From a bacterium (GTDB lineage Bacteria; Krumholzibacteriota; Krumholzibacteriia; LZORAL124-64-63), in assembly GCA_016719645.1 (NCBI GenBank), contig JADJYS010000014.1, forward strand, positions 69,467 to 133,466: 64,000 nucleotides of DNA, read 5' to 3'. Positions 1 through 64,000 of this stretch are shown here, piece after piece; within the stretch, counting starts at the first letter, position 1, and each line of letters starts with the position of its first letter. Below the pieces are notes generated by a model that ran no database searches, was not told where the DNA came from, and saw only the letters and a program-made list of their open reading frames with translations. The position numbers and the translations under genes were made by a program.

Positions 1-123
1 GATATTGACGGCCCTGTCAAGGCAGGAATCCGCGCGGGCGGGCGCGTCGCCGCCATCGCCCGACGCGGTCGACCTGACGCGGTCCGCAGGTGCGGGAGCC
101 GTCTTCAACGAGAGGTTGTCGAG

Positions 124-1095
124 ATGAACACCAAGGTCACCACGATCGTTGCGGCAGCGGCTCTGCTCTGCCTGCTCTCCGGGGTCAGCCAAGCGCTCAC
201 GCCCTACACCCAGACCTTCGAAGGCATGCCCCTGCCGGCGGCCGGGCGACTGATCGGCGACGGCTGGCTGGTCTACGGCAACGCCTTCAACCCGTCGATG
301 GTCTGGATGTACGGTTACGGCCCCTACCCCGCTCCCAACGACGGCGCCGCGTTCTGCGCGGTCGCGACCGGCGAGGGCGGCGTCGATCAGGGCAGCAGGC
401 AGCTGTCGGTCTACGGCGACTACCAGAACCAGGCCCAGGGCGGCGGCAACTGGATCCAGGCGAACATCTTCAAGGAGCAGACGATCGTCGCCGGCGACGT
501 CGGCGACACCTGGGTCTTCGCGTTCCAGGCCAAGATGGGCAACCTCGGCGGCGGCTCGACGGCCCTGGCGTTCATCAAGACCATCGACCCCGCCAGCGGC
601 TACGCGATGACCAACTTCGTGACCGCCGACATGACCGCGATCCCCGCGACCTGGGGCGGCTACCAGGTCTCGCTCACGATCGACGCCGGTCTGGTCGGCC
701 AGCTGTTCCAGTTCGGTTTCATGAACCTCGTCACGCTGTTCGAGCCCTCGGGCATCTTCTACGACAACGTGGACTTCCACCTGGACGACTCCACCGCCGC
801 GCCCGCCGCGGCGCTGCCCGGCGTCAGGCTCGCGCAGAACCATCCGAATCCGTTCAACCCGTCCACGCGGATCGAGTTCGCACTGGACGCCGCCGGCCCG
901 GTCGAGGTCGCGGTGTACGACCTCGGCGGCCGCCGCATCGCCGTGCTGGCGGACGGCACGTTCGCCGCCGGCGCGCACAGCGCGGTCTGGGACGGGCGCG
1001 ACGGCGACGGCCGGGCCGCCCCGGCCGGGCAGTACCGCTGCGTCCTGAAGACGGCGGCCGGCGACGTGTCCCGCAGCATGACCCTGGTGAAGTAG
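124..1095 (+). CDS. Secreted protein of unknown function with C-terminal T9SS/FlgD-Ig-like sorting domain
   Basis: ATG at 124 after GAGAGG. N-terminal signal peptide (AAAALLCLLSGVSQA). C-terminus has NPFNPSTRIEF...VYDLGGRRIAVL...WDGRDGDGRAAPAGQYRC, the type-A Por-secretion CTD signature. Confidence 0.8.
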   Translation: MNTKVTTIVAAAALLCLLSGVSQALTPYTQTFEGMPLPAAGRLIGDGWLVYGNAFNPSMVWMYGYGPYPAPNDGAAFCAVATGEGGVDQGSRQLSVYGDYQNQAQGGGNWIQANIFKEQTIVAGDVGDTWVFAFQAKMGNLGGGSTALAFIKTIDPASGYAMTNFVTADMTAIPATWGGYQVSLTIDAGLVGQLFQFGFMNLVTLFEPSGIFYDNVDFHLDDSTAAPAAALPGVRLAQNHPNPFNPSTRIEFALDAAGPVEVAVYDLGGRRIAVLADGTFAAGAHSAVWDGRDGDGRAAPAGQYRCVLKTAAGDVSRSMTLVK

Positions 1096-1120
1096 GATGT
1101 GAAGTAGCCTGCGCGATCGC

Positions 1121-1150
1121 GGAGGGGGACGGACGCCGCCGTCCCCCTCC
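1121..1150 (+). terminator. GC-rich hairpin (12-bp stem GGAGGGGGACGG / CCGTCCCCCTCC, 6-nt loop) downstream of the 124..1095 CDS
   Basis: Perfect inverted repeat read directly from the sequence. No U-tract, which is common in high-GC genomes. Confidence 0.4.
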
Positions 1151-1209
1151 CACCCTCCAGCGAAACGGGGCCTCCATGTTCACGCGACACACCGTCAGGC
1201 AGGCGAAAC

Positions 1210-4200
1210 ATGGAGGGTAAGCCGGCGCCCGCACGTCCCCTGACCCCGGCAGCGCTCCCGTTCTCGGCGCCCACGGGCGGCTTCGTCACGCTCGACGGGG
1301 AGCCGTTCTACCGCATCGCGGCCTACGACAGCCTCGAGCCCTTCCTGATGACCCTGGCCAACGACGCCGACCTGTGGCTGTTCATCTCCTCGCGCGGCGG
1401 CCTGACCGCGGGCCGGATCGACCCGGACGGGGCGCTGTTCCCCTACGTGACGGTCGACGAGCTGCACGACGCCCACCACCACACCGGCCCGCGCACGCTG
1501 ATCCGCCTGGCGTCCGCCGACGGGGCGACGACCCTGTGGGAACCGTTCGCCGACCGCGCCGGCGAGGCGCAGGTCGAGAGGAACCTCTACAAGAGCGCCG
1601 CCGGCACGCGCCTCGTCTTCGAGGAGATCGATCACGCGCTCGGCCTGGCGTTCCGGCACGAGTGGGCCGGCTGCGACGAGTTCGGGTGGGTGCGCACCGC
1701 CACGCTGGAGAACCGGTCCGGCGCGACCCGGCGCCTCGACCTGCTGGACGGCTTGCTCAACGTGCTGCCTCACGGGGCGCCGCTGAGCCTGTACCAGCAG
1801 ACGCCGAACCTGGTCGACGCCTACAAGAAGTCCGAAATCGATCCCGCCACGGGCCTGGGGGTGTTCTCGCTGACCGCCGGCATCACCGATCGGGCCGAGG
1901 CTCTGGAATCGCTGAAGGCCAACGTCGTCTGGTGCTGCGGGCTCGCGGGAAGCCGCCGCCACCTGTCGCGCCGGTCGCTCGACGACTTCCGCCGCGGCCG
2001 CGCCGCCGCCGCCGACACGACGCTCAACGGCGTCCGCGGCAACTACCTGGTCGGCGCGAGCCTGAAGCTGGGTCCGGGCGCCGCGGTGCGCTGGCGCCTG
2101 GTCTGCGACACCGGCCGCGACCACGTCGCGGTCGCGGCCCTGCGGCGACTGCTGCGCGAGGAACCGGACCTGGACGCCCGCGTCGCCGCGGCGCTGGACC
2201 GGGCCGGCGAGGGTCTGCGGCGCAACGTCGCCGCCGCCGACGGCCTGCAGGCCACCGGCCGCCCCGAGGCCTGGGCCCATCACTTCGCGAACGTCCTGTT
2301 CAACAACATGCGCGGCGGCGTCTTCTGGCGGAACGAGACGGCGCCCGCCGACGATTTCGCCGCCTTCGTGCACGCCCGCGACCGCGGGGTCGCCGCGCGC
2401 CGGCGCGGGCTGCTCGACGCCCTGCCCGAGTCGCCGTCGATCCGCGAGCTGCGCGAGGCGGCCGTCGCCTCCGGCGACTCCGACCTCGTGCGGTACGCCC
2501 TGGAGTACCTGCCCCTGCACTTCGGGCGCCGCCACGGCGACCCGAGCCGGCCCTGGAACACGTTTTCGATCCGCGCGCGGGGCCACGGCGGGGCCCGCTC
2601 GCTGGGCTACGAGGGCAACTGGCGGGACATCTTCCAGAACTGGGAGGCCCTCTGCGTCTCCTATCCCGGGTTCCTGCCGAACGTCGTCGCCAAGTTCGTC
2701 AACGCCTCGACGGTCGACGGCTTCAATCCCTACCGCGTCTCCCGCGACGGCGTGGACTGGGAGACCGTCAAGCCGTCGGATCCCTGGAGCAACATCGGCT
2801 ACTGGGGCGATCACCAGGTGGTCTACCTGCTGCGCCTGCTCGAGCTCTGGCACCGCCACGAGCCCGCCGCGTTCGGCGCGGCGCTCGGCGACCGGATCTA
2901 CACCTACGTCGAGGTGCCGTACCGCATCAAGCCCTACGCCGAGATCCTGAAGAACCCGAGCGACACGATCGAGTTCGACACGGAGCTCGCGGCGCGGATC
3001 GGGGCGCGCGTCGCCGCCATCGGCACCGACGGCAAGCTGCTGCACGGCGGGGACGGCGCGGTCCGCCGCGCGAACCTGTTCGAGAAGCTGCTGGTGCCCG
3101 CGTTGTCCAAGCTGTCGAACCTGGTTCCCGACGCCGGCATCTGGATGAACACGCAGCGCCCGGAGTGGAACGACGCCAACAACGCGCTGGCCGGCGGCGG
3201 CGTCTCGGTGGTCACGCTCTGCCATCTGAGACGCTACCTGGCATTCCTCGCCGAACGCTTCGCGTCGGCCGGCGAGGCCGAGCTGCCCGTCGCGGCCGAG
3301 ATCGCCGCCTGGTTCGACGGCGTCGCGCGGGTCCTGGAGGAGGAAGCGCTCCCGGCCGGCGCGGGCGCGCTCGACCCGCGCGAGCGCAAGCGGCTGCTGG
3401 ACCGTCTCGGCGGCGCCTTCGACGACTACCGCCGGGCGGCGTACGCGGGCGGGCTGAACGGCGACGTCGGCCTCGCGCCGGCGCGCGCCGCCCGCCTGTG
3501 CCGCACCGCCCTGGCCTGGACCGAACGCAGCCTCGCGGCCAACCGCCGCGACGACGGCCTGTACCACGGCTACAACCTGCTGCACTTCTCCCCCGACGCC
3601 TCCCGGGCCGAGGTGGACCGTCTGCCGGTGATGCTCGAGGGGCAGGTCGCCGCGCTCGATTCGGGCGCGCTGGACCCGGCCGCATCGCTCGCGGTGATCG
3701 AGCAGCTGTTCGCCAGCGACCTCTACCGCCCGGACCGCCGGAGCTTCCTGCTGTACCCGGAACGCGAGCTGCCGGGATTCCTGGCGCGCAACCTCGTGCC
3801 GGACGACCTCGCCGGGGCGGTGCCCCTGCTGCGGGAGTCGCTCGCCGCCGGCGACGACGCCCTGGTCGCCCGCGACGCCGACGGCGCCCTCCGCTTCGCC
3901 GCCGGCCTGCGCAACGAACGCGACCTCGAAGCGGCGCTCGACAAGCTGGCCGAGCGCCCCGGCCTGGCCGGGACCGTCGCCCGCGACCGCGAGGCCGTGC
4001 GCGAGCTTTACGAACGCGTGTTCCGCCACCGCTCCTACACCGGGCGCTCCGGCGTGATGTACGGTTACGAGGGGCTGGGCTGCATCTACTGGCACATGGT
4101 CGCGAAGCTGCTGCTGGCGACCCAGGCGGCCGCCCTGCGCGCCGAGAGCGAGGGCTCGCCGGCCGCGATCCGCGACGGCCTGGCCGCGGCCTACTTCCGC

Positions 4201-4692
4201 ATCCGCGCCGGCCTCGGCCCCGAGAAGAGCGTCGCGGAGTTCGGCGCCTTCCCGACCGATCCCTACTCGCACACCCCGGCCCACGGCGGCGCCAAGCAGC
4301 CGGGAATGACCGGCCAGGTGAAGGAGGAGATCCTGGCCAGGTTCGGCGAGCTGGGCGTGAGCGTGTCCGACGGCGCCGTGCGCTTCCGCCCGCACCTGCT
4401 GCGGGAAGACGAATTCCTCGCGCAGCCTTCCGCCTTCCGGTACTACGATGTGGAGGGTCGCGAACGGACCATCGCCCTGTCGGCCGGCCAGCTGGCGTTC
4501 ACCTACTGCCAGGTGCCGATCGTGTACACCCGGAGCGACGGACCGGCGCGTCTGCGCGTCACGTGCGCCGACGGCTCGTCGACCCGGGACGACGGCGACA
4601 GGTTGTCCCCGGCCACGAGCACCGAGCTGTTCGCCCGCAGCGGCCGGGTCGCACTGATCGAGGTCGGAGTCAGCCTGCCGCGCCCGGCCTGA
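1210..4692 (+). CDS. Large cytoplasmic glycoside-phosphorylase-like protein (GH94-like); possibly a beta-1,3-glucan phosphorylase (GH149/GH161-like)
   Basis: 1160-aa ORF with normal composition and no signal peptide. The motif PEWNDANNAL resembles the GH94 catalytic DWND region. Neighbouring genes are GH16 and GH17 glucanases. Confidence 0.5.
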   Translation: MEGKPAPARPLTPAALPFSAPTGGFVTLDGEPFYRIAAYDSLEPFLMTLANDADLWLFISSRGGLTAGRIDPDGALFPYVTVDELHDAHHHTGPRTLIRLASADGATTLWEPFADRAGEAQVERNLYKSAAGTRLVFEEIDHALGLAFRHEWAGCDEFGWVRTATLENRSGATRRLDLLDGLLNVLPHGAPLSLYQQTPNLVDAYKKSEIDPATGLGVFSLTAGITDRAEALESLKANVVWCCGLAGSRRHLSRRSLDDFRRGRAAAADTTLNGVRGNYLVGASLKLGPGAAVRWRLVCDTGRDHVAVAALRRLLREEPDLDARVAAALDRAGEGLRRNVAAADGLQATGRPEAWAHHFANVLFNNMRGGVFWRNETAPADDFAAFVHARDRGVAARRRGLLDALPESPSIRELREAAVASGDSDLVRYALEYLPLHFGRRHGDPSRPWNTFSIRARGHGGARSLGYEGNWRDIFQNWEALCVSYPGFLPNVVAKFVNASTVDGFNPYRVSRDGVDWETVKPSDPWSNIGYWGDHQVVYLLRLLELWHRHEPAAFGAALGDRIYTYVEVPYRIKPYAEILKNPSDTIEFDTELAARIGARVAAIGTDGKLLHGGDGAVRRANLFEKLLVPALSKLSNLVPDAGIWMNTQRPEWNDANNALAGGGVSVVTLCHLRRYLAFLAERFASAGEAELPVAAEIAAWFDGVARVLEEEALPAGAGALDPRERKRLLDRLGGAFDDYRRAAYAGGLNGDVGLAPARAARLCRTALAWTERSLAANRRDDGLYHGYNLLHFSPDASRAEVDRLPVMLEGQVAALDSGALDPAASLAVIEQLFASDLYRPDRRSFLLYPERELPGFLARNLVPDDLAGAVPLLRESLAAGDDALVARDADGALRFAAGLRNERDLEAALDKLAERPGLAGTVARDREAVRELYERVFRHRSYTGRSGVMYGYEGLGCIYWHMVAKLLLATQAAALRAESEGSPAAIRDGLAAAYFRIRAGLGPEKSVAEFGAFPTDPYSHTPAHGGAKQPGMTGQVKEEILARFGELGVSVSDGAVRFRPHLLREDEFLAQPSAFRYYDVEGRERTIALSAGQLAFTYCQVPIVYTRSDGPARLRVTCADGSSTRDDGDRLSPATSTELFARSGRVALIEVGVSLPRPA

Positions 4693-4748
4693 CACCCGCG
4701 GCGTCAACCAGCGGCCCGGCGCGGCCGGACCCGCACCAGGAGCCGACC

Positions 4749-6371
4749 ATGCAGCCCAAGCCGCCGCTGCCGGCGCCCGCCCGCGCAGCGCTCCTCGCCC
4801 TCGTCATGGTGGCGGCTCTCGCCGGCGCCGCGCCCGCCCAGTGCATCCTGGCCAATCCCAGCTTCGAGGTCGCCGGCTCCGGCGGCGTCGTCTTCGGCGG
4901 CTGGAACCAGTTCGGTTCGGTCGGGCTCTCGACGATCGCCAGCCACGGCCACAAGGCCGCGCGCGTCAGGGGGCCCAACGCGGGCGGCTGGGACGTGTCC
5001 GGCTTCTGGCAGGCGCACACCTGCACCGCGGGCGAGTCGTTCGAAGTGACCGGCAACGTGCTGGTCCCGTCGCTCAGGCCCCTGACCGGAGCGTGCCTCG
5101 CCCTGGTCAACGTGGAATGGCGCGACGGCGCCGGCAACCTGATCGACTACGACGCCAACACCGTCGCCACCGCGAGCAGCGCGACCGACACGTACCTCCC
5201 CTTCGCGCTGACGGCCGGGCCGGCGCCGGCGGGCTCCGCCACGGCCCGCCTGCTGCTCGGCGTGCTGCAGAGCCCGTCCGATCCCTCGCCCGACGTCTAC
5301 TACGACCAGGTCACGTTCTATGCCACCGCCGCGCCGACGATCGACGACGTGCAGTGGAACGACTTCCCCGGAGGCAGGACCCTGGATTTCGCCGGCCGCC
5401 TCTGGCGCGTCAAGGGCCCGGGCTACTACGGCCCCGGCGGCAACCTCTTCAGCGACTCCCAGGCGAGCGTCTGGGTCGATGAGGCCGGGGCCCTGCACCT
5501 GACGGCGCAGAGGGTCGGCAGCAACTGGTACTGCACCGAGGTCGCCGTCGAAGATGCGCTCGGCTACGGCGACTACGTGGTGACGACGGCCGGCCGGCTC
5601 GACCTGCTCGATCCCCAGGTCGTGCTCGGCCTGTACCTGTGGGAGTACGGCCCCTGCTGGGACGAGGGCTACCTCTGGTGGAACGCGTTCAACGAGATCG
5701 ACATCGAGTACAGCCGCTGGGGCGACCCCTCGCAGGGGATCGGGCAGTTCGTGGCCCAGCCCTGGGACTGGAGCGGCAACCTGACCCGCTTCGACGCCGC
5801 GTTCGCCGCCGGCGAGATCGTCAGCCACGCGATGCGCTGGCTGCCCGACCGCGTCGAATTCCGCGTCTGGCGCGGCGGTCCGCAGGACGAGTCGGCCGGG
5901 ACCCTGATCCGGGCCTGGACCTACACCGGCCCGCACATCCCGCGTCCCGAGCAGCCGCGGACACACCTGAACATCTGGAAGCTCTCGGGCACGCCGGCGA
6001 CGAACCAGGAGGTCGTGATCAGCGACTTCAGGTTCGTGCCGGAAGGCGCGACCGCCGTCCCCGACGACCGCCGCCCCGGCATGCCCATGGTCGCGGCAGG
6101 CCGCCTGCTGCCCGCCGCGCCGAACCCCTTCAACCCCTCCACGGCGCTGCGCTTCGAACTCGACCGCGCCGGTCGGGTCGAACTCGAGATCTTCGACCTG
6201 GCGGGCCGGCGCGTGCGGACGCTGGCCCGCGGCGATTTCCCGGCCGGGGCCCACGCCGTCGAGTGGGACGGATGCGACGGCGAGGGATCGGCGCTGCCGT
6301 CGGGCGCCTACCTGGTCCGGCTGCGGGGCGACGACTTCATCGAAACCGGCGGCCTGTCCCTCGTCAGGTGA
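4749..6371 (+). CDS. Secreted GH16-like beta-glucanase (laminarinase-like) with N-terminal CBM-like region and C-terminal T9SS-like domain
   Basis: ATG at 4749 in the frame of track ORF 1374..6371. Signal peptide (ALLALVMVAALAGAAPA). NEIDIEY matches the GH16 ExDxxE catalytic motif. C-terminus NPFNPSTALRFELDRAGRVELEIFDLAGRRVRTL...WDGCDGEG. Confidence 0.75.
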   Translation: MQPKPPLPAPARAALLALVMVAALAGAAPAQCILANPSFEVAGSGGVVFGGWNQFGSVGLSTIASHGHKAARVRGPNAGGWDVSGFWQAHTCTAGESFEVTGNVLVPSLRPLTGACLALVNVEWRDGAGNLIDYDANTVATASSATDTYLPFALTAGPAPAGSATARLLLGVLQSPSDPSPDVYYDQVTFYATAAPTIDDVQWNDFPGGRTLDFAGRLWRVKGPGYYGPGGNLFSDSQASVWVDEAGALHLTAQRVGSNWYCTEVAVEDALGYGDYVVTTAGRLDLLDPQVVLGLYLWEYGPCWDEGYLWWNAFNEIDIEYSRWGDPSQGIGQFVAQPWDWSGNLTRFDAAFAAGEIVSHAMRWLPDRVEFRVWRGGPQDESAGTLIRAWTYTGPHIPRPEQPRTHLNIWKLSGTPATNQEVVISDFRFVPEGATAVPDDRRPGMPMVAAGRLLPAAPNPFNPSTALRFELDRAGRVELEIFDLAGRRVRTLARGDFPAGAHAVEWDGCDGEGSALPSGAYLVRLRGDDFIETGGLSLVR

Positions 6372-6396
6372 ACGCGCCCCGGCGGGTACGCAGAAA

Positions 6397-6429
6397 GAAG
6401 GGGGTCCGGCGTCGCCGGACCCCCTCTTC
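6397..6429. terminator. Bidirectional hairpin between convergent genes (GAAGGGGGTCCGGCG-t-CGCCGGACCCCCTCTTC)
   Basis: Near-perfect inverted repeat with an A-run on the 5' side and TTCATC on the 3' side. Lies between the stop codons of 4749..6371(+) and 6463..7155(-). Confidence 0.5.
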
Positions 6430-6462
6430 ATCGCGCGCAGCGGCGCGACGCGGGCGAGATGT

Positions 6463-7155
6463 CTAGTAGAGAGCCTTGATCGTGCCCCAGCTCATGGTCT
6501 CCGAGGAGACCGTGCCTTCCGGACCGACGACCAGCGTGCCGAAGGGAGCCAGGTCGGTGACCCAGACGTTGACGCCGGTGGTCTGGAAGCCCCACTGCAC
6601 GTGGCGGGCCGGATCGTTGATGGCGACCTGCGACAGGCTGAACGGCCCGGGCGAGGACAGGACCACCGTGGTCTGCACGAACGACGAGAAGTCGGGGGCG
6701 AAGTCCTTGATGAAGGCCAGGACCGTGTGGGCGCTGGTCAGGGTGTTGGACAGGACCTCGCCGGAGAACGTCACGGTCTGGCCCGCGAGGGCGCCATCGA
6801 CCTGGGCGTAGAGGTTGGCTTCCATGATCTTGTTGCCCGGCGCGCCCGGACCGCCGCAGTTCGGCGGCGAGACCCCGCCGACGCACTGGTACCAGTACTC
6901 GTTCGGATCGCCGATCGTGTTCGGCCCCAGGGTCAGGATGGAGCCGCTGTAGACGGCCGTCAGATCGCCGATTCCCCAGCCGCTGCCCCACAGGAAGTTG
7001 CCGCCCAGATCGAACACGTTCATGTACCCGAAGGTGATCGCCGCCGGATCGACCGTGACGTCGGTCTGCGCCTGGGCGACGGCCGCGCCGAACGACACGA
7101 GCGCGAGCACGATCAACAGTGCGCGAAGAGCAACGTTACCATTTGTCCTCATCAT
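6463..7155 (-). CDS. Secreted protein of unknown function ending in the WGxIKALY tail
   Basis: Signal peptide (ALRALLIVLALVSFGAAVAQAQ). Extreme C-terminus is ETMSWGTIKALY*. Confidence 0.75.
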   Translation of the reverse strand: MMRTNGNVALRALLIVLALVSFGAAVAQAQTDVTVDPAAITFGYMNVFDLGGNFLWGSGWGIGDLTAVYSGSILTLGPNTIGDPNEYWYQCVGGVSPPNCGGPGAPGNKIMEANLYAQVDGALAGQTVTFSGEVLSNTLTSAHTVLAFIKDFAPDFSSFVQTTVVLSSPGPFSLSQVAINDPARHVQWGFQTTGVNVWVTDLAPFGTLVVGPEGTVSSETMSWGTIKALY

Positions 7156-7643
7156 GACGACTCCTTGATTTGAAGTGCGCGGTCCCTGGGGTTTTCGCGG
7201 AATACCCGGATACCTGGACGCCGCCCCGTGCGGTCGTCGACGATCTTGCCATCACAGGATCGAGGCATCTCCACTGGGAAGATCATAAACTATGTTCGGT
7301 GACCGAATCAAGTAGATTTTCAGGATATTAAAAAAGTGATGAATTGTTAAATTTTAGCAGGCATCATAAATAATGAGATGAATCGTGAAAGATTTTCCCG
7401 GGCTCCCAATCCACGAACTTGTTGGCCGGCATGTCGGTTTCTGGTACTTTGTTCGGGTCTCGTACAAAGCTTCCGCGATGTCTTCGGTCCCAGCCTGCAG
7501 AGGTCGGCCCGGGGGGTGAATCCGGCGATGATGGACCTGCTCGGCGCTTTGCCGACACCGGACCACAACGAAAGCTGGCGCCCGATGGACGCTCATCCCC
7601 TCGTCGGCCCCGTCGCGGTCGCGCTCCCCGCGGAGGTGTTATC

Positions 7644-8678
7644 ATGTGGTTCCAGGTGATCCCCGCGGCCACCGCGGCGCTCGTCCTCGCCGGACCGGCG
7701 GCCGGCGGCATGGCGGCGCCGCTCGACACCACCCAGCAACGGGAGGCTGCCGTGGACGTACGTCCTTTCCAGCTCAGCGACGAGGGCGCCTGGATCGGCG
7801 AGGCGATCTGTTACGGACCGCACCGCGACGGCCAGCGACCGGGCGGGCCCGGTCCCGCGGCCGACCAGATCCTCGAAGACCTGCGTCTGATGCGGCCGCG
7901 GTGGCGCCTGCTGCGGACCTACGGCGCGGCGGAGACCGCCGAGACGATCCTCGCGACGATCCGCGCCGATTCCCTGGGCATGAAGGTCTTGCTGGGCGCG
8001 TGGATCGAGCCCGAACGGGGAGACGGCGACCAGGGCGCTCCGGACACCGAGAAGACCGACGCCAACGAGCGGGAATGCGCGGCCGCGATCCGGCTGGCCA
8101 ACGCCTACCCCGACGTGGTCATCGCCGTGTGCGTGGGCAACGAGACCCAGGTGTCGTGGTCGGGGAACCGCTGCTCCCCGGCGACGCTGATCGCCAGGAT
8201 CCGCCAGGTGCGCGCGGCCGTGACGGTCCCGGTCAGCACCGCCGACGATTTCGCCTACTGGCGCGAGCCCGCCAGCCGCGAGGTGGCCCGCGAGCTCGAC
8301 TTCATCACCCTGCACGCGCATCCGCTGTGGAACGGCCGCTCCCTGGACGAGGGCCTGCCGTGGCTCGACGCCCGCCTGGCCGAGGTGCGCGACGCGCACC
8401 CGGGCGCGACGCTGGCGCTGGGCGAGGTCGGCTGGGCGACCGACCGCGGGACCGAGGGGAATCAGGGGCGGCTGATCGCGGGCCGCACCGACGAGGCGAG
8501 CCAGACCGAATTCTACCGGCGCTACCGCGCCTGGGTCGCGGACGCGCGCCTGGCTTCGTTCTGGTTCGAGGCCTTCGACGAGAACTGGAAGGGCAGCGAC
8601 GACCCGCACGAGGTCGAGAAGCACTGGGGGCTGTTCCGCGCCGACCGCTCCCCCAAGCCGGCGCTGGCCGTCGAGTGA
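7644..8678 (+). CDS. Glycoside hydrolase family 17 protein (glucan endo-1,3-beta-glucosidase-like)
   Basis: GGAGG 7 nt upstream of ATG 7644. Signal-like N-terminus. Motifs VCVGNETQ (acid/base), GEVGWATD (nucleophile), and FEAFDENWKG...HWGLF at the C-terminus. Confidence 0.85.
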   Translation: MWFQVIPAATAALVLAGPAAGGMAAPLDTTQQREAAVDVRPFQLSDEGAWIGEAICYGPHRDGQRPGGPGPAADQILEDLRLMRPRWRLLRTYGAAETAETILATIRADSLGMKVLLGAWIEPERGDGDQGAPDTEKTDANERECAAAIRLANAYPDVVIAVCVGNETQVSWSGNRCSPATLIARIRQVRAAVTVPVSTADDFAYWREPASREVARELDFITLHAHPLWNGRSLDEGLPWLDARLAEVRDAHPGATLALGEVGWATDRGTEGNQGRLIAGRTDEASQTEFYRRYRAWVADARLASFWFEAFDENWKGSDDPHEVEKHWGLFRADRSPKPALAVE

Positions 8679-8722
8679 CGGCCGTCGGCTGACGACCGGC
8701 GGCGAGACGCCGCGCCCGCGAG

Positions 8723-11038
8723 CTAGCCGGGGAGCGCGCCGAGCACCTTCTCCGGCGTGACCGGCAGCTCCCGCACCCGCGCCCCCACCGCCGCCGCCAC
8801 CGCGTTGGCGATCGCCGCCGGCGGCGTGTCGATGCCGATCTCCCCGACGCTCTTGGCCCCGTACGGCCCGCTCGGCTCGTGGCTCGCCACGAGCTCCGCC
8901 CTGATCGACGGGATGTCCTCGCGCCCCGGGATCTTGTAGCTCATCAGGTCGCGCGTCCGCAGGTGGCCCTGCGGCCCGTACACGACCTCCTCCCACAGCG
9001 CCATGCCGATGCCCTGCGCCAGCCCGCCCTCGACCTGCACCAGCGCCAGGTTCGGGTTGATGGCCTGGCCGCAGTCCACCACCGCCACGTAGTCCACGAG
9101 CGTGACCTCGCCGGTGGCCGCATCCACCTCGACCTCGGCGAAGGCGGCCATGTACGGCGGCGGCGACTTCTCGCAGAGGTGGCTGCCGGTGGTCATCAGC
9201 TGCTTCTGGTGCTCGTTGTAGAGCAGCTTCGCCGACAGGTCCCGCAGCGTGATCGCGCCGTCCGGCCCGCGCACCTCGCTCCCGTCGAACGCCGCCCGCG
9301 CCGGCTCGCACCCCAGCGACCGCGCCCCCTCGACCAGGATCTCGGCGCGCATCTTCAGCGCCGCCTCGCGCACCGCGTGTCCCGAGACGTAGGTCGTGCT
9401 CGAGGCGTAGGCGCCGGTGTCGAAGGGCGTGCGGTCGGTGTCCGAGGCGTAGACGATGATGTCGCCGGTCGGCACGCCGAGGGTCTCGGCCGCGATCTGC
9501 GCCAGGATCGTGTCGCTGCCGGTGCCGAGGTCCGTCGCCCCGATCAGCAGGTTGAACGAGCCGAAGTCGTTGAGCTTGAGCGTCGCGGCCGCCATGTCGA
9601 TGGTCGGGATGCCCGAGCCCTGCATCGCCAGGGCCATGCCCAGGCCGCGGAACACGCCGGGCGCCACCTCGCGCCGCGGGCCCTTGGCGTCCCAGCCGAT
9701 CAGCTCCCTGCCGCGGCGGATGCACTCGGGCAGCTTGCAGCTCTCGACGATCATCTCCACGCCCTCGGTGCCCTCGCCCATGATGGCGAAGATGGGCGAG
9801 GTCTCCCCCTCGGCGATCATGTTCTTCTCTCTCAGGACGATCGGGTCGAGCCCCAGCTCGCCCGCCAGCTCGTCCAGCGCCGACTCCAGGGCGAAGTTGC
9901 CCTGGATCGCCCCGTAGCCGCGGTAGGCGCCGCCCGGCACGCGGTTGGTGTAGACCGTGCGGCCGCCGAAGCGCACCGCCTCGACCTTGTTGTACAGGGG
10001 CAGCGTCTTGGCGCCGGCCACCATGAACACCGTCAGGGCGTGCTCGCCGTAGGCGCCGGTGTCGGACAGCACCTCCAGGTCGATGGCGCGCAGCGTGCCG
10101 TCGCGGTCGGCGCCCAGGGTCACGTCCAGGCGCATCGGGTGGCGCGTGTTGGTGGCCTCGAAGACCTCGCGCCGCGTGTAGACCATCTTGGCGGGCCGGC
10201 CCGTGCGCAGCGTCGCCAGCGCGCAGTACAGCTCGCCGTGGAGCATCTGCTTGCCGCCGAAGCCGCCGCCGATGCGCGGCTTCACGACGCGGATCTCCTT
10301 CACCTCGCGCTCCAGGGCGCGGGCCATGATGCGCCGCACGTGCCACGGCGTCTGCGTCGAGCTCATGACGTTCAGCCGCCCGTGCACGTCCAGCCAGGTG
10401 CAGGCGCAGTGGGGCTCCAGCGCCACGTGCTGCTGGGCCTGCGTGTAGTAGCGCCGGCGCAGCACGACCTCGGACCCCGCGACGACCGCGTCCACGTCCC
10501 CCACGTGCATGCTGTAGGCGCTGGCGACGTTGCGCCGCGGCTCGAAGCCGATCGGGAAGTTCTCGTGGATCTCCGGCTCGGGGTGCAGCACGACGGGGTT
10601 GTCCAGCGCGGCCTCGAAGTCCAGCACCGCCGGCAGCACCTCGTACTCCACGCGCACCGCGCGCGCCGCCTCGCGGGCCTGCTCCTCGGTCTCGGCCGCG
10701 ACGATGGCGGCCTCGTCGCCCACGTGGCGCACGTACTCGTCCAGGATGAAGCGGTCGCGGGGCGAGGGCTCGGGGTGCCCCTGGCCGGCGCGCGTCACCG
10801 CCACGCGCGGCACGTCCCTCCAGGTGAAGGCCGCCAGCACGCCGGGCATCGCCAGCGCCGCGGCCGTGTCGACCGACAGGATGCGGGCGTGGGCGTGCGG
10901 GCTGCGCACCGCCACCACGCACAGCGATTCGCGCGGCGCCAGGTCGTCGGTGTAGGCGGGCGTGCCGCGCACCAGGCCCAGGGCGTCGATCTTGGGCAGG
11001 GACCTGCCGACTTCCCGCAGTCCGTCGTCTCGCTTCAT
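8723..11038 (-). CDS. Xanthine dehydrogenase family molybdopterin-binding large subunit (CoxL-like aldehyde oxidoreductase/hydroxylase)
   Basis: Starts MKRDDGLREVGRSLPKIDALGLVRGTPAYTDD. 771 aa. VPGGAYRGYGAIQG rather than the CODH AYXCSFR motif. ATGA overlap with the upstream FeS subunit. Confidence 0.9.
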   Translation of the reverse strand: MKRDDGLREVGRSLPKIDALGLVRGTPAYTDDLAPRESLCVVAVRSPHAHARILSVDTAAALAMPGVLAAFTWRDVPRVAVTRAGQGHPEPSPRDRFILDEYVRHVGDEAAIVAAETEEQAREAARAVRVEYEVLPAVLDFEAALDNPVVLHPEPEIHENFPIGFEPRRNVASAYSMHVGDVDAVVAGSEVVLRRRYYTQAQQHVALEPHCACTWLDVHGRLNVMSSTQTPWHVRRIMARALEREVKEIRVVKPRIGGGFGGKQMLHGELYCALATLRTGRPAKMVYTRREVFEATNTRHPMRLDVTLGADRDGTLRAIDLEVLSDTGAYGEHALTVFMVAGAKTLPLYNKVEAVRFGGRTVYTNRVPGGAYRGYGAIQGNFALESALDELAGELGLDPIVLREKNMIAEGETSPIFAIMGEGTEGVEMIVESCKLPECIRRGRELIGWDAKGPRREVAPGVFRGLGMALAMQGSGIPTIDMAAATLKLNDFGSFNLLIGATDLGTGSDTILAQIAAETLGVPTGDIIVYASDTDRTPFDTGAYASSTTYVSGHAVREAALKMRAEILVEGARSLGCEPARAAFDGSEVRGPDGAITLRDLSAKLLYNEHQKQLMTTGSHLCEKSPPPYMAAFAEVEVDAATGEVTLVDYVAVVDCGQAINPNLALVQVEGGLAQGIGMALWEEVVYGPQGHLRTRDLMSYKIPGREDIPSIRAELVASHEPSGPYGAKSVGEIGIDTPPAAIANAVAAAVGARVRELPVTPEKVLGALPG

Positions 11039-11487
11039 CGCGCCTCCTGCAGGTAGCGGCGGATCGCGCGGGTCTGGCTGACGTAGCCGCCGCAGCGGCA
11101 GAGGTTGCCGGCCAGGTAGTGGTTGATCGCCTCGTCGTCCGGGTCGTCCAGCTCCCGGCTCATCGCCACGACCGCGACCACCAGCCCGGGCGCGCAGAAG
11201 CCGCACTGGTCGGCCCCCTCGGCCGCCAGGCAGGCGCCCAGATGCGCCGCCGCCTCGGGCAGCCCCTCGACCGTGGTCACCTCGCGGCCGTCGGCGCGCG
11301 GCGCGGGCACCGCGCACGAGGGCACCGGCGCGCCGTCCAGCAGCACCGTGCAGGTGCCGCACGAGGCGGTGTCGCAGCCGCGCTTCACGCTCAGCACGCC
11401 GTGGCGCCGCAGCGCGTCCAGCAGCGCCTCGCCGGGCTCGACGTCCCAGTCCGCGCGCCGTCCGTTCAGGACCAGGGAGATGTTCAT
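11035..11487 (-). CDS. (2Fe-2S)-binding small subunit of XDH-family hydroxylase (CoxS-like)
   Basis: 150 aa. CGTCTV and CGFC...CRCGGY cysteine motifs. Overlapping start/stop with both flanking genes. Confidence 0.9.
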   Translation of the reverse strand: MNISLVLNGRRADWDVEPGEALLDALRRHGVLSVKRGCDTASCGTCTVLLDGAPVPSCAVPAPRADGREVTTVEGLPEAAAHLGACLAAEGADQCGFCAPGLVVAVVAMSRELDDPDDEAINHYLAGNLCRCGGYVSQTRAIRRYLQEAR

Positions 11488-12260
11488 GCCAGGACCTCCT
11501 CGACCGCGCGCGTCACCAGCGCGGCGCACACCCGGCGGCGGTAGTCCGCCGAAGCCCGCAGGTCGTCGCCGAAGTCCAGCTCCGCGGCCGCCGCCGCGCC
11601 CGCGCCGCGCGCGTCCCCGGCCGCGGCCGCCTGCATGGCCCCGCGCGCCAGCCGCGCCGCGCCGGGCCGCGCCCCCACGGCGACCCTCACCGCGCCGCCG
11701 TCGCCGACCGCCGCCACGTTCAGCACCGCGAAGTCCGTCCGCACCCGCGTCAGGTCCCGCCAGGCGCAGCGCGCCGCCGTCGTCGGCACCACCACTTCGA
11801 CCAGCACGTCGCGCGCCGTCGCCTTGTCGGCCAGGAAATGCTCCAGGGGCTTGCGCCCGCCGCGCTCCAGCACGACGTCGGCGCCGAGCGCCAGCAGCGC
11901 CGTGGTCAGGTTGGCGAAGGCGTAGCGCCCGGCCACCGTGCCGCCCACGGTCACGATGTTGCGCACCTGCACCCCGACGATGTTCTGCACGCACCGCCCC
12001 AGCAGCCCGCCGCAGCAGTCCCGCACCACGACGTCGGTCTCCAGGCGCCGGTAGGTCACCATGGCCCCGAGCCGCAGCGCCCCGTCCTCGACGCGCACCT
12101 GGTCGAGCCCGGCGTCGCACAGGTCGACGGCCGTCTCGTACCCCCGCGAGGCGAGGCGCAGGTAGGCCCCGCCCCCGATCAGCGCCGCGCGCTCGTCCCC
12201 TTCGATCAAGGAGAGCGCCTCGGCGGCCGACTTCGGCCGCAAATATGCCTTCACCGCCAT
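11484..12260 (-). CDS. FAD-binding subunit of XDH-family hydroxylase (CoxM-like)
   Basis: 258 aa. MAVKAYLRPKSAAEALSL...GGGAYL. ATG at 12260..12258 in the frame of track ORF 11484..13769. Confidence 0.85.
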   Translation of the reverse strand: MAVKAYLRPKSAAEALSLIEGDERAALIGGGAYLRLASRGYETAVDLCDAGLDQVRVEDGALRLGAMVTYRRLETDVVVRDCCGGLLGRCVQNIVGVQVRNIVTVGGTVAGRYAFANLTTALLALGADVVLERGGRKPLEHFLADKATARDVLVEVVVPTTAARCAWRDLTRVRTDFAVLNVAAVGDGGAVRVAVGARPGAARLARGAMQAAAAGDARGAGAAAAAELDFGDDLRASADYRRRVCAALVTRAVEEVLA

Positions 12261-12346
12261 GGACCCATCCCTTCCGGTCGCCCTGGACTTGAGCTCGCAG
12301 ATTTGAAGTGTAGCATCCGCACGGTGACCGACCAAGTGCGGCCTAC

Positions 12347-12492
12347 GTCCCGGGTCCACACACGCGTCCTGTCGGGGGGCGCTTGCCGGGCACATCCTGT
12401 GCCCGGCATCGCTTGGCTGTCGGGCTCCGGCGCCCTCCTGGCGCCGGAACCCGGCAGACACCCCCGACAGGACGCGTGTGTGGACCCGGGAC
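12347..12492. repeat. MITE/REP-like structured repeat, copy 1 (32-bp perfect terminal inverted repeats, two internal hairpins)
   Basis: 12347..12378 is the exact reverse complement of 12461..12492. Internal hairpins GCCGGGCACAtccTGTGCCCGGC and CCGGCGCCctccTGGCGCCGG. About 88% identical to the reverse complement of the element at 22213..22400. Confidence 0.6.
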
Positions 12493-12523
12493 GAGATGGA
12501 TGTGGGCAGAAAACAGCGTTGAT

Positions 12524-13741
12524 TCAGCTCACGAGCAGCAGCAGTCCCTTGAGGTACTCGCCTTCGCGGTGGCCCAGCATCCAGGGGTGGTCGGGGCCGC
12601 CGGAGAGGCGGCGCAGCACGCGGGCGCGGCGGCCGGCGGCGAGCACGGCTTCCTGGGCCACCTGCTGGAAGCGCAGCAGGTTCATCGCCTGGCTGCAGGA
12701 GAAGGTCAGCAGCAGGCCGCCGGGCGCCAGCTTGTCGATGCCCAGGCGGTTGATCTCGCGGTAGCCGCGCTCGGCCCCGTCGAGCTCGCGCTGCGAGCGG
12801 GCGAACTTCGGCGGGTCGAGGATGACCAGGTCGTAGCGGTCGCGGCCCGGGCGCAGGAAGCGGAACACGTCCTCGCGCTGCACCAGGCCGGCCGCCTCGG
12901 GGAAGCCGTTGCGCCGCAGGTTGCGCTCCGCCGCCGCGCAGGCCGATTTCGAGGCGTCCACCGACACCACGTTCTCGGCGCCGCCCGCGGCCGCCGACAT
13001 CGAGAAGCCGCCGGTGTAGGCGAAGCAGTTCAGGACGCGGCGGTCGCGCGCCAGGGTGCCGACGAGCGCGCGGTTCTCGCGCTGGTCGAGGTAGAGGCCG
13101 GTCTTGTGGCCCGCTTCGGGCGAGGTCTCGTAGACCAGCCCGTTCTCGCGCACCAGCACCGGGTCGGTCAGCGCGCCCGCCAGCAGGCCGCGGACCGCCT
13201 CGAGCCCCTCGTCGGTCCGGGTGCGGGAATCGCTGCGCTCGAAGACGAAGGTCGGGGCGAGGTGCTCGGTCAAGGCGGCGAGCACTTCTTCGCGCCAGCG
13301 CTCGGCGCCCGCGGTCAGGAACTGCAGGACCAGGCCCGTCCCGTAGCGGTCGATGACCAGGCCCGGCAGGCCGTCGCCCTCGGAGTTCACCAGGCGGTAG
13401 CAGTCGGTCCGCTCCTCGCCCCCGGCGCCCAGCCGCCCGCCGTCGCCCAGGCCCAGGGCGGCGCGCGCGGCGACGGCCTCGCCCAGGCGGTCGCGCAGCA
13501 GGCGGCGCGTCACCGGACCCTCGAGGCTGACGATCCGCCCGGCCAGCAGCGACCGCGTGTTGACGTAGCCCCAGCCCAGCGCAGCGCCGTCCTGGGTCGT
13601 GAACGCGCACGGGTCGCCCGGCGCCTGGTAGCCCATCACGCGGGCGATCGAACCCTTGAAGATCCAGGGATGCCTGCCGGGCTCCGCGTCCTCGCGGCCG
13701 GGCTTGACGACGACGGTGCAGGTGGTGCGTGGGGCGGTCAT
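12524..13741 (-). CDS. rlmI: Class I SAM-dependent rRNA methyltransferase (RlmI/RlmK-like, PUA + MTase)
   Basis: MTAPRTTCTVVVKPGREDAEPGRHPWIFKGSI...NCFAYTGGFS...YDLVILDPPKFA. ATGA overlap with the upstream lipoprotein gene. Confidence 0.75.
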   Translation of the reverse strand: MTAPRTTCTVVVKPGREDAEPGRHPWIFKGSIARVMGYQAPGDPCAFTTQDGAALGWGYVNTRSLLAGRIVSLEGPVTRRLLRDRLGEAVAARAALGLGDGGRLGAGGEERTDCYRLVNSEGDGLPGLVIDRYGTGLVLQFLTAGAERWREEVLAALTEHLAPTFVFERSDSRTRTDEGLEAVRGLLAGALTDPVLVRENGLVYETSPEAGHKTGLYLDQRENRALVGTLARDRRVLNCFAYTGGFSMSAAAGGAENVVSVDASKSACAAAERNLRRNGFPEAAGLVQREDVFRFLRPGRDRYDLVILDPPKFARSQRELDGAERGYREINRLGIDKLAPGGLLLTFSCSQAMNLLRFQQVAQEAVLAAGRRARVLRRLSGGPDHPWMLGHREGEYLKGLLLLVS

Positions 13742-14199
13742 GGCGCCCCGGCGTCCGGCCGCTCGGCATCGCACGGCTGGCGGCGCAGGCGGCGCCACAC
13801 CTCGTCGATCACGTAGCGGCGCCCCTTGGCCACGAAGTCCGCGGCGTGGTGCCAGAGGTCCCCCTCGAGCCGGCAGCTGAAAGCGACCTTCTCGCCCATC
13901 AGCGCCTCGTTCGAGTGGATGCGGATGCACTCGGTGTAGACGCCGTCGCGGTAGCTCCAGGTTCCCGCGCCGCCGTCGAACTTGCCGGCGGCCCGCCCGG
14001 TGGTGGCGAACGCGTCGTCGGTCACGAGCTTGACGATGTCGCCCGGCCCCGGCGACTCGCCGGCCGGATAACGGTGTTCTCCGTCCCGGACCAGGATCCA
14101 GGAGCCGCGCAGGTCGGGGGACGTCCCGGCGCACCCGGACAGCAGGGAGAGGATCAGCAGGGTCGCGGCGCCGCACGCCGACAAACGTCGTTTCGACAT
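13738..14199 (-). CDS. Lipoprotein of unknown function
   Basis: MSKRRLSACGAATLLILSLLSGC lipobox. GGAGG 7 nt upstream. Translationally coupled to rlmI. Confidence 0.7.
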   Translation of the reverse strand: MSKRRLSACGAATLLILSLLSGCAGTSPDLRGSWILVRDGEHRYPAGESPGPGDIVKLVTDDAFATTGRAAGKFDGGAGTWSYRDGVYTECIRIHSNEALMGEKVAFSCRLEGDLWHHAADFVAKGRRYVIDEVWRRLRRQPCDAERPDAGAP

Positions 14200-14301
14200 G
14201 GTTCGACCTCCAGGCAACGGGGCGCCCGCATGGGAACAGGTCCCCGGATCGGGGTCAAGCGTATCCTCAGGGATCCCGGTCCGAACGGGCTCCTGCCGCG
14301 A

Positions 14302-14317
14302 TGTTGAATATTCAACA
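14302..14317. promoter_or_regulatory. 16-bp perfect palindrome TGTTGAATATTCAACA in the AT-rich divergent promoter region
   Basis: Read directly. Lies between divergently transcribed 13738..14199(-) and 14517..15347(+). Confidence 0.3.
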
Positions 14318-14443
14318 GGAATTTATCTTGACGTTTGGTTTGTTCGTGATATCGTGGTCCCGGTTCTCGGCTGGGGGGCCGGGAATGAGCTTACCATTTG
14401 TGAATTCGCATGCTTTCGACGTCGATTTTTAGCGATGTCGCTA

Positions 14444-14476
14444 TAGACTACCCGCGAAGTCTCCATTATAATGGAG
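14444..14476 (+). promoter_or_regulatory. Candidate sigma70-type promoter (TAGACT-17 bp-TATAAT); the -10 box is embedded in the 16-bp palindrome CTCCATTATAATGGAG
   Basis: -35 at 14444..14449, -10 at 14467..14472, palindrome at 14461..14476, about 40 bp upstream of the 14517 CDS. Confidence 0.35.
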
Positions 14477-14516
14477 CACTCTCACGGATGATCAAGCAGC
14501 GATCAGCCTGACAATC

Positions 14517-15347
14517 ATGGTGCGAGTGCACCACGTGGAAGCGAACATCAGAGGGGTCCGGTCGAAGATCATGGTCAATTTCAGTGACAACGCGCAAGCC
14601 ACGCTTCCGCACCCGGCGGCTCTCCCGAGCATCGGCCATGAAACAGCACGACTGTTTCAGGACCTGGAGCGGACCGCGCCCCGCGGCGAGCCGCGCCATT
14701 CGCCGCTGTACCTCGGCCTGCGCCGCGCCAGCGACATCGCCGTGTCCGTCATCGCGCTGTCCCTGTTCGCGGCCCTGCTGCCGCTGATCGCCTTGGCGAT
14801 CGTCGTGGACTCGCGCGGCCCGGTCTTCTACTCCCAGACCCGCATCGGCCGCAACCAGCGCCGCCGCAACGCCGGCCACGCCAGCTGCGAGCGCCGCAAG
14901 GTGATCTACCCGGGCCGCCCCTTCCGCATCTGGAAGCTGCGCTCCATGCGGACCGACGCCGAGCGCAACGGCCCCCAGCTGGCCCAGGCCGGCGACGCCC
15001 GCATCACGCGGGTCGGCCGTTTCCTGCGCCAGACGCGCCTGGACGAGGTGCCCCAGTTCTGGAACGTCCTGAGGGGCGAGATGACCCTGATCGGGCCCCG
15101 CCCCGAGCGGCTGTGCTTCGTCCGCCAGTACGAGGCCACGGTGCCCGGCTACCTCGCGCGGCTGGACGCCCTGCCCGGCATCACCGGCCTGGCCCAGGTG
15201 AACAACGGCTACGACGAGGACCTGCGCTCGGTCCAGCGCAAGCTGCGCCTGGACACCTTCTACATCACCCGGGCGAGCTGGACGCTGGATCTGCGCATCC
15301 TGCTGTCCACGGTCCGCGTGGTCCTGACGGGCGAGGGCGCGCGCTGA
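14517..15347 (+). CDS. Polyprenyl-phosphate sugar phosphotransferase (bacterial sugar transferase, PglC/WbaP C-terminal-domain family)
   Basis: One TM segment followed by ...PGRPFRIWKLRSMRTDAE...DEVPQFWNVLRGEMTLIGPRPE..LPGITGLAQV. An alternative start at 14571 is possible. Confidence 0.8.
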   Translation: MVRVHHVEANIRGVRSKIMVNFSDNAQATLPHPAALPSIGHETARLFQDLERTAPRGEPRHSPLYLGLRRASDIAVSVIALSLFAALLPLIALAIVVDSRGPVFYSQTRIGRNQRRRNAGHASCERRKVIYPGRPFRIWKLRSMRTDAERNGPQLAQAGDARITRVGRFLRQTRLDEVPQFWNVLRGEMTLIGPRPERLCFVRQYEATVPGYLARLDALPGITGLAQVNNGYDEDLRSVQRKLRLDTFYITRASWTLDLRILLSTVRVVLTGEGAR

Positions 15348-15512
15348 CGCGCCCCCGCCTCGAACCTCGACACCCCTCCTCTTCTTTTTGCACGGATCCC
15401 TCTTTTTGATGTATCATTGTAGGATGTCGGCTCGGGAACCCAGCCGCCCCGTGTCCGGACGACCACCCGTGGGATCGAATCCCATGCATCCCCACACACC
15501 CGATCCGCGAGG

Positions 15513-18053
15513 ATGACAACGATGTCCAAAGTCGGAACCGAGGTCTTGTCCGCCCGCCACGCCGCCGCGCGTTGGGCCGTCCCGGCGCTGCTGCTGACGG
15601 CCGCCCTGCTGGCGATCCTGAGCCTGAACGCCGCGGCCGCCGACCGCGCCGCCAGCCCCGCCGCGTCCGCCGGCCTGCGCCCGTTGGCGGAGGTCGCGGT
15701 CTTCGCCGCCGACGTCGTCGACCGCGACCAGGCCCTCGCCGAGGACGACGTCCGCGCCCGCGACGGCGAGCCGCCCCGCTTCGCGATCCCCCAGCCGGCC
15801 TTCATCGCGCCGGACACCCACGGCTCGTGGGAGGTCCTGAACGAGAGCACCCGGCTGTGGCGCCTGCGCATCTCCAGCCCCGGCGCGCTGTCGCTGAACC
15901 TCGGGTTCACGCGCTTCGTCATGCCCGAGACCGGCCGCCTGCTGATCTACCCGGCCGACCTGTCGCAGCCGGCGATCGCCTTCACCGCCGCGGACAACCG
16001 CGACCACGGCCAGCTCTGGACGCCGATCATCCCCGGCGACGAGATGGTCGTCGAGGTGCAGATCGCGGCCAAGGCCGCGGCCGACCTGGAGCTGGAGCTG
16101 ACCTCGGTGAACGTGGGCTACAAGACCTTCGGCGAGACCCTGGTCGACAAGTCCGGCGCCTGCAACATCGACGTCGTCTGCCCCGAGGGCGACGGCTGGC
16201 GGGACGACATCCAGTCGGTGGCCGTGATCTCCACCGGCGGCAGCACCTTCTGCTCCGGCTTCATGGTCAACAACACCGCCCAGGACGAGCGCTCCTTCTT
16301 CATGACGGCCTACCACTGCGGCATCCACACCTCGCAGGCGCCGACGCTGGTCACCTACTGGAACTTCAACAGCCCGACCTGCGGCCAGCACGGCGGCGGC
16401 TCGCTCTCGCAGTTCCTGACCGGCAGCACCTTCCGCGCCGAGTCCAGCGCGTCGGACTTCACGCTGGTCGAGCTGAACTCCGTGCCCGACGCTTCCTGGA
16501 ACGTCGCCTACGCGGGCTGGGACCGCGGCGCCCAGAATCCGACCTCGGCCACCGCGATCCACCATCCCAACACCGACGAGAAGAGCATCAGCTTCGAGAA
16601 CGATCCCCTGACCACGACCACCTACCTGCAGGAGGCCGTGCCCGGCAACGGCACACACCTGCGCGTCGCGGACTGGGACGCGGGCACCACCGAGGGCGGC
16701 TCCTCCGGCTCGCCGCTGTTCAACCAGAACCACCACGTCGTGGGCCAGCTGCACGGCGGCTACGCGGCCTGCGGCAACAACCTCTCGGACTGGTACGGGC
16801 GCTTCTCCCGGTCCTGGACCGGCGGCGGCACTTCGGCCACGCGCCTGAGCAACTGGCTCGACCCGCTGAACACCGGCGCGCAGACGCTCGACCTGCTGGC
16901 GCCCTACGCCAGCGGCCTGCGCGTCGCCCCGGCCTCCGGCCTGTCCACGCAGGGCGACGTCGGCGGCCCGTTCGCGCCCGCGAGCAAGGACTACACGCTG
17001 ACCAACGCCGGCGACGCCGCCGTCGGCTACCTGGTCGCGGCCGACGTGGCCTGGGTCACCGTCGCCAACGGCAGCGGCACGATCCCCGCGGGCGGCGACG
17101 TCGTCGTCACCGTCACGGTCAACGCCGCGGCGAACACGCTGCCGACCGGCGTCCACACCGGCACGCTGTCGTTCACCAACACCACCGACCACGACGGCGA
17201 CCTCACGGCGCCCCTGTCGCTGCAGGCCGGCCTGCCCGAGCTGGTCTACGGGTTCGACATGAGCACCAACCCGGGCTGGACCGTCGAGGGCCAGTGGGCC
17301 TGGGGCGTGCCGACCGGCGCCGGCGGGGCCTACGGCGAGGCCGATCCCACGGGCGGCTGGAACGGCGGCGCGGTCTACGGCTACAACCTGGCCGGCGACT
17401 ACGCCAACAGCCTGCCCGAGCGCCACCTCACCACGACCGCCCTGGACTGCAGCGGCCTGTCGGCGGTCACCCTGAAGTTCCGGCGCTGGCTCAACGTCGA
17501 GCAGCCCGCCTACGACCACGCCTACGTGCGCGTCAGCAACGACGGCGTGAACTGGGTCACGGTCTGGCAGAACACCGCCGAGATCGCCGACGCCGCCTGG
17601 TCCCTCGCCGAGTTCGACATCTCGGCGGTGGCCGACGGGCAGAGCACGGTCTACGTGCGCTGGACCATGGGCAGCACCGATTCCAGCTGGCAGTACTCCG
17701 GCTGGAACCTCGACGAGGTCGAGATCTGGGGCCTCCAGCGCTCGCAGGGCACCGGCGCCGGCGACCTGCCGCAGGCCGGCGCCCGGCTGCGCCCGCTGTC
17801 CCCCAACCCGTTCAACCCGCGCACCGAGGTCCGCTTCGACCTGCCGACGGCCGGCCCGGCCCGCCTCGCGGTCTACGACGTGCGCGGCCACCTGGTGAAG
17901 GTCCTGAGCGACGGCGAGCTGCCCGCGGGCGAGCACGCCGCCGTCTGGGACGGCACCGACGCGCGCGGCCGCGCCATGAGCAGCGGCAGCTACGTCTTCC
18001 GGCTGACGGCCGGCGACGTCGTCCACACCCGCAAGGGGGTGCTGGTCCGCTGA
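15513..18053 (+). CDS. Secreted trypsin-fold serine endopeptidase (lysyl-endopeptidase-like S1 family) with C-terminal T9SS-like domain
   Basis: Signal peptide. Motifs CNIDVVCPEG, TAYHCG and GGSSGSPLF (catalytic Ser). C-terminus NPFNPRTEVRFDLPTAGPARLAVYDVRGHLVKVL...WDGTDARG. Confidence 0.85.
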   Translation: MTTMSKVGTEVLSARHAAARWAVPALLLTAALLAILSLNAAAADRAASPAASAGLRPLAEVAVFAADVVDRDQALAEDDVRARDGEPPRFAIPQPAFIAPDTHGSWEVLNESTRLWRLRISSPGALSLNLGFTRFVMPETGRLLIYPADLSQPAIAFTAADNRDHGQLWTPIIPGDEMVVEVQIAAKAAADLELELTSVNVGYKTFGETLVDKSGACNIDVVCPEGDGWRDDIQSVAVISTGGSTFCSGFMVNNTAQDERSFFMTAYHCGIHTSQAPTLVTYWNFNSPTCGQHGGGSLSQFLTGSTFRAESSASDFTLVELNSVPDASWNVAYAGWDRGAQNPTSATAIHHPNTDEKSISFENDPLTTTTYLQEAVPGNGTHLRVADWDAGTTEGGSSGSPLFNQNHHVVGQLHGGYAACGNNLSDWYGRFSRSWTGGGTSATRLSNWLDPLNTGAQTLDLLAPYASGLRVAPASGLSTQGDVGGPFAPASKDYTLTNAGDAAVGYLVAADVAWVTVANGSGTIPAGGDVVVTVTVNAAANTLPTGVHTGTLSFTNTTDHDGDLTAPLSLQAGLPELVYGFDMSTNPGWTVEGQWAWGVPTGAGGAYGEADPTGGWNGGAVYGYNLAGDYANSLPERHLTTTALDCSGLSAVTLKFRRWLNVEQPAYDHAYVRVSNDGVNWVTVWQNTAEIADAAWSLAEFDISAVADGQSTVYVRWTMGSTDSSWQYSGWNLDEVEIWGLQRSQGTGAGDLPQAGARLRPLSPNPFNPRTEVRFDLPTAGPARLAVYDVRGHLVKVLSDGELPAGEHAAVWDGTDARGRAMSSGSYVFRLTAGDVVHTRKGVLVR

Positions 18054-18081
18054 CGGACCCGCCGGATCCCGGCGTTGCAGG

Positions 18082-18109
18082 GGAGGCGGGACCCTCGGGT
18101 CCCGCCTCC
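18082..18109 (+). terminator. Hairpin GGAGGCGGGACC-ctcg-GGTCCCGCCTCC followed by TTCCGTTCC
   Basis: Perfect 12-bp stem about 30 bp after the protease stop. Confidence 0.5.
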
Positions 18110-18130
18110 TTCCGTTCCGGGAGATGCCGG

Positions 18131-18159
18131 TTGGCCGCCCCCGGCGCCCGTGGTATACT
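18131..18159 (+). promoter_or_regulatory. Candidate promoter TTGGCC-17 bp-TATACT with extended -10 (TGgTATACT)
   Basis: Read directly. About 75 bp upstream of ATG 18233. Confidence 0.4.
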
Positions 18160-18232
18160 GGGCTCGAGCCCTCGGGAGACCGAAGGATCATCTCGCCGGA
18201 CATCCCGAGGGTACCAGCCTGGGAGGGATGCG

Positions 18233-18712
18233 ATGGCCGTCAAGATCTACAGCGCGCCGTACTACACCACCACGGTGCCGGACATCCCCGGCGAAGCCTG
18301 CCGCCTGCTGTCACGCCTCGCCAGGGACGATGTGAACCTGCTCGCCTTCACGGCCCTGCCGATCGGCACGGGCGAGACCCAGCTCGTCATCTACCCGCTG
18401 AACACGACCTGGCTCGCCGACGTCGCGCGGCGCACCGGCCTGGTGCTCAACGGCCCCCACCACGCGTTCCTGGTGCAGGGGGACGACGAGCTCGGCGCCC
18501 TGGTGAAGATCCACCACCGCCTGTGCGACGCCGACATCAACGTCGCGACCTCGACGGGCCTGGCCGACGGCAAGGGGGGCTACCGCTACCTGCTGCACGT
18601 GCACCCGCAGGACTTCGCCCGGGCGTCGGACGTCCTGGGGGCCACGCACATCCCGTCGCGGTGGGACAATTTCGAGCTGAAGATCCCGCGCCATTTCGAG
18701 GCGTCGATGTAG
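18233..18712 (+). CDS. Hypothetical protein (two ACT-like repeats)
   Basis: GGGAGGG SD. 159 aa of normal composition, with an internal duplication of an ~40-aa unit. Confidence 0.55.
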   Translation: MAVKIYSAPYYTTTVPDIPGEACRLLSRLARDDVNLLAFTALPIGTGETQLVIYPLNTTWLADVARRTGLVLNGPHHAFLVQGDDELGALVKIHHRLCDADINVATSTGLADGKGGYRYLLHVHPQDFARASDVLGATHIPSRWDNFELKIPRHFEASM

Positions 18713-18737
18713 GCGGGTGTCGGCGGGGAGAGGGCGC

Positions 18738-19736
18738 TCAGGCGGCGCGGGCGGCGTGCGCCCGCATGAGGTAGGTCCGCAGTTCCGAATCGGCGAGCCG
18801 GCGGTCCAGCCGGTGCTCGTGACCCATCACGACTTTCAGGATCGGCACCGACGCCCGCTTCAGCAGCGCGCGCAGCGATTCGCGCGCCGCGGGGGTCTGC
18901 TGCACCCAGCGCGACCGCACCAGCAGCAGCGCCATGTGCTCGAGCCAGGCCTGGGCCGGGCTGGCGGTCTCGCGGCCGGCCGGTCCGTGGACGCGGCCGC
19001 GGTCCAGGAACTCGTCGATGAGGCCGTGCGCCTCGTCCACCAGCGCCTCGTGCGAGAGGTGGTCGAGGTGGGTCGATCCCTCGCCGCGCCAGACGGCGGC
19101 CAGGAACTCGGCGGCGGTGCGGCCGGGCGCCGCGGTCCAACCGCGCCCGACGGCGCCGGTGTGGGTGTCCGACGAAGCGGTCAGCGGCAGGCCGCGCTCG
19201 GCGGCCAGGCCGGCGGTGATCAGGTTCTGGGCCGGCGTGCGCGCGGCGTTCAGCTCGAGCACCGGGAAGCGCGCGGCGATCTCCGGCACGCGCGCGAAAT
19301 CGACCTGCCCGCGCCTCAGTTCGGCGCGCTCCCACCACGTCGGATGGTTGTACTGGTAGAGGATGCCGTGCTCGTCGCAGAACAGGCACAGCTCGTCCAG
19401 CGTGCGCACCGCGGCGCGCAGCCGCGCGTAGGTGTCCGGGTCCAGGCCGTAGAGGTTGGTGTGGATCGTGAAGCCGAGGCCCGGGTCCAGCAGGGTGTGC
19501 TCGACGGCGGGGATCACCAGGGCGCGGTCGGCCTCGGGCAGCTCGCGCACCAGCGCCTCCCAGCCGGCCATCGTGTCGTGGTCGGTGAGCGCGAACCAGT
19601 CCAGGCGCCGCTCGGCGTCGGGGTGTCCCAGCGCCGCCTCGAACAGGGCGCGCGGGTGCAGCGCCGCGAGGTCGGGCACGTCGAAGGAGAAGGACGAATG
19701 GACGTGAAGGTCCGCTTTGCCGAAGGTGTCGCGCAT
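18738..19736 (-). CDS. PHP-domain metal-dependent phosphoesterase
   Basis: DLHVHSSFSFD...LTDHD PHP motifs. Downstream of, and co-directional with, the TagD/TagF-like gene. Confidence 0.8.
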   Translation of the reverse strand: MRDTFGKADLHVHSSFSFDVPDLAALHPRALFEAALGHPDAERRLDWFALTDHDTMAGWEALVRELPEADRALVIPAVEHTLLDPGLGFTIHTNLYGLDPDTYARLRAAVRTLDELCLFCDEHGILYQYNHPTWWERAELRRGQVDFARVPEIAARFPVLELNAARTPAQNLITAGLAAERGLPLTASSDTHTGAVGRGWTAAPGRTAAEFLAAVWRGEGSTHLDHLSHEALVDEAHGLIDEFLDRGRVHGPAGRETASPAQAWLEHMALLLVRSRWVQQTPAARESLRALLKRASVPILKVVMGHEHRLDRRLADSELRTYLMRAHAARAA

Positions 19737-19826
19737 GGGGCCTCAAGGTAGGCGGGTTCGGGGGCGGCGCCAGGGATTTTCCCCGTGATCGACGAACTGG
19801 CTCGATCGCAACGCGTTGATTCCTCT

Positions 19827-21350
19827 CTACGCCGGATCCGGCGCCGGGTTCCCCTCCCCGGAGGGCTGATCCTGCAACTCCCTGATCCTGATCGCGATGC
19901 GCCGGGTGGCGAGGCCGTCGACGGCGCCCAGCCGGGCTTCCGCCAGCGCCCGCTGCCGCGGCCGGCGCTCCCCGAGCAGGGCCAGGACCGTGTCGGCCAG
20001 TTCCCGCGGACCGGGCGCGGGCACCACCGCGAGCGTCTCGGCGAGCGATGGCCGCAGCTCCGGCGGCCAGGCCGCGTCCGCGACGCCGCGCACCAGCACC
20101 GCGGGCGTGTCGAAGAGCAGGGCCTCCCAGAACACGCCCGACAGGTCGCCGATGACCGCGCTCGCCTGCGCCACGTGGACGAAGGACCGGCCGTCGGCCG
20201 GCAACACCCGGGCGCCGGCCGCCCGCGCCCAGCGCAGCACGTCCCGCGACGGGGACAGCGGGTGGGGCGCGAGCACGAGGTCCGCGTCGCGCGACAGCCG
20301 CCGCAGGGCCTCGCGCCAGCGGCGCGACATCAGCAGCCCGCGCGGCTCGGCGCGGGGGCCCCAGGTCGGCAGCAGCAGGATCCGCGGCCGGCCGGCCGGC
20401 GGCGGGTTGGTGAACGAGCCGCCGTCGCGCAGGAACCCGTCGCAGTGCAGGTAGGCGTCGGGCGCGAACGACCAGTCGTGGACGGTCAGGTTGCCGGCCG
20501 CGAGCGGCGCGCGGCGGCGGGCCGCGTCGGCGCTCGTGCCCGGCTTGCCGCTGCGCCCGTGCGAGAGCGCGACCAGCGCGATCGGCCGCGGCGAATCGCG
20601 CAGCACCGGCGCCATGGCGTCGAAATTGAAGTGGGCGGTGACGATCACGTCCAAGCCGTAGTGCGCGATCGAAGCCGCGGCGGCGGCCGCTTCCTGGTCC
20701 TCGCGCAGCAGGGCGCAGGGCGCGTCCGGGAAGTGCCGGCGCACCAGCTCGCGCCCGCCCTCGCCCACGAACCAGACGCCGCCGATCTGCGCGTAGAGGT
20801 CCCGCAGGTGGTCGAAGATGTGGGTCCGGCTCCAGTCCGGGCGGCTGCTGTACAGCCACCAGCCCACGTCGGGCACCGCGGCCCGCAGCCGCGTGCTGTC
20901 GATCCCGGGAGTGTGCGGCAGCAGCACGAGCTGCAGGCCGAGCCGCGCGATGAGTTCCTCGCCCCAGCGCCGCCGGTAGGCGGCGGGATCCCAGTCGTCG
21001 CCGTGGAAGACGAGCTTCACCCCGTGATCGCGGCACAGCCGGGCCCGGTCGCTGCTGACGACCACCGCGTGCGCGATCCCCAGGGCGCGGATCGCGGCCG
21101 CGCGCTCGAGCTCGGAATTGGCGGGCTGGACGCCCTTGTAGCGGCGCACTTCCTCGTCGGTGTGCACGCCGACCACCAGGCGGTCGCACATCCCGGCCGC
21201 GCGCCGCAGCAGGTTGAGATGCCCCTCGTGGCAGAAGTCGAACACGCCGAGCGTGAGGCCCACCACGGGCCGGCTCCGCACCCGCCGGGCGAAGCCGAAC
21301 CACCCGCGGCGGCTCTCCGGCGGGACTGCGATGTGACCGTGGTTCGTCAT
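19827..21350 (-). CDS. Fusion protein: N-terminal cytidylyltransferase (TagD-like, HxGH) + C-terminal CDP-glycerol glycerophosphotransferase (TagB/TagF-like)
   Basis: GVFDFCHEGHLNLL and ...GIDSTRL in the N-domain. C-domain ~300 aa with the TagF-like LLLPTWGPR...LAPHP pattern. Confidence 0.75.
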   Translation of the reverse strand: MTNHGHIAVPPESRRGWFGFARRVRSRPVVGLTLGVFDFCHEGHLNLLRRAAGMCDRLVVGVHTDEEVRRYKGVQPANSELERAAAIRALGIAHAVVVSSDRARLCRDHGVKLVFHGDDWDPAAYRRRWGEELIARLGLQLVLLPHTPGIDSTRLRAAVPDVGWWLYSSRPDWSRTHIFDHLRDLYAQIGGVWFVGEGGRELVRRHFPDAPCALLREDQEAAAAAASIAHYGLDVIVTAHFNFDAMAPVLRDSPRPIALVALSHGRSGKPGTSADAARRRAPLAAGNLTVHDWSFAPDAYLHCDGFLRDGGSFTNPPPAGRPRILLLPTWGPRAEPRGLLMSRRWREALRRLSRDADLVLAPHPLSPSRDVLRWARAAGARVLPADGRSFVHVAQASAVIGDLSGVFWEALLFDTPAVLVRGVADAAWPPELRPSLAETLAVVPAPGPRELADTVLALLGERRPRQRALAEARLGAVDGLATRRIAIRIRELQDQPSGEGNPAPDPA

Positions 21351-21457
21351 GTCCTCTTGGTTATCGGCCGCCGCGGGCCGCGATCAAGTCCCCTCTTGCG
21401 CCTGCCGGGACCCGGCGGCATCCTCTTGCCGGACCACCGGTTCCAGGAGTCGACGAC

Positions 21458-22177
21458 ATGTGCGGACGCTTCACGCTGACCCTGACGCCCGAGGAGACCG
21501 CCCGGCTGCTGGCCCTGGACGCCGCGCTGGACGCCGCGCTCGGCCTGCGCCCCCGCTGGAACATCGCCCCCGGCCAGGACCTCCCGGCCGCCGTCCAGGA
21601 ATCCCCGGACGCGCCGCGCACCCTGCGCAACCTGAACTGGGGCCTGGTGCCGCGCTGGTCGCGCGGCCCCGCCGACGGCATCCGCCCGATCAACGCCCGC
21701 GCCGAGACGGCGGCCGACAAGCCGGCGTTCCGGGATGCCTTCCAGCGCCGCCGCTGCCTGATCCCCGCCGACGGCTTCTACGAGTGGCAGCGCATGGGCG
21801 GCCGGAAGCAGCCCTGGCTCTTCCGCCTCAAGGACGAACCCGGCTTCGCGATGGCCGGCCTCTGGGAAACCTGGACGCCGCCGGCAGGCTCCCCCCTGCA
21901 CACCTGCGCCCTGCTGACCACCGACGCCAACGACCTCATGCGCCCCATCCACGACCGCATGCCCGTCATCCTGCACCGCGCCGATTTCGAAGCCTGGCTC
22001 ACCGCCGCACCCGAAGCCGCCCCCGCCCTGCACGACCTCCTGCGCCCCTACCCCGCCGACCAGATGACCGCCTGGCCCGTCTCCCCCCTCGTCAACGCCC
22101 CAAGCAACGACGGCCCCCAACTCGCCGAACCCTGCGAGCCGACAGATCCCGGCGAGCAGTACCGCCTGCTCGACTGA
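21458..22177 (+). CDS. SOS response-associated peptidase (SRAP/YedK, abasic-site processing protein)
   Basis: N-terminal MCGRF (catalytic Cys2). WNIAPGQ, FYEWQ and LWETW motifs. Confidence 0.9.
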   Translation: MCGRFTLTLTPEETARLLALDAALDAALGLRPRWNIAPGQDLPAAVQESPDAPRTLRNLNWGLVPRWSRGPADGIRPINARAETAADKPAFRDAFQRRRCLIPADGFYEWQRMGGRKQPWLFRLKDEPGFAMAGLWETWTPPAGSPLHTCALLTTDANDLMRPIHDRMPVILHRADFEAWLTAAPEAAPALHDLLRPYPADQMTAWPVSPLVNAPSNDGPQLAEPCEPTDPGEQYRLLD

Positions 22178-22212
22178 CCACTGCCCGCTCCTGATCGGGC
22201 AATCCTTCCCGT

Positions 22213-22400
22213 CCCTTCTGCATGGATCACCTCGCTCTGTTCATCCACACCCGTTCCGTCGGGGGTGTCGAGAGGGTTCCGGCGCCAGGAGGGCGCCGGA
22301 GCCCGAACGCCAAGCGCGCCGGGCACAGGACGTGCCCGGCGCGCGCCCCCCGACGGGACGGGTATGGACGAACAGAGCGCAGGAAATCCATGCAGAAGGA
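22213..22400. repeat. MITE/REP-like structured repeat, copy 2 (opposite orientation, ~50-bp imperfect terminal inverted repeats)
   Basis: Contains CCGGCGCCaggaGGGCGCCGG and GCCGGGCACaggacGTGCCCGGC hairpins. Its reverse complement aligns at ~88% to the core of 12347..12492. Lies between the convergent stops of SRAP and pyk. Confidence 0.6.
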
Positions 22401-22418
22401 CCCGGGACGATCTCCCGA

Positions 22419-23843
22419 TCAGGAGCGAGCAGGCACCGTGACGATCTTGATGAGGTTGGTGCGCCCCGCCTCGTGCAGCGGCAGCCCGGCGGTAACAACG
22501 ACGGAGTCGCCCGGCGCGACGTGCCCGGCATCGAGGGCCAGGCGCAGGGCGTCGCGCTCCATCTCCTCGAGCGTGTCGCCCTCGGGGGAGAAGAAGGGCA
22601 GCGCGCCCCAGACCAGGGCCAGGCGGCGGCAGATGGCGGCGTTGTCGGTCATCGCCAGCAGCGGCTGCGGCGGGCGCGACTTGGCGACCAGGCGGGTGGT
22701 GCTGCCGCTGGTGGTCATGGTGATGATGGCGGCGGCGCCGATCTCGGCGGCCATGCGGCAGGCGGCGCGGGCCACGGCCTCGTCGCTGTTCAGGCCCGCG
22801 TGCGGGGGGAAGCGCGAGTTCCAGCCGGCGTAGGGGAAGGACTCCTCCGCGCTCGCGGCGATGCGCGCCATGGTGCGCACGGCCTCCACCGGGTAGAGGC
22901 CGACGGCGGTCTCCTCCGAGAGCATCACCGCGTCGCTGCCGTCGAGGATGGCGTTGGCCACGTCCGAGACCTCGGCGCGCGTGGGGCGCGGGCTCTCGAC
23001 CATCGAGCGCAGCATCTGCGTGGCCGTGATGACGGGCACGCCCGCGTCGTTGGCCTTGTAGATCAGGGATTTCTGCACGCCGGGCACGCGCTCCAGCGGG
23101 ATCTCGACGCCCAGGTCGCCGCGGGCCACCATCAGCCCGTCGACCACCTGCAGGATCTCGTCGATGTTCGCGATGGCTTCGCGCTGCTCGATCTTGGCGA
23201 CGATGGGCCGCCGGGTCCCGATGTCGTCCATCGCGGCGCGGCAGGCCAGGACGTCCGACGCGTTGCGCACGAACGACAGGGCCACGTAGTCGACGTTCTC
23301 GGCCAGCCCGAAGCGCAGGTCCTCCAGGTCCTTGTCGTCGAGGATCGGGGCGCTGATCGTGCCGCTCGGCAGGTTGATCCCCTTGTTCGCGCTCAGCTCG
23401 CCGCCGGCCTCGACGCGGCAGACGACGTCCGGCCCGTCGACCTTCTCCACCTTCAGGCAGAGGGCGCCGTCGGCCAGCAGCAGCGTGTCGCCGACGACGA
23501 CGTCGCCGGGCAGGCCCTTGTAGCCGACCGACACCTCGCGATCGTCGCCGGGCACGTCGCGCGCGGTCAGGGTGAACAGGTCGCCCCGGCGCAGCGTCAC
23601 CGGTCCGTCCGCGAAGCCGCCGATGCGGATCTTCGGGCCGGCGAGGTCCTGCAGGATGGCCACCGGGCGCCCGGCCTCGTCGGCCGCGGCCCGCACGTCG
23701 CGGATGGCCCGGCGCTTCACGTCCAGCGTGCCGTGGCTGAAGTTCAGGCGCACGACGTCCAGGCCGGCGCGGACCAGCTCGAGCAGGACGGCCGGATCGC
23801 GGGTGGCCGGGCCCAGCGTGGCGACGATCTTGGTGCGGCGCAT
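22419..23843 (-). CDS. pyk: Pyruvate kinase
   Basis: MRRTKIVATLGPAT...NFSHG...MVARGDLGVEIP...; 474 aa. Confidence 0.95.
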   Translation of the reverse strand: MRRTKIVATLGPATRDPAVLLELVRAGLDVVRLNFSHGTLDVKRRAIRDVRAAADEAGRPVAILQDLAGPKIRIGGFADGPVTLRRGDLFTLTARDVPGDDREVSVGYKGLPGDVVVGDTLLLADGALCLKVEKVDGPDVVCRVEAGGELSANKGINLPSGTISAPILDDKDLEDLRFGLAENVDYVALSFVRNASDVLACRAAMDDIGTRRPIVAKIEQREAIANIDEILQVVDGLMVARGDLGVEIPLERVPGVQKSLIYKANDAGVPVITATQMLRSMVESPRPTRAEVSDVANAILDGSDAVMLSEETAVGLYPVEAVRTMARIAASAEESFPYAGWNSRFPPHAGLNSDEAVARAACRMAAEIGAAAIITMTTSGSTTRLVAKSRPPQPLLAMTDNAAICRRLALVWGALPFFSPEGDTLEEMERDALRLALDAGHVAPGDSVVVTAGLPLHEAGRTNLIKIVTVPARS

Positions 23844-23852
23844 CGGTGCTCC

Positions 23853-24803
23853 TCAGTCGGTGGCGGAAGGGGGCGCGCCGGCGTCGGACGGCCACAGCCG
23901 CCACTCCTCGCCGTACTGGGCCAGGAACTCCGGGCCCAGGGCGCGGGCCGTGACGTAGACCGGCAGCAGGATGACGGTCCCCAGGTAGGGGATCGCCAGC
24001 ACGAGCCAGCCCACGCAGCAGGTCGCCAGCCCCAGCGCGCCGATCGCGACGCCGACGCCCACGGCCAGCAGCAGCCAGAACAGCGCGAACACGACGGCCT
24101 GGTCGACGTGCGCGCGCACCAGCGGCAGCACGCGGCGCCAGGCCGCCAGCACGCCGGTGCCGTCGCGGTACATCACCGGCACGACGAACTGGTCGGTCCA
24201 GAAGGAGACCAGCGCGGCCGCGATCGCCAGCAGGATCCCGAACATCGCCAGCACGATCGCGCCCGCGATGCCCAGGCCGCGCAGGCTCTCGCTGGCGATC
24301 GCGCCGATCACCACCAGCAGGCCCGGCAGGATCAGGGCCAGCGCGCAGAAGCCGGCCGCGACCTGGAAGGCCAGGCGCCACAGGAAGAGCGAGTCGCCCT
24401 GGCGCGCGTACCGCCGCCACGGCTCGCCGACCCGGGCGCGCCGGTGCACGACGTTGTCCAGGAAGCAGAACTCGCCGCGGGAGCTCACCCAGGTCAGCAG
24501 CACCGCCAGCAGCAGCGCCAGCACGCCCAGCCCGGCCAGGATCCCCAGGCCGAGCCCGCCGAGCTCGTGGCCGAAGAAGTCGAGGTGGCGCAGCTCGTCC
24601 AGGTTCGTCACCCGCCAGTCCCGGTTCTTGATGTTGACGAGGTCGCGGTCCCAGGAGCCGCCCAGGCCGGCGTTGTCCCAGAGGCGGGCCAGCCAGGCCG
24701 TGAATCCCAGCACGAACCAGGTCTCGAGGCTCGCGCCCGACAGGAGCATGGCGCGGGAGCGCGCCCAGGCCCGCTGCAGCGGCGCCGCGTAGCCGATGTT
24801 CAT
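23853..24803 (-). CDS. Integral membrane protein of unknown function
   Basis: Several hydrophobic helices. Lies 10 bp upstream of pyk on the same strand. Start chosen at MNIGY (24803). Confidence 0.6.
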   Translation of the reverse strand: MNIGYAAPLQRAWARSRAMLLSGASLETWFVLGFTAWLARLWDNAGLGGSWDRDLVNIKNRDWRVTNLDELRHLDFFGHELGGLGLGILAGLGVLALLLAVLLTWVSSRGEFCFLDNVVHRRARVGEPWRRYARQGDSLFLWRLAFQVAAGFCALALILPGLLVVIGAIASESLRGLGIAGAIVLAMFGILLAIAAALVSFWTDQFVVPVMYRDGTGVLAAWRRVLPLVRAHVDQAVVFALFWLLLAVGVGVAIGALGLATCCVGWLVLAIPYLGTVILLPVYVTARALGPEFLAQYGEEWRLWPSDAGAPPSATD

Positions 24804-24907
24804 GGTCCAACCCCCTGCTTGCGGAAGGGACGGCAACGGTGCGATGATTCCACGTCCGGCCCCTCGGATCAATCACCATTCGCCGCGCCGCAACCCGGGA
24901 GACCGCC

Positions 24908-25783
24908 TTGGGAGAGTTCTACGCCCTGCTGTGCGCCGTGATCTGGGCGGTCGCGGTCATCCTGCTGAAGCGCTCGGGCGAGACCGTCTCCCCCTTCGCC
25001 CTGAACCTGTTCCGGGTCGGGATCAGCAGCGCGCTGCTGGTCGCCACGACGCTGGCGTCGGGCCAGGGGCTGGTGCGCGACGCGCCGCTGCGCGACGTGC
25101 TGGTCCTGATGGCCAGCGGCATCATCGCCATCGCGGTGGCCGACACCCTCTTCCACCGCTGCCTGAACATCGTCGGGGCGGGCGTCACCGCCATCGTCGA
25201 CTGCCTGTACTCGCCGCTGGTGGTGCTGTTCGCGTTCCTGCTGATCGGCGAGCACCTGAACGCCTGGCAGCTGGCGGGCATGGTGACGGTCATCGCCGCG
25301 GTGCTGATCGCCTCCGGGCACCCCGCCCCGCCCGGCCTGCCGCGGCGGGCGCTGCTGAAGGGGGCGCTGATGGGCATGGCCGCCATGGCCGCCGTCGCCC
25401 TGGGCGTGGTCATCGCCAAGCCGGTCCTGGAGCGCCAGCCCGTGCTGTGGTCCACGACCGTGCGGCAGCTCGGCGCCCTGGCGGTGATGGTGCCGATGGC
25501 CCTGGCCTCGCCGCAGCGCCGGCGCTACCTGGGCGTGTTCCGGCCCGACCCCTCCTGGCGCTTCAGCCTGCCGGCCACGATCCTGGGCTCGTACCTGGCG
25601 CTGATGTTCTGGCTGGCCGGCATGAAGTACACCCAGGCCGGCGCCGCCGCGATCCTGAACCAGACCAGCACGATCTACGTGCTGATCCTGGCCTCGTTCT
25701 TCCTGCACGAGCCGTTCACGCGGCGCAAGCTGGCGGCCTCGGCGCTGGCGGTCGCCGGGATCCTGATGGTCACCCTGAGCTGA
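24908..25783 (+). CDS. DMT-superfamily transporter (EamA-like)
   Basis: Ten predicted TM helices. TTG start in the track ORF. Confidence 0.75.
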   Translation: MGEFYALLCAVIWAVAVILLKRSGETVSPFALNLFRVGISSALLVATTLASGQGLVRDAPLRDVLVLMASGIIAIAVADTLFHRCLNIVGAGVTAIVDCLYSPLVVLFAFLLIGEHLNAWQLAGMVTVIAAVLIASGHPAPPGLPRRALLKGALMGMAAMAAVALGVVIAKPVLERQPVLWSTTVRQLGALAVMVPMALASPQRRRYLGVFRPDPSWRFSLPATILGSYLALMFWLAGMKYTQAGAAAILNQTSTIYVLILASFFLHEPFTRRKLAASALAVAGILMVTLS

Positions 25784-25929
25784 CGGGCGGGCGCACCGCC
25801 CCGGAGGACCGATGACGCACCCGCACTCCGCACCGGCCCGCGCCGCCGCGTTCCTGATCGCGCTGGGAGGTCTCATGACGAACGACGCCGTGCCCGCCCG
25901 CGCCGCCGCGGCTCCCGCCCCGGCCCCCG

Positions 25930-27186
25930 GTGGAGCGCATCGTCGCCGCCGCGCTGGCCGACAGCTCCGCCTTCGCCCTGCTGGCCGACCTCTGCGACAC
26001 CGCGGGCTCGCGCCTGAACGGGTCGGAGGGCCAGCGCCGCGCCGTCGCCTGGGCCCTGGACCGCCTGCGCGCGGGCGGCCTGGACGGCGTGCGCGCCGAG
26101 CCCGTCATGGTGCCGCACTGGGTGCGCGGCCGCGAGTCCTGCACGCTGCTGGAACCCTACGAGCAGCCGCTGACGCTGCTGGGGCTGGGCGGCAGCGTGG
26201 GCACGCCGCCGGGCGGGATCGCGGCCGAGGTCCTGGCCGTGCGCGACTTCGACGAGCTGGAGGCGCGCGCCGCCGAGGCCGCCGGGCGCCTCGTGCTGTT
26301 CGATCCGCCGTGGGAGGGCTACGGCAAGACCGTGCAGTACCGGGGCCGCGGCGCCGTCGCCGCCGCCCGCCACGGCGCCGTCGGCTGCCTGATCCGCTCG
26401 GTCACCGACCGCAGCCTGGCCACGCCGCACACCGGCATCATGCGCTACGACAAAGGCGACACCATCCCGCGGATCCCCGCCGCCGCCCTGAGCGTGGAGG
26501 ACGCCGCGCTGCTGACGCGGCTCGCGCGCCGCGGGCCCGTGCGCGTGCGCCTGGAGATGGGCGCCGCGCAGCTGCCCGACGCGCCGAGCGCCAACGTGGT
26601 CGCCGACCTGACCGGCCGCGAGCTGCCGGACGAGATCGTCCTGGCCGGCGCCCACCTCGACTCGTGGGACGCCGGCAGCGGCGCCCACGACGACGGCGCC
26701 GGCTGCGCCATCGTCATGGAGGCCGCCTTCCTGCTGAAGCGGCTGGGCCTCGCGCCCCGCCGCACGCTGCGCGTGGTGCTCTTCGCCGACGAGGAGATGA
26801 CCCAGCAGGGCGGCCGCGGCTACGCCCGCGACCACGCCGGGGAGCTGCCGCGGCACCGCGCGGCCCTGGAGTGCGATTCGGGGGGCTTCGCTCCGGCCGG
26901 CTTCACGGTCCAGGCCGACTCCGCGACGGTCGCCCGCTTCGCCGCGCTGGCCGCACCCCTGGCGCCGCTGGGCGCGGACGCGGTGACCCCGGGCGGCGGC
27001 GGCGTGGACATCTCGTTCCTGGCCGACGCCGGCGTGCCGCTGATCGGCCACCGCGTCCACGGCGAGCGCTACTTCGACGTCCACCACAGCCCGGCCGACA
27101 CGCTGGACAAGGTCGATCCCGCGGACCTGCAGCGGAACGTGGCCGCGGTCGCGGCGCTGCTGTGGCTGATCGCCGAGGCGCCCTAG
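25930..27186 (+). CDS. M28-family metallopeptidase (aminopeptidase)
   Basis: HLDSWDAGSGAHDDGAGCA and FADEEM motifs. GTG start. A signal-peptide-like ORF (25812..) lies in the adjacent frame upstream (see findings). Confidence 0.8.
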   Translation: MERIVAAALADSSAFALLADLCDTAGSRLNGSEGQRRAVAWALDRLRAGGLDGVRAEPVMVPHWVRGRESCTLLEPYEQPLTLLGLGGSVGTPPGGIAAEVLAVRDFDELEARAAEAAGRLVLFDPPWEGYGKTVQYRGRGAVAAARHGAVGCLIRSVTDRSLATPHTGIMRYDKGDTIPRIPAAALSVEDAALLTRLARRGPVRVRLEMGAAQLPDAPSANVVADLTGRELPDEIVLAGAHLDSWDAGSGAHDDGAGCAIVMEAAFLLKRLGLAPRRTLRVVLFADEEMTQQGGRGYARDHAGELPRHRAALECDSGGFAPAGFTVQADSATVARFAALAAPLAPLGADAVTPGGGGVDISFLADAGVPLIGHRVHGERYFDVHHSPADTLDKVDPADLQRNVAAVAALLWLIAEAP

Positions 27187-27257
27187 GCCCCGGGCGGGTT
27201 GACCGGCGCGCCGCCGTGGTCCATGCTCGCCGGGCACCCCCACCCGGAGGATCCGCC

Positions 27258-28340
27258 ATGCGCCGCCTGCTTTTGGCCTGCCTCTTCGTCCTCGCGGTCC
27301 CGCTGGCCGCCGTCGCCCAGGAAACCCCCGCCGACGACGACGCCAAGCTCGACGAGGTGCTCGGCGCCCTCGAGAACCTCGGCCACCGCCTCGACGAGCT
27401 GCAGAAGCAGGTCGACGACGGCCTCTGGTTCGACCGCGTCGGCGACGTCGCCCACATCGACAAGGTGCGCCTCTGCGGCCCGCCGAAGTGGAAGGAGACC
27501 AACCCCACGGGCATCGGCGCCGGCAACCCGCTGAAGTTCTGGGCCTACGTCTTCATCCCCCGCGACCTCGATCCCGGCCGCCAGGCGCCGCTGCTGGTGC
27601 TGTCGCACGGCGGCGTCCACGCCGACTTCACGACCTACCACGCGCACATCGTGCGCGAGCTGCTCGCCCAGGGCTACGTGGTGGTGGCGCCGGAGTACCG
27701 CGGCAGCACGGGCTACGGCCGCGGCCTGTACGAGAGCATCGACTACGGCGGGCTGGAGGTCGAGGACGCCCACGCCTGCCGCGCCTACGTCCTGGAGAAC
27801 TACGACTTCGTCGATCCGGGCCGCGTGGGCACGATCGGCTGGAGCCACGGCGGGCTGATCAGCCTGATGAGCGTCTTCGAGCACCCCGACGACTACGCCT
27901 GCGCCTACGCGGGCGTGCCGGTCAGCGACCTCGTCGCGCGCCTCGGCTACCTGGACGACGAGTACCGCGACCTGTACTCGGCCGACTACCACATCGGCCA
28001 GACGGTCGGCGAGAACATCCCCGAGTACAAGCGGCGGTCGCCCGTGTGGAACGTCCGGAAGCTGAAGACGCCGCTGCTGGTGCTGTCCAACACCACCGAC
28101 GAGGACGTCAACGTGCTGGAGGTCGAGCACCTGGTCCAGGCGCTGAAGGCCGAGGGCAAGCAGTTCGAGCACGAGATCTACGAGGCCGCGCCCGGCGGCC
28201 ACAGCTTCGACCGGCTCGACACCCGGGGCGCCCAGGAGATCCGGCTGCGGGTCTACCGCTTCCTGGCGAAGCACCTGAAGCCGCCGCGCACCTTCGCCGA
28301 CGTGGATCAGCTCCACGCTGCGGGGTACGTGCAGCCATGA
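27258..28340 (+). CDS. S9-family serine peptidase / alpha-beta hydrolase (prolyl oligopeptidase family)
   Basis: GGAGG SD. Signal peptide. GWSHGG nucleophile elbow. Confidence 0.85.
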   Translation: MRRLLLACLFVLAVPLAAVAQETPADDDAKLDEVLGALENLGHRLDELQKQVDDGLWFDRVGDVAHIDKVRLCGPPKWKETNPTGIGAGNPLKFWAYVFIPRDLDPGRQAPLLVLSHGGVHADFTTYHAHIVRELLAQGYVVVAPEYRGSTGYGRGLYESIDYGGLEVEDAHACRAYVLENYDFVDPGRVGTIGWSHGGLISLMSVFEHPDDYACAYAGVPVSDLVARLGYLDDEYRDLYSADYHIGQTVGENIPEYKRRSPVWNVRKLKTPLLVLSNTTDEDVNVLEVEHLVQALKAEGKQFEHEIYEAAPGGHSFDRLDTRGAQEIRLRVYRFLAKHLKPPRTFADVDQLHAAGYVQP

Positions 28341-28450
28341 CCATCCGCCCGGGACTCCAAAAAACGGCGCGCCGCCTCTGGGGCCCGGCCCTCGGCGGCG
28401 CGCTCGGCTATCTCTGGCACTACTGGCAGCACTGCAGCGGCGCGACCTGA
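28337..28450 (+). CDS. Small ORF (37 aa) coupled by ATGA overlap to the S9 peptidase gene; in-frame continuation after TGA
   Basis: MTIRPGLQKTARRLWGPALGGALGYLWHYWQHCSGAT*. An open frame continues for 28 more codons after the TGA. Confidence 0.2.
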   Translation: MTIRPGLQKTARRLWGPALGGALGYLWHYWQHCSGAT

Positions 28451-28543
28451 CGGATCAGCGCCAACCCGGTCGTCGCGGTCCTCTGGGGCGCGGCGATCGG
28501 GTGGCTGCTGACCTCCGGGCGAGGCCGCCGCGACTGACGACCG

Positions 28544-29044
28544 TTATGACCGAGCCGGCAATTCGAGCAGCTTCTTGCGGGTGTAGGGGATCAGCCCCCC
28601 CGCATCGACGATCGCCTGCCGCGCCGGCGGCAGCGGCACGGCGTCGAACTCCCTGCCGCTGGTCCGGTTCCGCACCTTCCCGGAGGCGAGCTCGAGCTCG
28701 TCCCCCACCTCCGCCTCGATGGTCGGGCAGATGACCAGGCTCAGGCCGAGGTTGATGGCGTTCTGCAGGAAGATGCGCGCGATGCTCCGCGCGACGATGA
28801 CGAGCTCGTGGCCCCGGATGGTGCTCACCGCCTGTTCGCGGCTCGAGCCGCAGCCGAAGTTCTCGTCGGCGACGACGACGCTGCCGGCCGGGATCGCCCC
28901 GGCCTTGAGCTGCGCGTTGAACTCCGTGCGGTCGTGGAAACAGAACTGCGGCGTCTCGGTCGGCAGGACCGTGGCCATGAACCGGCCGGGGTAGATGTCG
29001 TCGGTGCTGATGTCCTTCCCGAGCTTCAGTACGACCTTGCCCAT
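28544..29044 (-). CDS. Aconitase-family dehydratase small subunit (LeuD-like, ~166 aa type)
   Basis: MGKVVLKLGKDISTDDIYPGRF...ADENFGCGSSREQA. Confidence 0.85.
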   Translation of the reverse strand: MGKVVLKLGKDISTDDIYPGRFMATVLPTETPQFCFHDRTEFNAQLKAGAIPAGSVVVADENFGCGSSREQAVSTIRGHELVIVARSIARIFLQNAINLGLSLVICPTIEAEVGDELELASGKVRNRTSGREFDAVPLPPARQAIVDAGGLIPYTRKKLLELPARS

Positions 29045-29045
29045 G

Positions 29046-30338
29046 TCAGCGACCTCCTGCGCGCGGATCGGTGATGACGCCGGTGATGGCGCTGGCCGCG
29101 GCGACGGCCGAGCTGCACAGGTAGACCTCGGATTTCGGGTTGCCCATGCGGCCCTTGAAGTTGCGGTTGGTGGTGGCGAGCGCCACTTCCTCGTCGCCGA
29201 GCGCCCCCTGGTGGATGCCCAGGCACGGGCCGCAGCCCGAGTTCATCACCACGGCGCCGGCCCTCATGAACTCCTGCAGGTAGCCGGCCTCGAGCGCCTG
29301 GGAGTAGATCCGCCCGGAGGCGGGGAAGACCAGCATGCGCGTGCCGGGAGCGACCTGCTTGCCCCTGAGGATCCCGGCGGCGATCTCGAGGTCGTCCAGG
29401 CGGCCGTTCGTGCAGCTGCCGATCACGATCTGCTGGACGGCCTTGCCGGCGACCTCGCCGATCGGCTTCACGTTGTCGACCGTGTGCGGGCAGGCGATCT
29501 GCGGTTCGAGCCGGGACACGTCGACCTCGACGACCCTCTCGTAGACGGCGTCGGCGTCCGGCCGGACCGGCGCGAGGGGCCCCGTGACGCCGGCCTCCTG
29601 GCGCAGGTAGCGCTCGGTCTCGGCGTCGGCGGGCACGAGGCCGCCGGTGGCGCCGGCCTCGACGCTCATGTTGCAGATGGTCAGGCGGCCGCTCGTCGAC
29701 ATCGCCGCGATCGTGTCGCCGTGGAACTCGAGCACGCGGAAGTTGGCGCCCTGGGCCGTGAGCCGGCCGATCAGGTGCAGGATCAGGTCCTTCGGCCCGA
29801 CGTGCTCCTGGAACCTGCCGCTGACGACGACCTTGATGGTCGGCGGCACCTCGATGTTGAGCGCGACGCCGAGCGTCCAGACCGAGGCCATCTCGGTGGC
29901 GCCGATGCCGAAGGCGAAGCAGCCCAGGGCCCCGTGGCTGGTCGTGTGGCTGTCGGTGCCGACGACCACGAAACCGGGCCGCACGTAGCCGCGCTCCGGC
30001 AGGATCTGGTGGCAGATGCCGCCGAGGTCGCCGCGGATGTCGTGGAACTTGGCGATGCCGTGGCGCGCCACGAAGCCGCGGATGAGCTTCTGGTTGGTGG
30101 CGGTCTTGGGCCCCTCGGCCGGCACCCGGTGGTCGAAGATGACGGCGATGCGGTCGGGGTCCCAGGGCTTGGGCTCGCGGCCCGTGCCCTGGTGGATCTC
30201 GTTGAACTGGTTGATGACCAGGGCCGCGTTCTCGTGCGACATGGCGAGATCGACGCGCGGCTCCACGATGTCCAGGGCCCTGACGGCCGGCACGCCCGCC
30301 GCCCTGGCCAGGATCTTCTCGACGACTGTCATTCCCAT
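29046..30338 (-). CDS. Aconitase-family dehydratase large subunit (LeuC-like, ~430 aa type)
   Basis: MGMTVVEKILARA... Fe-S cluster Cys motifs GSCTNGR and NSGCGPC. GAGGAG SD. Confidence 0.85.
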   Translation of the reverse strand: MGMTVVEKILARAAGVPAVRALDIVEPRVDLAMSHENAALVINQFNEIHQGTGREPKPWDPDRIAVIFDHRVPAEGPKTATNQKLIRGFVARHGIAKFHDIRGDLGGICHQILPERGYVRPGFVVVGTDSHTTSHGALGCFAFGIGATEMASVWTLGVALNIEVPPTIKVVVSGRFQEHVGPKDLILHLIGRLTAQGANFRVLEFHGDTIAAMSTSGRLTICNMSVEAGATGGLVPADAETERYLRQEAGVTGPLAPVRPDADAVYERVVEVDVSRLEPQIACPHTVDNVKPIGEVAGKAVQQIVIGSCTNGRLDDLEIAAGILRGKQVAPGTRMLVFPASGRIYSQALEAGYLQEFMRAGAVVMNSGCGPCLGIHQGALGDEEVALATTNRNFKGRMGNPKSEVYLCSSAVAAASAITGVITDPRAGGR

Positions 30339-30364
30339 CGCGACTCCTCGTGAGGTCCGGGGTT

Positions 30365-31570
30365 TCAGATGACGGCCTTCTGCTTGAGTTCGGCGAGCTG
30401 GTCCGCGGTGAAGCCCAGGCGGCCGAGGACCTCGGCGTTGTGCTGCCCGAGCGTCGGCGGCGGCGTGGCGACCGGGCCCGACTCGCCGTCGAACAGGGCG
30501 GTGAGGCCGAAGACCTCGATGTCGCCCAGGCCCGGCACGTTCACCTTCTGCAGGACCCCGCGGTGCGCGATCTGCGGCTGGCGCAGGGCCTGGCCCAGGC
30601 TCAGGATGTCGCCGCTCGGCACGTCGCGGGCGTTCAGGGCCTCGACCCAGTGCCGCGTCGTCTGCTCGGCGAGGCGCGCCTCGAGGAGCGGCGTCAGGGC
30701 CCGGCGGTTCTTCTTGCGCGTGTCGCGCTCCTGGAAGCGCGGGTCGGTCTTGAGCTCCGGCAGTCCGAGGACGTCGCAGACCGCCTCCCACTGCTCCTGC
30801 TTGTTGGCGGCGATGTTGATGTGGCCGTCGCTTGTGCGGAAGGTGCCGCTGGGCGCGGCCGTGAAGTTGTCGTTGCCCATGACCTGCGGCTCCTGGCCGC
30901 CGATCAGGAGGTTCGCGGCCACCCAGCCCATGAGCGGCATGATCGAGTCCAGGAGCGCGACGTCGATGAACCGGCCCTCGCCGGTCCGCTGGCGGTGGAA
31001 GAGGGCGGCCATCACCGCGAACGCCGCGTTCAGCCCGCCCACGGTGTCGCAGACGGGGAAGCCGGCGCGCAGCGGCGTCAGCCGCTCGTCGCCGTTGATC
31101 GCCATCTCGCCGGAGAGGCCCTGGATGATCTGGTCGTAGGCCGGCTTGTCGGCGTCCGGCCCGGTCTGGCCGAAGCCGGAGATCGCGCAGTAGACCAGCG
31201 ACGGGTTGATCCCGCGCAGGACGTCGTAGCCGAGCCCGAGGCGGTCCATGACGCCGGGGCGGAAGTTCTCGATCACCACGTCGGCGTCCTCGGCGAGCCG
31301 CTTGAAGATGGCCTTGCCTTCCGGCGACTTGGTGTTGAGGGTCACCGACTTCTTGTTGCAGTTCTGCGCCAGGAAGCTGGTGCCCATCAGCTGCCTGTTG
31401 TACTCGGGGACGATCCCGAGCTTGCGGGCCAGGTCGCCGTCCCTGGGGTTCTCGATCTTGACGACCTCGGCCCCCAGCAGCGCCAGGTGGAGCGAGGCGA
31501 ACGGGCCGGAGAGCACGTTCGTGAGGTCGAGCACCTTGATGCCGTCGAGCATGCGTACCTGATCGGTCAT
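30365..31570 (-). CDS. Family III CoA-transferase (CaiB/BaiF/Frc-like)
   Basis: MLDGIKVLDLTNVLSGPFAS...VVIENFRPG; 401 aa. Confidence 0.9.
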   Translation of the reverse strand: MTDQVRMLDGIKVLDLTNVLSGPFASLHLALLGAEVVKIENPRDGDLARKLGIVPEYNRQLMGTSFLAQNCNKKSVTLNTKSPEGKAIFKRLAEDADVVIENFRPGVMDRLGLGYDVLRGINPSLVYCAISGFGQTGPDADKPAYDQIIQGLSGEMAINGDERLTPLRAGFPVCDTVGGLNAAFAVMAALFHRQRTGEGRFIDVALLDSIMPLMGWVAANLLIGGQEPQVMGNDNFTAAPSGTFRTSDGHINIAANKQEQWEAVCDVLGLPELKTDPRFQERDTRKKNRRALTPLLEARLAEQTTRHWVEALNARDVPSGDILSLGQALRQPQIAHRGVLQKVNVPGLGDIEVFGLTALFDGESGPVATPPPTLGQHNAEVLGRLGFTADQLAELKQKAVI

Positions 31571-31582
31571 CGCAACACCTGC

Positions 31583-32482
31583 CTAGTAGGAGAGCGGGCC
31601 GGTCCTGTGGACCCGGCCCGGCATCTCGCGTCCGAAATGCGCCGCGACCTCGCGGGCCACGGCGACGATCCCCTCGAGTCCGATCTCCGTGCGCAGGCCG
31701 CCGCGCCGCAGGGCGTGGACCAGATCCTCGGTGGCCACGTTGCCGGCCGCGACCTTGGTGAACGGGCAGCCGCCCAGGCCGGCGAACGAGGTCTCGAAGC
31801 TGGTGACCCCCGACTCCATCGCGGCGTGGATGTTGGCCATGCCGAGGCCGTAGGTGTCGTGGAAGTGGCACGTGCAGCGGATCTCCGGCGCGAGCTGCAG
31901 GATCTCGCCGAACAGCCGGCGCACCTGCGCCGGGTGCGCGTGGCCGGCGGTGTCGGCGAGGCTGATGTTCGTGAGCCCGGCCTCGAGGTAGGCGCGCACG
32001 ATGTCGAGGACCCGCTCCTGCGGGATCGGGCCCTCGAAGCCGCAGCCGAAGGCGCTCTGCACCGAGACCTGGACCCTCTTGCCGGCCGCGACCGCCTCGG
32101 CGGCCGCGGCGATGATGCGGCGCTGCGCCTCCGCGGAACCCATGCCGGTGTTCTTCAGGCTGTGGGTCTCGGAGGCCGAGACGCCGAGGCAGAACAGGTC
32201 GACGCCGCACGCGAGCCCGCGCTCGAGGCCCTTCTCGTTGAGCACGAGGCCCGAGAGGATCGTCCCGCCCCTGGACGCTGCGTCGAGGGCGCGGAAGAGC
32301 TCGTCCGTGTCGGCCATCTGCGGCACCTTTTCCGGGTGCACGAACGAGCCCACCTGGACGATGTCCAGGCCCGCGGCGACGAGCGACCGGATCCACGCGA
32401 GCTTCTGCCCGGTCGGGACGACCTGCTTCTCGGCCTGCAGCCCGTCCCGGAGGCCGACCTCGTGGATGATGATCTCGGCCAT
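31583..32482 (-). CDS. HMG-CoA lyase-like DRE-TIM metallolyase (hydroxyacyl-/citramalyl-CoA lyase family)
   Basis: MAEIIIHEVGLRDGLQ...CHFHDTYG. Confidence 0.85.
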   Translation of the reverse strand: MAEIIIHEVGLRDGLQAEKQVVPTGQKLAWIRSLVAAGLDIVQVGSFVHPEKVPQMADTDELFRALDAASRGGTILSGLVLNEKGLERGLACGVDLFCLGVSASETHSLKNTGMGSAEAQRRIIAAAAEAVAAGKRVQVSVQSAFGCGFEGPIPQERVLDIVRAYLEAGLTNISLADTAGHAHPAQVRRLFGEILQLAPEIRCTCHFHDTYGLGMANIHAAMESGVTSFETSFAGLGGCPFTKVAAGNVATEDLVHALRRGGLRTEIGLEGIVAVAREVAAHFGREMPGRVHRTGPLSY

Positions 32483-32486
32483 CGCG

Positions 32487-33605
32487 CTACACCTTCCGGG
32501 CGATCGCCTCGCCCATCTCCAGGGTCGTGGCGCTGCCGCCCATGTCGTAGGTGCGCACGTCGCCTTCGGCGATGACCCGGGCGACCGCCTGCCCGAGCCG
32601 GGCGCCCTTGTCGGTCTCGCCCAGCCAGTCCAGCATCATCTTGCCGGCGAGGATGGTGGCGATGGGGTTCACCTTGTTCTGGCCGGCGTACTTGGGCGCG
32701 CTGCCGTGGCTCGGCTCGAACACGGCGAGCTTCTCGCCGATGTTGCCGGAGCAGCCGAAGCCGAGGCCGCCCACCATCTGCGCGGAGAGGTCGCTGACGA
32801 TGTCGCCGAACATGTTGGTGGCGACGAGCACGCCGTAGCTCTTGGGGTTCTTGAGCAGCCACATGCAGATGGCGTCGATGTTCGCGTCGTCCATCTGGAT
32901 CCCCGGGTAGTCCTTGGCGACGCGCTTGCCGATCTCCAGGAACATGCCCTCGGTCGCCCGCACCACGTTCGCCTTGTGGATCACGGTGACCTTGGGGTAG
33001 CCGAACTTCTTGGCGTACTCGAAGGCGGCGCGGATGATCCGCTCGCAGCCCTTCTTCGAGTTGATCTTGCAGGTGATGGCGTAGTCGCTGCCCGGCAGCG
33101 CGGCGAAATGGGAGAAGGGCTTGCTGAGCCGGCCCAGGACCTCGACGAGCTCGTCGGGGACCGGGCTGAACTCGACGCCGGCGTAGAGGTCTTCCGTGTT
33201 CTCCCGGAAGATCACCAGGTCGATGCCTTCCGCGTAGTTGAGGGGGTTGCCCGGGTAGGCCTTGCAGGGCCGCAGGCAGGTGTAGAGGTCGAAGGACTGC
33301 CGCATGCGGACGATGGGGCTGCGGTAGACCAGGCCCTTGCCCTGCAGCTCGGGCACGAGCTCGCGCTCCGCGTCCTTCACGGGCTTGGAGGTGATGGCGC
33401 CGAACAGGGCCGCGTCGCAGTTCCCCAGCAGGTCGATGGTGCGCCGGGGAAAGGCGTCGCCCTCCTTGCACCAGAACTCCCAGCCGATGTCGCCGTGCAC
33501 GTAGTCGGCGTCGAGCTTCAGGGCGTCGAGGCAGATCCTGGTCGCCTCCATGACCTCGACGCCGACACCGTCACCGGGCAACCAGGCGATCTTGTACTTG
33601 CTCAT
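32487..33605 (-). CDS. Isopropylmalate/isocitrate/tartrate dehydrogenase family protein (decarboxylating beta-hydroxyacid dehydrogenase)
   Basis: AAGGAGG SD. MSKYKIAWLPGDGVGVEV...NMFGDIVSDLSAQMVGGLG. Confidence 0.85.
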   Translation of the reverse strand: MSKYKIAWLPGDGVGVEVMEATRICLDALKLDADYVHGDIGWEFWCKEGDAFPRRTIDLLGNCDAALFGAITSKPVKDAERELVPELQGKGLVYRSPIVRMRQSFDLYTCLRPCKAYPGNPLNYAEGIDLVIFRENTEDLYAGVEFSPVPDELVEVLGRLSKPFSHFAALPGSDYAITCKINSKKGCERIIRAAFEYAKKFGYPKVTVIHKANVVRATEGMFLEIGKRVAKDYPGIQMDDANIDAICMWLLKNPKSYGVLVATNMFGDIVSDLSAQMVGGLGFGCSGNIGEKLAVFEPSHGSAPKYAGQNKVNPIATILAGKMMLDWLGETDKGARLGQAVARVIAEGDVRTYDMGGSATTLEMGEAIARKV

Positions 33606-33797
33606 GGAACCTCCTTGGGACCCGGGACCGGCCGACCGGCTCGGCCGATCCATGCGGTATTGGAATGATCGGGGGAGCCCCCGCAAACGAATCCACCTGT
33701 CGAAGATGCATCTTTCTCGTTGCAGTAATGATAATTATGATCCATCTTCGCCCGAAACGACAAACGATGATTTAACAGGAGCCTATTCGAAAAAGTC

Positions 33798-34706
33798 ATG
33801 ACCACGAAGCGGATCCTGCCCTCGCTCACCGCGCTGCAGTACTTCGAGGCCTCCGTGCGCCACATGAGCTTCACCCGGGCGGCGCGCGAGCTGAACGTGA
33901 CGCAGAGCGCGGTGAGCCGCCAGATCCGGCAGCTCGAGGAGTACGTGGGCAGGCCGCTGTTCCGCCGCCTCAAGCAGCGGCTGGTCCTGACCGAACCCGG
34001 CGAAGCCTACGCCGCCGCGGTGCGCGACCTGCTCGACCGCGCCGAGGCGGCGACGCTGCAGCTGATGGCCTACGGCAGCGGCGGCGGCGTGCTGACCATC
34101 GCCCTGCTGCCGACCTTCGGCTCGCGGTGGCTCGTCCCCCGCCTCGGCGACTTCACCGCGCGGCACCCCGACATCCAGCTCAACCTGGTGACGCAGGTGC
34201 GGCCGTTCGACTTCGCGGGCAGCGAGATCGACGTGGCCATCCACTTCGGCCGCGAGATCTGGCCGGGCGCGATCTGCCGCCAGCTGATGGGCGAGGTCGT
34301 CGTGCCGGTGGGGGCGCCGTCGCTGCTCGGGGGCGCCAGGCTGGCCCGCCCCCAGGACGTGGGCCGCTACACGCTCCTGCAGCACATGACCCGGCCGCAG
34401 GCCTGGCAGGAGTGGCTCCGCGCCTGCGGCGTGGAGGACAGCGACGGCCGCATGGGGCCGCGATTCGAGCAGTTCCACATGGTCATCCAGGCCGCCATCG
34501 CCGGGCTCGGGCTCGCGGTCCTGCCGCGGTTCCTGATCCAGGACGAGATCGCGAGCGGCCGGCTCGTCGTCGCGATCGACCGGCCGGTGAGGAGCGAGCA
34601 CGCCTACTACCTCGTCCATCCCGAACGCAAGGCGGACCTCCACCGCGTCACGGCGTTCCGCGACTGGCTGCTGGAGCTGTGCGCGACGCAGCGGGACGAC
34701 CTCTAG
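33798..34706 (+). CDS. LysR-family transcriptional regulator
   Basis: Helix-turn-helix FTRAARELNVTQSAVSRQIRQLE. Transcribed divergently from the 33605..28544 cluster. Confidence 0.9.
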   Translation: MTTKRILPSLTALQYFEASVRHMSFTRAARELNVTQSAVSRQIRQLEEYVGRPLFRRLKQRLVLTEPGEAYAAAVRDLLDRAEAATLQLMAYGSGGGVLTIALLPTFGSRWLVPRLGDFTARHPDIQLNLVTQVRPFDFAGSEIDVAIHFGREIWPGAICRQLMGEVVVPVGAPSLLGGARLARPQDVGRYTLLQHMTRPQAWQEWLRACGVEDSDGRMGPRFEQFHMVIQAAIAGLGLAVLPRFLIQDEIASGRLVVAIDRPVRSEHAYYLVHPERKADLHRVTAFRDWLLELCATQRDDL

Positions 34707-34757
34707 GGCGCGGCGATCGGCCGCCGGCCGCCCCCCGGGCGGGGCCGCCGCGGCTGA

Positions 34758-36278
34758 TTACCTCGCCAGGACCATCTTGCAGGCGGACCGCTCCGTGCCC
34801 GTCTTCACCTCGCAGAAGTAGACGCCGCTCGGCAGGGCGCGGCCTGCATCGTCACGGCCATCCCACCGCAACCTGATCACGCCGGCGGGACGGGACGCGT
34901 CGCTCAGCAGCACGCGCCGCAGCTTGCCGCCGGCATCGAAGACCCGCGCCGAAACCGGGGTGTCGGACGCCAGCGCGAATTCGATCTCGGTGGCGGGATT
35001 GAACGGGTTGGGGTTGGTCTTCACCGTGAGGCGCGCCGGGGGAACCGCCGCCGGCGCGCTGCCCGTGGGGTCGACGACGGGATCGAAGGCGTAGACCGCG
35101 CCCGCGTTGAGCGCGGTGTCGCTGTCCTTGCCGGCGCCGACCAGGACGCATCCGCCGTCGATGCCGACCGCGATGCCGAAATCGTCGTTCTGATTGCCGC
35201 CCGTGGCGGCCAGCCTCAGCAGCTCGGCGCCCGTCGCGACGTTGAAGACGTAGGACAACCCCGTCCGCGGCGTGCCGTAGCCCTGCTGGGTGGCGCCGAT
35301 CACGGCCAGATCGCCCGCGAGCGCGACGGAGCTGCCGAACCAGTCGGCGTAGTCCGCGTCCGCGGGGGTCAGCCTGTGCAGTTCCGCGCCGGTGGCGACG
35401 TCGAAGACGTAGGCCGCGCCGGCGTCTTCGTCCCCGCCGCCCCAGTAGGCGCCGACCAGCAGGGTGCGGCCGCAGATCGCCACCGCATTGCCGAAACGGT
35501 CGTAGGCGCCCCGGTCGCTGGCGGTCAGCCGCCAGAGCTCGACGCCGGTCCGCGGATCGAAGACGTAGACCGCGCCGCAGTCCGTCCTGCCGGGGGCGTC
35601 CCACATGGGAGCGCCGATCACCGCGAACGAGTCCGATACCGCCACCGCGTACCCGAACTGGTTCTGGCGGCCGAAGTCCGCGGCGACCAGCTTCCGCACC
35701 TGCACGCCGGTGTCCGGATCGAACAGGTACGCCGCGCCGCTGTCGTAGATCGAGACGCTGGCGTCGCAGTAGCGGGCGCCCACCAGGACGAACGAGTCCG
35801 AGACGGCCACGGCGCAGCCGAACTGGTCGTTCGCGGCGGCGTCGGCGGCCGTGAGCTTCCAGCGCTGGATCCCGTCGTCGGCCCCGAAGAGGTAGGCCGC
35901 GCCCGCATCGACGGCGGAGTGGTCGTCCCGCAGCGCGCCGATCACGGCACGCAGCCCGCGGAGCCCCACCGCGCAGCCGAAGTAATCGCCGCCGGCCGCG
36001 TCCGCGGCCCTCAGCTTGCGAGCCTGGACGTAACCGTCCAGGTCGAAGACGTAGGCGCAGCCGGAGTCGCCGCCGTCGTCGTCGTTCGCCTGGGCGCCGA
36101 TCAGGGCGAGTTCGCCCGACACGGCAAGGCTGATGCCGAAGCGGTCTCCGAGCGCCGCGTCGGCGGCCTGGATCCTGGTTTCGGTCGGCGTCGCCGACGC
36201 CGTGACGGCGCAGGCCAGACAGGCGAGGATGGTCGACGTCAAAAATCCGATGGGTGACTTCGCATCATCGTTCGACAT
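34758..36278 (-). CDS. Secreted FG-GAP-like repeat protein with C-terminal T9SS-like domain
   Basis: Repeated DxFGxAVAxxGxxxLIGA...YVFD units. C-terminus NPFNPATEIEFALASDTPVSARVFDAGGKLRRVL. Confidence 0.75.
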   Translation of the reverse strand: MSNDDAKSPIGFLTSTILACLACAVTASATPTETRIQAADAALGDRFGISLAVSGELALIGAQANDDDGGDSGCAYVFDLDGYVQARKLRAADAAGGDYFGCAVGLRGLRAVIGALRDDHSAVDAGAAYLFGADDGIQRWKLTAADAAANDQFGCAVAVSDSFVLVGARYCDASVSIYDSGAAYLFDPDTGVQVRKLVAADFGRQNQFGYAVAVSDSFAVIGAPMWDAPGRTDCGAVYVFDPRTGVELWRLTASDRGAYDRFGNAVAICGRTLLVGAYWGGGDEDAGAAYVFDVATGAELHRLTPADADYADWFGSSVALAGDLAVIGATQQGYGTPRTGLSYVFNVATGAELLRLAATGGNQNDDFGIAVGIDGGCVLVGAGKDSDTALNAGAVYAFDPVVDPTGSAPAAVPPARLTVKTNPNPFNPATEIEFALASDTPVSARVFDAGGKLRRVLLSDASRPAGVIRLRWDGRDDAGRALPSGVYFCEVKTGTERSACKMVLAR

Positions 36279-36378
36279 GGTTCCCCCCTATGAAAAATCC
36301 GATCGCATGCTGCCGCCCCGCGGATGTCCGGACGGGATGCGCCACGCTCATTCTACGCCCGCCGCACCGCAAACGGAA

Positions 36379-36410
36379 GACGGGGCCGCGTGCGATCACG
36401 CGGCCCCGTC
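36379..36410 (-). terminator. Hairpin GACGGGGCCGCGTG-cgat-CACGCGGCCCCGTC downstream of the BNR-repeat gene
   Basis: Perfect 14-bp stem, about 55 bp past the stop at 36465. Confidence 0.5.
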
Positions 36411-36464
36411 CCCTGGCGATTCCGGATGCCGAGAGGCGCCGGCGGCGGTGCGCCGGCAGCCGTC

Positions 36465-39400
36465 TCACCTGACGAGCATCATGTTGCGCTGCTGCGACTT
36501 CCCGTCCGCCTGCAGCCGGTACACGTACGCCCCGCTGGCGGCGTTCCCGCCCCGGTCGTCGCGCCCGTCCCAGACCACGGAGTGCGCGCCGGCCTCCCGG
36601 CTCCCCTCCACCAGGCTCCGCACCTGCCGCCCGCGCACGTCGTAGATGCGCAGGCTCACCGGACCGGCCTGCGGCAGCGAGAAGCGGATGACGGTGGACG
36701 GGTTGAACGGGTTGGGCGCGTTCTGCGCCAGCGTCGCGCCGCGGTCCGGCGTGCCGTCGTCCGCGCCGGTCGGGCTGCCGACCTGGATCGACAGGTTGTC
36801 CACGACCCAGCCCCAGCCGTTGACGGCGCCGTCGGCGTAGAACCGCCAGCGCAGCAGGATCGTGTCGCGCACGGCGAAGGCGTCGTGCAGGTCGAAGACG
36901 TGCGGCCGCAGCAGCGAGGAGCTGCCGGGCGTGCCGCTGTTCCAGGCGGTGACCCAGGCGGCGTCGCGCCGGCTGTCGTAGCCGTCGGCGATCGGCACCC
37001 AGGTGACGCCGTCCTTGCTGCCCTCCAGGATCACGTAGTCCCAGAAATCGCTGTCGCCGTAGACGCTGCCCGCCTCGCCCGGCTCGACCAGCACGACCTC
37101 GTCGAAGGAGACGTAGGCGTTCGACTGGGCGACGACGATCGGCACCGCGAGCATGGCCGTGTAGGCGGCGTTGTCGGGGTAGTCGTGCGGGAAGTGCAGG
37201 GCGCCGCCGCTGAAGCCGGCGTAGGCGCCGATGGTGAACCCGTCGCCGACGAAGTCGCCGGACGTGCTGAAGCTGTTCGTGTAGGCGGAGAGCGGCGCGG
37301 CGTACACGAACACCTCGAGCTCGCGCGTCACCGAGTCGTAGGCGACGCCGCCGCGGAAGGCGCGGGCGAACACGAGGCGCTGGCCGGCGCTCAGCACGGG
37401 CAGCTGCACCAGGGCGTCCTGCTGGAAGCCGCTGGCCGGCAGGGTGGCGCGCCGGACGCCGTCGACGAAGACCTGGGTGGAGTCGTAGGCGGACCGCAGG
37501 TTCAAATCGACGCTCAGCAGGCCGTCGGGGCCCTGGTAGAGGGCGTCGATGAGCGGCTTGAAGGTCTTGCCCGCGACCAGCGAGGGGAACTTCGCGCTCC
37601 AGATGCCGCGGCCGTGGCTGCCGATCACGACCTCGTCCTCGACCTCGGTCATCGACCAGATCGCCACGCTGGGCAGGCCGTTGTCGGCGAGCTCCCAGCT
37701 GGCGCCGCCGTCCAGCGACTCGACCAGGCCGATCTCGGTGCCGGCCCACAGGTGGTCGGGGTCGTCGGAGAACACCTGCAGGTCGTACACCGCCACGTCG
37801 GGGAAGCCGTTGGTGCTGGGGCTGCCGCCCGCGAAGCCCGTGATGTCGTTCCAGGTCTGTCCCAGGTCGTCCGTCCGGAGGATCTTGGGCCGGCCCGCGA
37901 AGCTGAACAGGACGTAGGCGACCGCGGGGTCGGCCGGGTGGGTGGCCAGGCCCGAGATGCCGCCCATGGTCGCGCCCGTGTAGTTCGGCACCACGCCGAA
38001 GGTGAGGCCGCCGTCGGTGGAGACGTGGATGCGCCCGCTGCCGTCCATGCGGGCGCCCGCCCAGACGATGTCGGGATCGGCGCGCGAGATCTTCACGGCG
38101 TGGAAGCTGCTGATCGAGCTCCAGGTCGCCGACGACACCGGGGTGAGCGACCAGCTGCCGCCGAAGTCCGTCGAGCGCCAGACGCCGCTGGCGCCGACGG
38201 CGAGCAGCAGGTCGGGCGCCTGGTTGGTCTTGGCGATCTTGGTGATGAAGGGGGCCAGGCCGGCGCCCGTGTCGCCCAGGCCGCCGGTGGCGCCGTTCCA
38301 GCTCTGGCCGCCGTCCAGCGAGCGCAGGAATCCGTTGTACTGGTAGCCGCCGATCATCTTCAGCGGGTCGTCGAAGTGCCACGAGGTCTCGTAGCCGTCG
38401 CCGCCGATGGCGAAGGTCCAGGGGGCGAGCCGGTCCGGGTCGGGTCCCGAGAACCAGGTGCCGTTGTCCTGCATGCCGCCGAAGTAGGCGCTGGCGCCGG
38501 GGCGCTTGTCGACGCCGTAGAACTGGGTGGTGGTCATGCCGTCGATGGGGGCGCTCCAGTTGGCGGCCTGGCTCGCGGCGACGCCGACGCCGCCGTCGTT
38601 GGTGTTCAGCAGGCGCCAGGCGCCGCCGCCGGTCGGCACCACCGCCAGGCCGTGGTGGTCCACGTGGACCGGCCCGACGCTCAGCTGGCTCGTGGTGCGG
38701 CTGGTGCCCGAGAGCGTGATCTGCCACAGGCGCACGCCGCCGACGTAGACGATGTTCACGTCGGTGGGGTGGCAGACGATGGTGTTGTCGTACCAGCCCT
38801 GCGCGCCCAGCCAGTTGGGCTCCGAGCCGCTCTCGAAGGTCTCGGACCAGGTCGCGCCGGCGTTGGTCGAGATCCACAGCTCGGAGTGGCTGGCGCCCTC
38901 GGCGGCGGCGTAGAGGCGGCTCGTGTTGACCGGCGAGACGGCCAGCTCGAAGCGGCCGCTCAGGTCGGCGATGCCGGTGTTGACGTAGGCCCAGCTGTTG
39001 CCGGCGTTGGTCGACTTCAGGATGCCGCCCTCGTCGACGGTCGCGTACAGCACGTTGAAGTTGCCGGGCGTGGCCACGATCTGCTGGATCTTCTTGACGC
39101 GGCCGAAGGTGCCGATGTCGGTGATCGCGTGCACCTCGGCCCAGTTCGCCCCGCCGTCGGTCGACTTGAAGATGCTCGAGCGCTGCAGCACCGAATCCTT
39201 GTAGCGCCCGACGGTCGTCACGGCCAGCACGACGTTGGCGTTCGCGGGGTCGACCACGATCCGGGCCACGTTGTTGAAGGCCGGGTCGTCGACGGTCGCC
39301 GGCAGGTGCGCCCAGGTCTGGCCGCGGTCGGTCGACTTCAGGATGCCGTTGCCGTTGATGGTGTCGACGTTGAAGAAGCTCTCGCCGGTGCCGGCGTACA

Positions 39401-39989
39401 GGACGTCGTGGTTGCTCGCGGCCATGGCCAGCGCCTGGACCGACAGCACCGGGAAGTCCGACGTCAGGTCGCTCCAGGTGGCGCCGCCGTCGGCGGTCTT
39501 CCAGACGCCGCCGCCCGCCGTCCCGATGTACCAGGTCAGGGCGGCCGGGTCGTCGGGATCGACCACGATCGCGCGGGCGCGGCCGGCGACGTTGCCGGGG
39601 CCGCGGTTCTCCCAGGCCAGCGTCGCGGCGGGCGAGCGCTTCGCCGCGCGCGCCGTGGCCAGCTCGCGCACCAGGTAGCCGGCCTCGTACTCGGGCTCCT
39701 TGCGGTCGGCGGGGATGCGCATCTCGTTCATCAGCCGCGCGAACTCCTCGGGCGCCTCGAAGGCCGGCAGGCCCGCGAGCCGGCGCGCGATGCGCTCGAT
39801 CTTGTGCCCGGCCTTGAAGCGGTCGGACGAGCCGGGCGCGGCGTGGTCGCGACGCAGTTCCAGCTTCGCGAGCTCGCGCGCGAAGGGATCGTCCTGCTCG
39901 CGGATGCCCGAGCCGGCCAGGAAGGACGCGGTGCCGATCGCGAGCACGCCCGCGACGGTCAACAGGGCAGGGATCCGGGAGAAACGCAT
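36465..39989 (-). CDS. Secreted BNR/Asp-box repeat (sortilin/VPS10-like) protein with C-terminal T9SS-like domain
   Basis: Signal peptide MRFSRIPALLTVAGVLAIG. Multiple S-x-D-G-G-x-T-W repeats. C-terminus NPFNPSTVIRFSLPQAGPVSLRIYDVRGRQVRSL. Start set by the ORF-track frame (may be off by 1). Confidence 0.8.
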   Translation of the reverse strand: MRFSRIPALLTVAGVLAIGTASFLAGSGIREQDDPFARELAKLELRRDHAAPGSSDRFKAGHKIERIARRLAGLPAFEAPEEFARLMNEMRIPADRKEPEYEAGYLVRELATARAAKRSPAATLAWENRGPGNVAGRARAIVVDPDDPAALTWYIGTAGGGVWKTADGGATWSDLTSDFPVLSVQALAMAASNHDVLYAGTGESFFNVDTINGNGILKSTDRGQTWAHLPATVDDPAFNNVARIVVDPANANVVLAVTTVGRYKDSVLQRSSIFKSTDGGANWAEVHAITDIGTFGRVKKIQQIVATPGNFNVLYATVDEGGILKSTNAGNSWAYVNTGIADLSGRFELAVSPVNTSRLYAAAEGASHSELWISTNAGATWSETFESGSEPNWLGAQGWYDNTIVCHPTDVNIVYVGGVRLWQITLSGTSRTTSQLSVGPVHVDHHGLAVVPTGGGAWRLLNTNDGGVGVAASQAANWSAPIDGMTTTQFYGVDKRPGASAYFGGMQDNGTWFSGPDPDRLAPWTFAIGGDGYETSWHFDDPLKMIGGYQYNGFLRSLDGGQSWNGATGGLGDTGAGLAPFITKIAKTNQAPDLLLAVGASGVWRSTDFGGSWSLTPVSSATWSSISSFHAVKISRADPDIVWAGARMDGSGRIHVSTDGGLTFGVVPNYTGATMGGISGLATHPADPAVAYVLFSFAGRPKILRTDDLGQTWNDITGFAGGSPSTNGFPDVAVYDLQVFSDDPDHLWAGTEIGLVESLDGGASWELADNGLPSVAIWSMTEVEDEVVIGSHGRGIWSAKFPSLVAGKTFKPLIDALYQGPDGLLSVDLNLRSAYDSTQVFVDGVRRATLPASGFQQDALVQLPVLSAGQRLVFARAFRGGVAYDSVTRELEVFVYAAPLSAYTNSFSTSGDFVGDGFTIGAYAGFSGGALHFPHDYPDNAAYTAMLAVPIVVAQSNAYVSFDEVVLVEPGEAGSVYGDSDFWDYVILEGSKDGVTWVPIADGYDSRRDAAWVTAWNSGTPGSSSLLRPHVFDLHDAFAVRDTILLRWRFYADGAVNGWGWVVDNLSIQVGSPTGADDGTPDRGATLAQNAPNPFNPSTVIRFSLPQAGPVSLRIYDVRGRQVRSLVEGSREAGAHSVVWDGRDDRGGNAASGAYVYRLQADGKSQQRNMMLVR

Positions 39990-40068
39990 GGTACGACCTC
40001 GAAGGGGTAGGGCGTTGGGGAAAGGTCCGGCCGGCGGGTGCCGACAGGATATCAAAAATACGTCTCCG

Positions 40069-40695
40069 CTACAAGGTCGGGGCGCCGTCGAAGAAGTCCA
40101 CGACGCCGGTCTCGAGCGAGTAGTCCGCCCCGACGACGAGCAGCCCGTCCTCGCGGATCAGCTTCTCGAGGATGGCCGACCCGTGCCGCAGGTGGTCCGC
40201 GGAGACGCGGATGTTGGCCCGCACGGCCTGCTGCACCAGCTCCTGCGGCCGGTGCCGCAGCTCCGACGCGAGCAGCGGCGCCACCGAGGGTCGGATGCGG
40301 TCGACGATCGCGCGCAGGTTGTGCGAGTGGGCGTCGGGCGGGCGCCCCAGGGTCTCGAGCGTGGCCAGGATCGCCCCGCACTCCGAATGCCCGAGCACGA
40401 CCACCAGGCGCGTGCCGTACTGCTCCGCCGCGAACTCGACGCTGCCGACCTGCGACGGGGCGACGATGTTGCCCGCGACCCGGATGACGAACAGGTCGCC
40501 GAGCCCCTGGTCGAAGACGAGCTCCGCCGGCACCCGCGAATCGGAGCAGCCCAGGATGATGGCGTGCGGTTCCTGGCCGGCCGTCAGCTCGAGGCGGCGG
40601 GCCTGCCGCACGCGCGGGTCGCAGTTGCGGACCTCGTTCACGAAGCGCCGGTTGCCCTCGCGCAGACGCTCCAGGGCCGCGTGCGCCGTGATCAT
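40069..40695 (-). CDS. Beta-class carbonic anhydrase
   Basis: AAGGAGG SD. ILGCSDSRV...VLGHSECGA zinc ligands. Confidence 0.9.
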   Translation of the reverse strand: MITAHAALERLREGNRRFVNEVRNCDPRVRQARRLELTAGQEPHAIILGCSDSRVPAELVFDQGLGDLFVIRVAGNIVAPSQVGSVEFAAEQYGTRLVVVLGHSECGAILATLETLGRPPDAHSHNLRAIVDRIRPSVAPLLASELRHRPQELVQQAVRANIRVSADHLRHGSAILEKLIREDGLLVVGADYSLETGVVDFFDGAPTL

Positions 40696-42146
40696 CGTCC
40701 CGCCTCCTTCTCCCGGAGCGCCGCCTTCGCGATGCCCTTCAGCATGCCGCCGAACACCAGCTGGTGGACCGGGTAGAGCGTGTACCAGTAGATCCGGCCG
40801 GGCAAGCCCACCGGATCGAAGATCGCGGTCTGGCGGATCGTCGCGGCCCGGCCGTCGCCCGTGACCTCGAACTCCAGCCACGCCCGCCCGGGCAGCTTCA
40901 TCTCGGCGGCGAGCCGCAGCCGGCGGCCGGGCTCCAGCGCCTCGACGCGCCACCAGTCGACGGCGTCGCCCACGCGCAACGTCGTCGGCGAGGCCCTCCC
41001 CCGCCTGACGCCCACGCCCCCGGCGAGCAGGTCGAGGAACCCCCGCAGCCGCCACAGGGGGTTCCACGCGTACCACCCCGCGGCGCCGCCGATCCTCTCG
41101 ATGGGCGCGAAGGCGGCCGCGGGCGCGGCCGGCACGTCCCTCGTGCGCGAATCGACCAGCCGGGAGCCGAACTGCACGCCGCCCCACGCCGGCGGCGCGC
41201 CCGACGAGGACAGGGCGTCGGACCAGCGCGTCGCCGCGTAGTGGCGCTCCTCGCTGGCGAAGGCCCGGCGCACCGCCTCCTCGACGCCCACCGGCCTCAC
41301 GGCGAAGGCCGTGAGCGCGGCGGCGTCCCGGACCACCGTGGGGTGGACGATGCTCTCGATGAGCTTGCGCCCGATCCGCGCGTACAGCGGCGTGACCAGG
41401 CCCAGCCACAGGCTGGACAGGTACGGGGTCAGGACCGGCACCGGGATCATGCGCAGCCGCAGCCCGCGGTGCCGCGCGTAGACGCGCATGATGTCCGCGT
41501 AGGACACCCGGTCGGCGCCGCCGATCTCGTACACGCGGCACGCGGCGACGGGCAGCGCCAGCCCGGCGGCCAGGTAATCCAGCAGGTCGTCGATCGCGAT
41601 GGGCTGGGCCGGCACCTTGACCCACTTCGGCGTGATCATGACCGGCAGGCGCTCCACCAGCGAACGGATCATCTCGAACGACAGGCTCCCGGAGCCGATG
41701 ACGATCGACGCGCGGAACTCCAGCACCGGCACGCCCGATTCCCGCAGGATCCGCCCGACCTCCTGGCGGCTGCGCAGATGGGGCGACAGCTCCTCCTCCT
41801 CGCAGCCCAGGCCGCCCAGGTAGATGATGCGCTCGACCCCCGCCGCCCTCGCCGCCGCGCCGAAGTTCCGCGCCGCCAGCCGGTCCGCCTCGACGAAGGA
41901 CCCGCTCGCGCCCATCGAGTGGACCAGGTAGAAGGCCGCGCGGATCCCGCGCAGGGCGGCGTCGAGGCTCGGCCGGTCCAGGACGTCCCCGGCGACGACC
42001 TCCGTCGACGGGCCGACCCGCGGCCGCAGCGCCTCCGGCCGCCTGGCCAGGCAGCGCAGCCGCAGGCCGCGTTCCTCCAGCAGCTTCAGCAGGCGGCCGC
42101 CGACGTAGCCGCTGGCGCCGGTCAGCAGGACGAGCCCGTCGTTCAC
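40692..42146 (-). CDS. NAD(P)H-binding NmrA/SDR-like protein fused to a DUF2867-like domain
   Basis: GTG start. LLTGASGYVGGRLL Rossmann motif. 4-bp overlaps with both neighbours. Confidence 0.7.
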   Translation of the reverse strand: MNDGLVLLTGASGYVGGRLLKLLEERGLRLRCLARRPEALRPRVGPSTEVVAGDVLDRPSLDAALRGIRAAFYLVHSMGASGSFVEADRLAARNFGAAARAAGVERIIYLGGLGCEEEELSPHLRSRQEVGRILRESGVPVLEFRASIVIGSGSLSFEMIRSLVERLPVMITPKWVKVPAQPIAIDDLLDYLAAGLALPVAACRVYEIGGADRVSYADIMRVYARHRGLRLRMIPVPVLTPYLSSLWLGLVTPLYARIGRKLIESIVHPTVVRDAAALTAFAVRPVGVEEAVRRAFASEERHYAATRWSDALSSSGAPPAWGGVQFGSRLVDSRTRDVPAAPAAAFAPIERIGGAAGWYAWNPLWRLRGFLDLLAGGVGVRRGRASPTTLRVGDAVDWWRVEALEPGRRLRLAAEMKLPGRAWLEFEVTGDGRAATIRQTAIFDPVGLPGRIYWYTLYPVHQLVFGGMLKGIAKAALREKEAGR

Positions 42147-42841
42147 GCGGGCACCTCGATCAGCACGAAGTCCGCACGCGCGCGCGCCTCGATGGCCAGG
42201 GGCCCCGCGGCCTCGATGCGGGCCTGGTCGTTCGCGTCCAGTTCCCGGCCGTCGACCAGCAGGCGCCCCTCCTTCACGTACACGAATCTCCGCCTGCCGG
42301 CGGCGGCCTCGTGCGTGACGACGCGGCCGGCCTCCAGGTCGCAGCGGTGGATGACGGCATCGGCGTTCAGGGTGACGGCGCCGGCGTCGCCCCGCCCGGA
42401 GGCGACGGCGTGCAGCCGGTTGCGCCGGTCGTCGGGGTCGAAGGTCCGCTGGTCGTAGGAGGGCGTCTGGCCCCGGCGCTCCGGGAAGATCCAGATCTGA
42501 TAGAGGTGGCAGGGCTCCGCGCCCAGGTTGTGCTCGGAGTGGGTCAGCCCCGAGCCGGCCGACATGCGCTGCACGTCGCCAGCGCCGATCACGGCCTGGT
42601 TCCCCATACTGTCCCGGTGGGTCACCTCGCCCCGCAGGACCAGCGTCACGATCTCCATGTCCCGGTGGGGATGCATCGGGAACCCCGTCCCGGGCGCGAC
42701 GATGTCGTCGTTGAACACGCGCAGGGAGCCCCAGCTCACGTTCGCGGGGTCGTGGTAGTCGGCGAAGGAAAAGAGCCAGTAGGACTGCAGCCAGCCGACG
42801 TCCGAGAAGTGGCGCCGGTCCGCCTTGACGATCTCGATCAT
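42143..42841 (-). CDS. Pirin-family protein
   Basis: HPHRDMEIVTLVLRGEVTHRDSMGN...HSEHN; 232 aa. Confidence 0.9.
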   Translation of the reverse strand: MIEIVKADRRHFSDVGWLQSYWLFSFADYHDPANVSWGSLRVFNDDIVAPGTGFPMHPHRDMEIVTLVLRGEVTHRDSMGNQAVIGAGDVQRMSAGSGLTHSEHNLGAEPCHLYQIWIFPERRGQTPSYDQRTFDPDDRRNRLHAVASGRGDAGAVTLNADAVIHRCDLEAGRVVTHEAAAGRRRFVYVKEGRLLVDGRELDANDQARIEAAGPLAIEARARADFVLIEVPA

Positions 42842-43365
42842 GCCTCACCCCCGCCGCGGGCGGCGAGGAGGTCGACGTACGCCCCTTCGACAAGCTGGTC
42901 CGCCCGGATGCCCAGCCCGTCCATCAACGCGTGCGCCTCGGCGATCCCCGCCGCAGCGTCCTCGTCGTCCCGCAGGACGACCTCCAGCTCCAGGAACTCG
43001 CCCAGCCCCTCGACGCGGTCCAGGTGCACGCGCGTGCGGCCGACGAGGTACACGGTGCGGTGCTTCACGACCCGGCCGGCCTCCCCGTGCGAGTGCGCCA
43101 GCAGTTCCCGCAGGGCGCCGGGCTCGGCGGTCGGCGCGATCAGGTAGGACGACTCCTTGGGGCCCCGCCGGTCGGCGCGGCGGTAGAAGATGAGTTCGCC
43201 GCGGTCGTCGGCGAAGGTGCGCAGCTTCAGCCGGCCGCCCGCGCACCGGAAGAACGTGTCGTCCTGGTCGATCTCCTCGGGACCGCCGGTCGCCAGGGCG
43301 GCGACCTTCGGCAGCAGTTCCGGGATGCCCGCGAGGCGGGCCTTGATCTCGATGTTCCGCGCCAA
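42838..43365 (-). CDS. CYTH-domain protein (class IV adenylate cyclase / triphosphatase-like)
   Basis: TTG start after GGAGGT. NIEIKARL...ELEVV pattern typical of CyaB/ThTPase. Confidence 0.65.
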   Translation of the reverse strand: MARNIEIKARLAGIPELLPKVAALATGGPEEIDQDDTFFRCAGGRLKLRTFADDRGELIFYRRADRRGPKESSYLIAPTAEPGALRELLAHSHGEAGRVVKHRTVYLVGRTRVHLDRVEGLGEFLELEVVLRDDEDAAAGIAEAHALMDGLGIRADQLVEGAYVDLLAARGGGEA

Positions 43366-43388
43366 CGCCCACCTCCGGCTGTTGCTCG

Positions 43389-43769
43389 CTACACGTCTTC
43401 CGGGATCAGGAACCAGCGCATGGCGGTCTCGAAGTTCGTGAACGCGTCCACGGAGAAGCCGCGGTTGTGCGAGCACGTCTCGAGGAAGGCCGCGGCGTCG
43501 AACGAGGCCCCCTCGTGCACGAGCAGCGCCACCTTGCGGCGGAAGGTGTCGCCGTGCGCGAACAGCTCCGACGCGAGCTGGTAGAGGTCGAACGTCGACA
43601 TGCGCCACTGCGTGTCCCGGAAGTCGATCAGCAGGTCGTAGTCCACGGGATGGCGGTCGGCCTTGGCGATGTCCACGAGGAGCTGCCGGCTCGTGGCCAT
43701 GTCGATGACCCCCTCGGGGGTGATCTCCAGGAAATCCCCGGTCGTGACGATCTTGATCTTGGTTGCCAT
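43389..43769 (-). CDS. Hypothetical protein (possibly a STAS-like fold)
   Basis: 126 aa of normal composition, between the GGDEF and CYTH genes. Confidence 0.5.
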   Translation of the reverse strand: MATKIKIVTTGDFLEITPEGVIDMATSRQLLVDIAKADRHPVDYDLLIDFRDTQWRMSTFDLYQLASELFAHGDTFRRKVALLVHEGASFDAAAFLETCSHNRGFSVDAFTNFETAMRWFLIPEDV

Positions 43770-43785
43770 GGGATAATCCTTCCCT

Positions 43786-44718
43786 TCAGGTAATGATGCG
43801 ATCCTGCCCGCCGGCCTCCGGCCCCGCCTCCGTGTCCGCGGCCACCAGGACGCGGTTCTTCCCGCTGCGCTTGACCCGGTAGAGCGCCGCGTCCGCCCTT
43901 TCCACGAGGTCCCGCGACGTCCCGGTCTGCTTCCCGCACGACGCCACGCCGATGCTGACGGTCACGGTCCGGCCGTCGGGCAGGCGTTCCGCCAGTTCCC
44001 GGTTCAGCCGGACGGCGATCGCGCCGGCCTCCGTCGCGCCGGTCATCGGCAGGATGACCGCGAACTCCTCGCCGCCGTAGCGGCAGCAGACGTCCGCCTC
44101 CCTGGAGACGCGCACCAGGGTCCTGCCCATCGCGGCCAGGATCCTGTCGCCCTGCCGGTGCCCGAAGGTGTCGTTGACCGCCTTGAAGTCGTCGATGTCG
44201 ACCAGGATCAGAGAAACCGGCGCGCCGTAGCGCACGTAGCGCCGCACCTCGAAGTCGATCTGCTGGTAGAAATAGGTGTGGTTGAAGAGGCCCGTCAGGC
44301 CGTCGCGCAGCGAGAGCTCGACGATCCCGTCGATGTGCTCTTCGTCCACCAGCGTGGCGGAATCCATGTAGGCCGTGATGTTCGACAGGTAGTCCAGGGC
44401 GGCGACGACGATCCTGACGTTCCGGCCCAGGATCCCGGACAGCTCGAATTTGTGGTGCAGGATCTTCCGCCAGTAGTCTTCGGCTTCGTCCGGCGAGAAG
44501 TACTGGTGCGTGATCGCGTAGAGGAGGTCGGAATAGAAACTCCGGCCGCGGCTCCGTTCCAGGTCGTCGAGCAGGACCTTTTCGGCAGCCGAGAGCGGCC
44601 GGTCCCCGGCCAGGGCGGACACCAGGTCCAACGAGAGCGCGCCGAGGCCCAGGATCCACCAGCGGCGATCGGCGTCGGCCTCGTCGGCGGGCGGCGGCAG
44701 GTCGTGCGGGTCCGTCAT
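43786..44718 (-). CDS. Diguanylate cyclase (GGDEF domain; GGEEF variant) with N-terminal sensory region
   Basis: RYGGEEF active-site motif and DIDDFKAVND. Confidence 0.85.
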   Translation of the reverse strand: MTDPHDLPPPADEADADRRWWILGLGALSLDLVSALAGDRPLSAAEKVLLDDLERSRGRSFYSDLLYAITHQYFSPDEAEDYWRKILHHKFELSGILGRNVRIVVAALDYLSNITAYMDSATLVDEEHIDGIVELSLRDGLTGLFNHTYFYQQIDFEVRRYVRYGAPVSLILVDIDDFKAVNDTFGHRQGDRILAAMGRTLVRVSREADVCCRYGGEEFAVILPMTGATEAGAIAVRLNRELAERLPDGRTVTVSIGVASCGKQTGTSRDLVERADAALYRVKRSGKNRVLVAADTEAGPEAGGQDRIIT

Positions 44719-44785
44719 GAGGGGTCCCTCCCTTTCCGCGCCGTAGGCGCCGCCGCCCATCGCGGGCCCGCGACGGCGGTGGCGG

Positions 44786-45472
44786 TCAGACGACCGCGCC
44801 GAACAGCTTCCCGACCGCCGCCGTGCACGCCATGGCCACCGCGCCCCAGAAGGCGACCCGCGCAGCCCCGCGCGCGATCGTGGCGCCGCCGAGACGCGCC
44901 GCCGTTCCCCCCAGGACGAGCAGCAGGACCAGGGTCGAGGCCGCGACCACCGGGGTGAGCCGGGCGGAGGGGATGAACGCGGCGAGGAGCGCCGGCGGCG
45001 CCGCCCCCGCGGCGAAGGAAGCCGCCGAGGCCAACGCGGCCTGGAGCGGACGGGCCCGCGTCGCCTCGTGGATGCCGAGCTCGTCCCGGGCGTGGGCGCC
45101 CAGGGCGTCGTGGGCCATCAACTGGTCCGCCACCGCGAGCGCCAGTTCCGGGTCGAGCCCGCGGCCGGCGTAGATCCCCGCCAGTTCGGCCCGTTCGGCT
45201 TCCGGGGAGTCGGCGAGCTCATGCCGCTCCCGGACGAGGTCGGCCTGCTCGGTGTCCGCCTGGGAGCTGACCGAGACGTACTCTCCGGCGGCCATCGAGA
45301 GGGTGCCGGCCACGAGACCCGCGACGGCCGCCACCAGCACGGCCGCGCGCTCCGGCTCGGCCGCGGCCACGCCCACCACCAGGCTGCTCGTGGAGATCAG
45401 GCCGTCGTTGGCGCCCAGGACGGAGGCTCGTAGCCAGCCGATCCGGTCGCTGCGGTGCTTTTCGCCGTGCAT
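44786..45472 (-). CDS. VIT1/CCC1-family iron/manganese transporter
   Basis: GANDGLISTSSLVVGV and EYVSVSSQ motifs. Transcribed divergently from the Fur-family gene. Confidence 0.8.
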   Translation of the reverse strand: MHGEKHRSDRIGWLRASVLGANDGLISTSSLVVGVAAAEPERAAVLVAAVAGLVAGTLSMAAGEYVSVSSQADTEQADLVRERHELADSPEAERAELAGIYAGRGLDPELALAVADQLMAHDALGAHARDELGIHEATRARPLQAALASAASFAAGAAPPALLAAFIPSARLTPVVAASTLVLLLVLGGTAARLGGATIARGAARVAFWGAVAMACTAAVGKLFGAVV

Positions 45473-45567
45473 GGCTGTCTCCGTTCTTGGCCTGCCGCCG
45501 CTGGGGCGTGCTCACCAATATACTCACAACCGGAGCTGGGCGATCCTGCAGCGGTCCACCGCGCACC

Positions 45568-45596
45568 TTGACAGGCTCTCAAGTTATGGGTATATT
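45568..45596 (+). promoter_or_regulatory. Sigma70-type promoter TTGACA-17 bp-TATATT for the Fur-family gene
   Basis: Exact -35 consensus with a 17-bp spacer. About 40 bp upstream of ATG 45635. Confidence 0.55.
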
Positions 45597-45626
45597 CCTA
45601 TTTGCGGTTCACTATTAAATAGGAAT
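45594..45626. promoter_or_regulatory. Operator-like inverted repeat ATTCCTATTT-N13-AAATAGGAAT overlapping the -10 box and transcription start
   Basis: Perfect 10-bp arms read directly. Its position suggests autoregulation, and the VIT1 gene may also be controlled from here. Confidence 0.4.
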
Positions 45627-45634
45627 GAACATAC

Positions 45635-46138
45635 ATGATCGATCATTCTGAAATCCAGGGTCGTCTCGAGAAGTTCCAGGCGGCCGCCAAGGCGGCCGGC
45701 GTCAAACTGACGCACCAGCGCCTGGAGATCTTCCGCGAAGTCGCCGCGAGCCAGGAGCACCCGGACGCCGAGGCCGTCTTCCGCACCGTGAAGACCCGCC
45801 TGCCGACGGTGTCGCTGGACACCGTGTACCGGACGCTCTGGCTGCTCCACGACCTCGGCCTGGTCGCCACGCTCGGGCCGCGCCGCGGGAGCGTGCGCTT
45901 CGACGCCAACCTCGACCCGCACCACCACTACGTCTGCGTGCGCTGCGGCCTGGCGCGCGACTTCACCAGCGCCGAGCTCGACGCGCTGGACATCCCCGCC
46001 GCCGTGAACTCGTTCGGAAGCATCGTCGCCGCGCACGTCGAGGTGCGGGGCGTCTGCCGGGACTGCGCCGCGAGATCCGCCGCGGCGGAGCCCGCCGCCG
46101 CCTCCCCGCCGGAACAGGAAGCGAGGAGAGAGACATGA
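45635..46138 (+). CDS. Fur-family transcriptional regulator (peroxide-responsive PerR/CatR-like, inferred from catalase linkage)
   Basis: HQRLEI...[12 protein letters not shown] metal-site motifs. The stop overlaps the ATG at 46135. Confidence 0.85.
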
Positions 46139-46196
46139 CAAGAAGAAGAAGCTGACCACCAACGCCGGCGCCCCCGTCGCCGACAACCAGAACCTC

Positions 46197-47594
46197 ATGA
46201 CCGCGGGCCCGCGCGGTCCGGCGCTGCTGCAGGACGTGTGGTACCTGGAGAAGCTCGCCCACTTCGACCGCGAGGTGATCCCCGAGCGCCGCATGCACGC
46301 CAAGGGCTCGGGCGCCTTCGGCGCCTTCACGGTCACCCACGACATCAGCCGGCACACCCGGGCGAAGCTCTTCGCGGCCGTCGGCAAGAAGACCGACCTG
46401 TTCGTCCGCTTCTCGACCGTGGCCGGGGAACGCGGCGCGGCCGACGCCGAGCGCGACATCCGCGGCTTCGCGATCAAGTTCTACACCGAGGAGGGCAACT
46501 GGGACCTCGTCGGCAACAACACGCCGGTCTTCTTCCTGCGCGACCCCCTGAAGTTCCCCGACCTCAACCACGCGGTGAAGCGCGACCCGCGCACCAACCT
46601 GCGCAGCGCCCGCAACAACTGGGACTTCTGGACCTCGCTGCCCGAGGCGCTGCACCAGGTCACCATCACCATGAGCGACCGCGGCATCCCCGCCTCCTAC
46701 CGCCACATGCACGGCTTCGGCAGCCACACCTTCAGCTTCCTCAACGCGGCGAACGAGCGCACCTGGGTCAAGTTCCACCTCGTCAGCCAGCAGGGCATCC
46801 GCAACCTGACCGACGCCGAGGCCGAGGCGGTCGTCGGCAAGTGCCGCGAGAGCCACCAGCGCGACCTGTTCGACAGCATCGAGAAGGGCGACTTCCCGCG
46901 CTGGAAGCTGTTCGTCCAGCTGATGCCCGAGCGGGACGCCGCGGCCTGCCCCTACAACCCCTTCGACCTGACCAAGGTCTGGTTCAAGAAGGACTACCCG
47001 CTGCACGAGGTGGGCGTCCTGGAGCTGAACCGCAACCCCGAGAACTACTTCGCCGAGGTGGAGCAGGCGGCCTTCAACCCCGCCAACGTCGTGCCCGGCA
47101 TCGGCTTCTCGCCGGACAAGATGCTGCAGGGGCGGCTGTTCTCCTACGGCGACGCCCAGCGCTACCGGCTCGGCGTCAACCACCACCTGATCCCGGTGAA
47201 CGCCGCGCGCTGCCCCTTCCACAGCTACCACCGCGACGGGGCCATGCGCGTCGACGGCAACCACGGCGGCACGCTCGGCTACGAGCCCAACAGCTATGGC
47301 GAGTGGCAGCAGCAGCCCGATTTCTCGGAGCCGCCGCTGGCCCTCGACGGGGCCGCCGCCCACTGGAACCACCGCGAGGACGACGACTACTATTCTCAGC
47401 CGGGCCTCCTGTTCCGGCTGATGGGCGCGGCGCAGCGGCAGGCGCTCTTCGAAAACACCGCCCGCGCGATGGGCGACGCGCCCCGCGAGATCAAGCTGCG
47501 CCACATCGCCAACTGCGCGAAGGCCGACCCGGCCTACGGGGCCGGCGTGGCCGCAGCGCTCGGCATCCCCCCGGGCGAGGCGCCCCGGGACTGA
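46197..47594 (+). CDS. katA: Monofunctional haem catalase (N-terminus unresolved, see findings)
   Basis: [13 protein letters not shown]-like region, [20 protein letters not shown] and [12 protein letters not shown] motifs. The conserved N-terminal [18 protein letters not shown] is encoded upstream in this frame, but without an in-frame start codon. Confidence 0.9.
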
Positions 47595-47639
47595 CCGCGG
47601 ACGACGACCGCCGACCCTACCACCGAAAGGAAGAAGAAC

Positions 47640-48143
47640 ATGGGAACCAGAGGACGCGAGATCATCGGCATGGACGTCGATCATCTCCTGGACCTGCTCA
47701 ACCGGGCCTACGCGAGCGAGTGGCTGGCCTACTACCAGTACTGGCTCGGCGCGAAGCTCATCAAGGGCCCGATGAAGGACGCCGTGGCGGCGGAGCTGAA
47801 CCTGCACGCCACCGAGGAGCTGAACCACGCCGTCATGCTGTCGGGCCGCATCATCCAGCTCGGCGGCACGCCGGTGCTCACGCCCGAAGGCTGGGCGAAG
47901 CTGAGCCCCTGCAAGTACGACGCGCCCGAGGACCCGTACGTGGCCGTCCTGCTCGACCAGAACATCGAGGGCGAGCAGTGCGCGATCACCACGTACAAGG
48001 CCCTGATGGACGCCACCAAGGACAAGGACATGGTGACCTACAACCTGGCGCTCGCGATCCTCGAGCAGGAGATCGAGCACGAGGAGGACCTGCAGAGCCT
48101 GCGGGAGGATCTGGACCTGATGGTGGTGCGGGGGAGCAAGTAA
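47640..48143 (+). CDS. Ferritin-like protein (bacterioferritin/Dps superfamily)
   Basis: AAAGGAAG SD. Four-helix ferritin-like pattern LNRAYASEW...ELNHAVML...EGEQ...LEQEIEHEEDL. Confidence 0.7.
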   Translation: MGTRGREIIGMDVDHLLDLLNRAYASEWLAYYQYWLGAKLIKGPMKDAVAAELNLHATEELNHAVMLSGRIIQLGGTPVLTPEGWAKLSPCKYDAPEDPYVAVLLDQNIEGEQCAITTYKALMDATKDKDMVTYNLALAILEQEIEHEEDLQSLREDLDLMVVRGSK

Positions 48144-48172
48144 CCGGCCCCCGCGCCGGTTCCGGGGGACGG

Positions 48173-48195
48173 CCGGGTCGGTGGCGCCGACCCGG
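48173..48195. terminator. Hairpin CCGGGTCGG-tggcg-CCGACCCGG between the ferritin-like gene and the convergent membrane-protein gene
   Basis: Perfect 9-bp stem, followed by CCGTTCTC. Confidence 0.4.
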
Positions 48196-48231
48196 CCGTT
48201 CTCATGGCGGATACGCGCGAGGTCGGAATTC

Positions 48232-48585
48232 CTAGCGCATGAACCCGACGAGCAGCGTGTGCGCCAGGGCCCACAAGACGCCCGCAACGACAGGCACCGC
48301 CACCGCATACCGCCGCCAATCCCGCATCCCGGCCGGCTCGCAATTCGCGGTCTGCCCGCCGAGCCGCGCGATGTCGAGGTAGCGCACGACCACCATGCCC
48401 GCGGCGACGACCCAGAACAGGATGTCGAGCCCGGAAAACCGGGCCGTGTCGCCGATCTTGAAGGTCAGGGCGAACAGCAGGGCCGGGCCGATCGCCAGCC
48501 AGGACAGGCGGACGATCACGCCGAGGCAGCCGGTGGGCTCGGGGGTGGGAACGGGGGAAGAGGACGGAATCCGGGAATCTGCCAT
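48232..48585 (-). CDS. Small membrane protein of unknown function
   Basis: 117 aa with three hydrophobic segments. Confidence 0.45.
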   Translation of the reverse strand: MADSRIPSSSPVPTPEPTGCLGVIVRLSWLAIGPALLFALTFKIGDTARFSGLDILFWVVAAGMVVVRYLDIARLGGQTANCEPAGMRDWRRYAVAVPVVAGVLWALAHTLLVGFMR

Positions 48586-48773
48586 GTTCGCCTCCAGAGT
48601 CGCCCGCATCGCGGACGGCGACGGGTTTCCCGTCGCTTGCTCTGGATGGCGGCCCGACCATCCCCGATCCTGCTGCGGCCTGGAAAAGGCTGCAGCACCC
48701 TTCGCTCCGCCGGGATCCGCTCCCCGCGGGCGACGCCATCGTCGATGGCCAGCGTCAGACTACGCAGCGGGAC

Positions 48774-50498
48774 TCAATCGTGCAAGCCGGTTCCGGTGGC
48801 CCGCTCCGACAGCGCGGCGACGGCGGAGCCGGCGTCGGCTTGCGCCAGCACCCCGTCCAGGGCCGCCGACTGGTCCCAGCCCCAGAGATCGAAGTACCGC
48901 GAATGCCCCTCCAGCCGGTAGTGGGAGGAGAAGCGCGCGCGGACCTCGTCCGAGAAGACGTCGTCGTGGGGCGGGTACCAGTTGGCGAGGCGGAAGGGCT
49001 GGCGGCCCCGCGGCACGAGCCACAGGTCGATGACGCCGGCGTCGAGGGCGGCGAGCGTGGCTTCGGGGATCTCGCGGTGGGCGCGCCGCGAATCCATGAG
49101 CGAGACGGCGTCGATCAACAGCGGGTTGCCGGAGAACGTGAGCAGGGGTCGGAGGTTGGCCAGGTGGAAGTAGTTGCCGTCTCCGCTGTACCCCATGCCG
49201 ATGGCCCGGTCGGGGTGCGCGGCCAGGATCCCTCGGATGTCGGCGGAGATCGCCGTGGAGTTCTCCATCCGCGAGCTCGCCAGCCGTGCGCTGCGGTAGC
49301 CCGACACGGATCCCGCGACGAGCGCGGCGGCCAGGAAGGCCGAGACCGCGCCCAGCCGCCAGGAGGCGGCGCGTTCCGGGAAGAGCAGGCCGCGCATGCC
49401 GGCGGCCGGCCACAGCCGGGCCGCGAAGACCAGGTTGATGGGGATCATCGGCAGCAGGTGCACCTGGCCGGCGCCGGGCTTCATCGCCAGCACGATCACG
49501 GCCGCGTTGCCCGCGGCCCAGGCCAGGACGAGCTGGCGCCGCATCCAGGGGCGGTGGGCCGGCCGGCCCGGCGCCGACAGGAGCACCAGCACGGGGATCG
49601 CGAAGAACAGCGCGCGGGTGAACAGGTGCGGCAGGTAGTCCAGCTCCAGGCCGTGATGGGCCCCGATGAGGATCCAGCTCAGGTAGTTGACGAGCGAGAT
49701 GCCGTCGTGCAGGGCAAACGGGGCCACGACGGCCACGGCGCCCAGGGCCAGGGCCGCCCGCGTGGCGCGGGAACCGTGGCGCTCGTCGAGCAGCGTCAGC
49801 ACCGGCAGCAGGTACAGCACCGCGTGGACCTTGAGGTTCACCGCCAGCCCCAGCGCGAGGGCCGCGCCGACGACGGCCGGGACGCGCCGGGACGCGCCCG
49901 CGGCGTGCAGGCCCAGGCAGACCGCGAAGAGGATGTAGGGATCGGGCCGCACGAGCATCGCCGAGGTGCCGCCGGTCCAGTACAGCAACAGCGCGATGGC
50001 GATCATGCCGAAGGCCAGCGCGCCGGAGACCAGGCGGCGGATCGTCAGGTACAGCAGGACCACGGAGGCGTAGAGGGCCAGCAGGGCGCCCAGTTTGGCG
50101 GCGAAGATCGAGGGGTGCAGCAGGTCGAGGCAGAGCCCCGTGGCCAGGTAGACCACCGGGCCGTAGAGCACGCTGTACTGCGGGTCGGCGTCCGGGGCGT
50201 GGTAGAGCGGGCCGCCGGTCTGCACCCACCAGGACACCGACGACACCATCGCCTCGACGTCGCTGGCGTAGCCGTCGTGGTTCAGGTACCAGAGGCTCGT
50301 CGTCAGGAACGCGAGGCACACGATCACGGCAAGACCCGCCAGGGCGGGCCGGATCCTCGACCAGGCAGCGGCGTGATCGGCGGCGTTGCCGTCCGACCGA
50401 CGCCGCAGGATCAGCCACAACGCCAGCAGCACCGCGCCGGTGCCGAGCGGGTGCCGCGAGCAGAGGATGACGAAGTCGAGGACGGCGCGAATAGCCAT
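48774..50498 (-). CDS. Polytopic membrane protein with C-terminal soluble domain (possibly ArnT/PMT-like glycosyltransferase fold)
   Basis: ATG 50498 (MAIRAVLDFVIL). About 12 TM helices, then a ~170-aa hydrophilic tail. Confidence 0.6.
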   Translation of the reverse strand: MAIRAVLDFVILCSRHPLGTGAVLLALWLILRRRSDGNAADHAAAWSRIRPALAGLAVIVCLAFLTTSLWYLNHDGYASDVEAMVSSVSWWVQTGGPLYHAPDADPQYSVLYGPVVYLATGLCLDLLHPSIFAAKLGALLALYASVVLLYLTIRRLVSGALAFGMIAIALLLYWTGGTSAMLVRPDPYILFAVCLGLHAAGASRRVPAVVGAALALGLAVNLKVHAVLYLLPVLTLLDERHGSRATRAALALGAVAVVAPFALHDGISLVNYLSWILIGAHHGLELDYLPHLFTRALFFAIPVLVLLSAPGRPAHRPWMRRQLVLAWAAGNAAVIVLAMKPGAGQVHLLPMIPINLVFAARLWPAAGMRGLLFPERAASWRLGAVSAFLAAALVAGSVSGYRSARLASSRMENSTAISADIRGILAAHPDRAIGMGYSGDGNYFHLANLRPLLTFSGNPLLIDAVSLMDSRRAHREIPEATLAALDAGVIDLWLVPRGRQPFRLANWYPPHDDVFSDEVRARFSSHYRLEGHSRYFDLWGWDQSAALDGVLAQADAGSAVAALSERATGTGLHD

Positions 50499-50618
50499 GG
50501 GGTGCTTGCTGCTATGGACCGTTGATGCGCGGCCCGTCCGCCCGGACGGTCGCCGACTCGGGGCGATCATAGCATAAGTCGCCCGGGCCCGGTTCGATCA
50601 TCTCGCCCCCCGCCTCAC

Positions 50619-50645
50619 AATGATCTCCGCACCATCATTATGATC
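50619..50645. promoter_or_regulatory. Fur-box-like hexamer array AATGAT-N9-ATCATT-ATGATC upstream of the OMP gene
   Basis: nAT(G/C)AT hexamers read directly; includes the 11-bp palindrome ATCATTATGAT. Confidence 0.25.
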
Positions 50646-50832
50646 GCGCTTGCGCGCGGACGGCGCCTGCATCTCGTTTCATATCAGCAAATTGCAGGAC
50701 ACGGGTCGTGGCCCGCTCGTTGCATGGCAGTTCTTCGGGACGGACAGGCGCGCGCGGGAACGAGCCCGGGCGTGCAGGAAGGCGTCGCACGGACGGTGCG
50801 CCGACCTTCGCGGGTGATGAAAGGAGATTTTC

Positions 50833-51528
50833 ATGCGACGAAAAATCGGGAACGGATCGCCGCGGGCCGGAGTGACGGCGGGCCTCGTGGCGATCCTGCT
50901 GATCGCGATGGGCACGGTCGGTTTCGCGCCCTCGAATTCCGAAGCGGCCGCGCTCGGCAACTACCTGACGCTCAAGGGCGGCATCTACTCGCCGAGCTCG
51001 ACCTTCAACCTCGACAACGTCGACATCGAGACCACGTTCGACAGCGACACCGAGACGGGCGTCGCCGGCGAGATCGGGATCGGGCACTACATCCTGCCCA
51101 CGCTCGCCCTCGAATTCGGCGTGGGGTACTTCAACGGCAAGGGCTCCATCGTGCCGCGGGCCGCGACCGCCGCCCGCCAGCAGGCCGACTTCGACGTCAT
51201 CCCGGTGCTGCTGACCGCCAAGGCCTTCATTCCGGCCGGGGCGATCTTCCCGTACGGCGAGGTCGGGATCGGCTCCTACTTCACCAAGTTCGAGGTGAGC
51301 GACAACGCCAACACCTTCGAGGGCGACATGACCTTCGGGATCCACGCCGGCGCCGGCATCAACGTCAACATCACCGAGAAGGCGTTCCTGGGCGTGGAGG
51401 GGCGTTACGTCTGGGCCAATCCCTCGTTCGGCGACCAGCAGATCCGCCTGAACGACACCGAGTACGCCTTGAACGGGTTCGAACTGAACGGATTCACCAC
51501 GATGCTGGCCCTCGGTTTCTGCTTCTGA
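50833..51528 (+). CDS. Outer-membrane beta-barrel protein (OmpW/OmpA-N-like small barrel)
   Basis: AAAGGAG SD. Signal peptide. Alternating amphipathic strands. C-terminal ...ALGFCF. Confidence 0.7.
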   Translation: MRRKIGNGSPRAGVTAGLVAILLIAMGTVGFAPSNSEAAALGNYLTLKGGIYSPSSTFNLDNVDIETTFDSDTETGVAGEIGIGHYILPTLALEFGVGYFNGKGSIVPRAATAARQQADFDVIPVLLTAKAFIPAGAIFPYGEVGIGSYFTKFEVSDNANTFEGDMTFGIHAGAGINVNITEKAFLGVEGRYVWANPSFGDQQIRLNDTEYALNGFELNGFTTMLALGFCF

Positions 51529-51631
51529 CGCCAGGGCGCGCGAGGCGCCCTTTGACCACCGCAGCGTGCGGGATGTCCGGCGGGAGGGATCCCCCCCCGC
51601 CCGGATGACCGGGGATCGGCCAGGAAGGCAG

Positions 51632-52306
51632 ATGATGTTCAAACCGCATTCGGAACGAGAGCCCATCGTCGTGTTCGACGGCGTCGCCGGGGCACGGCAC
51701 GGAAACGACGACCCGATCGTGGGCGAGGTGTCGCGCGGTGAAATGTCGCGCCGGGAAGGTGCCGGCGTCTTCCAGGGCAACGTGGCGCTCGATCATCACG
51801 GCGGCTTCGCTTCGGTCCATTTCGGATCCGGCGAACTCGACCTCTCCAGGTTTGCGGGTCTGGCGCTGCGCGTCCGGGGCGACGGCAAGCGCTATTCCCT
51901 GCGGCTACGCACGAACCGCGCCGGCAACAGCGTTGATTACCAGTGCGAGCTGGCGCCTGAGGCCGGGGCGTGGCGCAACCTGCGGCTGCCCTTCGCGGCG
52001 TTCCAGCCCGCCCATGGCGGACGCTCGACCGCACCTCCTCCCCGCCTCGACACGGCGGCGATCGGCACCATCGGACTGGCCATCTCCGACCGGCAGGAAG
52101 GCCCGTTCCGGCTGGAACTCGCATCGATCGAGGGCTACCGCCTGGCCATGTCCGCCGGCCACGGCGGACTGACCGTGGTGCACAACACGGAACGGAGCCG
52201 GACCGACTTCCGGCCCGTTCCCGCGATCACCTGCGGGGACGAGCACGACGTCGAACCGCCGTTGAGCCGGGTCTCCCTGTTCAGCAACTGGATGAAGAAC
52301 GACTGA
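51632..52306 (+). CDS. CIA30-domain protein (complex I intermediate-associated protein 30-like)
   Basis: AGGAAGG SD. 224 aa with ...GGFASVHF...LALRVRGDGKRY pattern. Confidence 0.65.
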   Translation: MMFKPHSEREPIVVFDGVAGARHGNDDPIVGEVSRGEMSRREGAGVFQGNVALDHHGGFASVHFGSGELDLSRFAGLALRVRGDGKRYSLRLRTNRAGNSVDYQCELAPEAGAWRNLRLPFAAFQPAHGGRSTAPPPRLDTAAIGTIGLAISDRQEGPFRLELASIEGYRLAMSAGHGGLTVVHNTERSRTDFRPVPAITCGDEHDVEPPLSRVSLFSNWMKND

Positions 52307-52487
52307 AACCCCTCGGCGGCGCCGAGGCCGCCGGGGGCCGCACCGGATCGGCAGACGTCCCGAGTTAGCATGTAATAAATTGTCACACAATCTGTTATGA
52401 TATCGGACTATTCTAGTAGCATATCGCCGACCACGATCCTAACCTGACAGAAGACTCCCTCGCCCCTTCCCTTGCCGGAGGTCGCTC

Positions 52488-53399
52488 ATGAAGATCCGCT
52501 CATCCAGGCCCATCCTGCTCCTGCTGCTCTTCCTCTCCGCGGGCTGCGGCGGCAGCGACGATCCGGCCGGCCCGGACGGCGGCGGCGGCGACGGCGACAA
52601 CACCTTCACGGCCACCATCGACGGCCTGGCGTGGGCCAGCGACACGAACCTGATCGGCGTGTCGGGCAGCGCCTCGCCCACGCGCCCCGGCACCCTCACG
52701 CTCTCGGGGTACCAGTCCTCATCCGGCCGGGCCATCACGCTCAGCCTCTCGTTTTTCATCGGTCCAGCCACGCAACCGCTGGGCGTCAACGTCGGCACCA
52801 CGCCGGGAGGCGTCGGCACCGTGTTGGTGGCGACGGACTCCTGGCTGACGCCGCTGAGCGGAGCGGCGGGCTTCGTCACCCTCTCCGCGCGCACCGACGA
52901 GCGGATCGCCGGCACGTTCCACTTCACGGCCGATGCTCTGGCCGGCGCCGTCCCGGCGACGCGGTCGGTGACCGCCGGCGCCTTCGACATCACGATCGAC
53001 GCGGGACTGCCGCCGCTGCCCGCCGGCGTCGGCAGCACCGCCGTGGCGAACGTCGGCGGCGCGCCCTGGTATGCGGCGACGATCATCGGCCTCAATCCCG
53101 GCGCCGGCGTCTTCAGCCTCGGGGCCGACAACACCGCCTACTCGATCTCGATCACGCCGAAGATCCCCGTCGCGGCCGGCAACACGTACGGGATCCCGTC
53201 GCAGATGAACCTGACCGTGATCCGCACCGGAACCGCGGATTCCTGGGCCGCGATCACCGGACCGGACATCGGCACGGTGTCGATCACGATGTTCACGGCC
53301 GACCGGCTGGTCGCCTCCTTCGAGGCGGAGTTGCCGCCGCTCAACGCGACCGCGCCGCTCCTGGTCACCGGCGGGGCGATCAACGCCTATCTGCAGTGA
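52488..53399 (+). CDS. Lipoprotein of unknown function
   Basis: GGAGG SD. LLLLLFLSAGCGG lipobox. Confidence 0.65.
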   Translation: MKIRSSRPILLLLLFLSAGCGGSDDPAGPDGGGGDGDNTFTATIDGLAWASDTNLIGVSGSASPTRPGTLTLSGYQSSSGRAITLSLSFFIGPATQPLGVNVGTTPGGVGTVLVATDSWLTPLSGAAGFVTLSARTDERIAGTFHFTADALAGAVPATRSVTAGAFDITIDAGLPPLPAGVGSTAVANVGGAPWYAATIIGLNPGAGVFSLGADNTAYSISITPKIPVAAGNTYGIPSQMNLTVIRTGTADSWAAITGPDIGTVSITMFTADRLVASFEAELPPLNATAPLLVTGGAINAYLQ

Positions 53400-53463
53400 C
53401 GACGGCCCGAAATCGACGACGGGGAGACCAACGAGGGAGGAGCGCTGACAGCGCGAGCAGGCG

Positions 53464-54180
53464 CTAGGGCGTCTGCGGCGGAGGTGACGCGGACGCGGCG
53501 ATCGCCGCCTCCACCCGCCGCCGCCAGAAGCGGGCGTTGACCGTCAGCACGGGCGCCATGAGCGCGTAGATCCACCCCGCCATCGCGATGCCCGGCCTCA
53601 CCGCGAGCAGGACCAGCGAGAGGATCGCGATCCCCGCCTGCAACAGGTGGGAGCAGAGCGACGAGCGCGTGGCGAGGACCTCGGCCGCGTCCAGCCCGAG
53701 GCTGTCGCGTCGGCGCAGGGCGAGGCCCGTCATCAGCGCCAGCAGCAGGAAGACCGCCCCGAACCCCGCCGAGTAGATCGTCATCAGCGCCTTGGCTTCC
53801 CCCATGTCCCGGATCACCAGGACCTGCTCGCTGCCGAAGCCGGTCATCGCCGCGATCACGAGGGCCGGCAGGGCCTTCAACGGGTAGGTGTAGACGAGCA
53901 CGACGAACAGCAGCACGCTGTTGAGCGCCACGATCCCCGGGGTCTGCAGCCCGTAGCGGCGGAAGAAGATGTGGTGGTTGTACCAGATGTAGACCAGGAC
54001 CGTGAAGCTCAGCCCGAAGGCGGGCAGGCTCCGCATGCGGGCCATGAGTTCGGCGACGGAGCCCGGGACCTCGGTGGACACCACCAGCAGCGCCAGCGAG
54101 AAGGCGAACACCGCATCGCTGAACGCCTCGACGCGCGAACTCTCGCGGCTGCGCCAGACGAATCCCGTATGGTCCCTCAT
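53464..54180 (-). CDS. TMEM175-family potassium channel (DUF1211)
   Basis: GGAGG SD. RVEAFSDAVFAFSLALLV signature helix 1. Confidence 0.8.
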   Translation of the reverse strand: MRDHTGFVWRSRESSRVEAFSDAVFAFSLALLVVSTEVPGSVAELMARMRSLPAFGLSFTVLVYIWYNHHIFFRRYGLQTPGIVALNSVLLFVVLVYTYPLKALPALVIAAMTGFGSEQVLVIRDMGEAKALMTIYSAGFGAVFLLLALMTGLALRRRDSLGLDAAEVLATRSSLCSHLLQAGIAILSLVLLAVRPGIAMAGWIYALMAPVLTVNARFWRRRVEAAIAASASPPPQTP

Positions 54181-54279
54181 CTTCCCCTCCCCCTCGGCCG
54201 GGCACGGAAACACGGCGCCCCGGTGTGCCGAACCGGGGCGCCGCACATGCTAGGCGAGGGGATCAGGCGCGACAACGCT

Positions 54280-55365
54280 TCATTTCGCGAGCGTCACCCG
54301 GACCACGCCGGCGCCCGAAGCCGTCGACAGCCGCGCCAGGTAGACCCCCGAGGCCGCGCTCCGGCCCGCGGCGTCGCGGCCGTCCCAGCTCGCCTCGTGC
54401 GCCCCGGCGGCCAGGTTGCCGTCGATCAGCGTCCGGACCAGGCGGCCGGTGACGTCGTAGACCGCGAGCCTGGCGGAGCCGGCGGCCGGCAGGGCGAAGC
54501 GGATCGTGGTCGTCGGATTGAAGGGGTTGGGATGGACGTCCGTGAAGAAGGCGGTTGCGGCCGCCGCGGGGGCGTCCACCGCGTCTTCCCCCGCCGCCGC
54601 GACCAGCGCGGCGACGAGCAGCGGGCCGGCGACCAGGTTGGCGGCGGCGTTGGGGTGCGAGTCGGGGCTGCTGCAGCTCGTGCTCTTGCAGTAGTTCGCA
54701 CGCAGGGTGTTGCGGTCCTCCGCGTCGCGCGGCGAGGCCAGGACGTCGAAGAGATCGAAGAAGCGCAGGTTCGGATGCCCGCCCAGGAAGGCGGTCGAGC
54801 CGAGCCAGTCGGCGAAGGCCCGCCCCCGGTCGGCCTCGGTCGACGTCGAGAGGCAGGGGTGCATCGGCGGCGAGGACATCAGCAGGAAGACGTGGTCCGG
54901 GTGCTGGTCGAGCACGTCACGGATCTCGAGGTACCAGGCCTTGTACTGCGCCAGCATCGCGTCGGTCTCGATGAGCGACGCCCCGTAGCAGGACTTGAAG
55001 GCGATGACCTGGTGATTGGCGAGGATGGAGTCGCGCGCCGAGTTGGCCGTGGTCCAGAGCTGGTGGAGGCCGACCACGTACGTGTCGTCGTCGGGGATGT
55101 CGTAGTAGCGGTCCGCCAAGTCGCCGTCGGGGTCCATCAGGCCGATGGCGTTGTAGTCGTGGTCCCACAGCACGAGCCGGGTCCCGCGCTGGACGTTGTG
55201 GTCGTCGAGGAGCTGCCGCACGTTCCCTTCCTCCAGGATGTTGCGGCCCACGGAATGGTGCAGCACGAACAGGTTGGTCAGCGACAGGGCCGGACTCGGC
55301 GCGGCGGCGGTCACCAGCCACACCGTCAGAAGCGCGAGGCACGCGCTGTAGGTTCGATTCGACAT
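54280..55365 (-). CDS. Secreted protein of unknown function with C-terminal T9SS-like domain
   Basis: Signal peptide MSNRTYSACLALLTVWLVTAAAPSPA. C-terminus HPNPFNPTTTIRFALPAAGSARLAVYDVTGRLVRTL...WDGRDAAG. Confidence 0.75.
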   Translation of the reverse strand: MSNRTYSACLALLTVWLVTAAAPSPALSLTNLFVLHHSVGRNILEEGNVRQLLDDHNVQRGTRLVLWDHDYNAIGLMDPDGDLADRYYDIPDDDTYVVGLHQLWTTANSARDSILANHQVIAFKSCYGASLIETDAMLAQYKAWYLEIRDVLDQHPDHVFLLMSSPPMHPCLSTSTEADRGRAFADWLGSTAFLGGHPNLRFFDLFDVLASPRDAEDRNTLRANYCKSTSCSSPDSHPNAAANLVAGPLLVAALVAAAGEDAVDAPAAAATAFFTDVHPNPFNPTTTIRFALPAAGSARLAVYDVTGRLVRTLIDGNLAAGAHEASWDGRDAAGRSAASGVYLARLSTASGAGVVRVTLAK

Positions 55366-55864
55366 GATCTCTCCCATCCACATTGAACGACGGACGGCGA
55401 ACCGGAAGCCCGGAACCATCCCGCCTCCGCCTGCGGCGCGGCCGCAACGACGGAGTTCGCCATCGGGATGGCCACCATCCGCCCCTGCCACTTCCGTGCC
55501 GCGGTCATGTCATTGAATAATATGACGATACGATTTCGGCGGCCGGTGCAGCTCCATCATAAAAGACGCGGCGCCGATTCCTGGATCGACGCGCGTCGCC
55601 TCGCCGCGCGCGATGCGCCCGCGATCCCGATCCTGCAGAGAGGCGTGAACGGCGGCGACCCGGCGCTCCCGGCGGCTTCACGCCCGCTCGCCTCGCGGCC
55701 TCGATCATGTCCGGCCGGTTCGGTCTTTGCACGATGGAACGAACGGGACGACAACCTCATCCTGATGCACACCCCACCTTTATGATGGGACCTCGAGACA
55801 CCGCACGGCGGCCGCGTTCACGGTGGTTCTCCAGAATCTCCTGAATCGGATCATGCAACACGCA

Positions 55865-55892
55865 GAGAGCCGGCGGTCACCCGCCGGCTCTC
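55865..55892. terminator. Perfect hairpin GAGAGCCGGCGG-tcac-CCGCCGGCTCTC followed by TTCTCGTCG in a ~550-bp non-coding, lower-GC region
   Basis: Read directly. Lies just past the stop (55920) of the minus-strand Gly-rich lipoprotein gene, but its U-like tail is on the plus strand. Confidence 0.35.
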
Positions 55893-55919
55893 TTCTCGTC
55901 GCGAGTTCGGCTTTCGCCG

Positions 55920-58205
55920 CTAGTTCGTGTTGCCGCTGGCGCCGGCGGGGCCGCTCGGACCATTGGGAGCGCCGCCCGCGCCGCCGCTGCCGCCCATCCC
56001 GATCATGAAGGTCGTGCCGCTCATCGCCGGTGCGCCGCCCTGGCTCCAGATGCCGTAGCTCGGGCCGCCGTGGCCGCCAGCGCCGCCGCCGCCCTGACCG
56101 CCCTGGCCGCCATGGCCGCCGGCGCCGCCCCGGCCGATCTCGCCGAGGCAGTTCGCGCCGCCGGTCCCGCCGCCGCCGCCCGCGCCGCCGCTGCCGCCCG
56201 GGGCGCCGGGTCCGCCGCTGCCGCCGGCGCCGGTGATGATCAGGCAGTCGTTCAGGACCGGCGAAGCATCGATCGCCAACAGCCCGAAGGAAGCGCCGCC
56301 GCTCAGGCCGCCGCTGCCGCCCATGCCGCCGTAGCCGCCGCCGCCACCGCCGCCGCCGCTGTTGCCCACCCCGTCGTCGCAGAAGGTGCACTCCTGGCCA
56401 CCGCCGCCGCCGCCACCGCCGCCGCCGTAGCCGCCGACGCCGTTGCCGCCGGCGCCGCCGACGTTCGGCAGCCAAGCGTCGCCGACGATCTGGCCGGCCG
56501 CGGGGGCGACCGTCCCGGCGGCGCCGATCGAGCCGTTGGCGCCGTTCTGTCCGTTGCCGCCCGAGCTGCCGGGATCGCCCGTGAAGCCGCCGCTGCCGCC
56601 GGAACCGCCGGGAGCGCCGGCACCGCTGGCGCCGGCCCCGGCGCTGGAGCCGTTGCCGAGCTGGTTGCCGGCGAAACCGCCGGTGCCGCCGACGAAGGCG
56701 CCGGCGCCGCCGGCGCCGCCCGGACAGGCGTAGACCCCGTCGCAGCTCCCCGGCAGGCCGGTCGAGCCGTTGCCGCCGGCGGCGCCGGTTGAGCCGGGCG
56801 TGCCGCCCAGGGCCGCCCCGCCGTTGCCGCCGCGCAGCTTGCAGTTCTCGAAGACGAGCGCGCTGCTGCAGTCGGTCGCCGTGACCGCGATCGAGACCCC
56901 GGACGTGGTCGCAGCGTTGGCGGCGACCACCTCGAAGCCCCGGATGGTCGTCGGGCTGGTGATGGCCTGGGCGCGCAGCGGGCGCGTGGAGCCGGTGACG
57001 ACCGAGTAGACGCCGGGCTGCTCGGCCCAGGTGACCGCGGCGAGGCCGCCGGTCAGGTTGATGCCGTCGATCAGGAACACGACCTCGTTGTAGGTGCCCT
57101 CGGTGACCAGGACCTGGTCGAGCATGAGGGACTGGGCGAGGGCGAGGCCGTGGCTGATGGTCTTGACCGGGGACGTCAGGCCGCCGCTGTCGCCGTCGTC
57201 GCCGGTCGGCGTGACGAAGATGGCCAGGGGAACCGGCGGCACGACCGTCACCTGCACCACCGCCAGCCCGATCCCGCCGTCGTCGTCGGTCACGCGCAGC
57301 TTGGCCAGGTACTGGCCCTGCGACGGGTAGACGTGCAGCGCGTTGGCGTTGGCGGCGCTGCTCCAGTCGAAGACGCCGTCGTCCTCGAAGTCCCACTCGT
57401 AGAGGACGACCGTGCCGTCGGCGTCGGTCGCGACCGCGCCGAACGACGTCGCGTCCCCCTCGGCCGACGTCGAGGCGGTCAGCGCGCTCGCGACGGGCGG
57501 GATATTGGCGTTCAGGCGCAGGAACATCGCCGGCAGGGCCACGACGTCGCCCGCGGCAACCAGGGATCCCGCGGCGGTGTCGTCGAGGTAGCCCGCGTGC
57601 ATGGCGCGGGCCGGCCACGCGCCCACCGGCACGCCGGTCAGGCTGTAGTCGCCGGCCGCGTCGGTGACCGCCACGTACGACGTCCCCTCCAGGAAGACGA
57701 CGGTGCCGGTGTGATCGACCGCGTTCTCGAGCGTGGCGTTGCCCAGGAAGGTGCCGGTCGGCACGAGCTGGATGTCGACGAAGGTCGTCTCGGCGTTGGC
57801 CGCGACGCCGGGCGGGATCTCCAGGCTGCGGCTGTCGCCGGCGTGGTCGCGCAGCGACGAGGTCAGCAGGTAGGTGCCGGCGTCCAGGCCGGCGAAGGCG
57901 AAGCGGCCCGCGCGGTCGCTGACCGCGCTGCGCACGTCGCCGGACTTGTCGGCCGTCGCGGACGCGCCCGACAGCGCGCGCCCGACCGTCGCCGACAGGC
58001 CGCCCTCGAGGCGCTCCAGCGCCAGCACCGCGTCGGGCGCGGGCCGGCCGCCGGTGTCCAGCACGGTGCCGCTCAGGACCGCGCCCTCGCGGACCTCGAT
58101 GCCGGACAGGGGTTCGGTCGGCGGCGGCTGGTCGGAGCAGCCCCACAGGACGCCGATCAGCACGGCGGCCAGCAACAGGGCGATGAACGGGCGACGGGAG
58201 GTCAT
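55920..58205 (-). CDS. Large lipoprotein with CarbopepD_reg-like domains, a PKD-like domain, a beta-helix region and a ~290-aa glycine-rich low-complexity C-terminus
   Basis: LIGVLWGCSD lipobox. YEWDFEDDGVFD matches the PKD motif. The C-terminal third is GGxGG repeats ending GASGNTN. Confidence 0.8.
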   Translation of the reverse strand: MTSRRPFIALLLAAVLIGVLWGCSDQPPPTEPLSGIEVREGAVLSGTVLDTGGRPAPDAVLALERLEGGLSATVGRALSGASATADKSGDVRSAVSDRAGRFAFAGLDAGTYLLTSSLRDHAGDSRSLEIPPGVAANAETTFVDIQLVPTGTFLGNATLENAVDHTGTVVFLEGTSYVAVTDAAGDYSLTGVPVGAWPARAMHAGYLDDTAAGSLVAAGDVVALPAMFLRLNANIPPVASALTASTSAEGDATSFGAVATDADGTVVLYEWDFEDDGVFDWSSAANANALHVYPSQGQYLAKLRVTDDDGGIGLAVVQVTVVPPVPLAIFVTPTGDDGDSGGLTSPVKTISHGLALAQSLMLDQVLVTEGTYNEVVFLIDGINLTGGLAAVTWAEQPGVYSVVTGSTRPLRAQAITSPTTIRGFEVVAANAATTSGVSIAVTATDCSSALVFENCKLRGGNGGAALGGTPGSTGAAGGNGSTGLPGSCDGVYACPGGAGGAGAFVGGTGGFAGNQLGNGSSAGAGASGAGAPGGSGGSGGFTGDPGSSGGNGQNGANGSIGAAGTVAPAAGQIVGDAWLPNVGGAGGNGVGGYGGGGGGGGGGQECTFCDDGVGNSGGGGGGGGYGGMGGSGGLSGGASFGLLAIDASPVLNDCLIITGAGGSGGPGAPGGSGGAGGGGGTGGANCLGEIGRGGAGGHGGQGGQGGGGAGGHGGPSYGIWSQGGAPAMSGTTFMIGMGGSGGAGGAPNGPSGPAGASGNTN

Positions 58206-58224
58206 GGCAGGTTCCTTTCGCAAG

Positions 58225-58836
58225 TCAGCGGGTCAGGACCAGGGCGCGGGTGGAGGTCCGACCCTCGCTGCGGGCCTGGACGAGGTAGAGACCGGAAGGG
58301 GCGGGACGGCCGTCGGGGCCGCTCGCGTCCCACTCGTATTCGTGATCGCCGGCCGCGAGCGTCGCGGCGCTCCAGGTGCGCAGCAGCCGGCCGCCGGCGT
58401 CGTAGACGCTCAGCTGCACCGGCGCTTCCCGCCTCACGACGAGCCGCAGCTTGGTCGCGCCCGCGCTCGGGTTGGGCCAGGGCAGGGCCAGGCGCATCGC
58501 CGGCAGGTCCGCGGCCAGGGGCACGTCGGTGACGTCGTCGGCGACCTCGACGCCGTTGCGGTAGGCGACGACGTAGTCGTCGACCCGCACCTCCAGCGTG
58601 TAGACGCCGGCGGCGAGGCCGTCGAGGCAGTAGCGGCCGGTAGCGTCGGTGGCCGCATGGTCGCCGGTGTAGGCTCCGGCCGCGGTGCGCAGGAAGATGC
58701 CCGCCTGCGCGACGGGACCGCCGGTCGTGACGTCGGTGACGAGGCCGCAGATCGACGCGGCCGACGAGGGACCGGCGGCCAGCAGGGCGAGCAGAAGCGG
58801 CGGGATCGACCGGCGCGAGAAGCGGGTCGGCGGCAT
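58225..58836 (-). CDS. Secreted CarbopepD_reg-like domain protein with a degenerate T9SS-like C-terminal domain
   Basis: Signal peptide IPPLLLALLAAGPSSAAS. ...GRYCLDGLAAGVYTLEV. C-terminus WPNPSAGATKLRLVVRREAPVQLSVYDAGGRLLRTW. Confidence 0.65.
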   Translation of the reverse strand: MPPTRFSRRSIPPLLLALLAAGPSSAASICGLVTDVTTGGPVAQAGIFLRTAAGAYTGDHAATDATGRYCLDGLAAGVYTLEVRVDDYVVAYRNGVEVADDVTDVPLAADLPAMRLALPWPNPSAGATKLRLVVRREAPVQLSVYDAGGRLLRTWSAATLAAGDHEYEWDASGPDGRPAPSGLYLVQARSEGRTSTRALVLTR

Positions 58837-59126
58837 GGCGATTTCCCCCGGTGGCAGGACCGACTCCATCCCCGGCGTTCCGTCGACAGGCGCGTTCGAG
58901 CCGCCGAGGCCGCCGGAGACATGCGGGCGAACGGGCAGTCTACCACCACTCGGGAACAATAGGACTAATTTAATCCTTATTACAGGATAAGGTGCTGATC
59001 GAATTCCGGATCTCGAAGACGCTCGTTCAGTTGCGCGAGCCGCCCTGTTCGGCGTTAGGCGTGATGATCATCGATCATTCGCTCATCTTTGATAGCATCG
59101 AGATATCCGCACATCCGGCCCTGTGC

Positions 59127-59885
59127 CTACCTGTAGAGCACCTTGAGTTGACCCCAGTTCGCCGCTTCCTCGTGGACGTCCGTGACGGGCACGGCCCGCG
59201 ACCGGCCGTCGATCAGGTTGAACTCGAACCGCAGCTTGGCCTGCGGCGCCGTCGTCTCGAAGATGAAGTTGTCGCCGATGAACATGTTGTAGTGGACGCC
59301 CAGATTGCAGTAGTCCCAGGTGCCGACGACACGGAACTTGTACTCGTAGACTCCCGGGGCGCCGATCGTCACGTCGGTGAACCAGCCCGCCTCCCCCGTC
59401 TCGACCGGAACGCCGGTCAGCCAGTCGCCCAGTTCGGGCGCGCCGCCGATCAGCTCGAACTCGAATCCCGGTGTGAGGCTGATGTGGTCGCAGGCGACGG
59501 CGTTGGTCGCCGGCTGCCAGCCGCCGCCCAGCGTGTTGGTGTCGAGCCGGAAGTGGATCACGTCGCCGGGGTATTCCAGGTAGAGGACGGCGTTGGCCAG
59601 CGGGTGCATCCCATTGAACGGGTAGCTCTCGGACCAGTCGGCCGTGGCGATCTTCCAGCCGTGGCTGCCGGGAGCCTGGTCCGCGGTCACGAAGGCGCCG
59701 TGCACGCCGTCGTCCGCCGCGCCGTCGCCGTGCTGGCCGTCGTCGAACAACTCGTTGCCGGCATCGCAGCTCCAGATCCCGCCCGTGCCGGCGTAGAAGG
59801 TGCCGCGGGCATAGAAGGGACCGGCGAGCGCCGGGGCCGCGGCCGCGAACAGCAACAGGATCCAGGGAAGTGCCCTTGTCTTCAC
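59127..59885 (-). CDS. Secreted protein with CBM-like beta-sandwich region ending in the WGxLKVLYR tail
   Basis: GTG start 9 nt after GGAGG. Signal peptide ...AAAPALA-GP. C-terminus EEAANWGQLKVLYR*. Confidence 0.7.
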   Translation of the reverse strand: MKTRALPWILLLFAAAAPALAGPFYARGTFYAGTGGIWSCDAGNELFDDGQHGDGAADDGVHGAFVTADQAPGSHGWKIATADWSESYPFNGMHPLANAVLYLEYPGDVIHFRLDTNTLGGGWQPATNAVACDHISLTPGFEFELIGGAPELGDWLTGVPVETGEAGWFTDVTIGAPGVYEYKFRVVGTWDYCNLGVHYNMFIGDNFIFETTAPQAKLRFEFNLIDGRSRAVPVTDVHEEAANWGQLKVLYR

Positions 59886-59905
59886 GGCGGTCAACCTCCC
59901 GGTGC

Positions 59906-60835
59906 TCAGATTCCCGGCGTCGTCGACAGATAGAGCGCCTTGATGGCGCCCCAGTCGATGCTCTCGTCCATCGGCGCGGACGACCGCGCCGCCGAGAGCC
60001 CGACGACCAGTTCCTGGTGGCCGATCAGGTAGAAGTGGCAGCGGGTGCCGCCGCCGGGCTGCGCTTCTGCCATCGCCTTCACGTAGAACCGCTGCAGCGA
60101 GAACACCGTGATGGTGCTCGGATCTTCGGTGTCCAGATCGAAGACGACCCGCACCTCGAAGAAGGCCTGCGTGGCGTAGGGAAAGTAGGGGTCGTTCCCG
60201 GGAGCGACATCCCAATCGGAGAAGCGCACGAGCCGCTCGAACTCGACGTCGCGCACGCCGACCATCGGCTCGCCGCCGGGGCCGTGCCCCGGCTCGCCGG
60301 CGAACATGTTGGCCGTGGACTGGAGGTCCTCGGCGCGCGTGTAAACGCCGCTCGGAGGCGCCGCGGAGCTCCCCTCGGCGAAGACGAAGCGGAAGTCCGG
60401 GTGCAGGGCGGCGCCGTACTCGCCGAGGTCCATCTCGTCGTAGGCGTTGCGGAAGTTGGTCATGAGCTGCTGCGGGGTGTCGGGGAACGGGAAGCGGTCG
60501 ACGTAGGTCCCGGCGAACTCGACCTCCTCGCCGGCGGCCAGCGCCTGGGTCGCCGTCGCGGGTTCGGGAGCCGACCAGCCGGCCACGTCCCCCCAGGCGA
60601 GCGTGTAGTCGCCCGGGGCGAGATCCGCGAACGTCGCGTCGCCGGATCCCGACTGCGCGTAACCGTCCGGTCCCGTCACCTGCCACGGCGCCGCGAGGTC
60701 GTCGGGCGTGGCGTCGATCGCCAGCGTGCCGGTCAGCGGCACGACGGGCTGATGTTCATCGCCACAGCCGACGGCGACGGCGACGGCGAACGCCACCACG
60801 AGCATGCCGCGCGCGCACCGGAAGGGCCTGTGCAT
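59906..60835 (-). CDS. Lipoprotein, paralogue of 63084..63740, ending in the WGAIKALY tail
   Basis: AVAVAVGCGDE lipobox. Shared FPDTPQQLM..FRNAY...LHPDFRFVFA...STITV..LQRFYV motifs. C-terminus ESIDWGAIKALYLSTTPGI*. Start from the ORF-track frame. Confidence 0.7.
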   Translation of the reverse strand: MHRPFRCARGMLVVAFAVAVAVGCGDEHQPVVPLTGTLAIDATPDDLAAPWQVTGPDGYAQSGSGDATFADLAPGDYTLAWGDVAGWSAPEPATATQALAAGEEVEFAGTYVDRFPFPDTPQQLMTNFRNAYDEMDLGEYGAALHPDFRFVFAEGSSAAPPSGVYTRAEDLQSTANMFAGEPGHGPGGEPMVGVRDVEFERLVRFSDWDVAPGNDPYFPYATQAFFEVRVVFDLDTEDPSTITVFSLQRFYVKAMAEAQPGGGTRCHFYLIGHQELVVGLSAARSSAPMDESIDWGAIKALYLSTTPGI

Positions 60836-61087
60836 GGTTCCCCCCTCACGTCGATCATGATGGGCGATGAGTCCATGTCTCAATGACGATCATACACGAA
60901 TGAGAAGCAACCTGCACGACCGGCCCCAGGGCTGTTAATAACCGCCGCACCGCGCGGACGGCGCTTCGTCCGTCGTGCGGCGACTGGCAACGCACCGCCC
61001 GATCGGGTAGAATCGCCGTCTCCCGCGCGGTTCCCCGACGCCGTCGGCGGCGGGACCGATCACGACGCGGGACGATCGGAGGGTCCC

Positions 61088-62338
61088 GTGACCGCTTCCC
61101 TGACGCGTCCGCTCCTCACCGTCGCCCCCTGCCTGCTGTGCCTGCTGCTCGCCTGCTCCGACGGCGCGCCCGTCGTCGAGGACGAGGACACGGACACGAC
61201 CCCGCCCGACGCGATCACCGACCTGATCGCCCTGAACCCGACCTCGCAGTCGGCCACGCTGTATTGGACGGCCCCCGCCGACCGCCGCGACGACGGCGCG
61301 GACGGTTCGGTCGTCGCCTACGACCTGCGGGTGGCGGACGCCACGATCACCGAAGACAACTTCGACCAGGCGCGGGCGGTGGCAGGCGTCCCGGCGCCGG
61401 CGACGCCGCAGCTGATCCAGAGCCTGATCGTGACCGGGCTGACCCCGGGCGCCGCCAGCCACTTCTCGCTGCGGTCGCGCGACGCCGAGGGGAACTGGAG
61501 CGCCGTCTCCGACTGCCCCCACGTCGACTGCACGGCGCCCGTGGCCGTGGAATTCCCCGACCCCGGCCTGGAGCAGGCGATCCGCGCGCACGTCCACCGG
61601 CCGGCCGGCGGGCTGACCTCGTCGGACGTGGACACCATCCTGCACTTCACGGCCGCGGGAGCCGGGATCGCCGACCTGTCGGGGATGCAGGCCTGCCTGT
61701 CGCTGCGGACCGCCCGCCTGAGCGACAACGACATCGCCGGGCTCGAACCGCTGCGGCACCTGATCGACCTGCGCGGACTCTACCTGGACACGAACGCGGT
61801 GAGCGACCTGGAACCGCTCGCCGGCCTGCTGGACCTCCAGCAGCTCCACCTCACCTGGAACCCAGTCACCGACCTCTCGCCGCTGGTCATGCTGCAGCAG
61901 ATCCGGCAGCTGACCCTCTCGGGCACCGTCATCGCCGACTACACGCCGCTGACCTTCCTGGGGTACCTCAACGACCTCTACCTCGGCGACATGGAGCTGC
62001 AGAACATCGACTTCCTGGTGAACCTGCGCCAGCTGCGCCTGCTCAACCTGGAGATCAACCACATCCAGTCGCTGGAGGCGCTCCGGTACCACGACATGAT
62101 CGAGTCGCTCAACCTGATGCAGAACGGCATCGTGGATCTCGCACCGCTGGCCGGATTGACGAACCTGCGGAACCTGAACCTGGCCGGCAACCTCGTGGCC
62201 GACCTGCAGCCGCTGCTCGACAACGCGGGCCTGGGAGCGGGCGACGCCGTGGACCTCAGGAACAACCCGCTCTCGGCGCAGGCGCTGGCGGTGCAGGTGC
62301 CCGCGCTGGAGGGGCGCGGGGTGGTCGTGCAGCATTGA
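61088..62338 (+). CDS. Lipoprotein with fibronectin-III-like domain and leucine-rich repeats (internalin-like LRR)
   Basis: GTG start after GGAGGG. LLLACSDG lipobox. Repeated LxxLxxLxLxxNxIxDLxPL units. Confidence 0.8.
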   Translation: MTASLTRPLLTVAPCLLCLLLACSDGAPVVEDEDTDTTPPDAITDLIALNPTSQSATLYWTAPADRRDDGADGSVVAYDLRVADATITEDNFDQARAVAGVPAPATPQLIQSLIVTGLTPGAASHFSLRSRDAEGNWSAVSDCPHVDCTAPVAVEFPDPGLEQAIRAHVHRPAGGLTSSDVDTILHFTAAGAGIADLSGMQACLSLRTARLSDNDIAGLEPLRHLIDLRGLYLDTNAVSDLEPLAGLLDLQQLHLTWNPVTDLSPLVMLQQIRQLTLSGTVIADYTPLTFLGYLNDLYLGDMELQNIDFLVNLRQLRLLNLEINHIQSLEALRYHDMIESLNLMQNGIVDLAPLAGLTNLRNLNLAGNLVADLQPLLDNAGLGAGDAVDLRNNPLSAQALAVQVPALEGRGVVVQH

Positions 62339-62399
62339 TCGCGGCTCGGGACGACCGACGGCGCGCGGCACCTCGTCCGTATGCGGATGACCAGAACAT

Positions 62400-62946
62400 T
62401 CACCGATAGAGCGCCTTGACCTCGCCCCAGCAGAGCTCCTCCACGGGTTCGGGATAGTACAGCCACCCCATCCCTCCGCTCGCGGAAATCCAGCCCGTCC
62501 CGTCCGCGGCGTCGACCAGGACGACGGCATCGTCGGGATGGGGCAGGACTTCGACGTCGTAGACGAGGCCCTGACCGAAGACGATGAAATCGCCCTCCCC
62601 CAGCAGGACGATCCCGGTGTTGTCCGCGACGAGCACCGGCTCGTAGTCGACCTGGACGCCGGTCTCCGGGGGAGCCGGAGACCGTGGACGGCGGGAGCGA
62701 GAGGCTGTCGGCGTGCACGAACACGTGCGGGTCCGTCTCCAGCCGGAACCGCGCGGCGCCCACCTGTTCGAGATTCCTGGCGACGAGATAGAAGCGGACG
62801 GCGCTGAATGAGCTGGAGTAGTGCCCCCAGACGATCGTGCCGGCCTCGTCGAAGTACACCCCGAGGCTCGGATGGCCGCGCGGCTGGGCGCTGCCGGACG
62901 CAGCCGCCAGCATGGTCAAGACGGCGACGACGAGACTCCTCCTCAC
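62400..62946 (-). pseudogene. Small secreted protein with WGEVKALYR tail, interrupted by a frameshift in a G5/C5 homopolymer
   Basis: N-terminal part (GTG 62946, signal peptide MRRSLVVAVLTMLAAASGSAQP) and C-terminal part (...CWGEVKALYR*) are in different frames. Removing one base of the GGGGG run at ~62668..62672 restores a single ~181-aa ORF. Confidence 0.6.
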
Positions 62947-63083
62947 GGGAACACCTCCGTTGTCCGGTGGATCCGTACGCGTCCGTCTATTCGGAACGCA
63001 GCGCCGCACGGGCGCAGGTCATTGTCGGCATGGTCGGCGCCTTTCGATGGAGTACCGCGATGGTGGTCCAGGAATGGATCGTA

Positions 63084-63740
63084 TCATCTGTCCGGCGGCG
63101 AGTAGATCGCCTTGACCGATCCCCAGCTCATCGCCTCGCTCGACAGGAGGAGCGCGGCCGGATCCTCGGGCCCGTAATCCCGTTGTCCGATCAGGCTGCA
63201 ACGCAGGCGGGCCGGGCCGTCCCGCCGGACGACGGGTTCCGAAACGACATAGAAGTCCTGCCGGGAATCGATCGTGATCGTGCTGTGCGCGGGCGTGTCC
63301 AGCAGCAGGACGATCTGCACGTCGTAGACGGCCCGGCGGGAACCCGGGAACCGGGGGTCGTCCAGCGGCACGTCCAGCCAGTCGGTCCGGCGTTCGAAGC
63401 GATAGATGTCGATGCCGAGAACCCCGGGTTTCGGCCAGCCCTCGAAATCCCATCCCTGCTCCCCGTCGAACATGCGCCCGGAGGTGGCGAGCTCCTGCTC
63501 GCGTGTGAAGGCGCCGCCGGGGGGCGCGACGGGGCTGTCCGCCGCGAACACGAAGGTGAAATCCGCGTGCAGCGCGTCGCGGTACCCGTCGATGTCCCTC
63601 TCGCCGTAGGCTTGGCGGAAATCCGCCATGAGCTGGTCCGGCGTCTCGGGGAACGGGATCGGATCCACTTCCGCTGGTCCGTCGCCGCCGCAGCCGGCCA
63701 GGACGGCGACGAGCAGGACGGCATGCTTCCAGGCGGGCAT
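63084..63740 (-). CDS. Lipoprotein, paralogue of 59906..60835, ending in the WGSVKAIY tail
   Basis: GGGAGGG SD. LLVAVLAGCGG lipobox. FPETPDQLMADFRQAY...LHADFTFVFA...STITI..RQDFYV. C-terminus EAMSWGSVKAIYSPPDR*. Confidence 0.75.
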   Translation of the reverse strand: MPAWKHAVLLVAVLAGCGGDGPAEVDPIPFPETPDQLMADFRQAYGERDIDGYRDALHADFTFVFAADSPVAPPGGAFTREQELATSGRMFDGEQGWDFEGWPKPGVLGIDIYRFERRTDWLDVPLDDPRFPGSRRAVYDVQIVLLLDTPAHSTITIDSRQDFYVVSEPVVRRDGPARLRCSLIGQRDYGPEDPAALLLSSEAMSWGSVKAIYSPPDR

Positions 63741-63757
63741 GGTCGACCCTCCCCCGG

Positions 63758-64000
63758 TCAGCGCTTCACGAGCTCCACGCGCCGGTTCCTGGCGCGCCCT
63801 TCTTCCGTGTCGTTGGCGGCGACGGGCGCCAGGGGCCCCACGCCGTGCCCCGCCAGCCGCGCCGCGGCGATGCCGTGCCGGGAGACGAGCGCCTGGACCA
63901 CGGCCTCCGCCCTGGCCCGCGACAGCGCCAGGTTGGCGTCCAGCTGGCCCACCATGTCCGTGTGGCCCACGACCAGGAGCGTCAGGCCCGAGTCCTGACC
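63758..64000 (-). CDS. OmpA-family protein, C-terminal peptidoglycan-binding domain (partial; 5' end beyond the window)
   Basis: ...GQLDANLALSRARAEAV...NRRVELVKR*. The ORF continues open to the window edge. Confidence 0.7.
   Translation of the reverse strand, partial: GQDSGLTLLVVGHTDMVGQLDANLALSRARAEAVVQALVSRHGIAAARLAGHGVGPLAPVAANDTEEGRARNRRVELVKR

What the first reader, a model, noticed from the sequence alone, without database searches (positions are those of the whole stretch)
46130..46200. Catalase N-terminus out of frame with its only plausible start codon
The conserved catalase N-terminal segment [27 protein letters not shown] is encoded from 46137 in the catalase frame. No start codon precedes it in that frame. 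The ATG at 46135 overlaps the Fur-family stop (ATGA) and has a good context, but it is in the +1 frame (ATG ACA AGA AGA AGA AGC TGA). Inserting a single A at 'acaag', to give 'acaaag', would yield [15 protein letters not shown].... So either one base is missing beside the short A/G run, or translation begins at the internal Met 46197 and loses 20 conserved residues. Together with the two cases above, this makes three 5' frameshifts, two in homopolymer runs and this one beside a short A/G run. That pattern argues for systematic indel errors (long-read or flow-based chemistry) in this assembly, or less likely a biological slippage mechanism.
Basis: seen in the sequence. Interest (0 to 1): 0.5.

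Follow-up and report, generated by a model that had tools for sequence, protein, structure and literature searches.

The report
Catalase start broken by missing base
The catalase gene has lost one G right after its start codon. This is most likely a consensus error in a Nanopore-based metagenome assembly, because three close relatives all carry the G and the same window has two more frameshifts private to it.

Summary
ATG 46135 overlaps the stop of the Fur-family gene (ATGA) and sits 6 nt after an AGGAG. It reads ATG ACA AGA AGA AGA AGC TGA. The catalase body is in the -1 frame and has no ATG, GTG or TTG before Met 46197.

All 80 catalase homologues fetched start at an ATG 2-10 codons before KKLTT. 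Three close relatives (two sister MAGs and one short-read contig) read ATGACGAAGAAG, giving [15 protein letters not shown]. The window reads ATGAC-AAGAAG, so one G is missing between 46139 and 46140.

Exact protein matches place the window on a 144,327-bp MAG contig, where the catalase is annotated as the 465-aa ORF from Met 46197. Its sister MAGs come from a Nanopore R9.4.1, CANU and medaka catalogue that had one Illumina polishing round.

The window has two more private frameshifts, at 25929 and at 62668-62672, both in C/G runs. Each sister MAG has different private frameshifts. The two short-read contigs I could compare are intact at the catalase junction and at 62668-62672.

There is no slippery heptamer, no downstream RNA structure and no conservation of the shift.

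Verdict: assembly artefact (about 0.8). A real recent deletion is the main rival (about 0.17). Interest is low.

The parts
45568..45596 (+). Promoter-like site (TTGACA, 17 nt, TATATT) upstream of the Fur-family gene
   Evidence: It matches 11 of 12 consensus positions. One site was found against 0.1 expected in shuffles.
45594..45626 (.). Perfect 10-nt inverted repeat (ATTCCTATTT / AAATAGGAAT, 13 nt apart) overlapping the -10 hexamer. It is a candidate operator of the Fur-family (PerR-like) repressor.
   Evidence: In relatives both arms change together (TTCCTATCTG / CAGATAGGAA), so the palindrome is kept. The operator function is inferred.
45635..46138 (+). Fur-family regulator gene (167 aa). 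It is closest to PerR models but scores below their cut-offs.
   Evidence: PF01475 at E 5.6e-24. Best NCBIfam hits are PerR models, below cut-off. The protein is identical to MBK9304435.1.
46124..46128 (+). Shine-Dalgarno AGGAG, 6 nt before ATG 46135
   Evidence: Read directly from the sequence. It is identical in three relatives.
46135..46137 (+). Authentic catalase start codon, overlapping the Fur-family stop (ATGA)
   Evidence: Relatives start their 486-aa catalase at this ATG. All 80 homologues start 2-10 codons before KKLTT.
46139..46140 (+). Site of the missing G. The window reads AC|AAG where relatives read ACGAAG.
   Evidence: It is the only gap in a 2,494-bp alignment at 98.7% identity. 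A four-way alignment shows it too.
46135..46155 (+). Out-of-frame mini-ORF MTRRRS* created by the deletion. Its TGA (46153-46155) overlaps CTG 46152 of the catalase frame.
46140..47594 (+). Body of a small-subunit, clade-3-like heme catalase. It is in frame from codon 3 to the stop and has no other lesion.
   Evidence: PF00199 and PF06628. Best solved structures are 2isa, 4e37 and 1m85, aligned from residue 2-4. Against JADJEG there are 8 synonymous and 7 conservative differences and no stop.
46197..47594 (+). The ORF as annotated in the source record (465 aa, from the internal Met)
   Evidence: It is an exact match to MBK9304436.1, 'MAG: catalase [bacterium]', on a contig of 144,327 bp. It starts at Pfam profile position 16.
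47640..48143 (+). Ferritin-like / DPS-like gene, third gene of the cluster
   Evidence: PF00210. It resembles DPS models but scores below their cut-offs. It is identical to MBK9304437.1 and MBK6900857.1.
25929..25929 (+). Second private frameshift of this assembly. An extra G in CCCCCGG separates the signal peptide from the body of the M28 peptidase.
   Evidence: The source annotates a 418-aa protein, where relatives have 457 aa.
62668..62672 (-). Third private frameshift. A run of 5 C (minus strand), where the intact homologue has 4, splits a 181-aa secreted protein.
   Evidence: The intact 181-aa version (P0051), from a short-read assembly, reads straight across the junction.

Best explanation
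The catalase gene is an ordinary, intact gene in the organism. It starts at ATG 46135 and is translationally coupled to the upstream Fur-family (PerR-like) gene through an ATGA overlap. It encodes [15 protein letters not shown]..., a 486-aa protein.

The deposited consensus has dropped the G of codon 2 (ACG), beside the (AAG)4 tract. That puts the start codon out of frame. The annotation pipeline therefore fell back to the next in-frame ATG (46197) and produced a 465-aa protein.

Shown here:
- the base is missing relative to all close relatives;
- the start site is conserved;
- the same assembly carries other private frameshifts;
- the sister MAGs are Nanopore-based.

Inferred:
- the window's own MAG comes from the same Nanopore pipeline;
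- the deletion is absent from the reads.
For: (1) All 80 homologues start at an ATG 2-10 codons before KKLTT.

(2) Three close relatives have ACGAAG in frame, with the same SD and the same ATGA overlap: JADJEG (98.7% identity), JADJIV, and short-read contig SRR13131472. The 60 nt around the site are otherwise identical.

(3) The window matches proteins MBK9304418, MBK9304435, MBK9304436, MBK9304437 and MBK9304451 of one 144,327-bp MAG contig. Its sister MAGs JADJEG and JADJIV are listed in the Singleton 2021 catalogue as Krumholzibacteriota. That catalogue was built from Nanopore R9.4.1 reads with CANU, Racon, two rounds of medaka and one Illumina Racon round (PMC8012365).

(4) The window has two more frameshifts private to it, both in C/G runs and both intact in relatives: 25929 and 62668-62672. 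That is 3 of about 55 genes.

(5) The sister MAGs each carry different private frameshifts. JADJEG has them in Pirin and Iso_dh. JADJIV has an extra G at about nt 247 of this same catalase, and no gene is called there.

(6) The rest of the catalase is undamaged: 8 synonymous and 7 conservative changes against JADJEG.

(7) The tract varies in length in the population. The short-read contig has a 3-nt in-frame insertion at the same spot. Consensus callers often fail at such places (my own knowledge).
Against: The missing G is not inside a homopolymer, which is the classic Nanopore error site; it lies between C and an A/G triplet repeat. I did not see the reads. The link between the window's own MAG and the Nanopore project rests on its sister MAGs and on accession and annotation style, not on a record title. 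Two of three sister MAGs have this same gene broken at different sites, which could also be read as repeated real loss.
Confidence: 0.8

Rival explanations
1. The 1-bp deletion is real in the sampled population. The catalase would then be a very recent pseudogene. At best it would give a low-level enzyme lacking 20 N-terminal residues, made from Met 46197 (or from CTG 46152) by ribosomes that terminate at TGA 46153-46155 after the six-codon MTRRRS leader and restart downstream.
For: The sequence as deposited says so. A sister MAG also has this gene disrupted, at another site, which would fit relaxed need for catalase. The leader's stop overlaps CTG 46152 and lies 42 nt before ATG 46197. The catalytic residues lie downstream of Met 46197.
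Against: Each of the three sister assemblies has its own private frameshifts in unrelated genes, at roughly one per 13 kb where they could be compared, while the two short-read contigs compared are intact at their sites. That pattern is what errors give, not selection. There is no second lesion in 1,455 nt, and the amino-acid changes are conservative. No SD precedes 46197. The lost residues are positions 1-15 of the Pfam domain. They also align to residues 2 onward of solved catalase chains.
Confidence: 0.17
2. Programmed recoding: ribosomes start at ATG 46135 and slip -1 on the A AGA AGA AGA tract to make full-length catalase.
For: The required shift is -1. A slip after ACA would give exactly MTKKKKL.... 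AGA codons are rare in this genome, where 1% of third positions are A.
Against: There is no X XXY YYZ heptamer in the zero frame. The RNA downstream folds no better than shuffled sequence (z = +0.72; 153 of 200 shuffles fold at least as well). The shift is not conserved, since all three close relatives and all 80 homologues are in frame.
Confidence: 0.02
3. The gene naturally starts at Met 46197 (or at a non-canonical codon), and the upstream KKKKLTT... reading is a coincidence.
For: The source annotation uses 46197. One database catalase of 467 aa begins at the same Met.
Against: That 467-aa entry begins 9 nt from a contig end. The Met position is M, L, V, I, A or Q in homologues. The upstream 20 codons match homologues and Pfam positions 1-15.
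Confidence: 0.01

Closest known systems
Residual indel errors in Nanopore R9.4.1 metagenome assemblies, which produce split or 5'-truncated gene calls
   Same: A single-base indel private to one assembly. Sibling assemblies carry different private indels. Most are in short C/G runs. The short-read contigs compared are intact. The annotation falls back on a downstream start.
   Different: This particular deletion is beside a triplet repeat, not in a homopolymer. No read-level proof was obtained here.
Small-subunit (clade 3) monofunctional heme catalases, such as those of Proteus mirabilis (1m85), Pseudomonas aeruginosa KatA (4e37) and Vibrio salmonicida (2isa)
   Same: Length of 486 aa. Full PF00199 and PF06628 matches. 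Alignment from residue 2-4 to the C-terminus at E values down to 1e-273.
   Different: None at the protein level once the G is restored. As deposited, the first 20 residues are out of frame.
Peroxide-stress clusters in which a Fur-family PerR-type repressor sits next to catalase and a Dps/ferritin gene
   Same: Gene order is Fur-family, catalase, ferritin-like. There is one strong promoter-like site, and a palindrome overlaps its -10.
   Different: The regulator and the ferritin-like protein score below the NCBIfam PerR and DPS cut-offs. The palindrome is not the Bacillus Per box. Regulation was not tested.
Programmed -1 ribosomal frameshifting (for example dnaX and IS elements)
   Same: Only the direction of the shift that would be needed.
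   Different: No slippery heptamer, no stimulatory structure and no conservation.

Membership tests
Long-read consensus indel artefact | The indel is private to one assembly and absent from close relatives | tested here: met
   JADJEG, JADJIV and the SRR13131472 contig all have ACGAAG. The window has AC-AAG.
Long-read consensus indel artefact | The same assembly carries other private frameshifts, mostly in homopolymers | tested here: met
   25929 (CCCCCGG, +1) and 62668-62672 (C5 against C4, +1). Both are intact in relatives.
Long-read consensus indel artefact | Sibling assemblies from the same pipeline carry different private frameshifts | tested here: met
   JADJEG has them in the Pirin 5' end and in Iso_dh. 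JADJIV has an extra G at catalase nt ~247, and no gene is called there.
Long-read consensus indel artefact | The assembly was made from error-prone long reads | tested here: inconclusive
   Shown for the sister MAGs JADJEG and JADJIV (PMC8012365 methods and supplementary file 5). For the window's own MAG (MBK93044xx, locus tag IPM94_) this is inferred, because I did not see its record title.
Long-read consensus indel artefact | Reads disagree with the consensus at the site | not testable with these tools
   No read data are available here.
Clade-3-like monofunctional heme catalase | Full-length Catalase core domain plus the catalase-related C-terminal domain, about 480-500 aa in all | tested here: met
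   With the G restored: PF00199 positions 1-382 of 383 (E 5e-189) and PF06628. As deposited, only positions 16-382 are covered.
Clade-3-like monofunctional heme catalase | Closest solved relatives are small-subunit catalases, aligned end to end | tested here: met
   2isa, 4e37 and 1m85, with query residues 3/4 to 479/481 aligned. I made no phylogenetic placement into clades.
Clade-3-like monofunctional heme catalase | Catalytic distal His and Asn and the proximal Tyr are present | tested here: met
   The motifs [18 protein letters not shown] and [14 protein letters not shown] are present in the ORF and conserved in the alignment to 2isa. Which residue is catalytic comes from my own knowledge of catalase structures.
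Programmed -1 ribosomal frameshift site | Slippery heptamer X XXY YYZ in the zero frame | tested here: not met
   ATG ACA AGA AGA AGA AGC TGA contains none.
Programmed -1 ribosomal frameshift site | Stimulatory RNA structure a few nucleotides downstream | tested here: not met
   The region 46135-46260 folds at -39.6 kcal/mol, against a shuffle mean of -42.5 (z = +0.72).
Programmed -1 ribosomal frameshift site | The two-frame arrangement is conserved in relatives | tested here: not met
   All three close relatives and all 80 homologues are in one frame.
Translational coupling by ATGA stop/start overlap | The upstream stop overlaps the downstream start, with an SD inside the upstream gene, and the arrangement is conserved | tested here: met
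   ATGA at 46135-46138 and AGGAG at 46124-46128. Gene calls overlap by 4 nt in JADJEG and in the Logan contig. Coupling itself was not measured.
PerR (peroxide-sensing Fur-family repressor) | Score above the NCBIfam PerR equivalog cut-off | tested here: not met
   The best hit is NF052545 PerR at 92.5 bits, against a cut-off of 180. The protein is a Fur-family member (PF01475) that is PerR-like by best hit and by gene context only.

The most novel reading that the evidence does not exclude
The deletion is real in this Krumholzibacteriota population. The cell would still make some catalase by termination-reinitiation: ribosomes coupled from the Fur-family gene translate the six-codon leader MTRRRS, stop at TGA 46153-46155, and restart at the overlapping CTG 46152 or at ATG 46197. 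The product would lack the N-terminal arm. Together with the independently broken copy in the sister MAG, this would point to ongoing loss or down-tuning of catalase in this lineage.
Probability: 0.03. Interest if true: 0.4.

Novelty: not a real feature. Interest (0 to 1): 0.08.

Why it matters
The main value is as a quality flag. The deposited protein MBK9304436.1 (465 aa) is very probably a 5'-truncated call of a normal 486-aa catalase. At least two other genes in this 64-kb window are also broken by single-base indels: MBK9304418.1, and the fragment MBK9304451.1. Anyone using this MAG or its sisters for gene content, pseudogene counts, signal-peptide prediction or start-site statistics should expect roughly one frameshift per 10-20 kb. 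If the deletion were real, it would be an ordinary young pseudogene.

Tried and rejected
(1) Exact look-ups of the window's 465-aa catalase and of its Fur protein with the look-up of encoding contigs found nothing. The source contig seems not to be served by that tool. The listing of cluster members later showed that both proteins exist, as MBK9304436.1 and MBK9304435.1.

(2) A metagenome-wide scan for the junction 40-mer, with or without the extra base, found nothing.

(3) The look-up of the EamA protein, meant to extend the comparison upstream of 25343, failed because the protein is not identical in the relative. As a result, window positions 1-25342 and 58862-64000 were not compared base by base with a relative. 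There I relied on a frame-aware scan of my own.

(4) GC3 frame switches at 11040, 11490, 13745, 29067, 32487, 40702-44787, 58226, 59927 and 4677 looked like possible frameshifts. All turned out to be ordinary adjacent or overlapping genes with their own starts and stops.

(5) The cluster of gaps at 32366-32390 is an in-frame divergent stretch shared with a short-read contig, not a frameshift.

(6) The 467-aa catalase P0013, which seemed to start at the internal Met, is cut by a contig end.

(7) I looked for -1 frameshift signals and found none.

(8) The synonymous/nonsynonymous count (8 to 7) is too small to separate error from a recent deletion.

Full report
**Observation**

The region reads ...AGGAGAGAGAC ATG ACA AGA AGA AGA AGC TGA CC....
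- The Fur-family ORF 45635..46138 ends with TGA at 46136-46138, which overlaps ATG 46135-46137.
- From that ATG the product is MTRRRS*.
- The catalase frame is open from 46008 and reads ...[30 protein letters not shown].
- That frame has no ATG, GTG or TTG before 46197, and only a CTG at 46152.

The description is therefore accurate. A small correction is that KKKK starts at 46140.

**Where orthologues start**

A scan of one genome per species returned 80 catalase loci at 77-86% protein identity from many phyla. In every one, the ORF starts at an ATG 2-10 codons before the (K)KLT motif. One example is [27 protein letters not shown] in L023. The residue equivalent to Met 46197 is M, L, V, I, A or Q, so it is not a conserved start.

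With the N-terminus restored, Pfam Catalase is matched from profile position 1. The 465-aa ORF begins at position 16. Solved small-subunit catalases (2isa, 4e37, 1m85) align from their residue 2. One 467-aa database catalase that begins at this Met is a gene nt from a contig end.

**Close relatives**

The ferritin-like protein just downstream is identical to one on JADJEG010000052.1. Across the Fur-family, catalase and ferritin-like genes, that contig is 98.7% identical to the window over 2,494 bp. The alignment has a single gap: ATGACGAAGAAG there, ATGAC-AAGAAG here. Its catalase is 486 aa, starts [15 protein letters not shown] and overlaps the Fur-family stop by ATGA.

A second sister MAG (JADJIV) and a short-read contig (Logan SRR13131472) also carry the G. 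The short-read contig has in addition an in-frame 3-nt insertion at the same spot (ATGAAGACGAAG). The purine tract therefore varies in length in nature.

**Source and technology**

Five window ORFs are exact matches to proteins of one 144,327-bp contig of a MAG labelled 'bacterium':

| Window ORF | Matching protein |
|---|---|
| Fur-family regulator | MBK9304435.1 |
| Catalase, 465 aa from Met 46197 | MBK9304436.1 |
| Ferritin-like | MBK9304437.1 |
| M28 peptidase, 418 aa | MBK9304418.1 |
| Fragment, 78 aa | MBK9304451.1 |

The sister MAGs JADJEG (Aved_18-Q3-R54-62_MAXAC.406) and JADJIV (Ejby_18-Q3-R6-50_BAT3C.246) are listed in supplementary file 5 of Singleton et al. 2021 as Krumholzibacteriota, order LZORAL124-64-63. 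That catalogue was assembled from Nanopore reads with CANU and polished with Racon. It then had two rounds of medaka (r941 model) and one round of Racon with Illumina reads. That the window's own MAG comes from the same project is an inference.

**Other frameshifts**

I compared about 26 kb of the window with JADJEG. The net frame-changing indels inside genes were:

| Site | Which assembly is broken | Detail |
|---|---|---|
| 46140 | window | The catalase deletion. |
| 25929 | window | An extra G in CCCCCGG cuts the signal peptide off the M28 peptidase. The source has 418 aa, relatives 457 aa. |
| 33450 | JADJEG | JADJEG lacks an A. Its Iso_dh gene is broken and has no gene call; the window's copy is intact. 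|
| 42737-42749 | JADJEG | The 5' end of JADJEG's Pirin gene is shifted. The window and JADJIV are intact. |

JADJIV has an extra G at about nt 247 of this same catalase, and no gene is called there.

A frame-aware scan of the whole window found only one further unexplained frame switch, at the G5 run 62668-62672. That switch splits a small secreted protein. An intact 181-aa version from a short-read assembly reads ...STVSGSPETGVQVDYEP... straight across the junction.

So the window has three private frameshifts in about 55 genes. Each sister assembly has different ones. The two short-read contigs compared are intact at their sites.

**Biological alternatives**

Full-length catalase from ATG 46135 would need a -1 shift. 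There is no X XXY YYZ heptamer. The downstream RNA folds no better than shuffles (z = +0.72). The arrangement is not conserved. No SD precedes ATG 46197.

The rest of the gene carries 8 synonymous and 7 conservative differences from JADJEG and no other lesion. That fits either an error or a very recent mutation.

A real deletion cannot be excluded without reads. In that case the gene would be a young pseudogene, or would give a small amount of a product lacking 20 N-terminal residues by reinitiation after the six-codon leader.

**Context**

The three genes form a peroxide-stress-type cluster of a Fur-family regulator, a catalase and a ferritin-like protein. A strong promoter-like site lies upstream (45568-45596). 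A perfect 10-nt palindrome overlaps its -10, and its arms change together in relatives.

The regulator is closest to PerR models and the ferritin-like protein to DPS models. Both score below the curated cut-offs, so these are resemblances and not memberships.

**Verdict**

The best explanation is a dropped G in a long-read consensus (about 0.8). A real recent deletion is the main rival (about 0.17). Recoding, or a natural internal start, is very unlikely. Interest is low, and the useful outcome is a correction to the annotation.

Noticed in passing
window 25812-27186 (+), site 25929: The M28/M20-family peptidase has an extra G in CCCCCGG. The first 39 codons (MTHPHSAPARAAAFLIALGG..., signal-peptide-like) are in another frame than the body. 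The source annotates a 418-aa protein from GTG 25930, where relatives have 457 aa.
   Followed up: yes
window 62400-62945 (-), site 62668-62672: A small secreted protein is split by a C5 run (C4 in the intact 181-aa homologue P0051 from a short-read assembly). Only the 78-aa C-terminal fragment is annotated in the source (MBK9304451.1).
   Followed up: yes
window 6463-7155 (-), 62400-62636 (-), 63084-63740 (-): Three otherwise dissimilar secreted or lipoprotein-like ORFs end in a shared C-terminal motif, (S)WG(T/S/E)(I/V)KA(L/I)Y. No Pfam or NCBIfam family matched the one I tested. It may be a lineage-specific C-terminal sorting or anchoring tag.
   Followed up: partly
window 45594-45626: A perfect 10-nt palindrome overlaps the -10 of the Fur-family/catalase promoter. 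In three relatives both arms carry matching changes (TTT/AAA becomes TCTG/CAGA), so the symmetry is preserved. It is a likely repressor operator.
   Followed up: partly
L083 (JADJEG010000052.1) 8686-10000 and 17183-17320: The sister MAG has its own private frameshifts. Iso_dh (isocitrate/isopropylmalate dehydrogenase family) is split at GGGG-AAGG and has no gene call. The 5' end of Pirin is shifted, so it is called as 191 aa instead of 232 aa.
   Followed up: yes
L088 (JADJIV010000026.1) about 3247: The third sister MAG has an extra G (GTCCGGTCGG) at about nt 247 of the same catalase, and no gene is called between the Fur-family and ferritin-like genes. It is an independent break of the same gene at another site.
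   Followed up: yes
L089 (Logan SRR13131472) 1718-1730: The short-read contig has an in-frame 3-nt insertion at catalase codon 2 (ATGAAGACGAAG, giving MKTKKK...). The purine tract at the start of this gene therefore varies in length in natural populations.
   Followed up: partly
window 43378-45650 and 34712-36450: Compared with JADJEG, the window carries two extra segments. One holds a small ORF, a GGDEF diguanylate cyclase (43786-44760, -) and a VIT1 iron transporter (44786-45472, -), directly upstream of the Fur-family gene. The other holds a 507-aa ORF (34758-36278, -). JADJEG in turn has about 890 bp (two small genes, one of them YtxH) after the ferritin-like gene, where the window has 95 bp.
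   Followed up: partly
window 32366-32390: A 25-nt patch in the HMGL-like gene aligns to JADJEG only with six small gaps. It is an in-frame stretch of 8-9 divergent codons, and it is identical to a short-read contig (L084). This looks like real allelic or recombinant variation, not an error.
   Followed up: yes
window 8723-12300 (-): Three overlapping genes look like a xanthine dehydrogenase / CO dehydrogenase-type trio (FAD-binding, 2Fe-2S and molybdopterin subunits). This is judged from the translations only. Their frame switches are normal start/stop overlaps.
   Followed up: no

Follow-up and report, generated by a model that had tools for sequence, protein, structure and literature searches.

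The region from 58.2 to 64 kb of the window, the 64,000-nucleotide stretch of bacterial DNA analyzed here, is supported as a compact, conserved cluster of genes for exported or lipid-anchored envelope proteins. What unifies this array looks like a short, apparently undescribed C-terminal tag (…S/T-W-G-x-I/V-K-A-L-Y-R) and not a set of binder-anchor pairs. The same tail is common to dozens of unrelated exported families of environmental bacteria and therefore looks like a sorting or tethering signal rather than a two-protein module. Our leading explanation, to which we give somewhat less than an even chance, is that the tail is a new short tag at the C-terminus, for sorting or tethering, in bacteria that also use type IX secretion. 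On the best reading, the host is an uncultured bacterium of this kind, and the island encodes conserved cell-envelope or surface proteins. The relevant features are as follows.

6463 to 7155, minus strand: fifth tail-bearing secreted protein, 230 aa, ending WGTIKALY directly before the stop, far from the cluster
55920 to 58223, minus strand: 767-aa lipoprotein with CarboxypepD_reg and PKD domains (PKD_4, 2.2e-14) and a very Gly-rich C-terminal half
58225 to 58959, minus strand: secreted type IX cargo with CarboxypepD_reg and a type-A C-terminal domain, not described in the original prediction
59127 to 59885, minus strand: CBM-like secreted protein, 252 aa, with a choice-of-anchor X motif and two beta-sandwich modules ahead of the tail WGQLKVLYR
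59133 to 59156, minus strand: tail motif of the CBM-like protein, WGQLKVLY, a predicted helix at residues 244 to 251
59906 to 60835, minus strand: X2, a lipoprotein of 309 aa (lipobox AVGC) in which a linker joins an NTF2-like core to the tail, WGAIKALY plus LSTTPGI
59930 to 59953, minus strand: tail motif of X2, WGAIKALY, a predicted helix at residues 295 to 303 (block pLDDT of about 79)
61088 to 62338, plus strand: tail-less LRR lipoprotein (lipobox LLAC) whose LRR domain is internalin-like and whose FN3-like region is weak
62400 to 62946, minus strand: small secreted tail-bearing gene, frameshifted; the reconstructed 181-aa product ends WGEVKALYR
62406 to 62429, minus strand: tail motif of the small protein, WGEVKALY, from the motif search
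63084 to 63740, minus strand: X1, a lipoprotein of 218 aa (lipobox LAGC) in which a linker joins an NTF2-like core to the tail, WGSVKAIY plus SPPDR
63102 to 63125, minus strand: tail motif of X1, WGSVKAIY, a regular-expression match 5 residues before the stop
63758 to 64000, minus strand: OmpA-family gene truncated at the window edge, 3' end only, assigned by orthologue identity, no tail

The array proper comprises the OmpA-like gene end, X1, the small gene, the LRR lipoprotein, X2, and the CBM-like protein. An ORF check located all six genes where the original prediction had placed them. A motif search likewise agreed that four of the six products (X1, X2, the CBM-like protein, and the small protein) end in the same tag, the feature that had been proposed to unite the array. 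The OmpA-like fragment was assigned through an orthologue of 301 aa at positions 3142 to 4047 of the related locus L004: over 78 aa it shares 82% identity with the C-terminal end of this protein, which belongs to the OmpA family by its match to the peptidoglycan-binding domain PF00691 (2e-18). For the lipoprotein on the plus strand, proposed to combine FN3 and LRR domains, the LRR part was confirmed (PF12799, LRR_4, 9.6e-21, in four stretches). Its FN3 part was weak, with PF00041 at 19 bits (0.0016) against a cutoff of 25, and NF041611 (exoglucanase CbhB) aligned in part to this region at 1.3e-6, far under its own cutoff. Internalin-type NCBIfam models matched the protein at 4e-30, also far under their cutoffs, and its orthologues in L004 and L009 are 90 to 91% identical.

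On the minus strand, a run of genes leads from X2 through the CBM-like gene and the type IX cargo gene to the gene at 55920 to 58223, after which lies the only terminator-like site of this putative operon (55571 to 55592, minus strand). The cargo product matched PF13620 (1.1e-11), PF13860 (2.1e-12), and TIGR04183 (34.4 bits, cutoff of 23), and its gene keeps its synteny in L001, L003, and L004. The last gene has a 90% identical orthologue in L001, and the neighbor at 54280 to 55491 also matched a type IX C-terminal domain (29.1 bits, cutoff of 23).

The small secreted protein had been read as the product of one gene, which did not hold up: its 547 nt contain no single ORF, and a 1-nt frameshift had been missed. 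The signal-peptide half and the tail half lie in different frames, with the switch at a run of five C residues at 62668 to 62672. Removing one base makes the gene collinear with an intact orthologue in L003 (9781 to 10362), annotated as 181 aa, to which the two halves are 71% and 77% identical. A profile search gave no Pfam or NCBIfam match for the small protein.

X1 and X2 proved to be paralogues, as proposed, with 41% identity over 191 aa (pairwise E of 4e-40). X1 is annotated as "hypothetical protein IPM94_11325," and X2 is 100% identical to a protein annotated as "hypothetical protein IPM94_11310." In the AF2 model of X2 (mean pLDDT of 77), an Ig-like beta-sandwich (residues 36 to 110) precedes an NTF2-like core (residues 121 to 275), a disordered linker, and the tail. 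The block-mean pLDDT of the core was mostly 75 to 94, and Foldseek matched it in the PDB to folds of NTF2-like proteins, limonene epoxide hydrolase, and ketosteroid isomerase with a probability of 1.0, E values of about 2e-5 or higher, and, for NTF2-like structures, target TM-scores of 0.5 to 0.66; the core was assigned to the NTF2-like superfamily. In a profile search, no Pfam or NCBIfam model reached its cutoff for the X family; SnoaL_3 and DUF4440, at 14.0 and 14.2 bits for the X core against cutoffs of 22 and 25.2, were rejected. A signal peptide closed by a lipobox (pattern [LVI][ASTVI][GAS]C) was the basis for predicting lipidation of X1, X2, and the LRR protein. A Cys residue followed the hydrophobic region in all 56 X-family sequences examined, and at least two acidic residues lay just past it in 38 of the 48 scored by regular expression. 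X is, as far as modeling goes, a putative lipoprotein with an NTF2-like core, in some cases after an Ig-like domain. It shares the alpha+beta cone fold of the NTF2-like/SnoaL-like superfamily, in which helices pack on a curved antiparallel sheet, but differs from it as a predicted lipoprotein with an Ig-like N-terminal domain, a tail, tandem gene arrays, and Pfam scores far below cutoff.

The CBM-like gene was expected close behind X2 and indeed begins 20 nt past the stop of X2, at a GTG codon that GGGAGG precedes by 9 nt. Its assignment is also borne out at the level of the AF2 model (mean pLDDT of 90), whose nearest structural likenesses are the starch-binding modules X25, SusE, and CBM20. 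Top Foldseek matches were X25-2 of Sca5 (7rpy, 2.5e-5), SusE (4fch and 4fem), AmyP-SBD, and CBM20, at whole-model TM-scores of only 0.24 to 0.28 and per-module target TM-scores of 0.4 to 0.5. The tandem beta-sandwich is common to this protein, the SusE/SusF surface starch-binding proteins, and CBM20/X25 modules; unlike SusE/SusF, however, it is not a lipoprotein, and the likeness is at fold level only. Residues 45 to 78 match choice-of-anchor X (NF041940, 36.6 bits, cutoff of 25), a name used in NCBIfam for domains that stand in front of different C-terminal anchors. The window protein itself had no Pfam match; PF22058 was precomputed on nine of its homologues. Both the choice-of-anchor X domain and the type IX cargo gene in the same putative operon would sit well with a tag.

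Searching the six-frame translation of the window for W-G-x-[IVL]-K-[AV]-[LI]-Y yielded five matches, each 0 to 7 residues from a stop, and 300 shuffles yielded none. The fifth match ends the protein at 6463 to 7155, for which no Pfam or NCBIfam match was found. The full tag spans about 15 residues, P-[VT]-E-x-x-[ST]-W-G-x-[IVL]-K-[AS]-L-[YF]-R, and lies at the C-terminus or a few residues short of it, behind a flexible linker; in AF2 models of two unrelated families, the tail follows a linker of lower confidence. Codons vary synonymously among the tail copies, which places selection on the peptide and not on a DNA repeat; the tag is under protein-level selection.

A metagenome scan with the pattern WGx[IVL]KAL[YF]R plus stop matched at least 120 loci, with 139 tail-bearing ORFs among the matches listed. 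After the tail was trimmed off, these ORFs and the five window proteins fell into 64 BLAST clusters (47 singletons) that differ in fold: NTF2-like, tandem beta-sandwich, beta-helix, and NHL propeller. Tail-bearing families included parallel beta-helix/POMP-repeat proteins and an NHL-repeat protein whose best family match was ScyF, a PEP-CTERM protein. Positions left free by the scan were conserved as well, with T or S at −1 in 112, P at −6 in 62, and E at −4 in 48 of 118 tails. A crude test found a signal-peptide-like N-terminus in 86 of 101 full-length tail ORFs among the matches listed. The tag is portable: it ends at least 60 unrelated protein families, most of them with signal-peptide-like N-termini. 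It is also modular inside the X family, where homologues labeled Latescibacteria/Latescibacterota stop just short of it. The tail was covered by no Pfam or NCBIfam model, nor by any paper found.

These data bear on the reading that the tail has no shared function, being either the structural end-piece of one divergent superfamily or a translated DNA repeat. Within the X family, the tail does act as part of the domain architecture, and fused multidomain X proteins retain internal copies. Among 63 CBM-like homologues, 62 keep the tail or a close variant at the end, and the remaining one (P0201) ends …TWGALKRGLD, a degraded tail without the aromatic-Arg end, so this family offers no example of a modular tail, which also counts against the sorting or tethering explanation. 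However, the trimmed ORFs form many clusters with different folds, and a conserved DNA element is ruled out by codons that vary synonymously. This reading is already disfavored, and we regard it as highly improbable.

The original prediction saw in the duplicated X lipoprotein, each copy followed by a tail-bearing partner, a sign of a modular two-component surface system, for example a binder-anchor module. X would then be a membrane anchor whose NTF2-like cone binds the tail of its neighbor, or of another X, in a cohesin-dockerin-like manner. Gene order in the window agrees with this, with the small tail protein after X1 and the CBM-like protein after X2. Elsewhere, a small protein bearing a tail variant (FGEIKALYRR, FSQVKLLFGR, and FGQVKALYGR) comes after tandem X arrays in L010, L011, and L013, and X is directly preceded by another tail protein in L003, L004, and L009. 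NTF2-like cones are, in addition, ligand-binding folds, and where X homologues lack the tail, their neighbors lack it too. However, the tail is present on X1, X2, and nearly all other X-family members, the exceptions including homologues labeled Latescibacteria/Latescibacterota that stop just short of it. The existence of tail-less X homologues with untailed neighbors also speaks against a general pairing. L004 and L009, the closest relatives with the island, have the order OmpA, tail protein, X, …, small protein, LRR protein, CBM-like protein. The CBM-like gene has no X upstream there, and the X2/CBM-like adjacency is therefore lineage-specific; in distant genomes (L140 and L141), the CBM-like gene stands alone among housekeeping genes. 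Among the matches listed, the X family accounted for only 3 of the 139 tail ORFs and was encoded in only 2 of the 54 tail loci of at least 3 kb, so X is no locally encoded partner for most tail proteins. The binder-anchor proposal therefore finds no support, given the tail borne by X itself and the missing pairing in L004 and L009, and we consider such a module very unlikely. As to whether X1 and X2 have close homologues of known function that lie apart from tailed partners, no homologue of known function was found, while linkage to tailed partners, and with it synteny of the X family with tail genes in other genomes, was not general.

Neighboring genes were analyzed in the same 54 loci among the matches listed. 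Proteins with type IX type-A C-terminal domains were the only recurrent nontail family (14 loci), and no candidate receptor, enzyme, transpeptidase, or peptidase recurred. The former is in keeping with the tail being a substrate for covalent attachment or processing, either through cross-linking of its Lys to peptidoglycan or a surface glycolipid or as a miniature type IX signal. Braun's lipoprotein ends in …YRK; the tail Lys is invariant, and most tails end [YF]-R. An OmpA-type wall-binding gene heads the island, and the window's type IX C-terminal domains likewise end hydrophobic-x-K/R. Against such a substrate stand the lack of a recurring transpeptidase or peptidase, the replacement of the terminal Arg and the extra residues after it in X1 and X2, and the length of the tail, far below the 70 to 100 aa of the folded type IX domain. 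Type IX C-terminal-domain models also matched no tail protein, although they did match the neighboring cargo. Covalent processing is, in our estimation, unlikely.

We give a similarly low probability to the tail being a short in-plane amphipathic helix that reversibly holds exported proteins at a membrane leaflet, in the way that MinD and PBP5 carry C-terminal membrane-targeting helices. A tail helix was predicted by AF2 in two unrelated families (block-mean pLDDT of about 58 to 84), and the composition is aromatic (W, Y/F) and basic (K, R), with S/T at the helix N-cap and Pro upstream. However, 64 distinct tails gave a helical hydrophobic moment of 0.46, a value that 29% of permutations reach and that is not unusual, and beta periodicity fits the tails no worse. 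Across unrelated families, W and K are invariant and G nearly so, which is more than generic amphipathicity would demand, and X proteins already have a predicted lipid anchor.

Under the sorting or tethering explanation, tag-bearing proteins would leave by Sec export, with X being lipidated, and the tag would then serve as a shared sorting or retention signal. A putative common factor, encoded elsewhere than next door, would recognize it and either route the bound protein to the cell surface or outer membrane or tether it there. This would go on alongside the type IX C-terminal domains that other proteins of the same organism use. The island would thus encode surface proteins with the same address label and no obligate X-partner pairs, a group made up of a glycan binder, an LRR adhesin-like lipoprotein, NTF2-like lipoproteins, and an OmpA-type wall anchor. 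It should be noted that we infer the mechanism, be it sorting or tethering, and that the absence of candidate machinery from the neighbors of the 54 listed loci counts against it. The 5 to 7 residues past the motif in X1 and X2, together with the internal copies in fused X proteins, indicate that a free C-terminus is no strict requirement; a binding or structural motif fits this as well as a sorting signal does.

Among known systems, the cohesin-dockerin pairs of cellulosomes and of the Ruminococcus bromii amylosome resemble the tail in using a portable tag on diverse secreted modules, and the X25 module of the amylosome scaffoldin Sca5 is structurally similar to the tagged CBM-like protein. 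Dockerin domains, however, bind Ca and span about 70 aa, no receptor resembling a cohesin was found, and most of the listed tail loci lack X, the one local candidate for such a receptor. The C-terminal signal of outer-membrane beta-barrels, a terminal aromatic residue (usually Phe) that closes an alternating hydrophobic strand, was rejected, as most tails end in Arg and those of X1 and X2 are extended beyond the motif; the predicted folds of tail proteins (AF2) are soluble domains and not beta-barrels.

PEP-CTERM/exosortase, LPXTG, GlyGly-CTERM, MYXO-CTERM, and PGF-CTERM signals are, like the tail, short signatures on diverse exported proteins. The likeness extends to the upstream P-x-E, the basic last residue, and overlapping passengers (the choice-of-anchor X domain and the ScyF-like NHL protein). 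Unlike these signals, the tail has no transmembrane helix or basic cluster and no sortase-like gene near its genes, and sortase-type candidates were rejected. Only 9 to 10 residues, Lys included, follow P-x-E, which leaves no membrane-spanning segment. In 10 tail proteins, no NCBIfam CTERM model matched the tail at E values up to 10, the one PGF_CTERM match lying over an N-terminal signal peptide. To our knowledge, a tag of about 10 to 15 residues without a membrane span is unlike every established sortase- or exosortase-type signal, which weighs against a sorting tag.

Identity with type IX type-A signals (TIGR04183, PF18962, or PF13860-like) was also rejected, with no match for X1, X2, the CBM-like protein, both halves of the small protein, or the protein at 6463. 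Type IX C-terminal domains (TIGR04183/PF18962 and types B and C) are folded beta-sandwiches, in contrast to a predicted helical tail of about 10 to 15 residues behind a linker. They nevertheless share with it a C-terminal position on signal-peptide-bearing proteins of many unrelated cargo families, scattered genes, an often basic final residue, and, in the present case, the same organism and the same putative operon.

Five genes at the end of the window (GC content of about 71%) had been predicted, together with a partial OmpA-like gene, to form a compact surface-protein array around a common short C-terminal motif, approximately W-G-x-[IVL]-K-A-L-[YF]-R, here called the KALY tail or tag. The genes were confirmed by an ORF listing, and this reading of the array is supported.

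Features of the island and its minus-strand continuation
63758-64000, minus strand: OmpA-family gene, last 79 codons, cut by the window edge (ORF listing)
63084-63740, minus strand: X1, lipoprotein of 218 aa (ORF listing)
62400-62946, minus strand: small secreted gene (ORF listing)
61088-62338, plus strand: leucine-rich repeat (LRR) lipoprotein (ORF listing)
59906-60835, minus strand: X2, lipoprotein paralogous to X1 (ORF listing)
59127-59885, minus strand: CBM-like gene, 20 nt 3' of X2, with GGGAGG upstream
58225-58959, minus strand: type IX secretion (T9SS) cargo, CarboxypepD_reg plus TIGR04183 C-terminal domain (34.4 bits; cutoff, 23)
55920-58223, minus strand: lipoprotein of 767 aa, CarboxypepD_reg/PKD/Gly-rich (Pfam/NCBIfam)
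55571-55592, minus strand: terminator-like site, the sole one on that strand

The minus-strand run reaches past the array as first described, through the type IX cargo and PKD lipoprotein genes to the terminator-like site. As no other such site lies on that strand, X2, the CBM-like gene, the cargo gene, and the PKD lipoprotein gene look like a single transcription unit. The CBM-like gene follows X2 with its own SD sequence, as predicted. Only two sigma-70-like promoter matches were detected from 55.5 to 64 kb (0.3 expected), both at 60854-61013, one per strand, within the 250-bp divergent intergenic region of X2 and the LRR gene; they represent resemblance to the consensus only. The C-terminal half of the PKD lipoprotein is extremely Gly rich (long GGxGG/GxxGxxG runs) after its CarboxypepD_reg and PKD domains. 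This protein is 90% conserved in the related locus L001, and its gene always follows the small T9SS cargo gene. The X, CBM-like, LRR, and OmpA products all carry the annotation "hypothetical protein" (locus tags IPM94_11305 to IPM94_11325 of the source MAG). The same MAG has a further contig, of 18.5 kb, bearing nearly identical copies of part of X1 and of the LRR protein (IPM94_12895/IPM94_12900), which points either to a genuine duplication or to redundant strains within the bin.

The main interest of the island is the tag itself rather than the pairing of X lipoproteins with tailed partners. In a six-frame translation of the 64 kb, the pattern W-[GS]-x-[ILVM]-K-x-[LIVM]-[YF] matched five times, always 0 to 7 residues before the stop of an ORF taken as a real gene, and yielded no match in 300 residue shuffles. 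Four matches fall within the island, in line with the four tailed products predicted there, and the fifth lies at 6463-7155. Tail codons differ synonymously among the copies (GGC/GGA/GGT, TAT/TAC, CTC/TTG/CTG), so the motif is conserved at the peptide level, and a DNA-level repeat is ruled out.

A nucleotide-level scan of public metagenome contigs for W-G-x-[IVL]-K-A-L-[YF]-R with a stop codon after it gave at least 120 loci with at least 139 tail-bearing ORFs; the X family accounted for 3 among the matches listed. With the tail trimmed, these ORFs and the five window proteins formed at least 64 BLAST clusters, including 47 singletons among the matches listed. One protein of a 13-member cluster matched POMP-repeat/parallel beta-helix families, another tail protein was an NHL-repeat protein whose best family match was ScyF, a PEP-CTERM protein, and many small tail proteins had no family match. 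Preferences were also seen at positions left free in the search pattern: among the matches listed, T or S occupied position -1 of the tail in 112 of 118 sequences, P position -6 in 62, and E position -4 in 48, and V, T, or A was favored at -5. By a crude test, 86 of the 101 full-length ORFs among the matches listed had a signal-peptide-like N-terminus. The GC content of the contigs listed ranged from 0.30 to 0.74 (30% to 74%), which indicates that many lineages carry the tail. These unrelated proteins, most of which begin with a signal-peptide-like N-terminus, share a conserved, roughly 15-residue motif that lies after a linker at or near the C-terminus. In the metagenome loci, many tail proteins carried Cys pairs or C-P-G immediately before the tag, as in GCPPCDTPVDKESWGTIKAMFR and CPGSTPTQNHTWGSVKALYR, which suggests a disulfide-stabilized element ahead of the P-[VT]-E-x-x-[ST]-W-G core.

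Neither Pfam nor NCBIfam, the latter even at E values up to 10, contained a model covering the tail, and literature searches on the tail motif and on C-terminal sorting signals, including T9SS/type C C-terminal domains, provided no description of it. A profile search of the protein database with a 40-aa padded tail alignment was uninformative: it drew in only 22 candidates and yielded 7 tiny ORFs.

The predicted paralogy of X1 and X2 is evident from 41% identity over 191 aa (pairwise E = 4e-40); neither had a Pfam or NCBIfam match above cutoff. An AlphaFold2 model of X2 (11-sequence alignment; mean pLDDT, 77) comprised an Ig-like beta-sandwich at residues 36 to 110, which X1 lacks, and an alpha+beta cone at residues 121 to 275, followed by a disordered linker and a short helix over the tail. 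Foldseek matched the cone to structures of the NTF2-like, limonene epoxide hydrolase, and ketosteroid isomerase types at E values of about 2e-5 or higher (probability, 1.0). An exhaustive profile search recovered 2,685 representatives at an E value of ≤0.001, many through the repeated Ig-like module only, and a family of up to this size has no curated model at cutoff. Nearly all representatives possessing the NTF2-like core end in ...E-x-x-S-W-G-x-V-K-A-L-[YF]-R, and fused two-domain proteins (e.g., P0060, P0070, and P0088) retain an internal tail after each core. Homologues labeled Latescibacteria/Latescibacterota end just short of the tail. Tandem X arrays contained at least four to five copies in loci L010 (1-3058) and L011 (8581-11848) and at least three to four in L013 (48-3780). 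A Cys follows the hydrophobic region of the signal peptide in each of the 56 X sequences inspected, and in 38 of the 48 scored it precedes two or more acidic residues, typically as C-S/G-D-D-D-P (window, 63680-63740 and 60760-60835; homologues, P0020-P0157). This acidic stretch is similar to the signal described for surface export of lipoproteins in Bacteroidota, which makes surface exposure of X proteins plausible.

The 59127-59885 product matches the NCBIfam "choice-of-anchor X" domain (36.6 bits; cutoff, 25), and its CBM-like assignment is supported by its predicted fold. In the model (60-sequence alignment; mean pLDDT, 90), a pair of beta-sandwich modules is followed by a linker and then by a helix at the tail. 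Its best structural matches were all starch-binding modules, led by module X25-2 of Sca5, an amylosome protein of Ruminococcus bromii (2.5e-5), and including SusE, the AmyP starch-binding domain, and CBM20. Because TM-scores were low for the whole model (0.24 to 0.28) and moderate per module, the protein may be called alpha-glucan-binding-like at the fold level only. The tail or a close variant was kept in 62 of 63 homologues. The protein predicted to be an FN3 plus LRR lipoprotein contains the repeats (LRR_4; 9.6e-21), whereas the FN3 assignment fell below threshold. As the window ends at 64000, the OmpA gene was judged through its orthologue in L004, a locus of a related MAG: the fragment shares 82% identity with the C-terminal end of that orthologue, which matches PF00691 at 2e-18. 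Individually, the NTF2-like, X25/CBM20-like, LRR, and OmpA domains are ordinary folds.

A secreted, tail-bearing gene is indeed present at 62400-62946, but the prediction overlooked a 1-nt frameshift. The 547 nt contain no single ORF; the signal-peptide and tail halves lie in different frames that meet at a C5 run (62668-62672), and removal of one base renders both exactly collinear with the intact orthologue in the related locus L003. Given the homopolymer site and the tig000... contig names of one related MAG, which are usual for long-read assemblers, an assembly error is as likely as a real pseudogene. Locus tags skip between IPM94_11315 and IPM94_11325, which suggests that the depositors also noticed a feature here, perhaps a pseudogene.

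It had been proposed that each X lipoprotein and the tailed partner after it form a two-component surface system, such as a binder and an anchor. In L004, the order is OmpA, another tail protein, one long X, an opposite-strand lipoprotein, the small gene, LRR, CBM-like, T9SS cargo, and PKD lipoprotein, and the related locus L009 retains the same order across the genes it has. The island is therefore conserved in related MAGs, but the X/partner pairing is not: the CBM-like gene has no X upstream in either locus, and in more distant genomes it stands, tail intact, solitary among housekeeping genes. The proposed pairing is not supported, and X2 is a lineage-specific insertion or duplication in the window. 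A tail protein does precede X in L003, L004, and L009, and in L010, L011, and L013 the X arrays are followed by a small protein with a variant of the tail. However, because X carries the tail itself, clustering of tail genes explains this proximity as well as binding of partners by X does. Immediate upstream neighbors include, for the tail-protein/X portion of the island in L003, annotated prepilin-type (N_methyl, weak match) and DUF4900 genes (2859-4698) and, for the OmpA-like gene in L004, genes with prepilin-like N-termini by eye (686-3332); the counterpart region falls outside the window edge. Depositor labels of the related MAGs are discordant (Gemmatimonas sp., Fibrobacter sp., Candidatus Eisenbacteria, and "bacterium").

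By analogy with known sorting systems, a common factor would read the tail as an address or retention label after Sec export. This reading draws on the tail's position, which is that of PEP-CTERM and type IX signals on related passengers (choice-of-anchor domain; ScyF-like NHL), on its modularity in the X family, and on the scattering of tail genes, like cargo of general sorting systems. Among 54 tail loci, neither processing enzymes nor receptors were enriched next to the tail genes; the neighbors that stood out were type IX cargo and a possible sensor-kinase-like family. Type IX cargo was the only recurrent non-tail family (14 of 54 loci), so the tag belongs to bacteria in which type IX secretion also operates. 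This co-occurrence does not establish that the tag itself uses the type IX system, whose HMMs give no match to it. A miniature type IX signal is one alternative to the address label, as is covalent attachment via the invariant Lys; docking of tailed partners by X, in keeping with the two-component proposal, is another. Alternatively, the tail could be an amphipathic membrane anchor of the MinD/PBP5 kind, consistent with the helix predicted over it, but the hydrophobic moment of the tails was unremarkable and not above permutations.

LPXTG, PEP-CTERM, and type IX domains have each opened the way to a machinery for secretion or anchoring, and each has made whole surface proteomes predictable from sequence. 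The KALY tag ends dozens of unrelated exported families, including glycan binders, beta-helix adhesin-like proteins, NHL propellers, and NTF2-like lipoproteins. We consider it a real possibility, though less likely than not, that it belongs to an unrecognized sorting or tethering pathway with its own machinery, widespread in uncultured environmental bacteria that use type IX secretion, and is the shortest known C-terminal label of diderm envelope proteins lacking a transmembrane segment. If it is such a signal, it would flag a large unannotated surface proteome in uncultured bacteria of wastewater, soil, and sediment and offer a handle for finding the machinery through phylogenetic profiling.

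The window is also rich in C-termini resembling type IX type-A domains (124-1095, 15513-18053, 34758-36278, 36465-40055, 54280-55491, and 58225-58959), ending in ...MTLVK, ...GVLVR, ...KMVLAR, ...NMMLVR, ...VTLAK, and ...LVLTR; the two HMM-checked products, 54280-55491 and 58225-58959, both passed TIGR04183. Type IX C-terminal domains are folded, span about 70 to 100 aa, and match HMMs, and the type C domain possesses its own profile; the tag lacks these defining features, and T9SS models gave no match to the tail proteins. Sortase- and exosortase-type signals combine a transmembrane helix with a basic cluster, whereas the tag has neither, nor does it show the terminal aromatic residue of outer-membrane barrel signals. 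It is filed as a C-terminal sorting or tethering tag that resembles the type IX, sortase/exosortase, and barrel signals solely as a portable label at the C-terminus.

Follow-up and report, generated by a model that had tools for sequence, protein, structure and literature searches.

A conserved peptide of about 17 residues at the C-termini of unrelated exported proteins, probably a new protein-targeting tag

Introduction

Five exported proteins encoded in the 64-kb stretch of DNA analyzed here (the window) end in nearly the same short peptide, which raises the question of whether this tail is the last part of a domain that they share or a signal in its own right and, if a signal, what it is for. 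The LPXTG, PEP-CTERM and GlyGly-CTERM signals and the T9SS C-terminal domain each led to an envelope machinery of its own, and prediction of surface proteomes relies mainly on them. A preliminary description of the window had proposed that the tail is a C-terminal sorting tag of this general kind. The tail was followed here through the window, through other genomes and through the proteins that carry it.

The tail in the window

The five tail-bearing proteins (P1 to P5) and their tail modules are located as follows.

6463..7155, minus strand: P1, 230-aa secreted protein, family unknown (signal peptide ending in AVAQA, followed by QT)
6466..6513, minus strand: P1 tail module, GTVSSETMSWGTIKALY, then stop
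59127..59885, minus strand: P2, 252-aa secreted protein with a GTG start (signal peptide ending in APALA, followed by GP)
59130..59180, minus strand: P2 tail module, TDVHEEAANWGQLKVLYR, then stop
59906..60835, minus strand: P3, 309-aa lipoprotein (lipobox AVGC) with an N-terminal Ig/PEGA-like domain and an NTF2-like domain
59909..59977, minus strand: P3 tail module, PMDESIDWGAIKALY plus LSTTPGI
62400..62946, minus strand: P4, secreted protein of about 181 aa from the largest tail-bearing family, with a frameshift near 62660
62403..62453, minus strand: P4 tail module, YPEPVEELCWGEVKALYR, then stop
63084..63740, minus strand: P5, 218-aa lipoprotein (lipobox LAGC) with an NTF2-like core, a paralogue of P3
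63087..63149, minus strand: P5 tail module, LSSEAMSWGSVKAIY plus SPPDR

The pattern W-G-x-[ILV]-K-x-[IL]-Y was matched exactly five times in a six-frame scan of the 64 kb, and the relaxed pattern W[GAS].[ILVM][KR].[ILVM][YFW] also gave five matches, each of them in the strict form. All five copies lie on the minus strand, with 0, 1, 1, 5 and 7 codons between motif and stop, and the scan returned no internal or out-of-frame copies. The protein ends, as the preliminary description had read them, are SWGTIKALY, NWGQLKVLYR, DWGAIKALYLSTTPGI, CWGEVKALYR and SWGSVKAIYSPPDR, each followed directly by the stop codon. Its assignment of a Sec or lipoprotein signal peptide to all five proteins was likewise borne out, with AxA-type sites in P1, P2 and P4 and lipoboxes in P3 and P5.

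All-against-all BLASTP of the five proteins returned a single homologous pair, P3 and P5 (41% over 191 aa), and confined the similarity of every other pair to the last 9-27 residues, so that the carriers represent four unrelated families where at least three had been proposed. P1 had no Pfam or NCBIfam match and no relative among the fetched loci, and residues 45-78 of P2 form a choice-of-anchor X domain (NF041940, 36.6 bits; cutoff 25). P4, listed beforehand as a further tail-bearing gene, does bear the tail but is not intact: its span comprises 547 nt, a number not divisible by three, and its N-terminal part lies in the frame of the ORF at 61978..63009 and its C-terminal part in that of the ORF at 62400..62636. 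Joined across the shift, P4 aligns end to end with intact tail proteins of 183-202 aa from elsewhere; it is therefore either a pseudogene or the product of an assembly error.

A degenerate DNA version of the motif matches three of the five sites, where 100 dinucleotide-preserving shuffles give an expectation of 0.00. The tail codons vary synonymously among the copies (GGC/GGT/GGA, GCT/GCG/GTG, TAC/TAT) and the flanking DNA is unrelated; the conservation is therefore at the protein level, and this comparison rules out a DNA-level element at gene 3' ends.

Separation of the tail from its passengers

In the P3/P5 family, the tail is set off from the NTF2-like core by a variable linker of 12-17 residues with pLDDT below 50. 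The AF2 model of P5, built from 11 sequences and the sole basis for a helical tail, has a core with pLDDT above 90 and an NTF2-like alpha+beta fold, a linker below 50, and a tail that forms a short helix at about 80, spanning W206-I212. A single-sequence AF2 model of P2 was uninformative (pLDDT 33). Two homologues of P3 and P5 (P0009 and P0010) lack both linker and tail and end directly after the core.

It had been recognized at the outset that the tail might be the last strand of a known domain common to the five proteins, in which case it would be no sorting signal. Similarity between families never exceeds 27 residues, the passenger folds and Pfam domains are unrelated, the linker and the tail-less homologues separate tail from core, and neither Pfam nor NCBIfam contains a model that spans the tail. 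Taken with the synonymous codon variation and unconserved flanks, these observations make it highly improbable that the tail is no signal at all, whether as the end of one diverged domain common to the carriers or as a nucleotide-level element at gene 3' ends.

Distribution, position and consensus in other genomes

Beyond the window, exported proteins with this ending (PVE-x-S-T-W-G-x-I-K-A-L-Y-R) number in the hundreds in uncultured Eisenbacteria-like bacteria. A pattern scan of a genome collection yielded 120 loci from more than 100 MAGs, mostly of Ca. Eisenbacteria, Krumholzibacteriia, Latescibacterota and Gemmatimonadota. OY970173.1 and CP070677.1 are among the complete or near-complete genomes that have the tail. 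Since every carrier comes from a MAG, the gene starts, and in some cases the taxon labels, carry uncertainty. One contig related to the window (L201) showed only partial synteny, with mobile elements.

Of 135 pattern matches in other genomes, about 124 are no more than 7 residues away from the stop; in 86 of these the Y is followed by a single residue, in most cases R. Further copies that were not picked by the scan pattern were C-terminal in every case (31/31), within 9 residues of the stop and none internal. Overall, 0-20 residues follow the Y, most often just R. The tail is about 17 residues long and consists of a Pro-rich lead-in, P-[VT]-E-x-[ST]-[ST], followed by W-G-x-[IV]-K-A-L-Y-R. W and K are invariant, G is present in 146/148 tails and the spacing is almost fixed across distant phyla. 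Positions that the pattern leaves unfixed are conserved as well, namely R at +8 (109/148 tails), T or S at -1 (138/148), E at -4 (84/148) and P-V at -6/-5.

The 137 carriers fall into 58 BLAST clusters. Signal-like N-termini were found on 109 of 129 carriers (84%) against 120 of 464 neighboring genes (26%; p = 5e-34). The tail is thus extremely enriched at the C-termini of exported proteins, as a sorting tag would predict. The motif itself is described nowhere in Pfam, NCBIfam or the PDB, where a profile search with the tail returned chance matches only, and the literature on the motif or on sorting signals in these phyla yielded nothing relevant, in line with the earlier impression that it was not a described one.

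In Patescibacteria, the same motif is found N-terminally, on M23 and CHAP cell-wall hydrolases. This form shows that nothing inherent in the motif makes it a C-terminal signal, and it favors a portable docking peptide over a processing signal that depends on the carboxy terminus.

Exchange with known C-terminal tags

Among P2-domain relatives, many end in the tail; others end in a FlgD-Ig C-terminal domain of T9SS type (P0014, P0021, P0066 and others), in PEP-CTERM (P0079, P0110, P0118 and P0046) or in IPTL-CTERM (P0101). In this family, the tail thus occupies the same position as PEP-CTERM, IPTL-CTERM or the T9SS-type domain. P2 is a member of the choice-of-anchor domain proteins, a membership that concerns the passenger and not the tail. 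The passengers of the carriers include choice-of-anchor W/X/J, LTD and beta-helix domains, an ExeM-like nuclease, PEP-CTERM PepA and rhombosortase- or myxosortase-dependent M36 peptidases; modules of this kind are typical of the cell surface or the extracellular space, and known tags are used by their relatives.

For the FlgD-Ig C-terminal domain, an HMM derived from 25 local C-terminal domains matched 35 of 759 genes of the same loci and 7 ORFs of the window, and none of the 137 carriers. PF18962, PF13860 and TIGR04183 gave no match on the five window proteins or on 128 carriers. HMM and Pfam searches thereby agree with the preliminary count of seven T9SS/FlgD-Ig-like C-terminal domains in the window, none of them on a tail protein.

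Neighboring genes

No receptor, protease or transporter for the tail was identified among the recurrent neighbors of tail loci, and no exosortase, sortase or rhombosortase was seen there. A polytopic membrane protein with GT-C-like and TPR regions adjoins tail genes of five different families in 5 loci (joint p~0.03, tested post hoc). As a general partner it was rejected, since in an independent sample of 80 metagenome loci with relatives of this protein, tail genes are adjacent only to the 4 closest relatives. Other recurrent neighbors (Ser/Thr kinase, sigma-54 activator, ECF sigma factor, radical SAM, MoCo dehydrogenase, amidohydrolase and methyltransferase) were set aside as common genes or lineage synteny. 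Dockerin-like proteins adjoin tail proteins in five loci. In the window itself, 61088..62338 encodes an LRR lipoprotein.

Proposed function

Because it is placed where related proteins bear known surface-anchoring signals, the tail is probably a new protein-targeting tag. We judge it rather probable that it acts, with its roughly 17 residues, as a portable peptide for targeting or anchoring and is docked by a component of the envelope. The passenger would first cross the inner membrane via the Sec or lipoprotein pathway, with the tag joined to its C-terminus by the flexible linker. We infer that a receptor protein or enzyme of the envelope then recognizes the peptide itself and that the tag in this way decides where the passenger ends up, most likely kept at the cell surface or delivered to it. 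In function, the tag would then correspond to PEP-CTERM, the T9SS C-terminal domain and other such anchors on homologous passengers in other bacteria.

PEP-CTERM/exosortase, IPTL-CTERM, GlyGly-CTERM/rhombosortase, MYXO-CTERM and LPXTG/sortase signals resemble the tail in standing at the same position on choice-of-anchor passengers, after a linker and with many paralogues per genome. All these signals are, however, tripartite (motif, transmembrane helix and basic cluster), whereas the tail usually ends one residue past the motif and has no hydrophobic stretch. The absence of a membrane-spanning segment, the 0-20 variable residues after the motif and the N-terminal use in Patescibacteria lead us to prefer non-covalent docking, of a peptide that is short and probably helical, to cleavage of the transpeptidase type at a free C-terminus. 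The comparisons show that the tag exists, where it sits, that it is modular and conserved, that its diverse passengers bear export signals, and that it excludes and replaces known tags, and in this the sorting-tag proposal is supported. The analogy with processed signals of the sortase, exosortase or T9SS type is putative, however: the tag has neither a transmembrane segment nor a folded domain, and in Patescibacteria the motif is used from the N-terminal side, so that a cleaved sorting signal is no more likely than a docking or anchoring peptide. Dockerin-cohesin pairs and other docking modules are also portable and occur on many unrelated enzymes at either protein end; dockerins, however, are Ca-binding modules of about 60-70 residues, and we know of no cohesin-like receptor for the much shorter tail.

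A generic in-plane membrane anchor, in which a short amphipathic helix would lie in the lipid leaflet with no dedicated partner, seems unlikely. The C-terminal helices of PBP5/6 and the membrane-targeting sequence of MinD resemble the tail in being short peptides that a flexible linker joins to the protein end, with a predicted helix and with aromatic and basic residues; the helix in the P5 model, the W, Y, K and R of the motif (typical interfacial residues), its use at either protein end and the similarity of GxIKAL to designed helical heptads would all fit such an anchor. The helix would cover only 8-9 residues, however, and the mean hydrophobic moment of the tail (0.475 at 100 degrees) is not above that of shuffled sequences (0.37 +/- 0.18, with 30% of shuffles reaching 0.475), a comparison that does not separate helix from strand. 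The peptide is also shorter than these anchors and far more strictly conserved. Lipid-binding helices usually keep character rather than sequence, and the invariance of W and K, the near-invariant G and the near-fixed spacing across distant phyla suggest a specific binding partner instead, as the restriction of the tag to a few lineages also argues against a generic anchor. A further candidate, an outer-membrane-protein beta-signal read by BAM, would call for a beta-barrel with alternating hydrophobic residues and an aromatic last residue, and was rejected on the alpha+beta core of P5, the last residue (R in 109/148 tails) and the soluble passengers, LTD and beta-helix among them.

That the tail is a third, very short class of T9SS signal, read by PorV/SprA-like components, is quite unlikely in our view, though the two types of C-terminus have much in common. 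The T9SS C-terminal domains (TIGR04183/PF18962; FlgD-Ig-like PF13860) are likewise found at the ends of Sec-exported proteins with very diverse passengers; they and the tail occur in the same FCB-related phyla and in the same genomes, which are rich in FlgD-Ig/Por_Secre_tail domains, are strictly exclusive of each other and are used by the same passenger families. In a C-terminal domain encoded by one gene fragment of locus L031, the tail-like RGLIKTLYRR stands in place of the last strand. Against this, the tail proteins have no Por_Secre_tail or FlgD_ig match, and the motif is also present, N-terminally, in Patescibacteria, which to our knowledge have neither an outer membrane nor a T9SS. T9SS domains are folded and Ig-like, with motifs B, D and E in 60-100 residues; the tail has only about 17 residues, no such fold and no HMM match. 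Although the conserved basic residue near the end of the tail recalls motif E, even "short" T9SS C-terminal domains have about 60 residues and carry motifs B, D and E (PMC11969387).

Another reading is that an enzyme in the periplasm recognizes the tail and modifies or degrades the protein: the tail would be a degron for a tail-specific protease, a glycosylation tag for a TPR-bearing GT-C glycosyltransferase, or a site of covalent attachment via the invariant Lys. We regard this as very unlikely. The Lys is indeed invariant, [ST][ST] immediately precedes the W, and the terminal Y-R recalls Braun's lipoprotein (Lpp), which ends Y-R-K. The adjacency of GT-C-like plus TPR proteins to tail genes of five families would fit such an enzyme but is weakened by its post hoc p value and by its restriction to the closest loci. 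The last residue of the tail is R, neither K nor non-polar, and it is implausible that dozens of families would each come with a degron built in. Attachment to peptidoglycan of the Braun-lipoprotein type was rejected, as the invariant K lies four residues before the terminal R and only 4/148 tails have K as the last residue.

Significance

With no membrane span and no folded domain, the tail is shorter and simpler than LPXTG, PEP-CTERM, GlyGly-CTERM or the T9SS C-terminal domain. Dozens of unrelated families bear it, in several phyla with no or few cultured members, and it provides an immediate handle for annotating a large class of "hypothetical" exported proteins and sets up a concrete search for the partner. 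That cell-wall hydrolases of Patescibacteria have the same motif at the N-terminus hints that its envelope target is conserved.

It is possible, and we put it forward tentatively, that the tag defines a new pathway for envelope sorting or surface anchoring, which would have a receptor or enzyme of its own, run parallel to the T9SS and be common to Eisenbacteria, Krumholzibacteriota, Latescibacterota, Gemmatimonadota-labelled and related uncultured lineages. Such a pathway would serve hundreds to thousands of proteins alongside the T9SS, and on the M23 and CHAP hydrolases of Patescibacteria the peptide would be directed at a conserved component of the envelope, possibly the envelope of a host cell.

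Tail motif in the window

A six-frame scan of the whole window with W[GAS].[ILVM][KR].[ILVM][YFW] gave exactly five matches, all on the minus strand, which placed the tail (a C-terminal peptide of about 17 residues with core W-G-x-[IV]-K-A-L-Y-R) on the five proteins named in the preliminary description. That all five carry Sec or lipoprotein signal peptides also held.

P1, 6463..7155, minus strand, AxA-type signal peptide
P2, 59127..59885, minus strand, AxA-type signal peptide
P3, 59906..60835, minus strand, lipobox
P4, 62400..62946 (547 nt), minus strand, AxA-type signal peptide, split by a frameshift near 62660
P5, 63084..63740, minus strand, lipobox

Each match satisfied the strict form WG.[ILVM]K.[ILVM][YF], and the distances to the stop were 0, 1, 1, 5 and 7 codons. 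P4 has the tail but is not the single intact gene it was taken for; it is a pseudogene or an assembly error, because P4 joined over the frameshift aligns end to end with intact tail proteins of 183-202 aa in other genomes. Exported proteins cluster densely in an island at 55.9-63.7 kb, the window's right end, and between P3 and P4 there is an LRR lipoprotein (61088..62338).

A degenerate DNA motif matched three of the five sites (0.00 expected, 100 shuffles). The five tails differ by synonymous codons, and at the DNA level their flanks are unrelated; selection therefore acts on the peptide, and a DNA element is refuted as the explanation.

The tail as a module

By all-against-all BLASTP only P3 and P5 were homologous (41% over 191 aa), and similarity in the remaining pairs was confined to the last 9-27 residues, bearing out the description of the carriers (proteins ending in the tail) as members of unrelated families. 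The possibility raised there, that the tail ends a known homologous domain common to all five, was checked against Pfam, which had no match on P1-P5, and NCBIfam, whose sole match, in the N-terminal region of P2, was a choice-of-anchor X domain. Nor did any model in either database cover the tail in scans of 128 carriers. When P3 and P5 were aligned with their database homologues, the conserved core stopped at L-[IV]-G-Q-x-D-L and was followed by 12-17 variable residues, M-S-W-G-S-[IV]-K-A-L-Y and 0-17 further residues; in two Latescibacteria homologues (P0009, P0010) the sequence stops directly behind the core. AlphaFold2 on this alignment predicted an NTF2-like core (pLDDT above 90), similar by Foldseek to SnoaL and limonene-epoxide-hydrolase-like structures, a linker at residues 193-200 (pLDDT below 50) and a short helix at W206-I212 (pLDDT about 80). 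With inter-family similarity of at most 27 residues, a variable linker and tail-less homologues, the end of a shared domain is refuted and the tail is a module.

Spread and conservation

The pattern TGGGGNNNNRTNAAGGCNCTNTAY, scanned against 185,579 species genomes, yielded at least 120 loci (L001-L120). Labelled records among the matches listed comprised 32 Ca. Eisenbacteria, 11 Krumholzibacteri(i)a, 5 Latescibacter(i)ota, 4 Gemmatimonadota and 5 'uncultured Fibrobacteraceae', alongside about 50 unclassified 'bacterium' MAGs. The enrichment at C-termini expected of a sorting tag was found: about 124/135 matches listed lay at most 7 residues from the stop, 86/135 with exactly one residue after Y. 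The other matches were Patescibacteria cases and matches scattered in Pseudomonadota, Azospirillum, Acidimicrobiia and one nanoarchaeon, the scattered ones as expected by chance. These loci also contain 31 copies of the motif that do not fit the DNA pattern, all of them within 9 residues of a stop and none internal. Unrelated metagenome loci totalling 833 kb had only seven copies, again each at a C-terminus.

Because W, G, [IVM], K, A, L and Y are set by the pattern, their conservation is built in. Independent evidence comes from the consistent spacing between tail and stop codon and from residues outside the pattern. Numbered from W (-1 directly before it), tails among the loci listed had R directly after Y in 109/148, T/S at -1 in 138/148, S/T at -2 in 74/148, E at -4 in 84/148, and a P-V lead-in (P at -6 in 83, V at -5 in 75). 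Cys 9-11 residues upstream of W was frequent in the logo of L001-L120, often as C-x2-C or C-x-C, and may mark the passenger's disulfide-bonded end. A neighbouring secreted protein (L101:5690-6391, plus strand) ends in TTFGSIKAMFKQAPG, with F replacing W; given this and the F/W and K/R variants among P2 relatives, the strict motif covers only part of the family.

In Patescibacteria the same peptide occurs just behind the signal peptide, in two MAGs (L006, Ca. Kerfeldbacteria; L085) and in database proteins P0129, P0130 and P0132.

L006:1277-1993, minus strand, N-terminal motif protein
L006:2800-3351, minus strand, N-terminal motif protein
L085:489-1271, minus strand, N-terminal motif protein
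L085:3009-3851, minus strand, N-terminal motif protein

Their motif, PV.R[ST][ST]WG.IKALYR, agrees with the tail also where the scan pattern set nothing, at P-V, [ST][ST] and R (e.g. ERPVNRSSWGAIKALYRG), and precedes an S/T/P-rich linker and then an M23 peptidase, CHAP or unknown domain; the M23 homologue P0131 has neither motif nor linker. This makes the peptide portable; in these proteins, at least, it requires no free C-terminus.

Carrier families and neighbours

Across the loci listed and the window, 149 ORFs end in the tail; the 137 with gene calls fall into 58 clusters (links required at least 50 aligned residues). By a simple hydrophobicity-and-charge rule, N-termini were signal-like in 109/129 carriers and 120/464 other genes of the same loci (odds ratio 15.6, p = 5e-34), so the anticipated enrichment on signal-peptide proteins was also recovered. 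No Pfam or NCBIfam family matched more than 8 of 128 carriers, and every match lay within the passenger. Passenger domains (LTD, beta-helix, FG-GAP, X25/CBM20, CHRD, CAP, Chlamydia PMP repeats, choice-of-anchor W/X/J) are typical of surface or extracellular proteins; others resembled ExeM nuclease, PEP-CTERM PepA, rhombosortase- or myxosortase-dependent M36 peptidases and a T9SS-dependent DNase.

Genes recurring beside tail genes were mostly common regulators or lineage synteny, and no obvious candidate partner appeared in the window. GT-C-like (TMEM260/PMT_2-like) polytopic proteins with C-terminal TPR repeats adjoin tail genes of five different families.

L007:2978-5542, GT-C-like/TPR protein
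L009:265-2373, GT-C-like/TPR protein
L079:2469-4727, GT-C-like/TPR protein
L101:3708-5642, GT-C-like/TPR protein
L109:4280-6250, GT-C-like/TPR protein

This candidate was dropped because the joint adjacency probability was only about 0.03 and, in 80 independent metagenome loci with relatives of one such protein, only the four closest relatives had adjacent tail genes. A radical SAM gene adjoins homologous beta-helix tail proteins in L011, L020:1515-2864, L064 and L074, probably as lineage synteny; these proteins have a CxxC motif directly before the tail (e.g. GCDNCVSSPVEPTTWGAIKALYR). Five loci have secreted proteins of about 190-260 aa, ending in two dockerin-like repeats (DFDxSGxVNLxDF), directly beside members of the largest tail family.

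L076:5157-5945, dockerin-like secreted protein
L087:1237-1806, dockerin-like secreted protein
L098:1028-1648, dockerin-like secreted protein
L116:626-1258, dockerin-like secreted protein
L120:744-1451, dockerin-like secreted protein

Exclusivity and interchange with known anchors

An HMM of the local FlgD-Ig/T9SS-type C-terminal domain, a folded secretion signal, found it on seven window ORFs, as previously described, on 35/759 genes of the loci listed and on 0/137 carriers; Pfam FlgD_ig or Por_Secre_tail confirmed four of the seven. Among the passengers of the seven are a trypsin-like protease with BACON, FG-GAP repeats and CarboxypepD_reg.

1..1095, plus strand, FlgD-Ig/Por_Secre_tail-type
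1221..6371, plus strand, FlgD-Ig/Por_Secre_tail-type
15423..18053, plus strand, FlgD-Ig/Por_Secre_tail-type
34758..36287, minus strand, FlgD-Ig/Por_Secre_tail-type
36465..40157, minus strand, FlgD-Ig/Por_Secre_tail-type
54280..55509, minus strand, FlgD-Ig/Por_Secre_tail-type
58225..59067, minus strand, FlgD-Ig/Por_Secre_tail-type

The only case with both signatures among the loci listed and the window is a gene fragment in L031 (minus strand, about 612-1085 in plus coordinates), where SSRGLIKTLYRRGSSSP replaces the FlgD-Ig domain's last strand; its tail-like end, RGLIKTLYRR, is one nucleotide short of W (CGG vs TGG).

A phmmer search of 1.84 billion representative proteins found 115 P2 relatives, many of about 250 aa and ending in the tail or in variants (TWGALKSRFR, SFGAIKAMYR, SWGTLRAMYR). 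In eight (P0014, P0021, P0066, P0067, P0085, P0091, P0093, P0119) the P2 domain is followed by a FlgD-Ig/T9SS-type domain; the P2-sized P0079, P0110, P0118 and P0046 end in PEP-CTERM (e.g. ...VPEPAALSLLGLGALAMTRRRR), and P0101 has an IPTL-CTERM-like signal at its end. The slot that the tail fills is therefore exactly the one used in homologues by recognised sorting or anchoring signals.

Interpretation

The tail is real, far beyond chance and widespread, and apparently undescribed: Pfam-A (2025) and NCBIfam (June 2026) gave no model for it, a PDB search returned chance matches and a designed coiled-coil heptad (GEIKAL) only, and full-text literature searches with motif strings or for sorting signals of these phyla found no paper on it, in line with the earlier impression of novelty. 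It belongs with terminal protein-sorting and anchoring tags in kind, but its architecture is unlike all of them.

A minimal T9SS signal is attractive, given the phyletic overlap of tail and T9SS-type domains, their mutual exclusivity and the L031 fragment; yet the tail lacks every structural feature of the T9SS C-terminal domain, the shortest described T9SS signals being Prevotella 'short CTDs', which have motifs B, D and E and a length of about 60 residues (PMC11969387), and the Patescibacteria variant also speaks against it. A generic lipid-binding helix is weakened by the tail's sequence specificity and unremarkable hydrophobic moment, and a tag for modification or degradation is a further rival.

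What is shown agrees with the preliminary reading as a C-terminal sorting tag: Sec-exported proteins from many families carry a conserved peptide at one end, attached through a linker, and this peptide and known anchors are mutually exclusive and interchangeable. From this we infer that it directs localisation of its carriers, and a targeting or anchoring tag is, on balance, the probable reading overall. Most likely, a dedicated envelope receptor would recognise the peptide, leading to non-covalent docking or surface retention of the carrier; this mechanism is favoured because the tail lacks a membrane span, because the residues after the motif vary, because W and K are strictly invariant and G and Y nearly so, and because the N-terminal variant exists.
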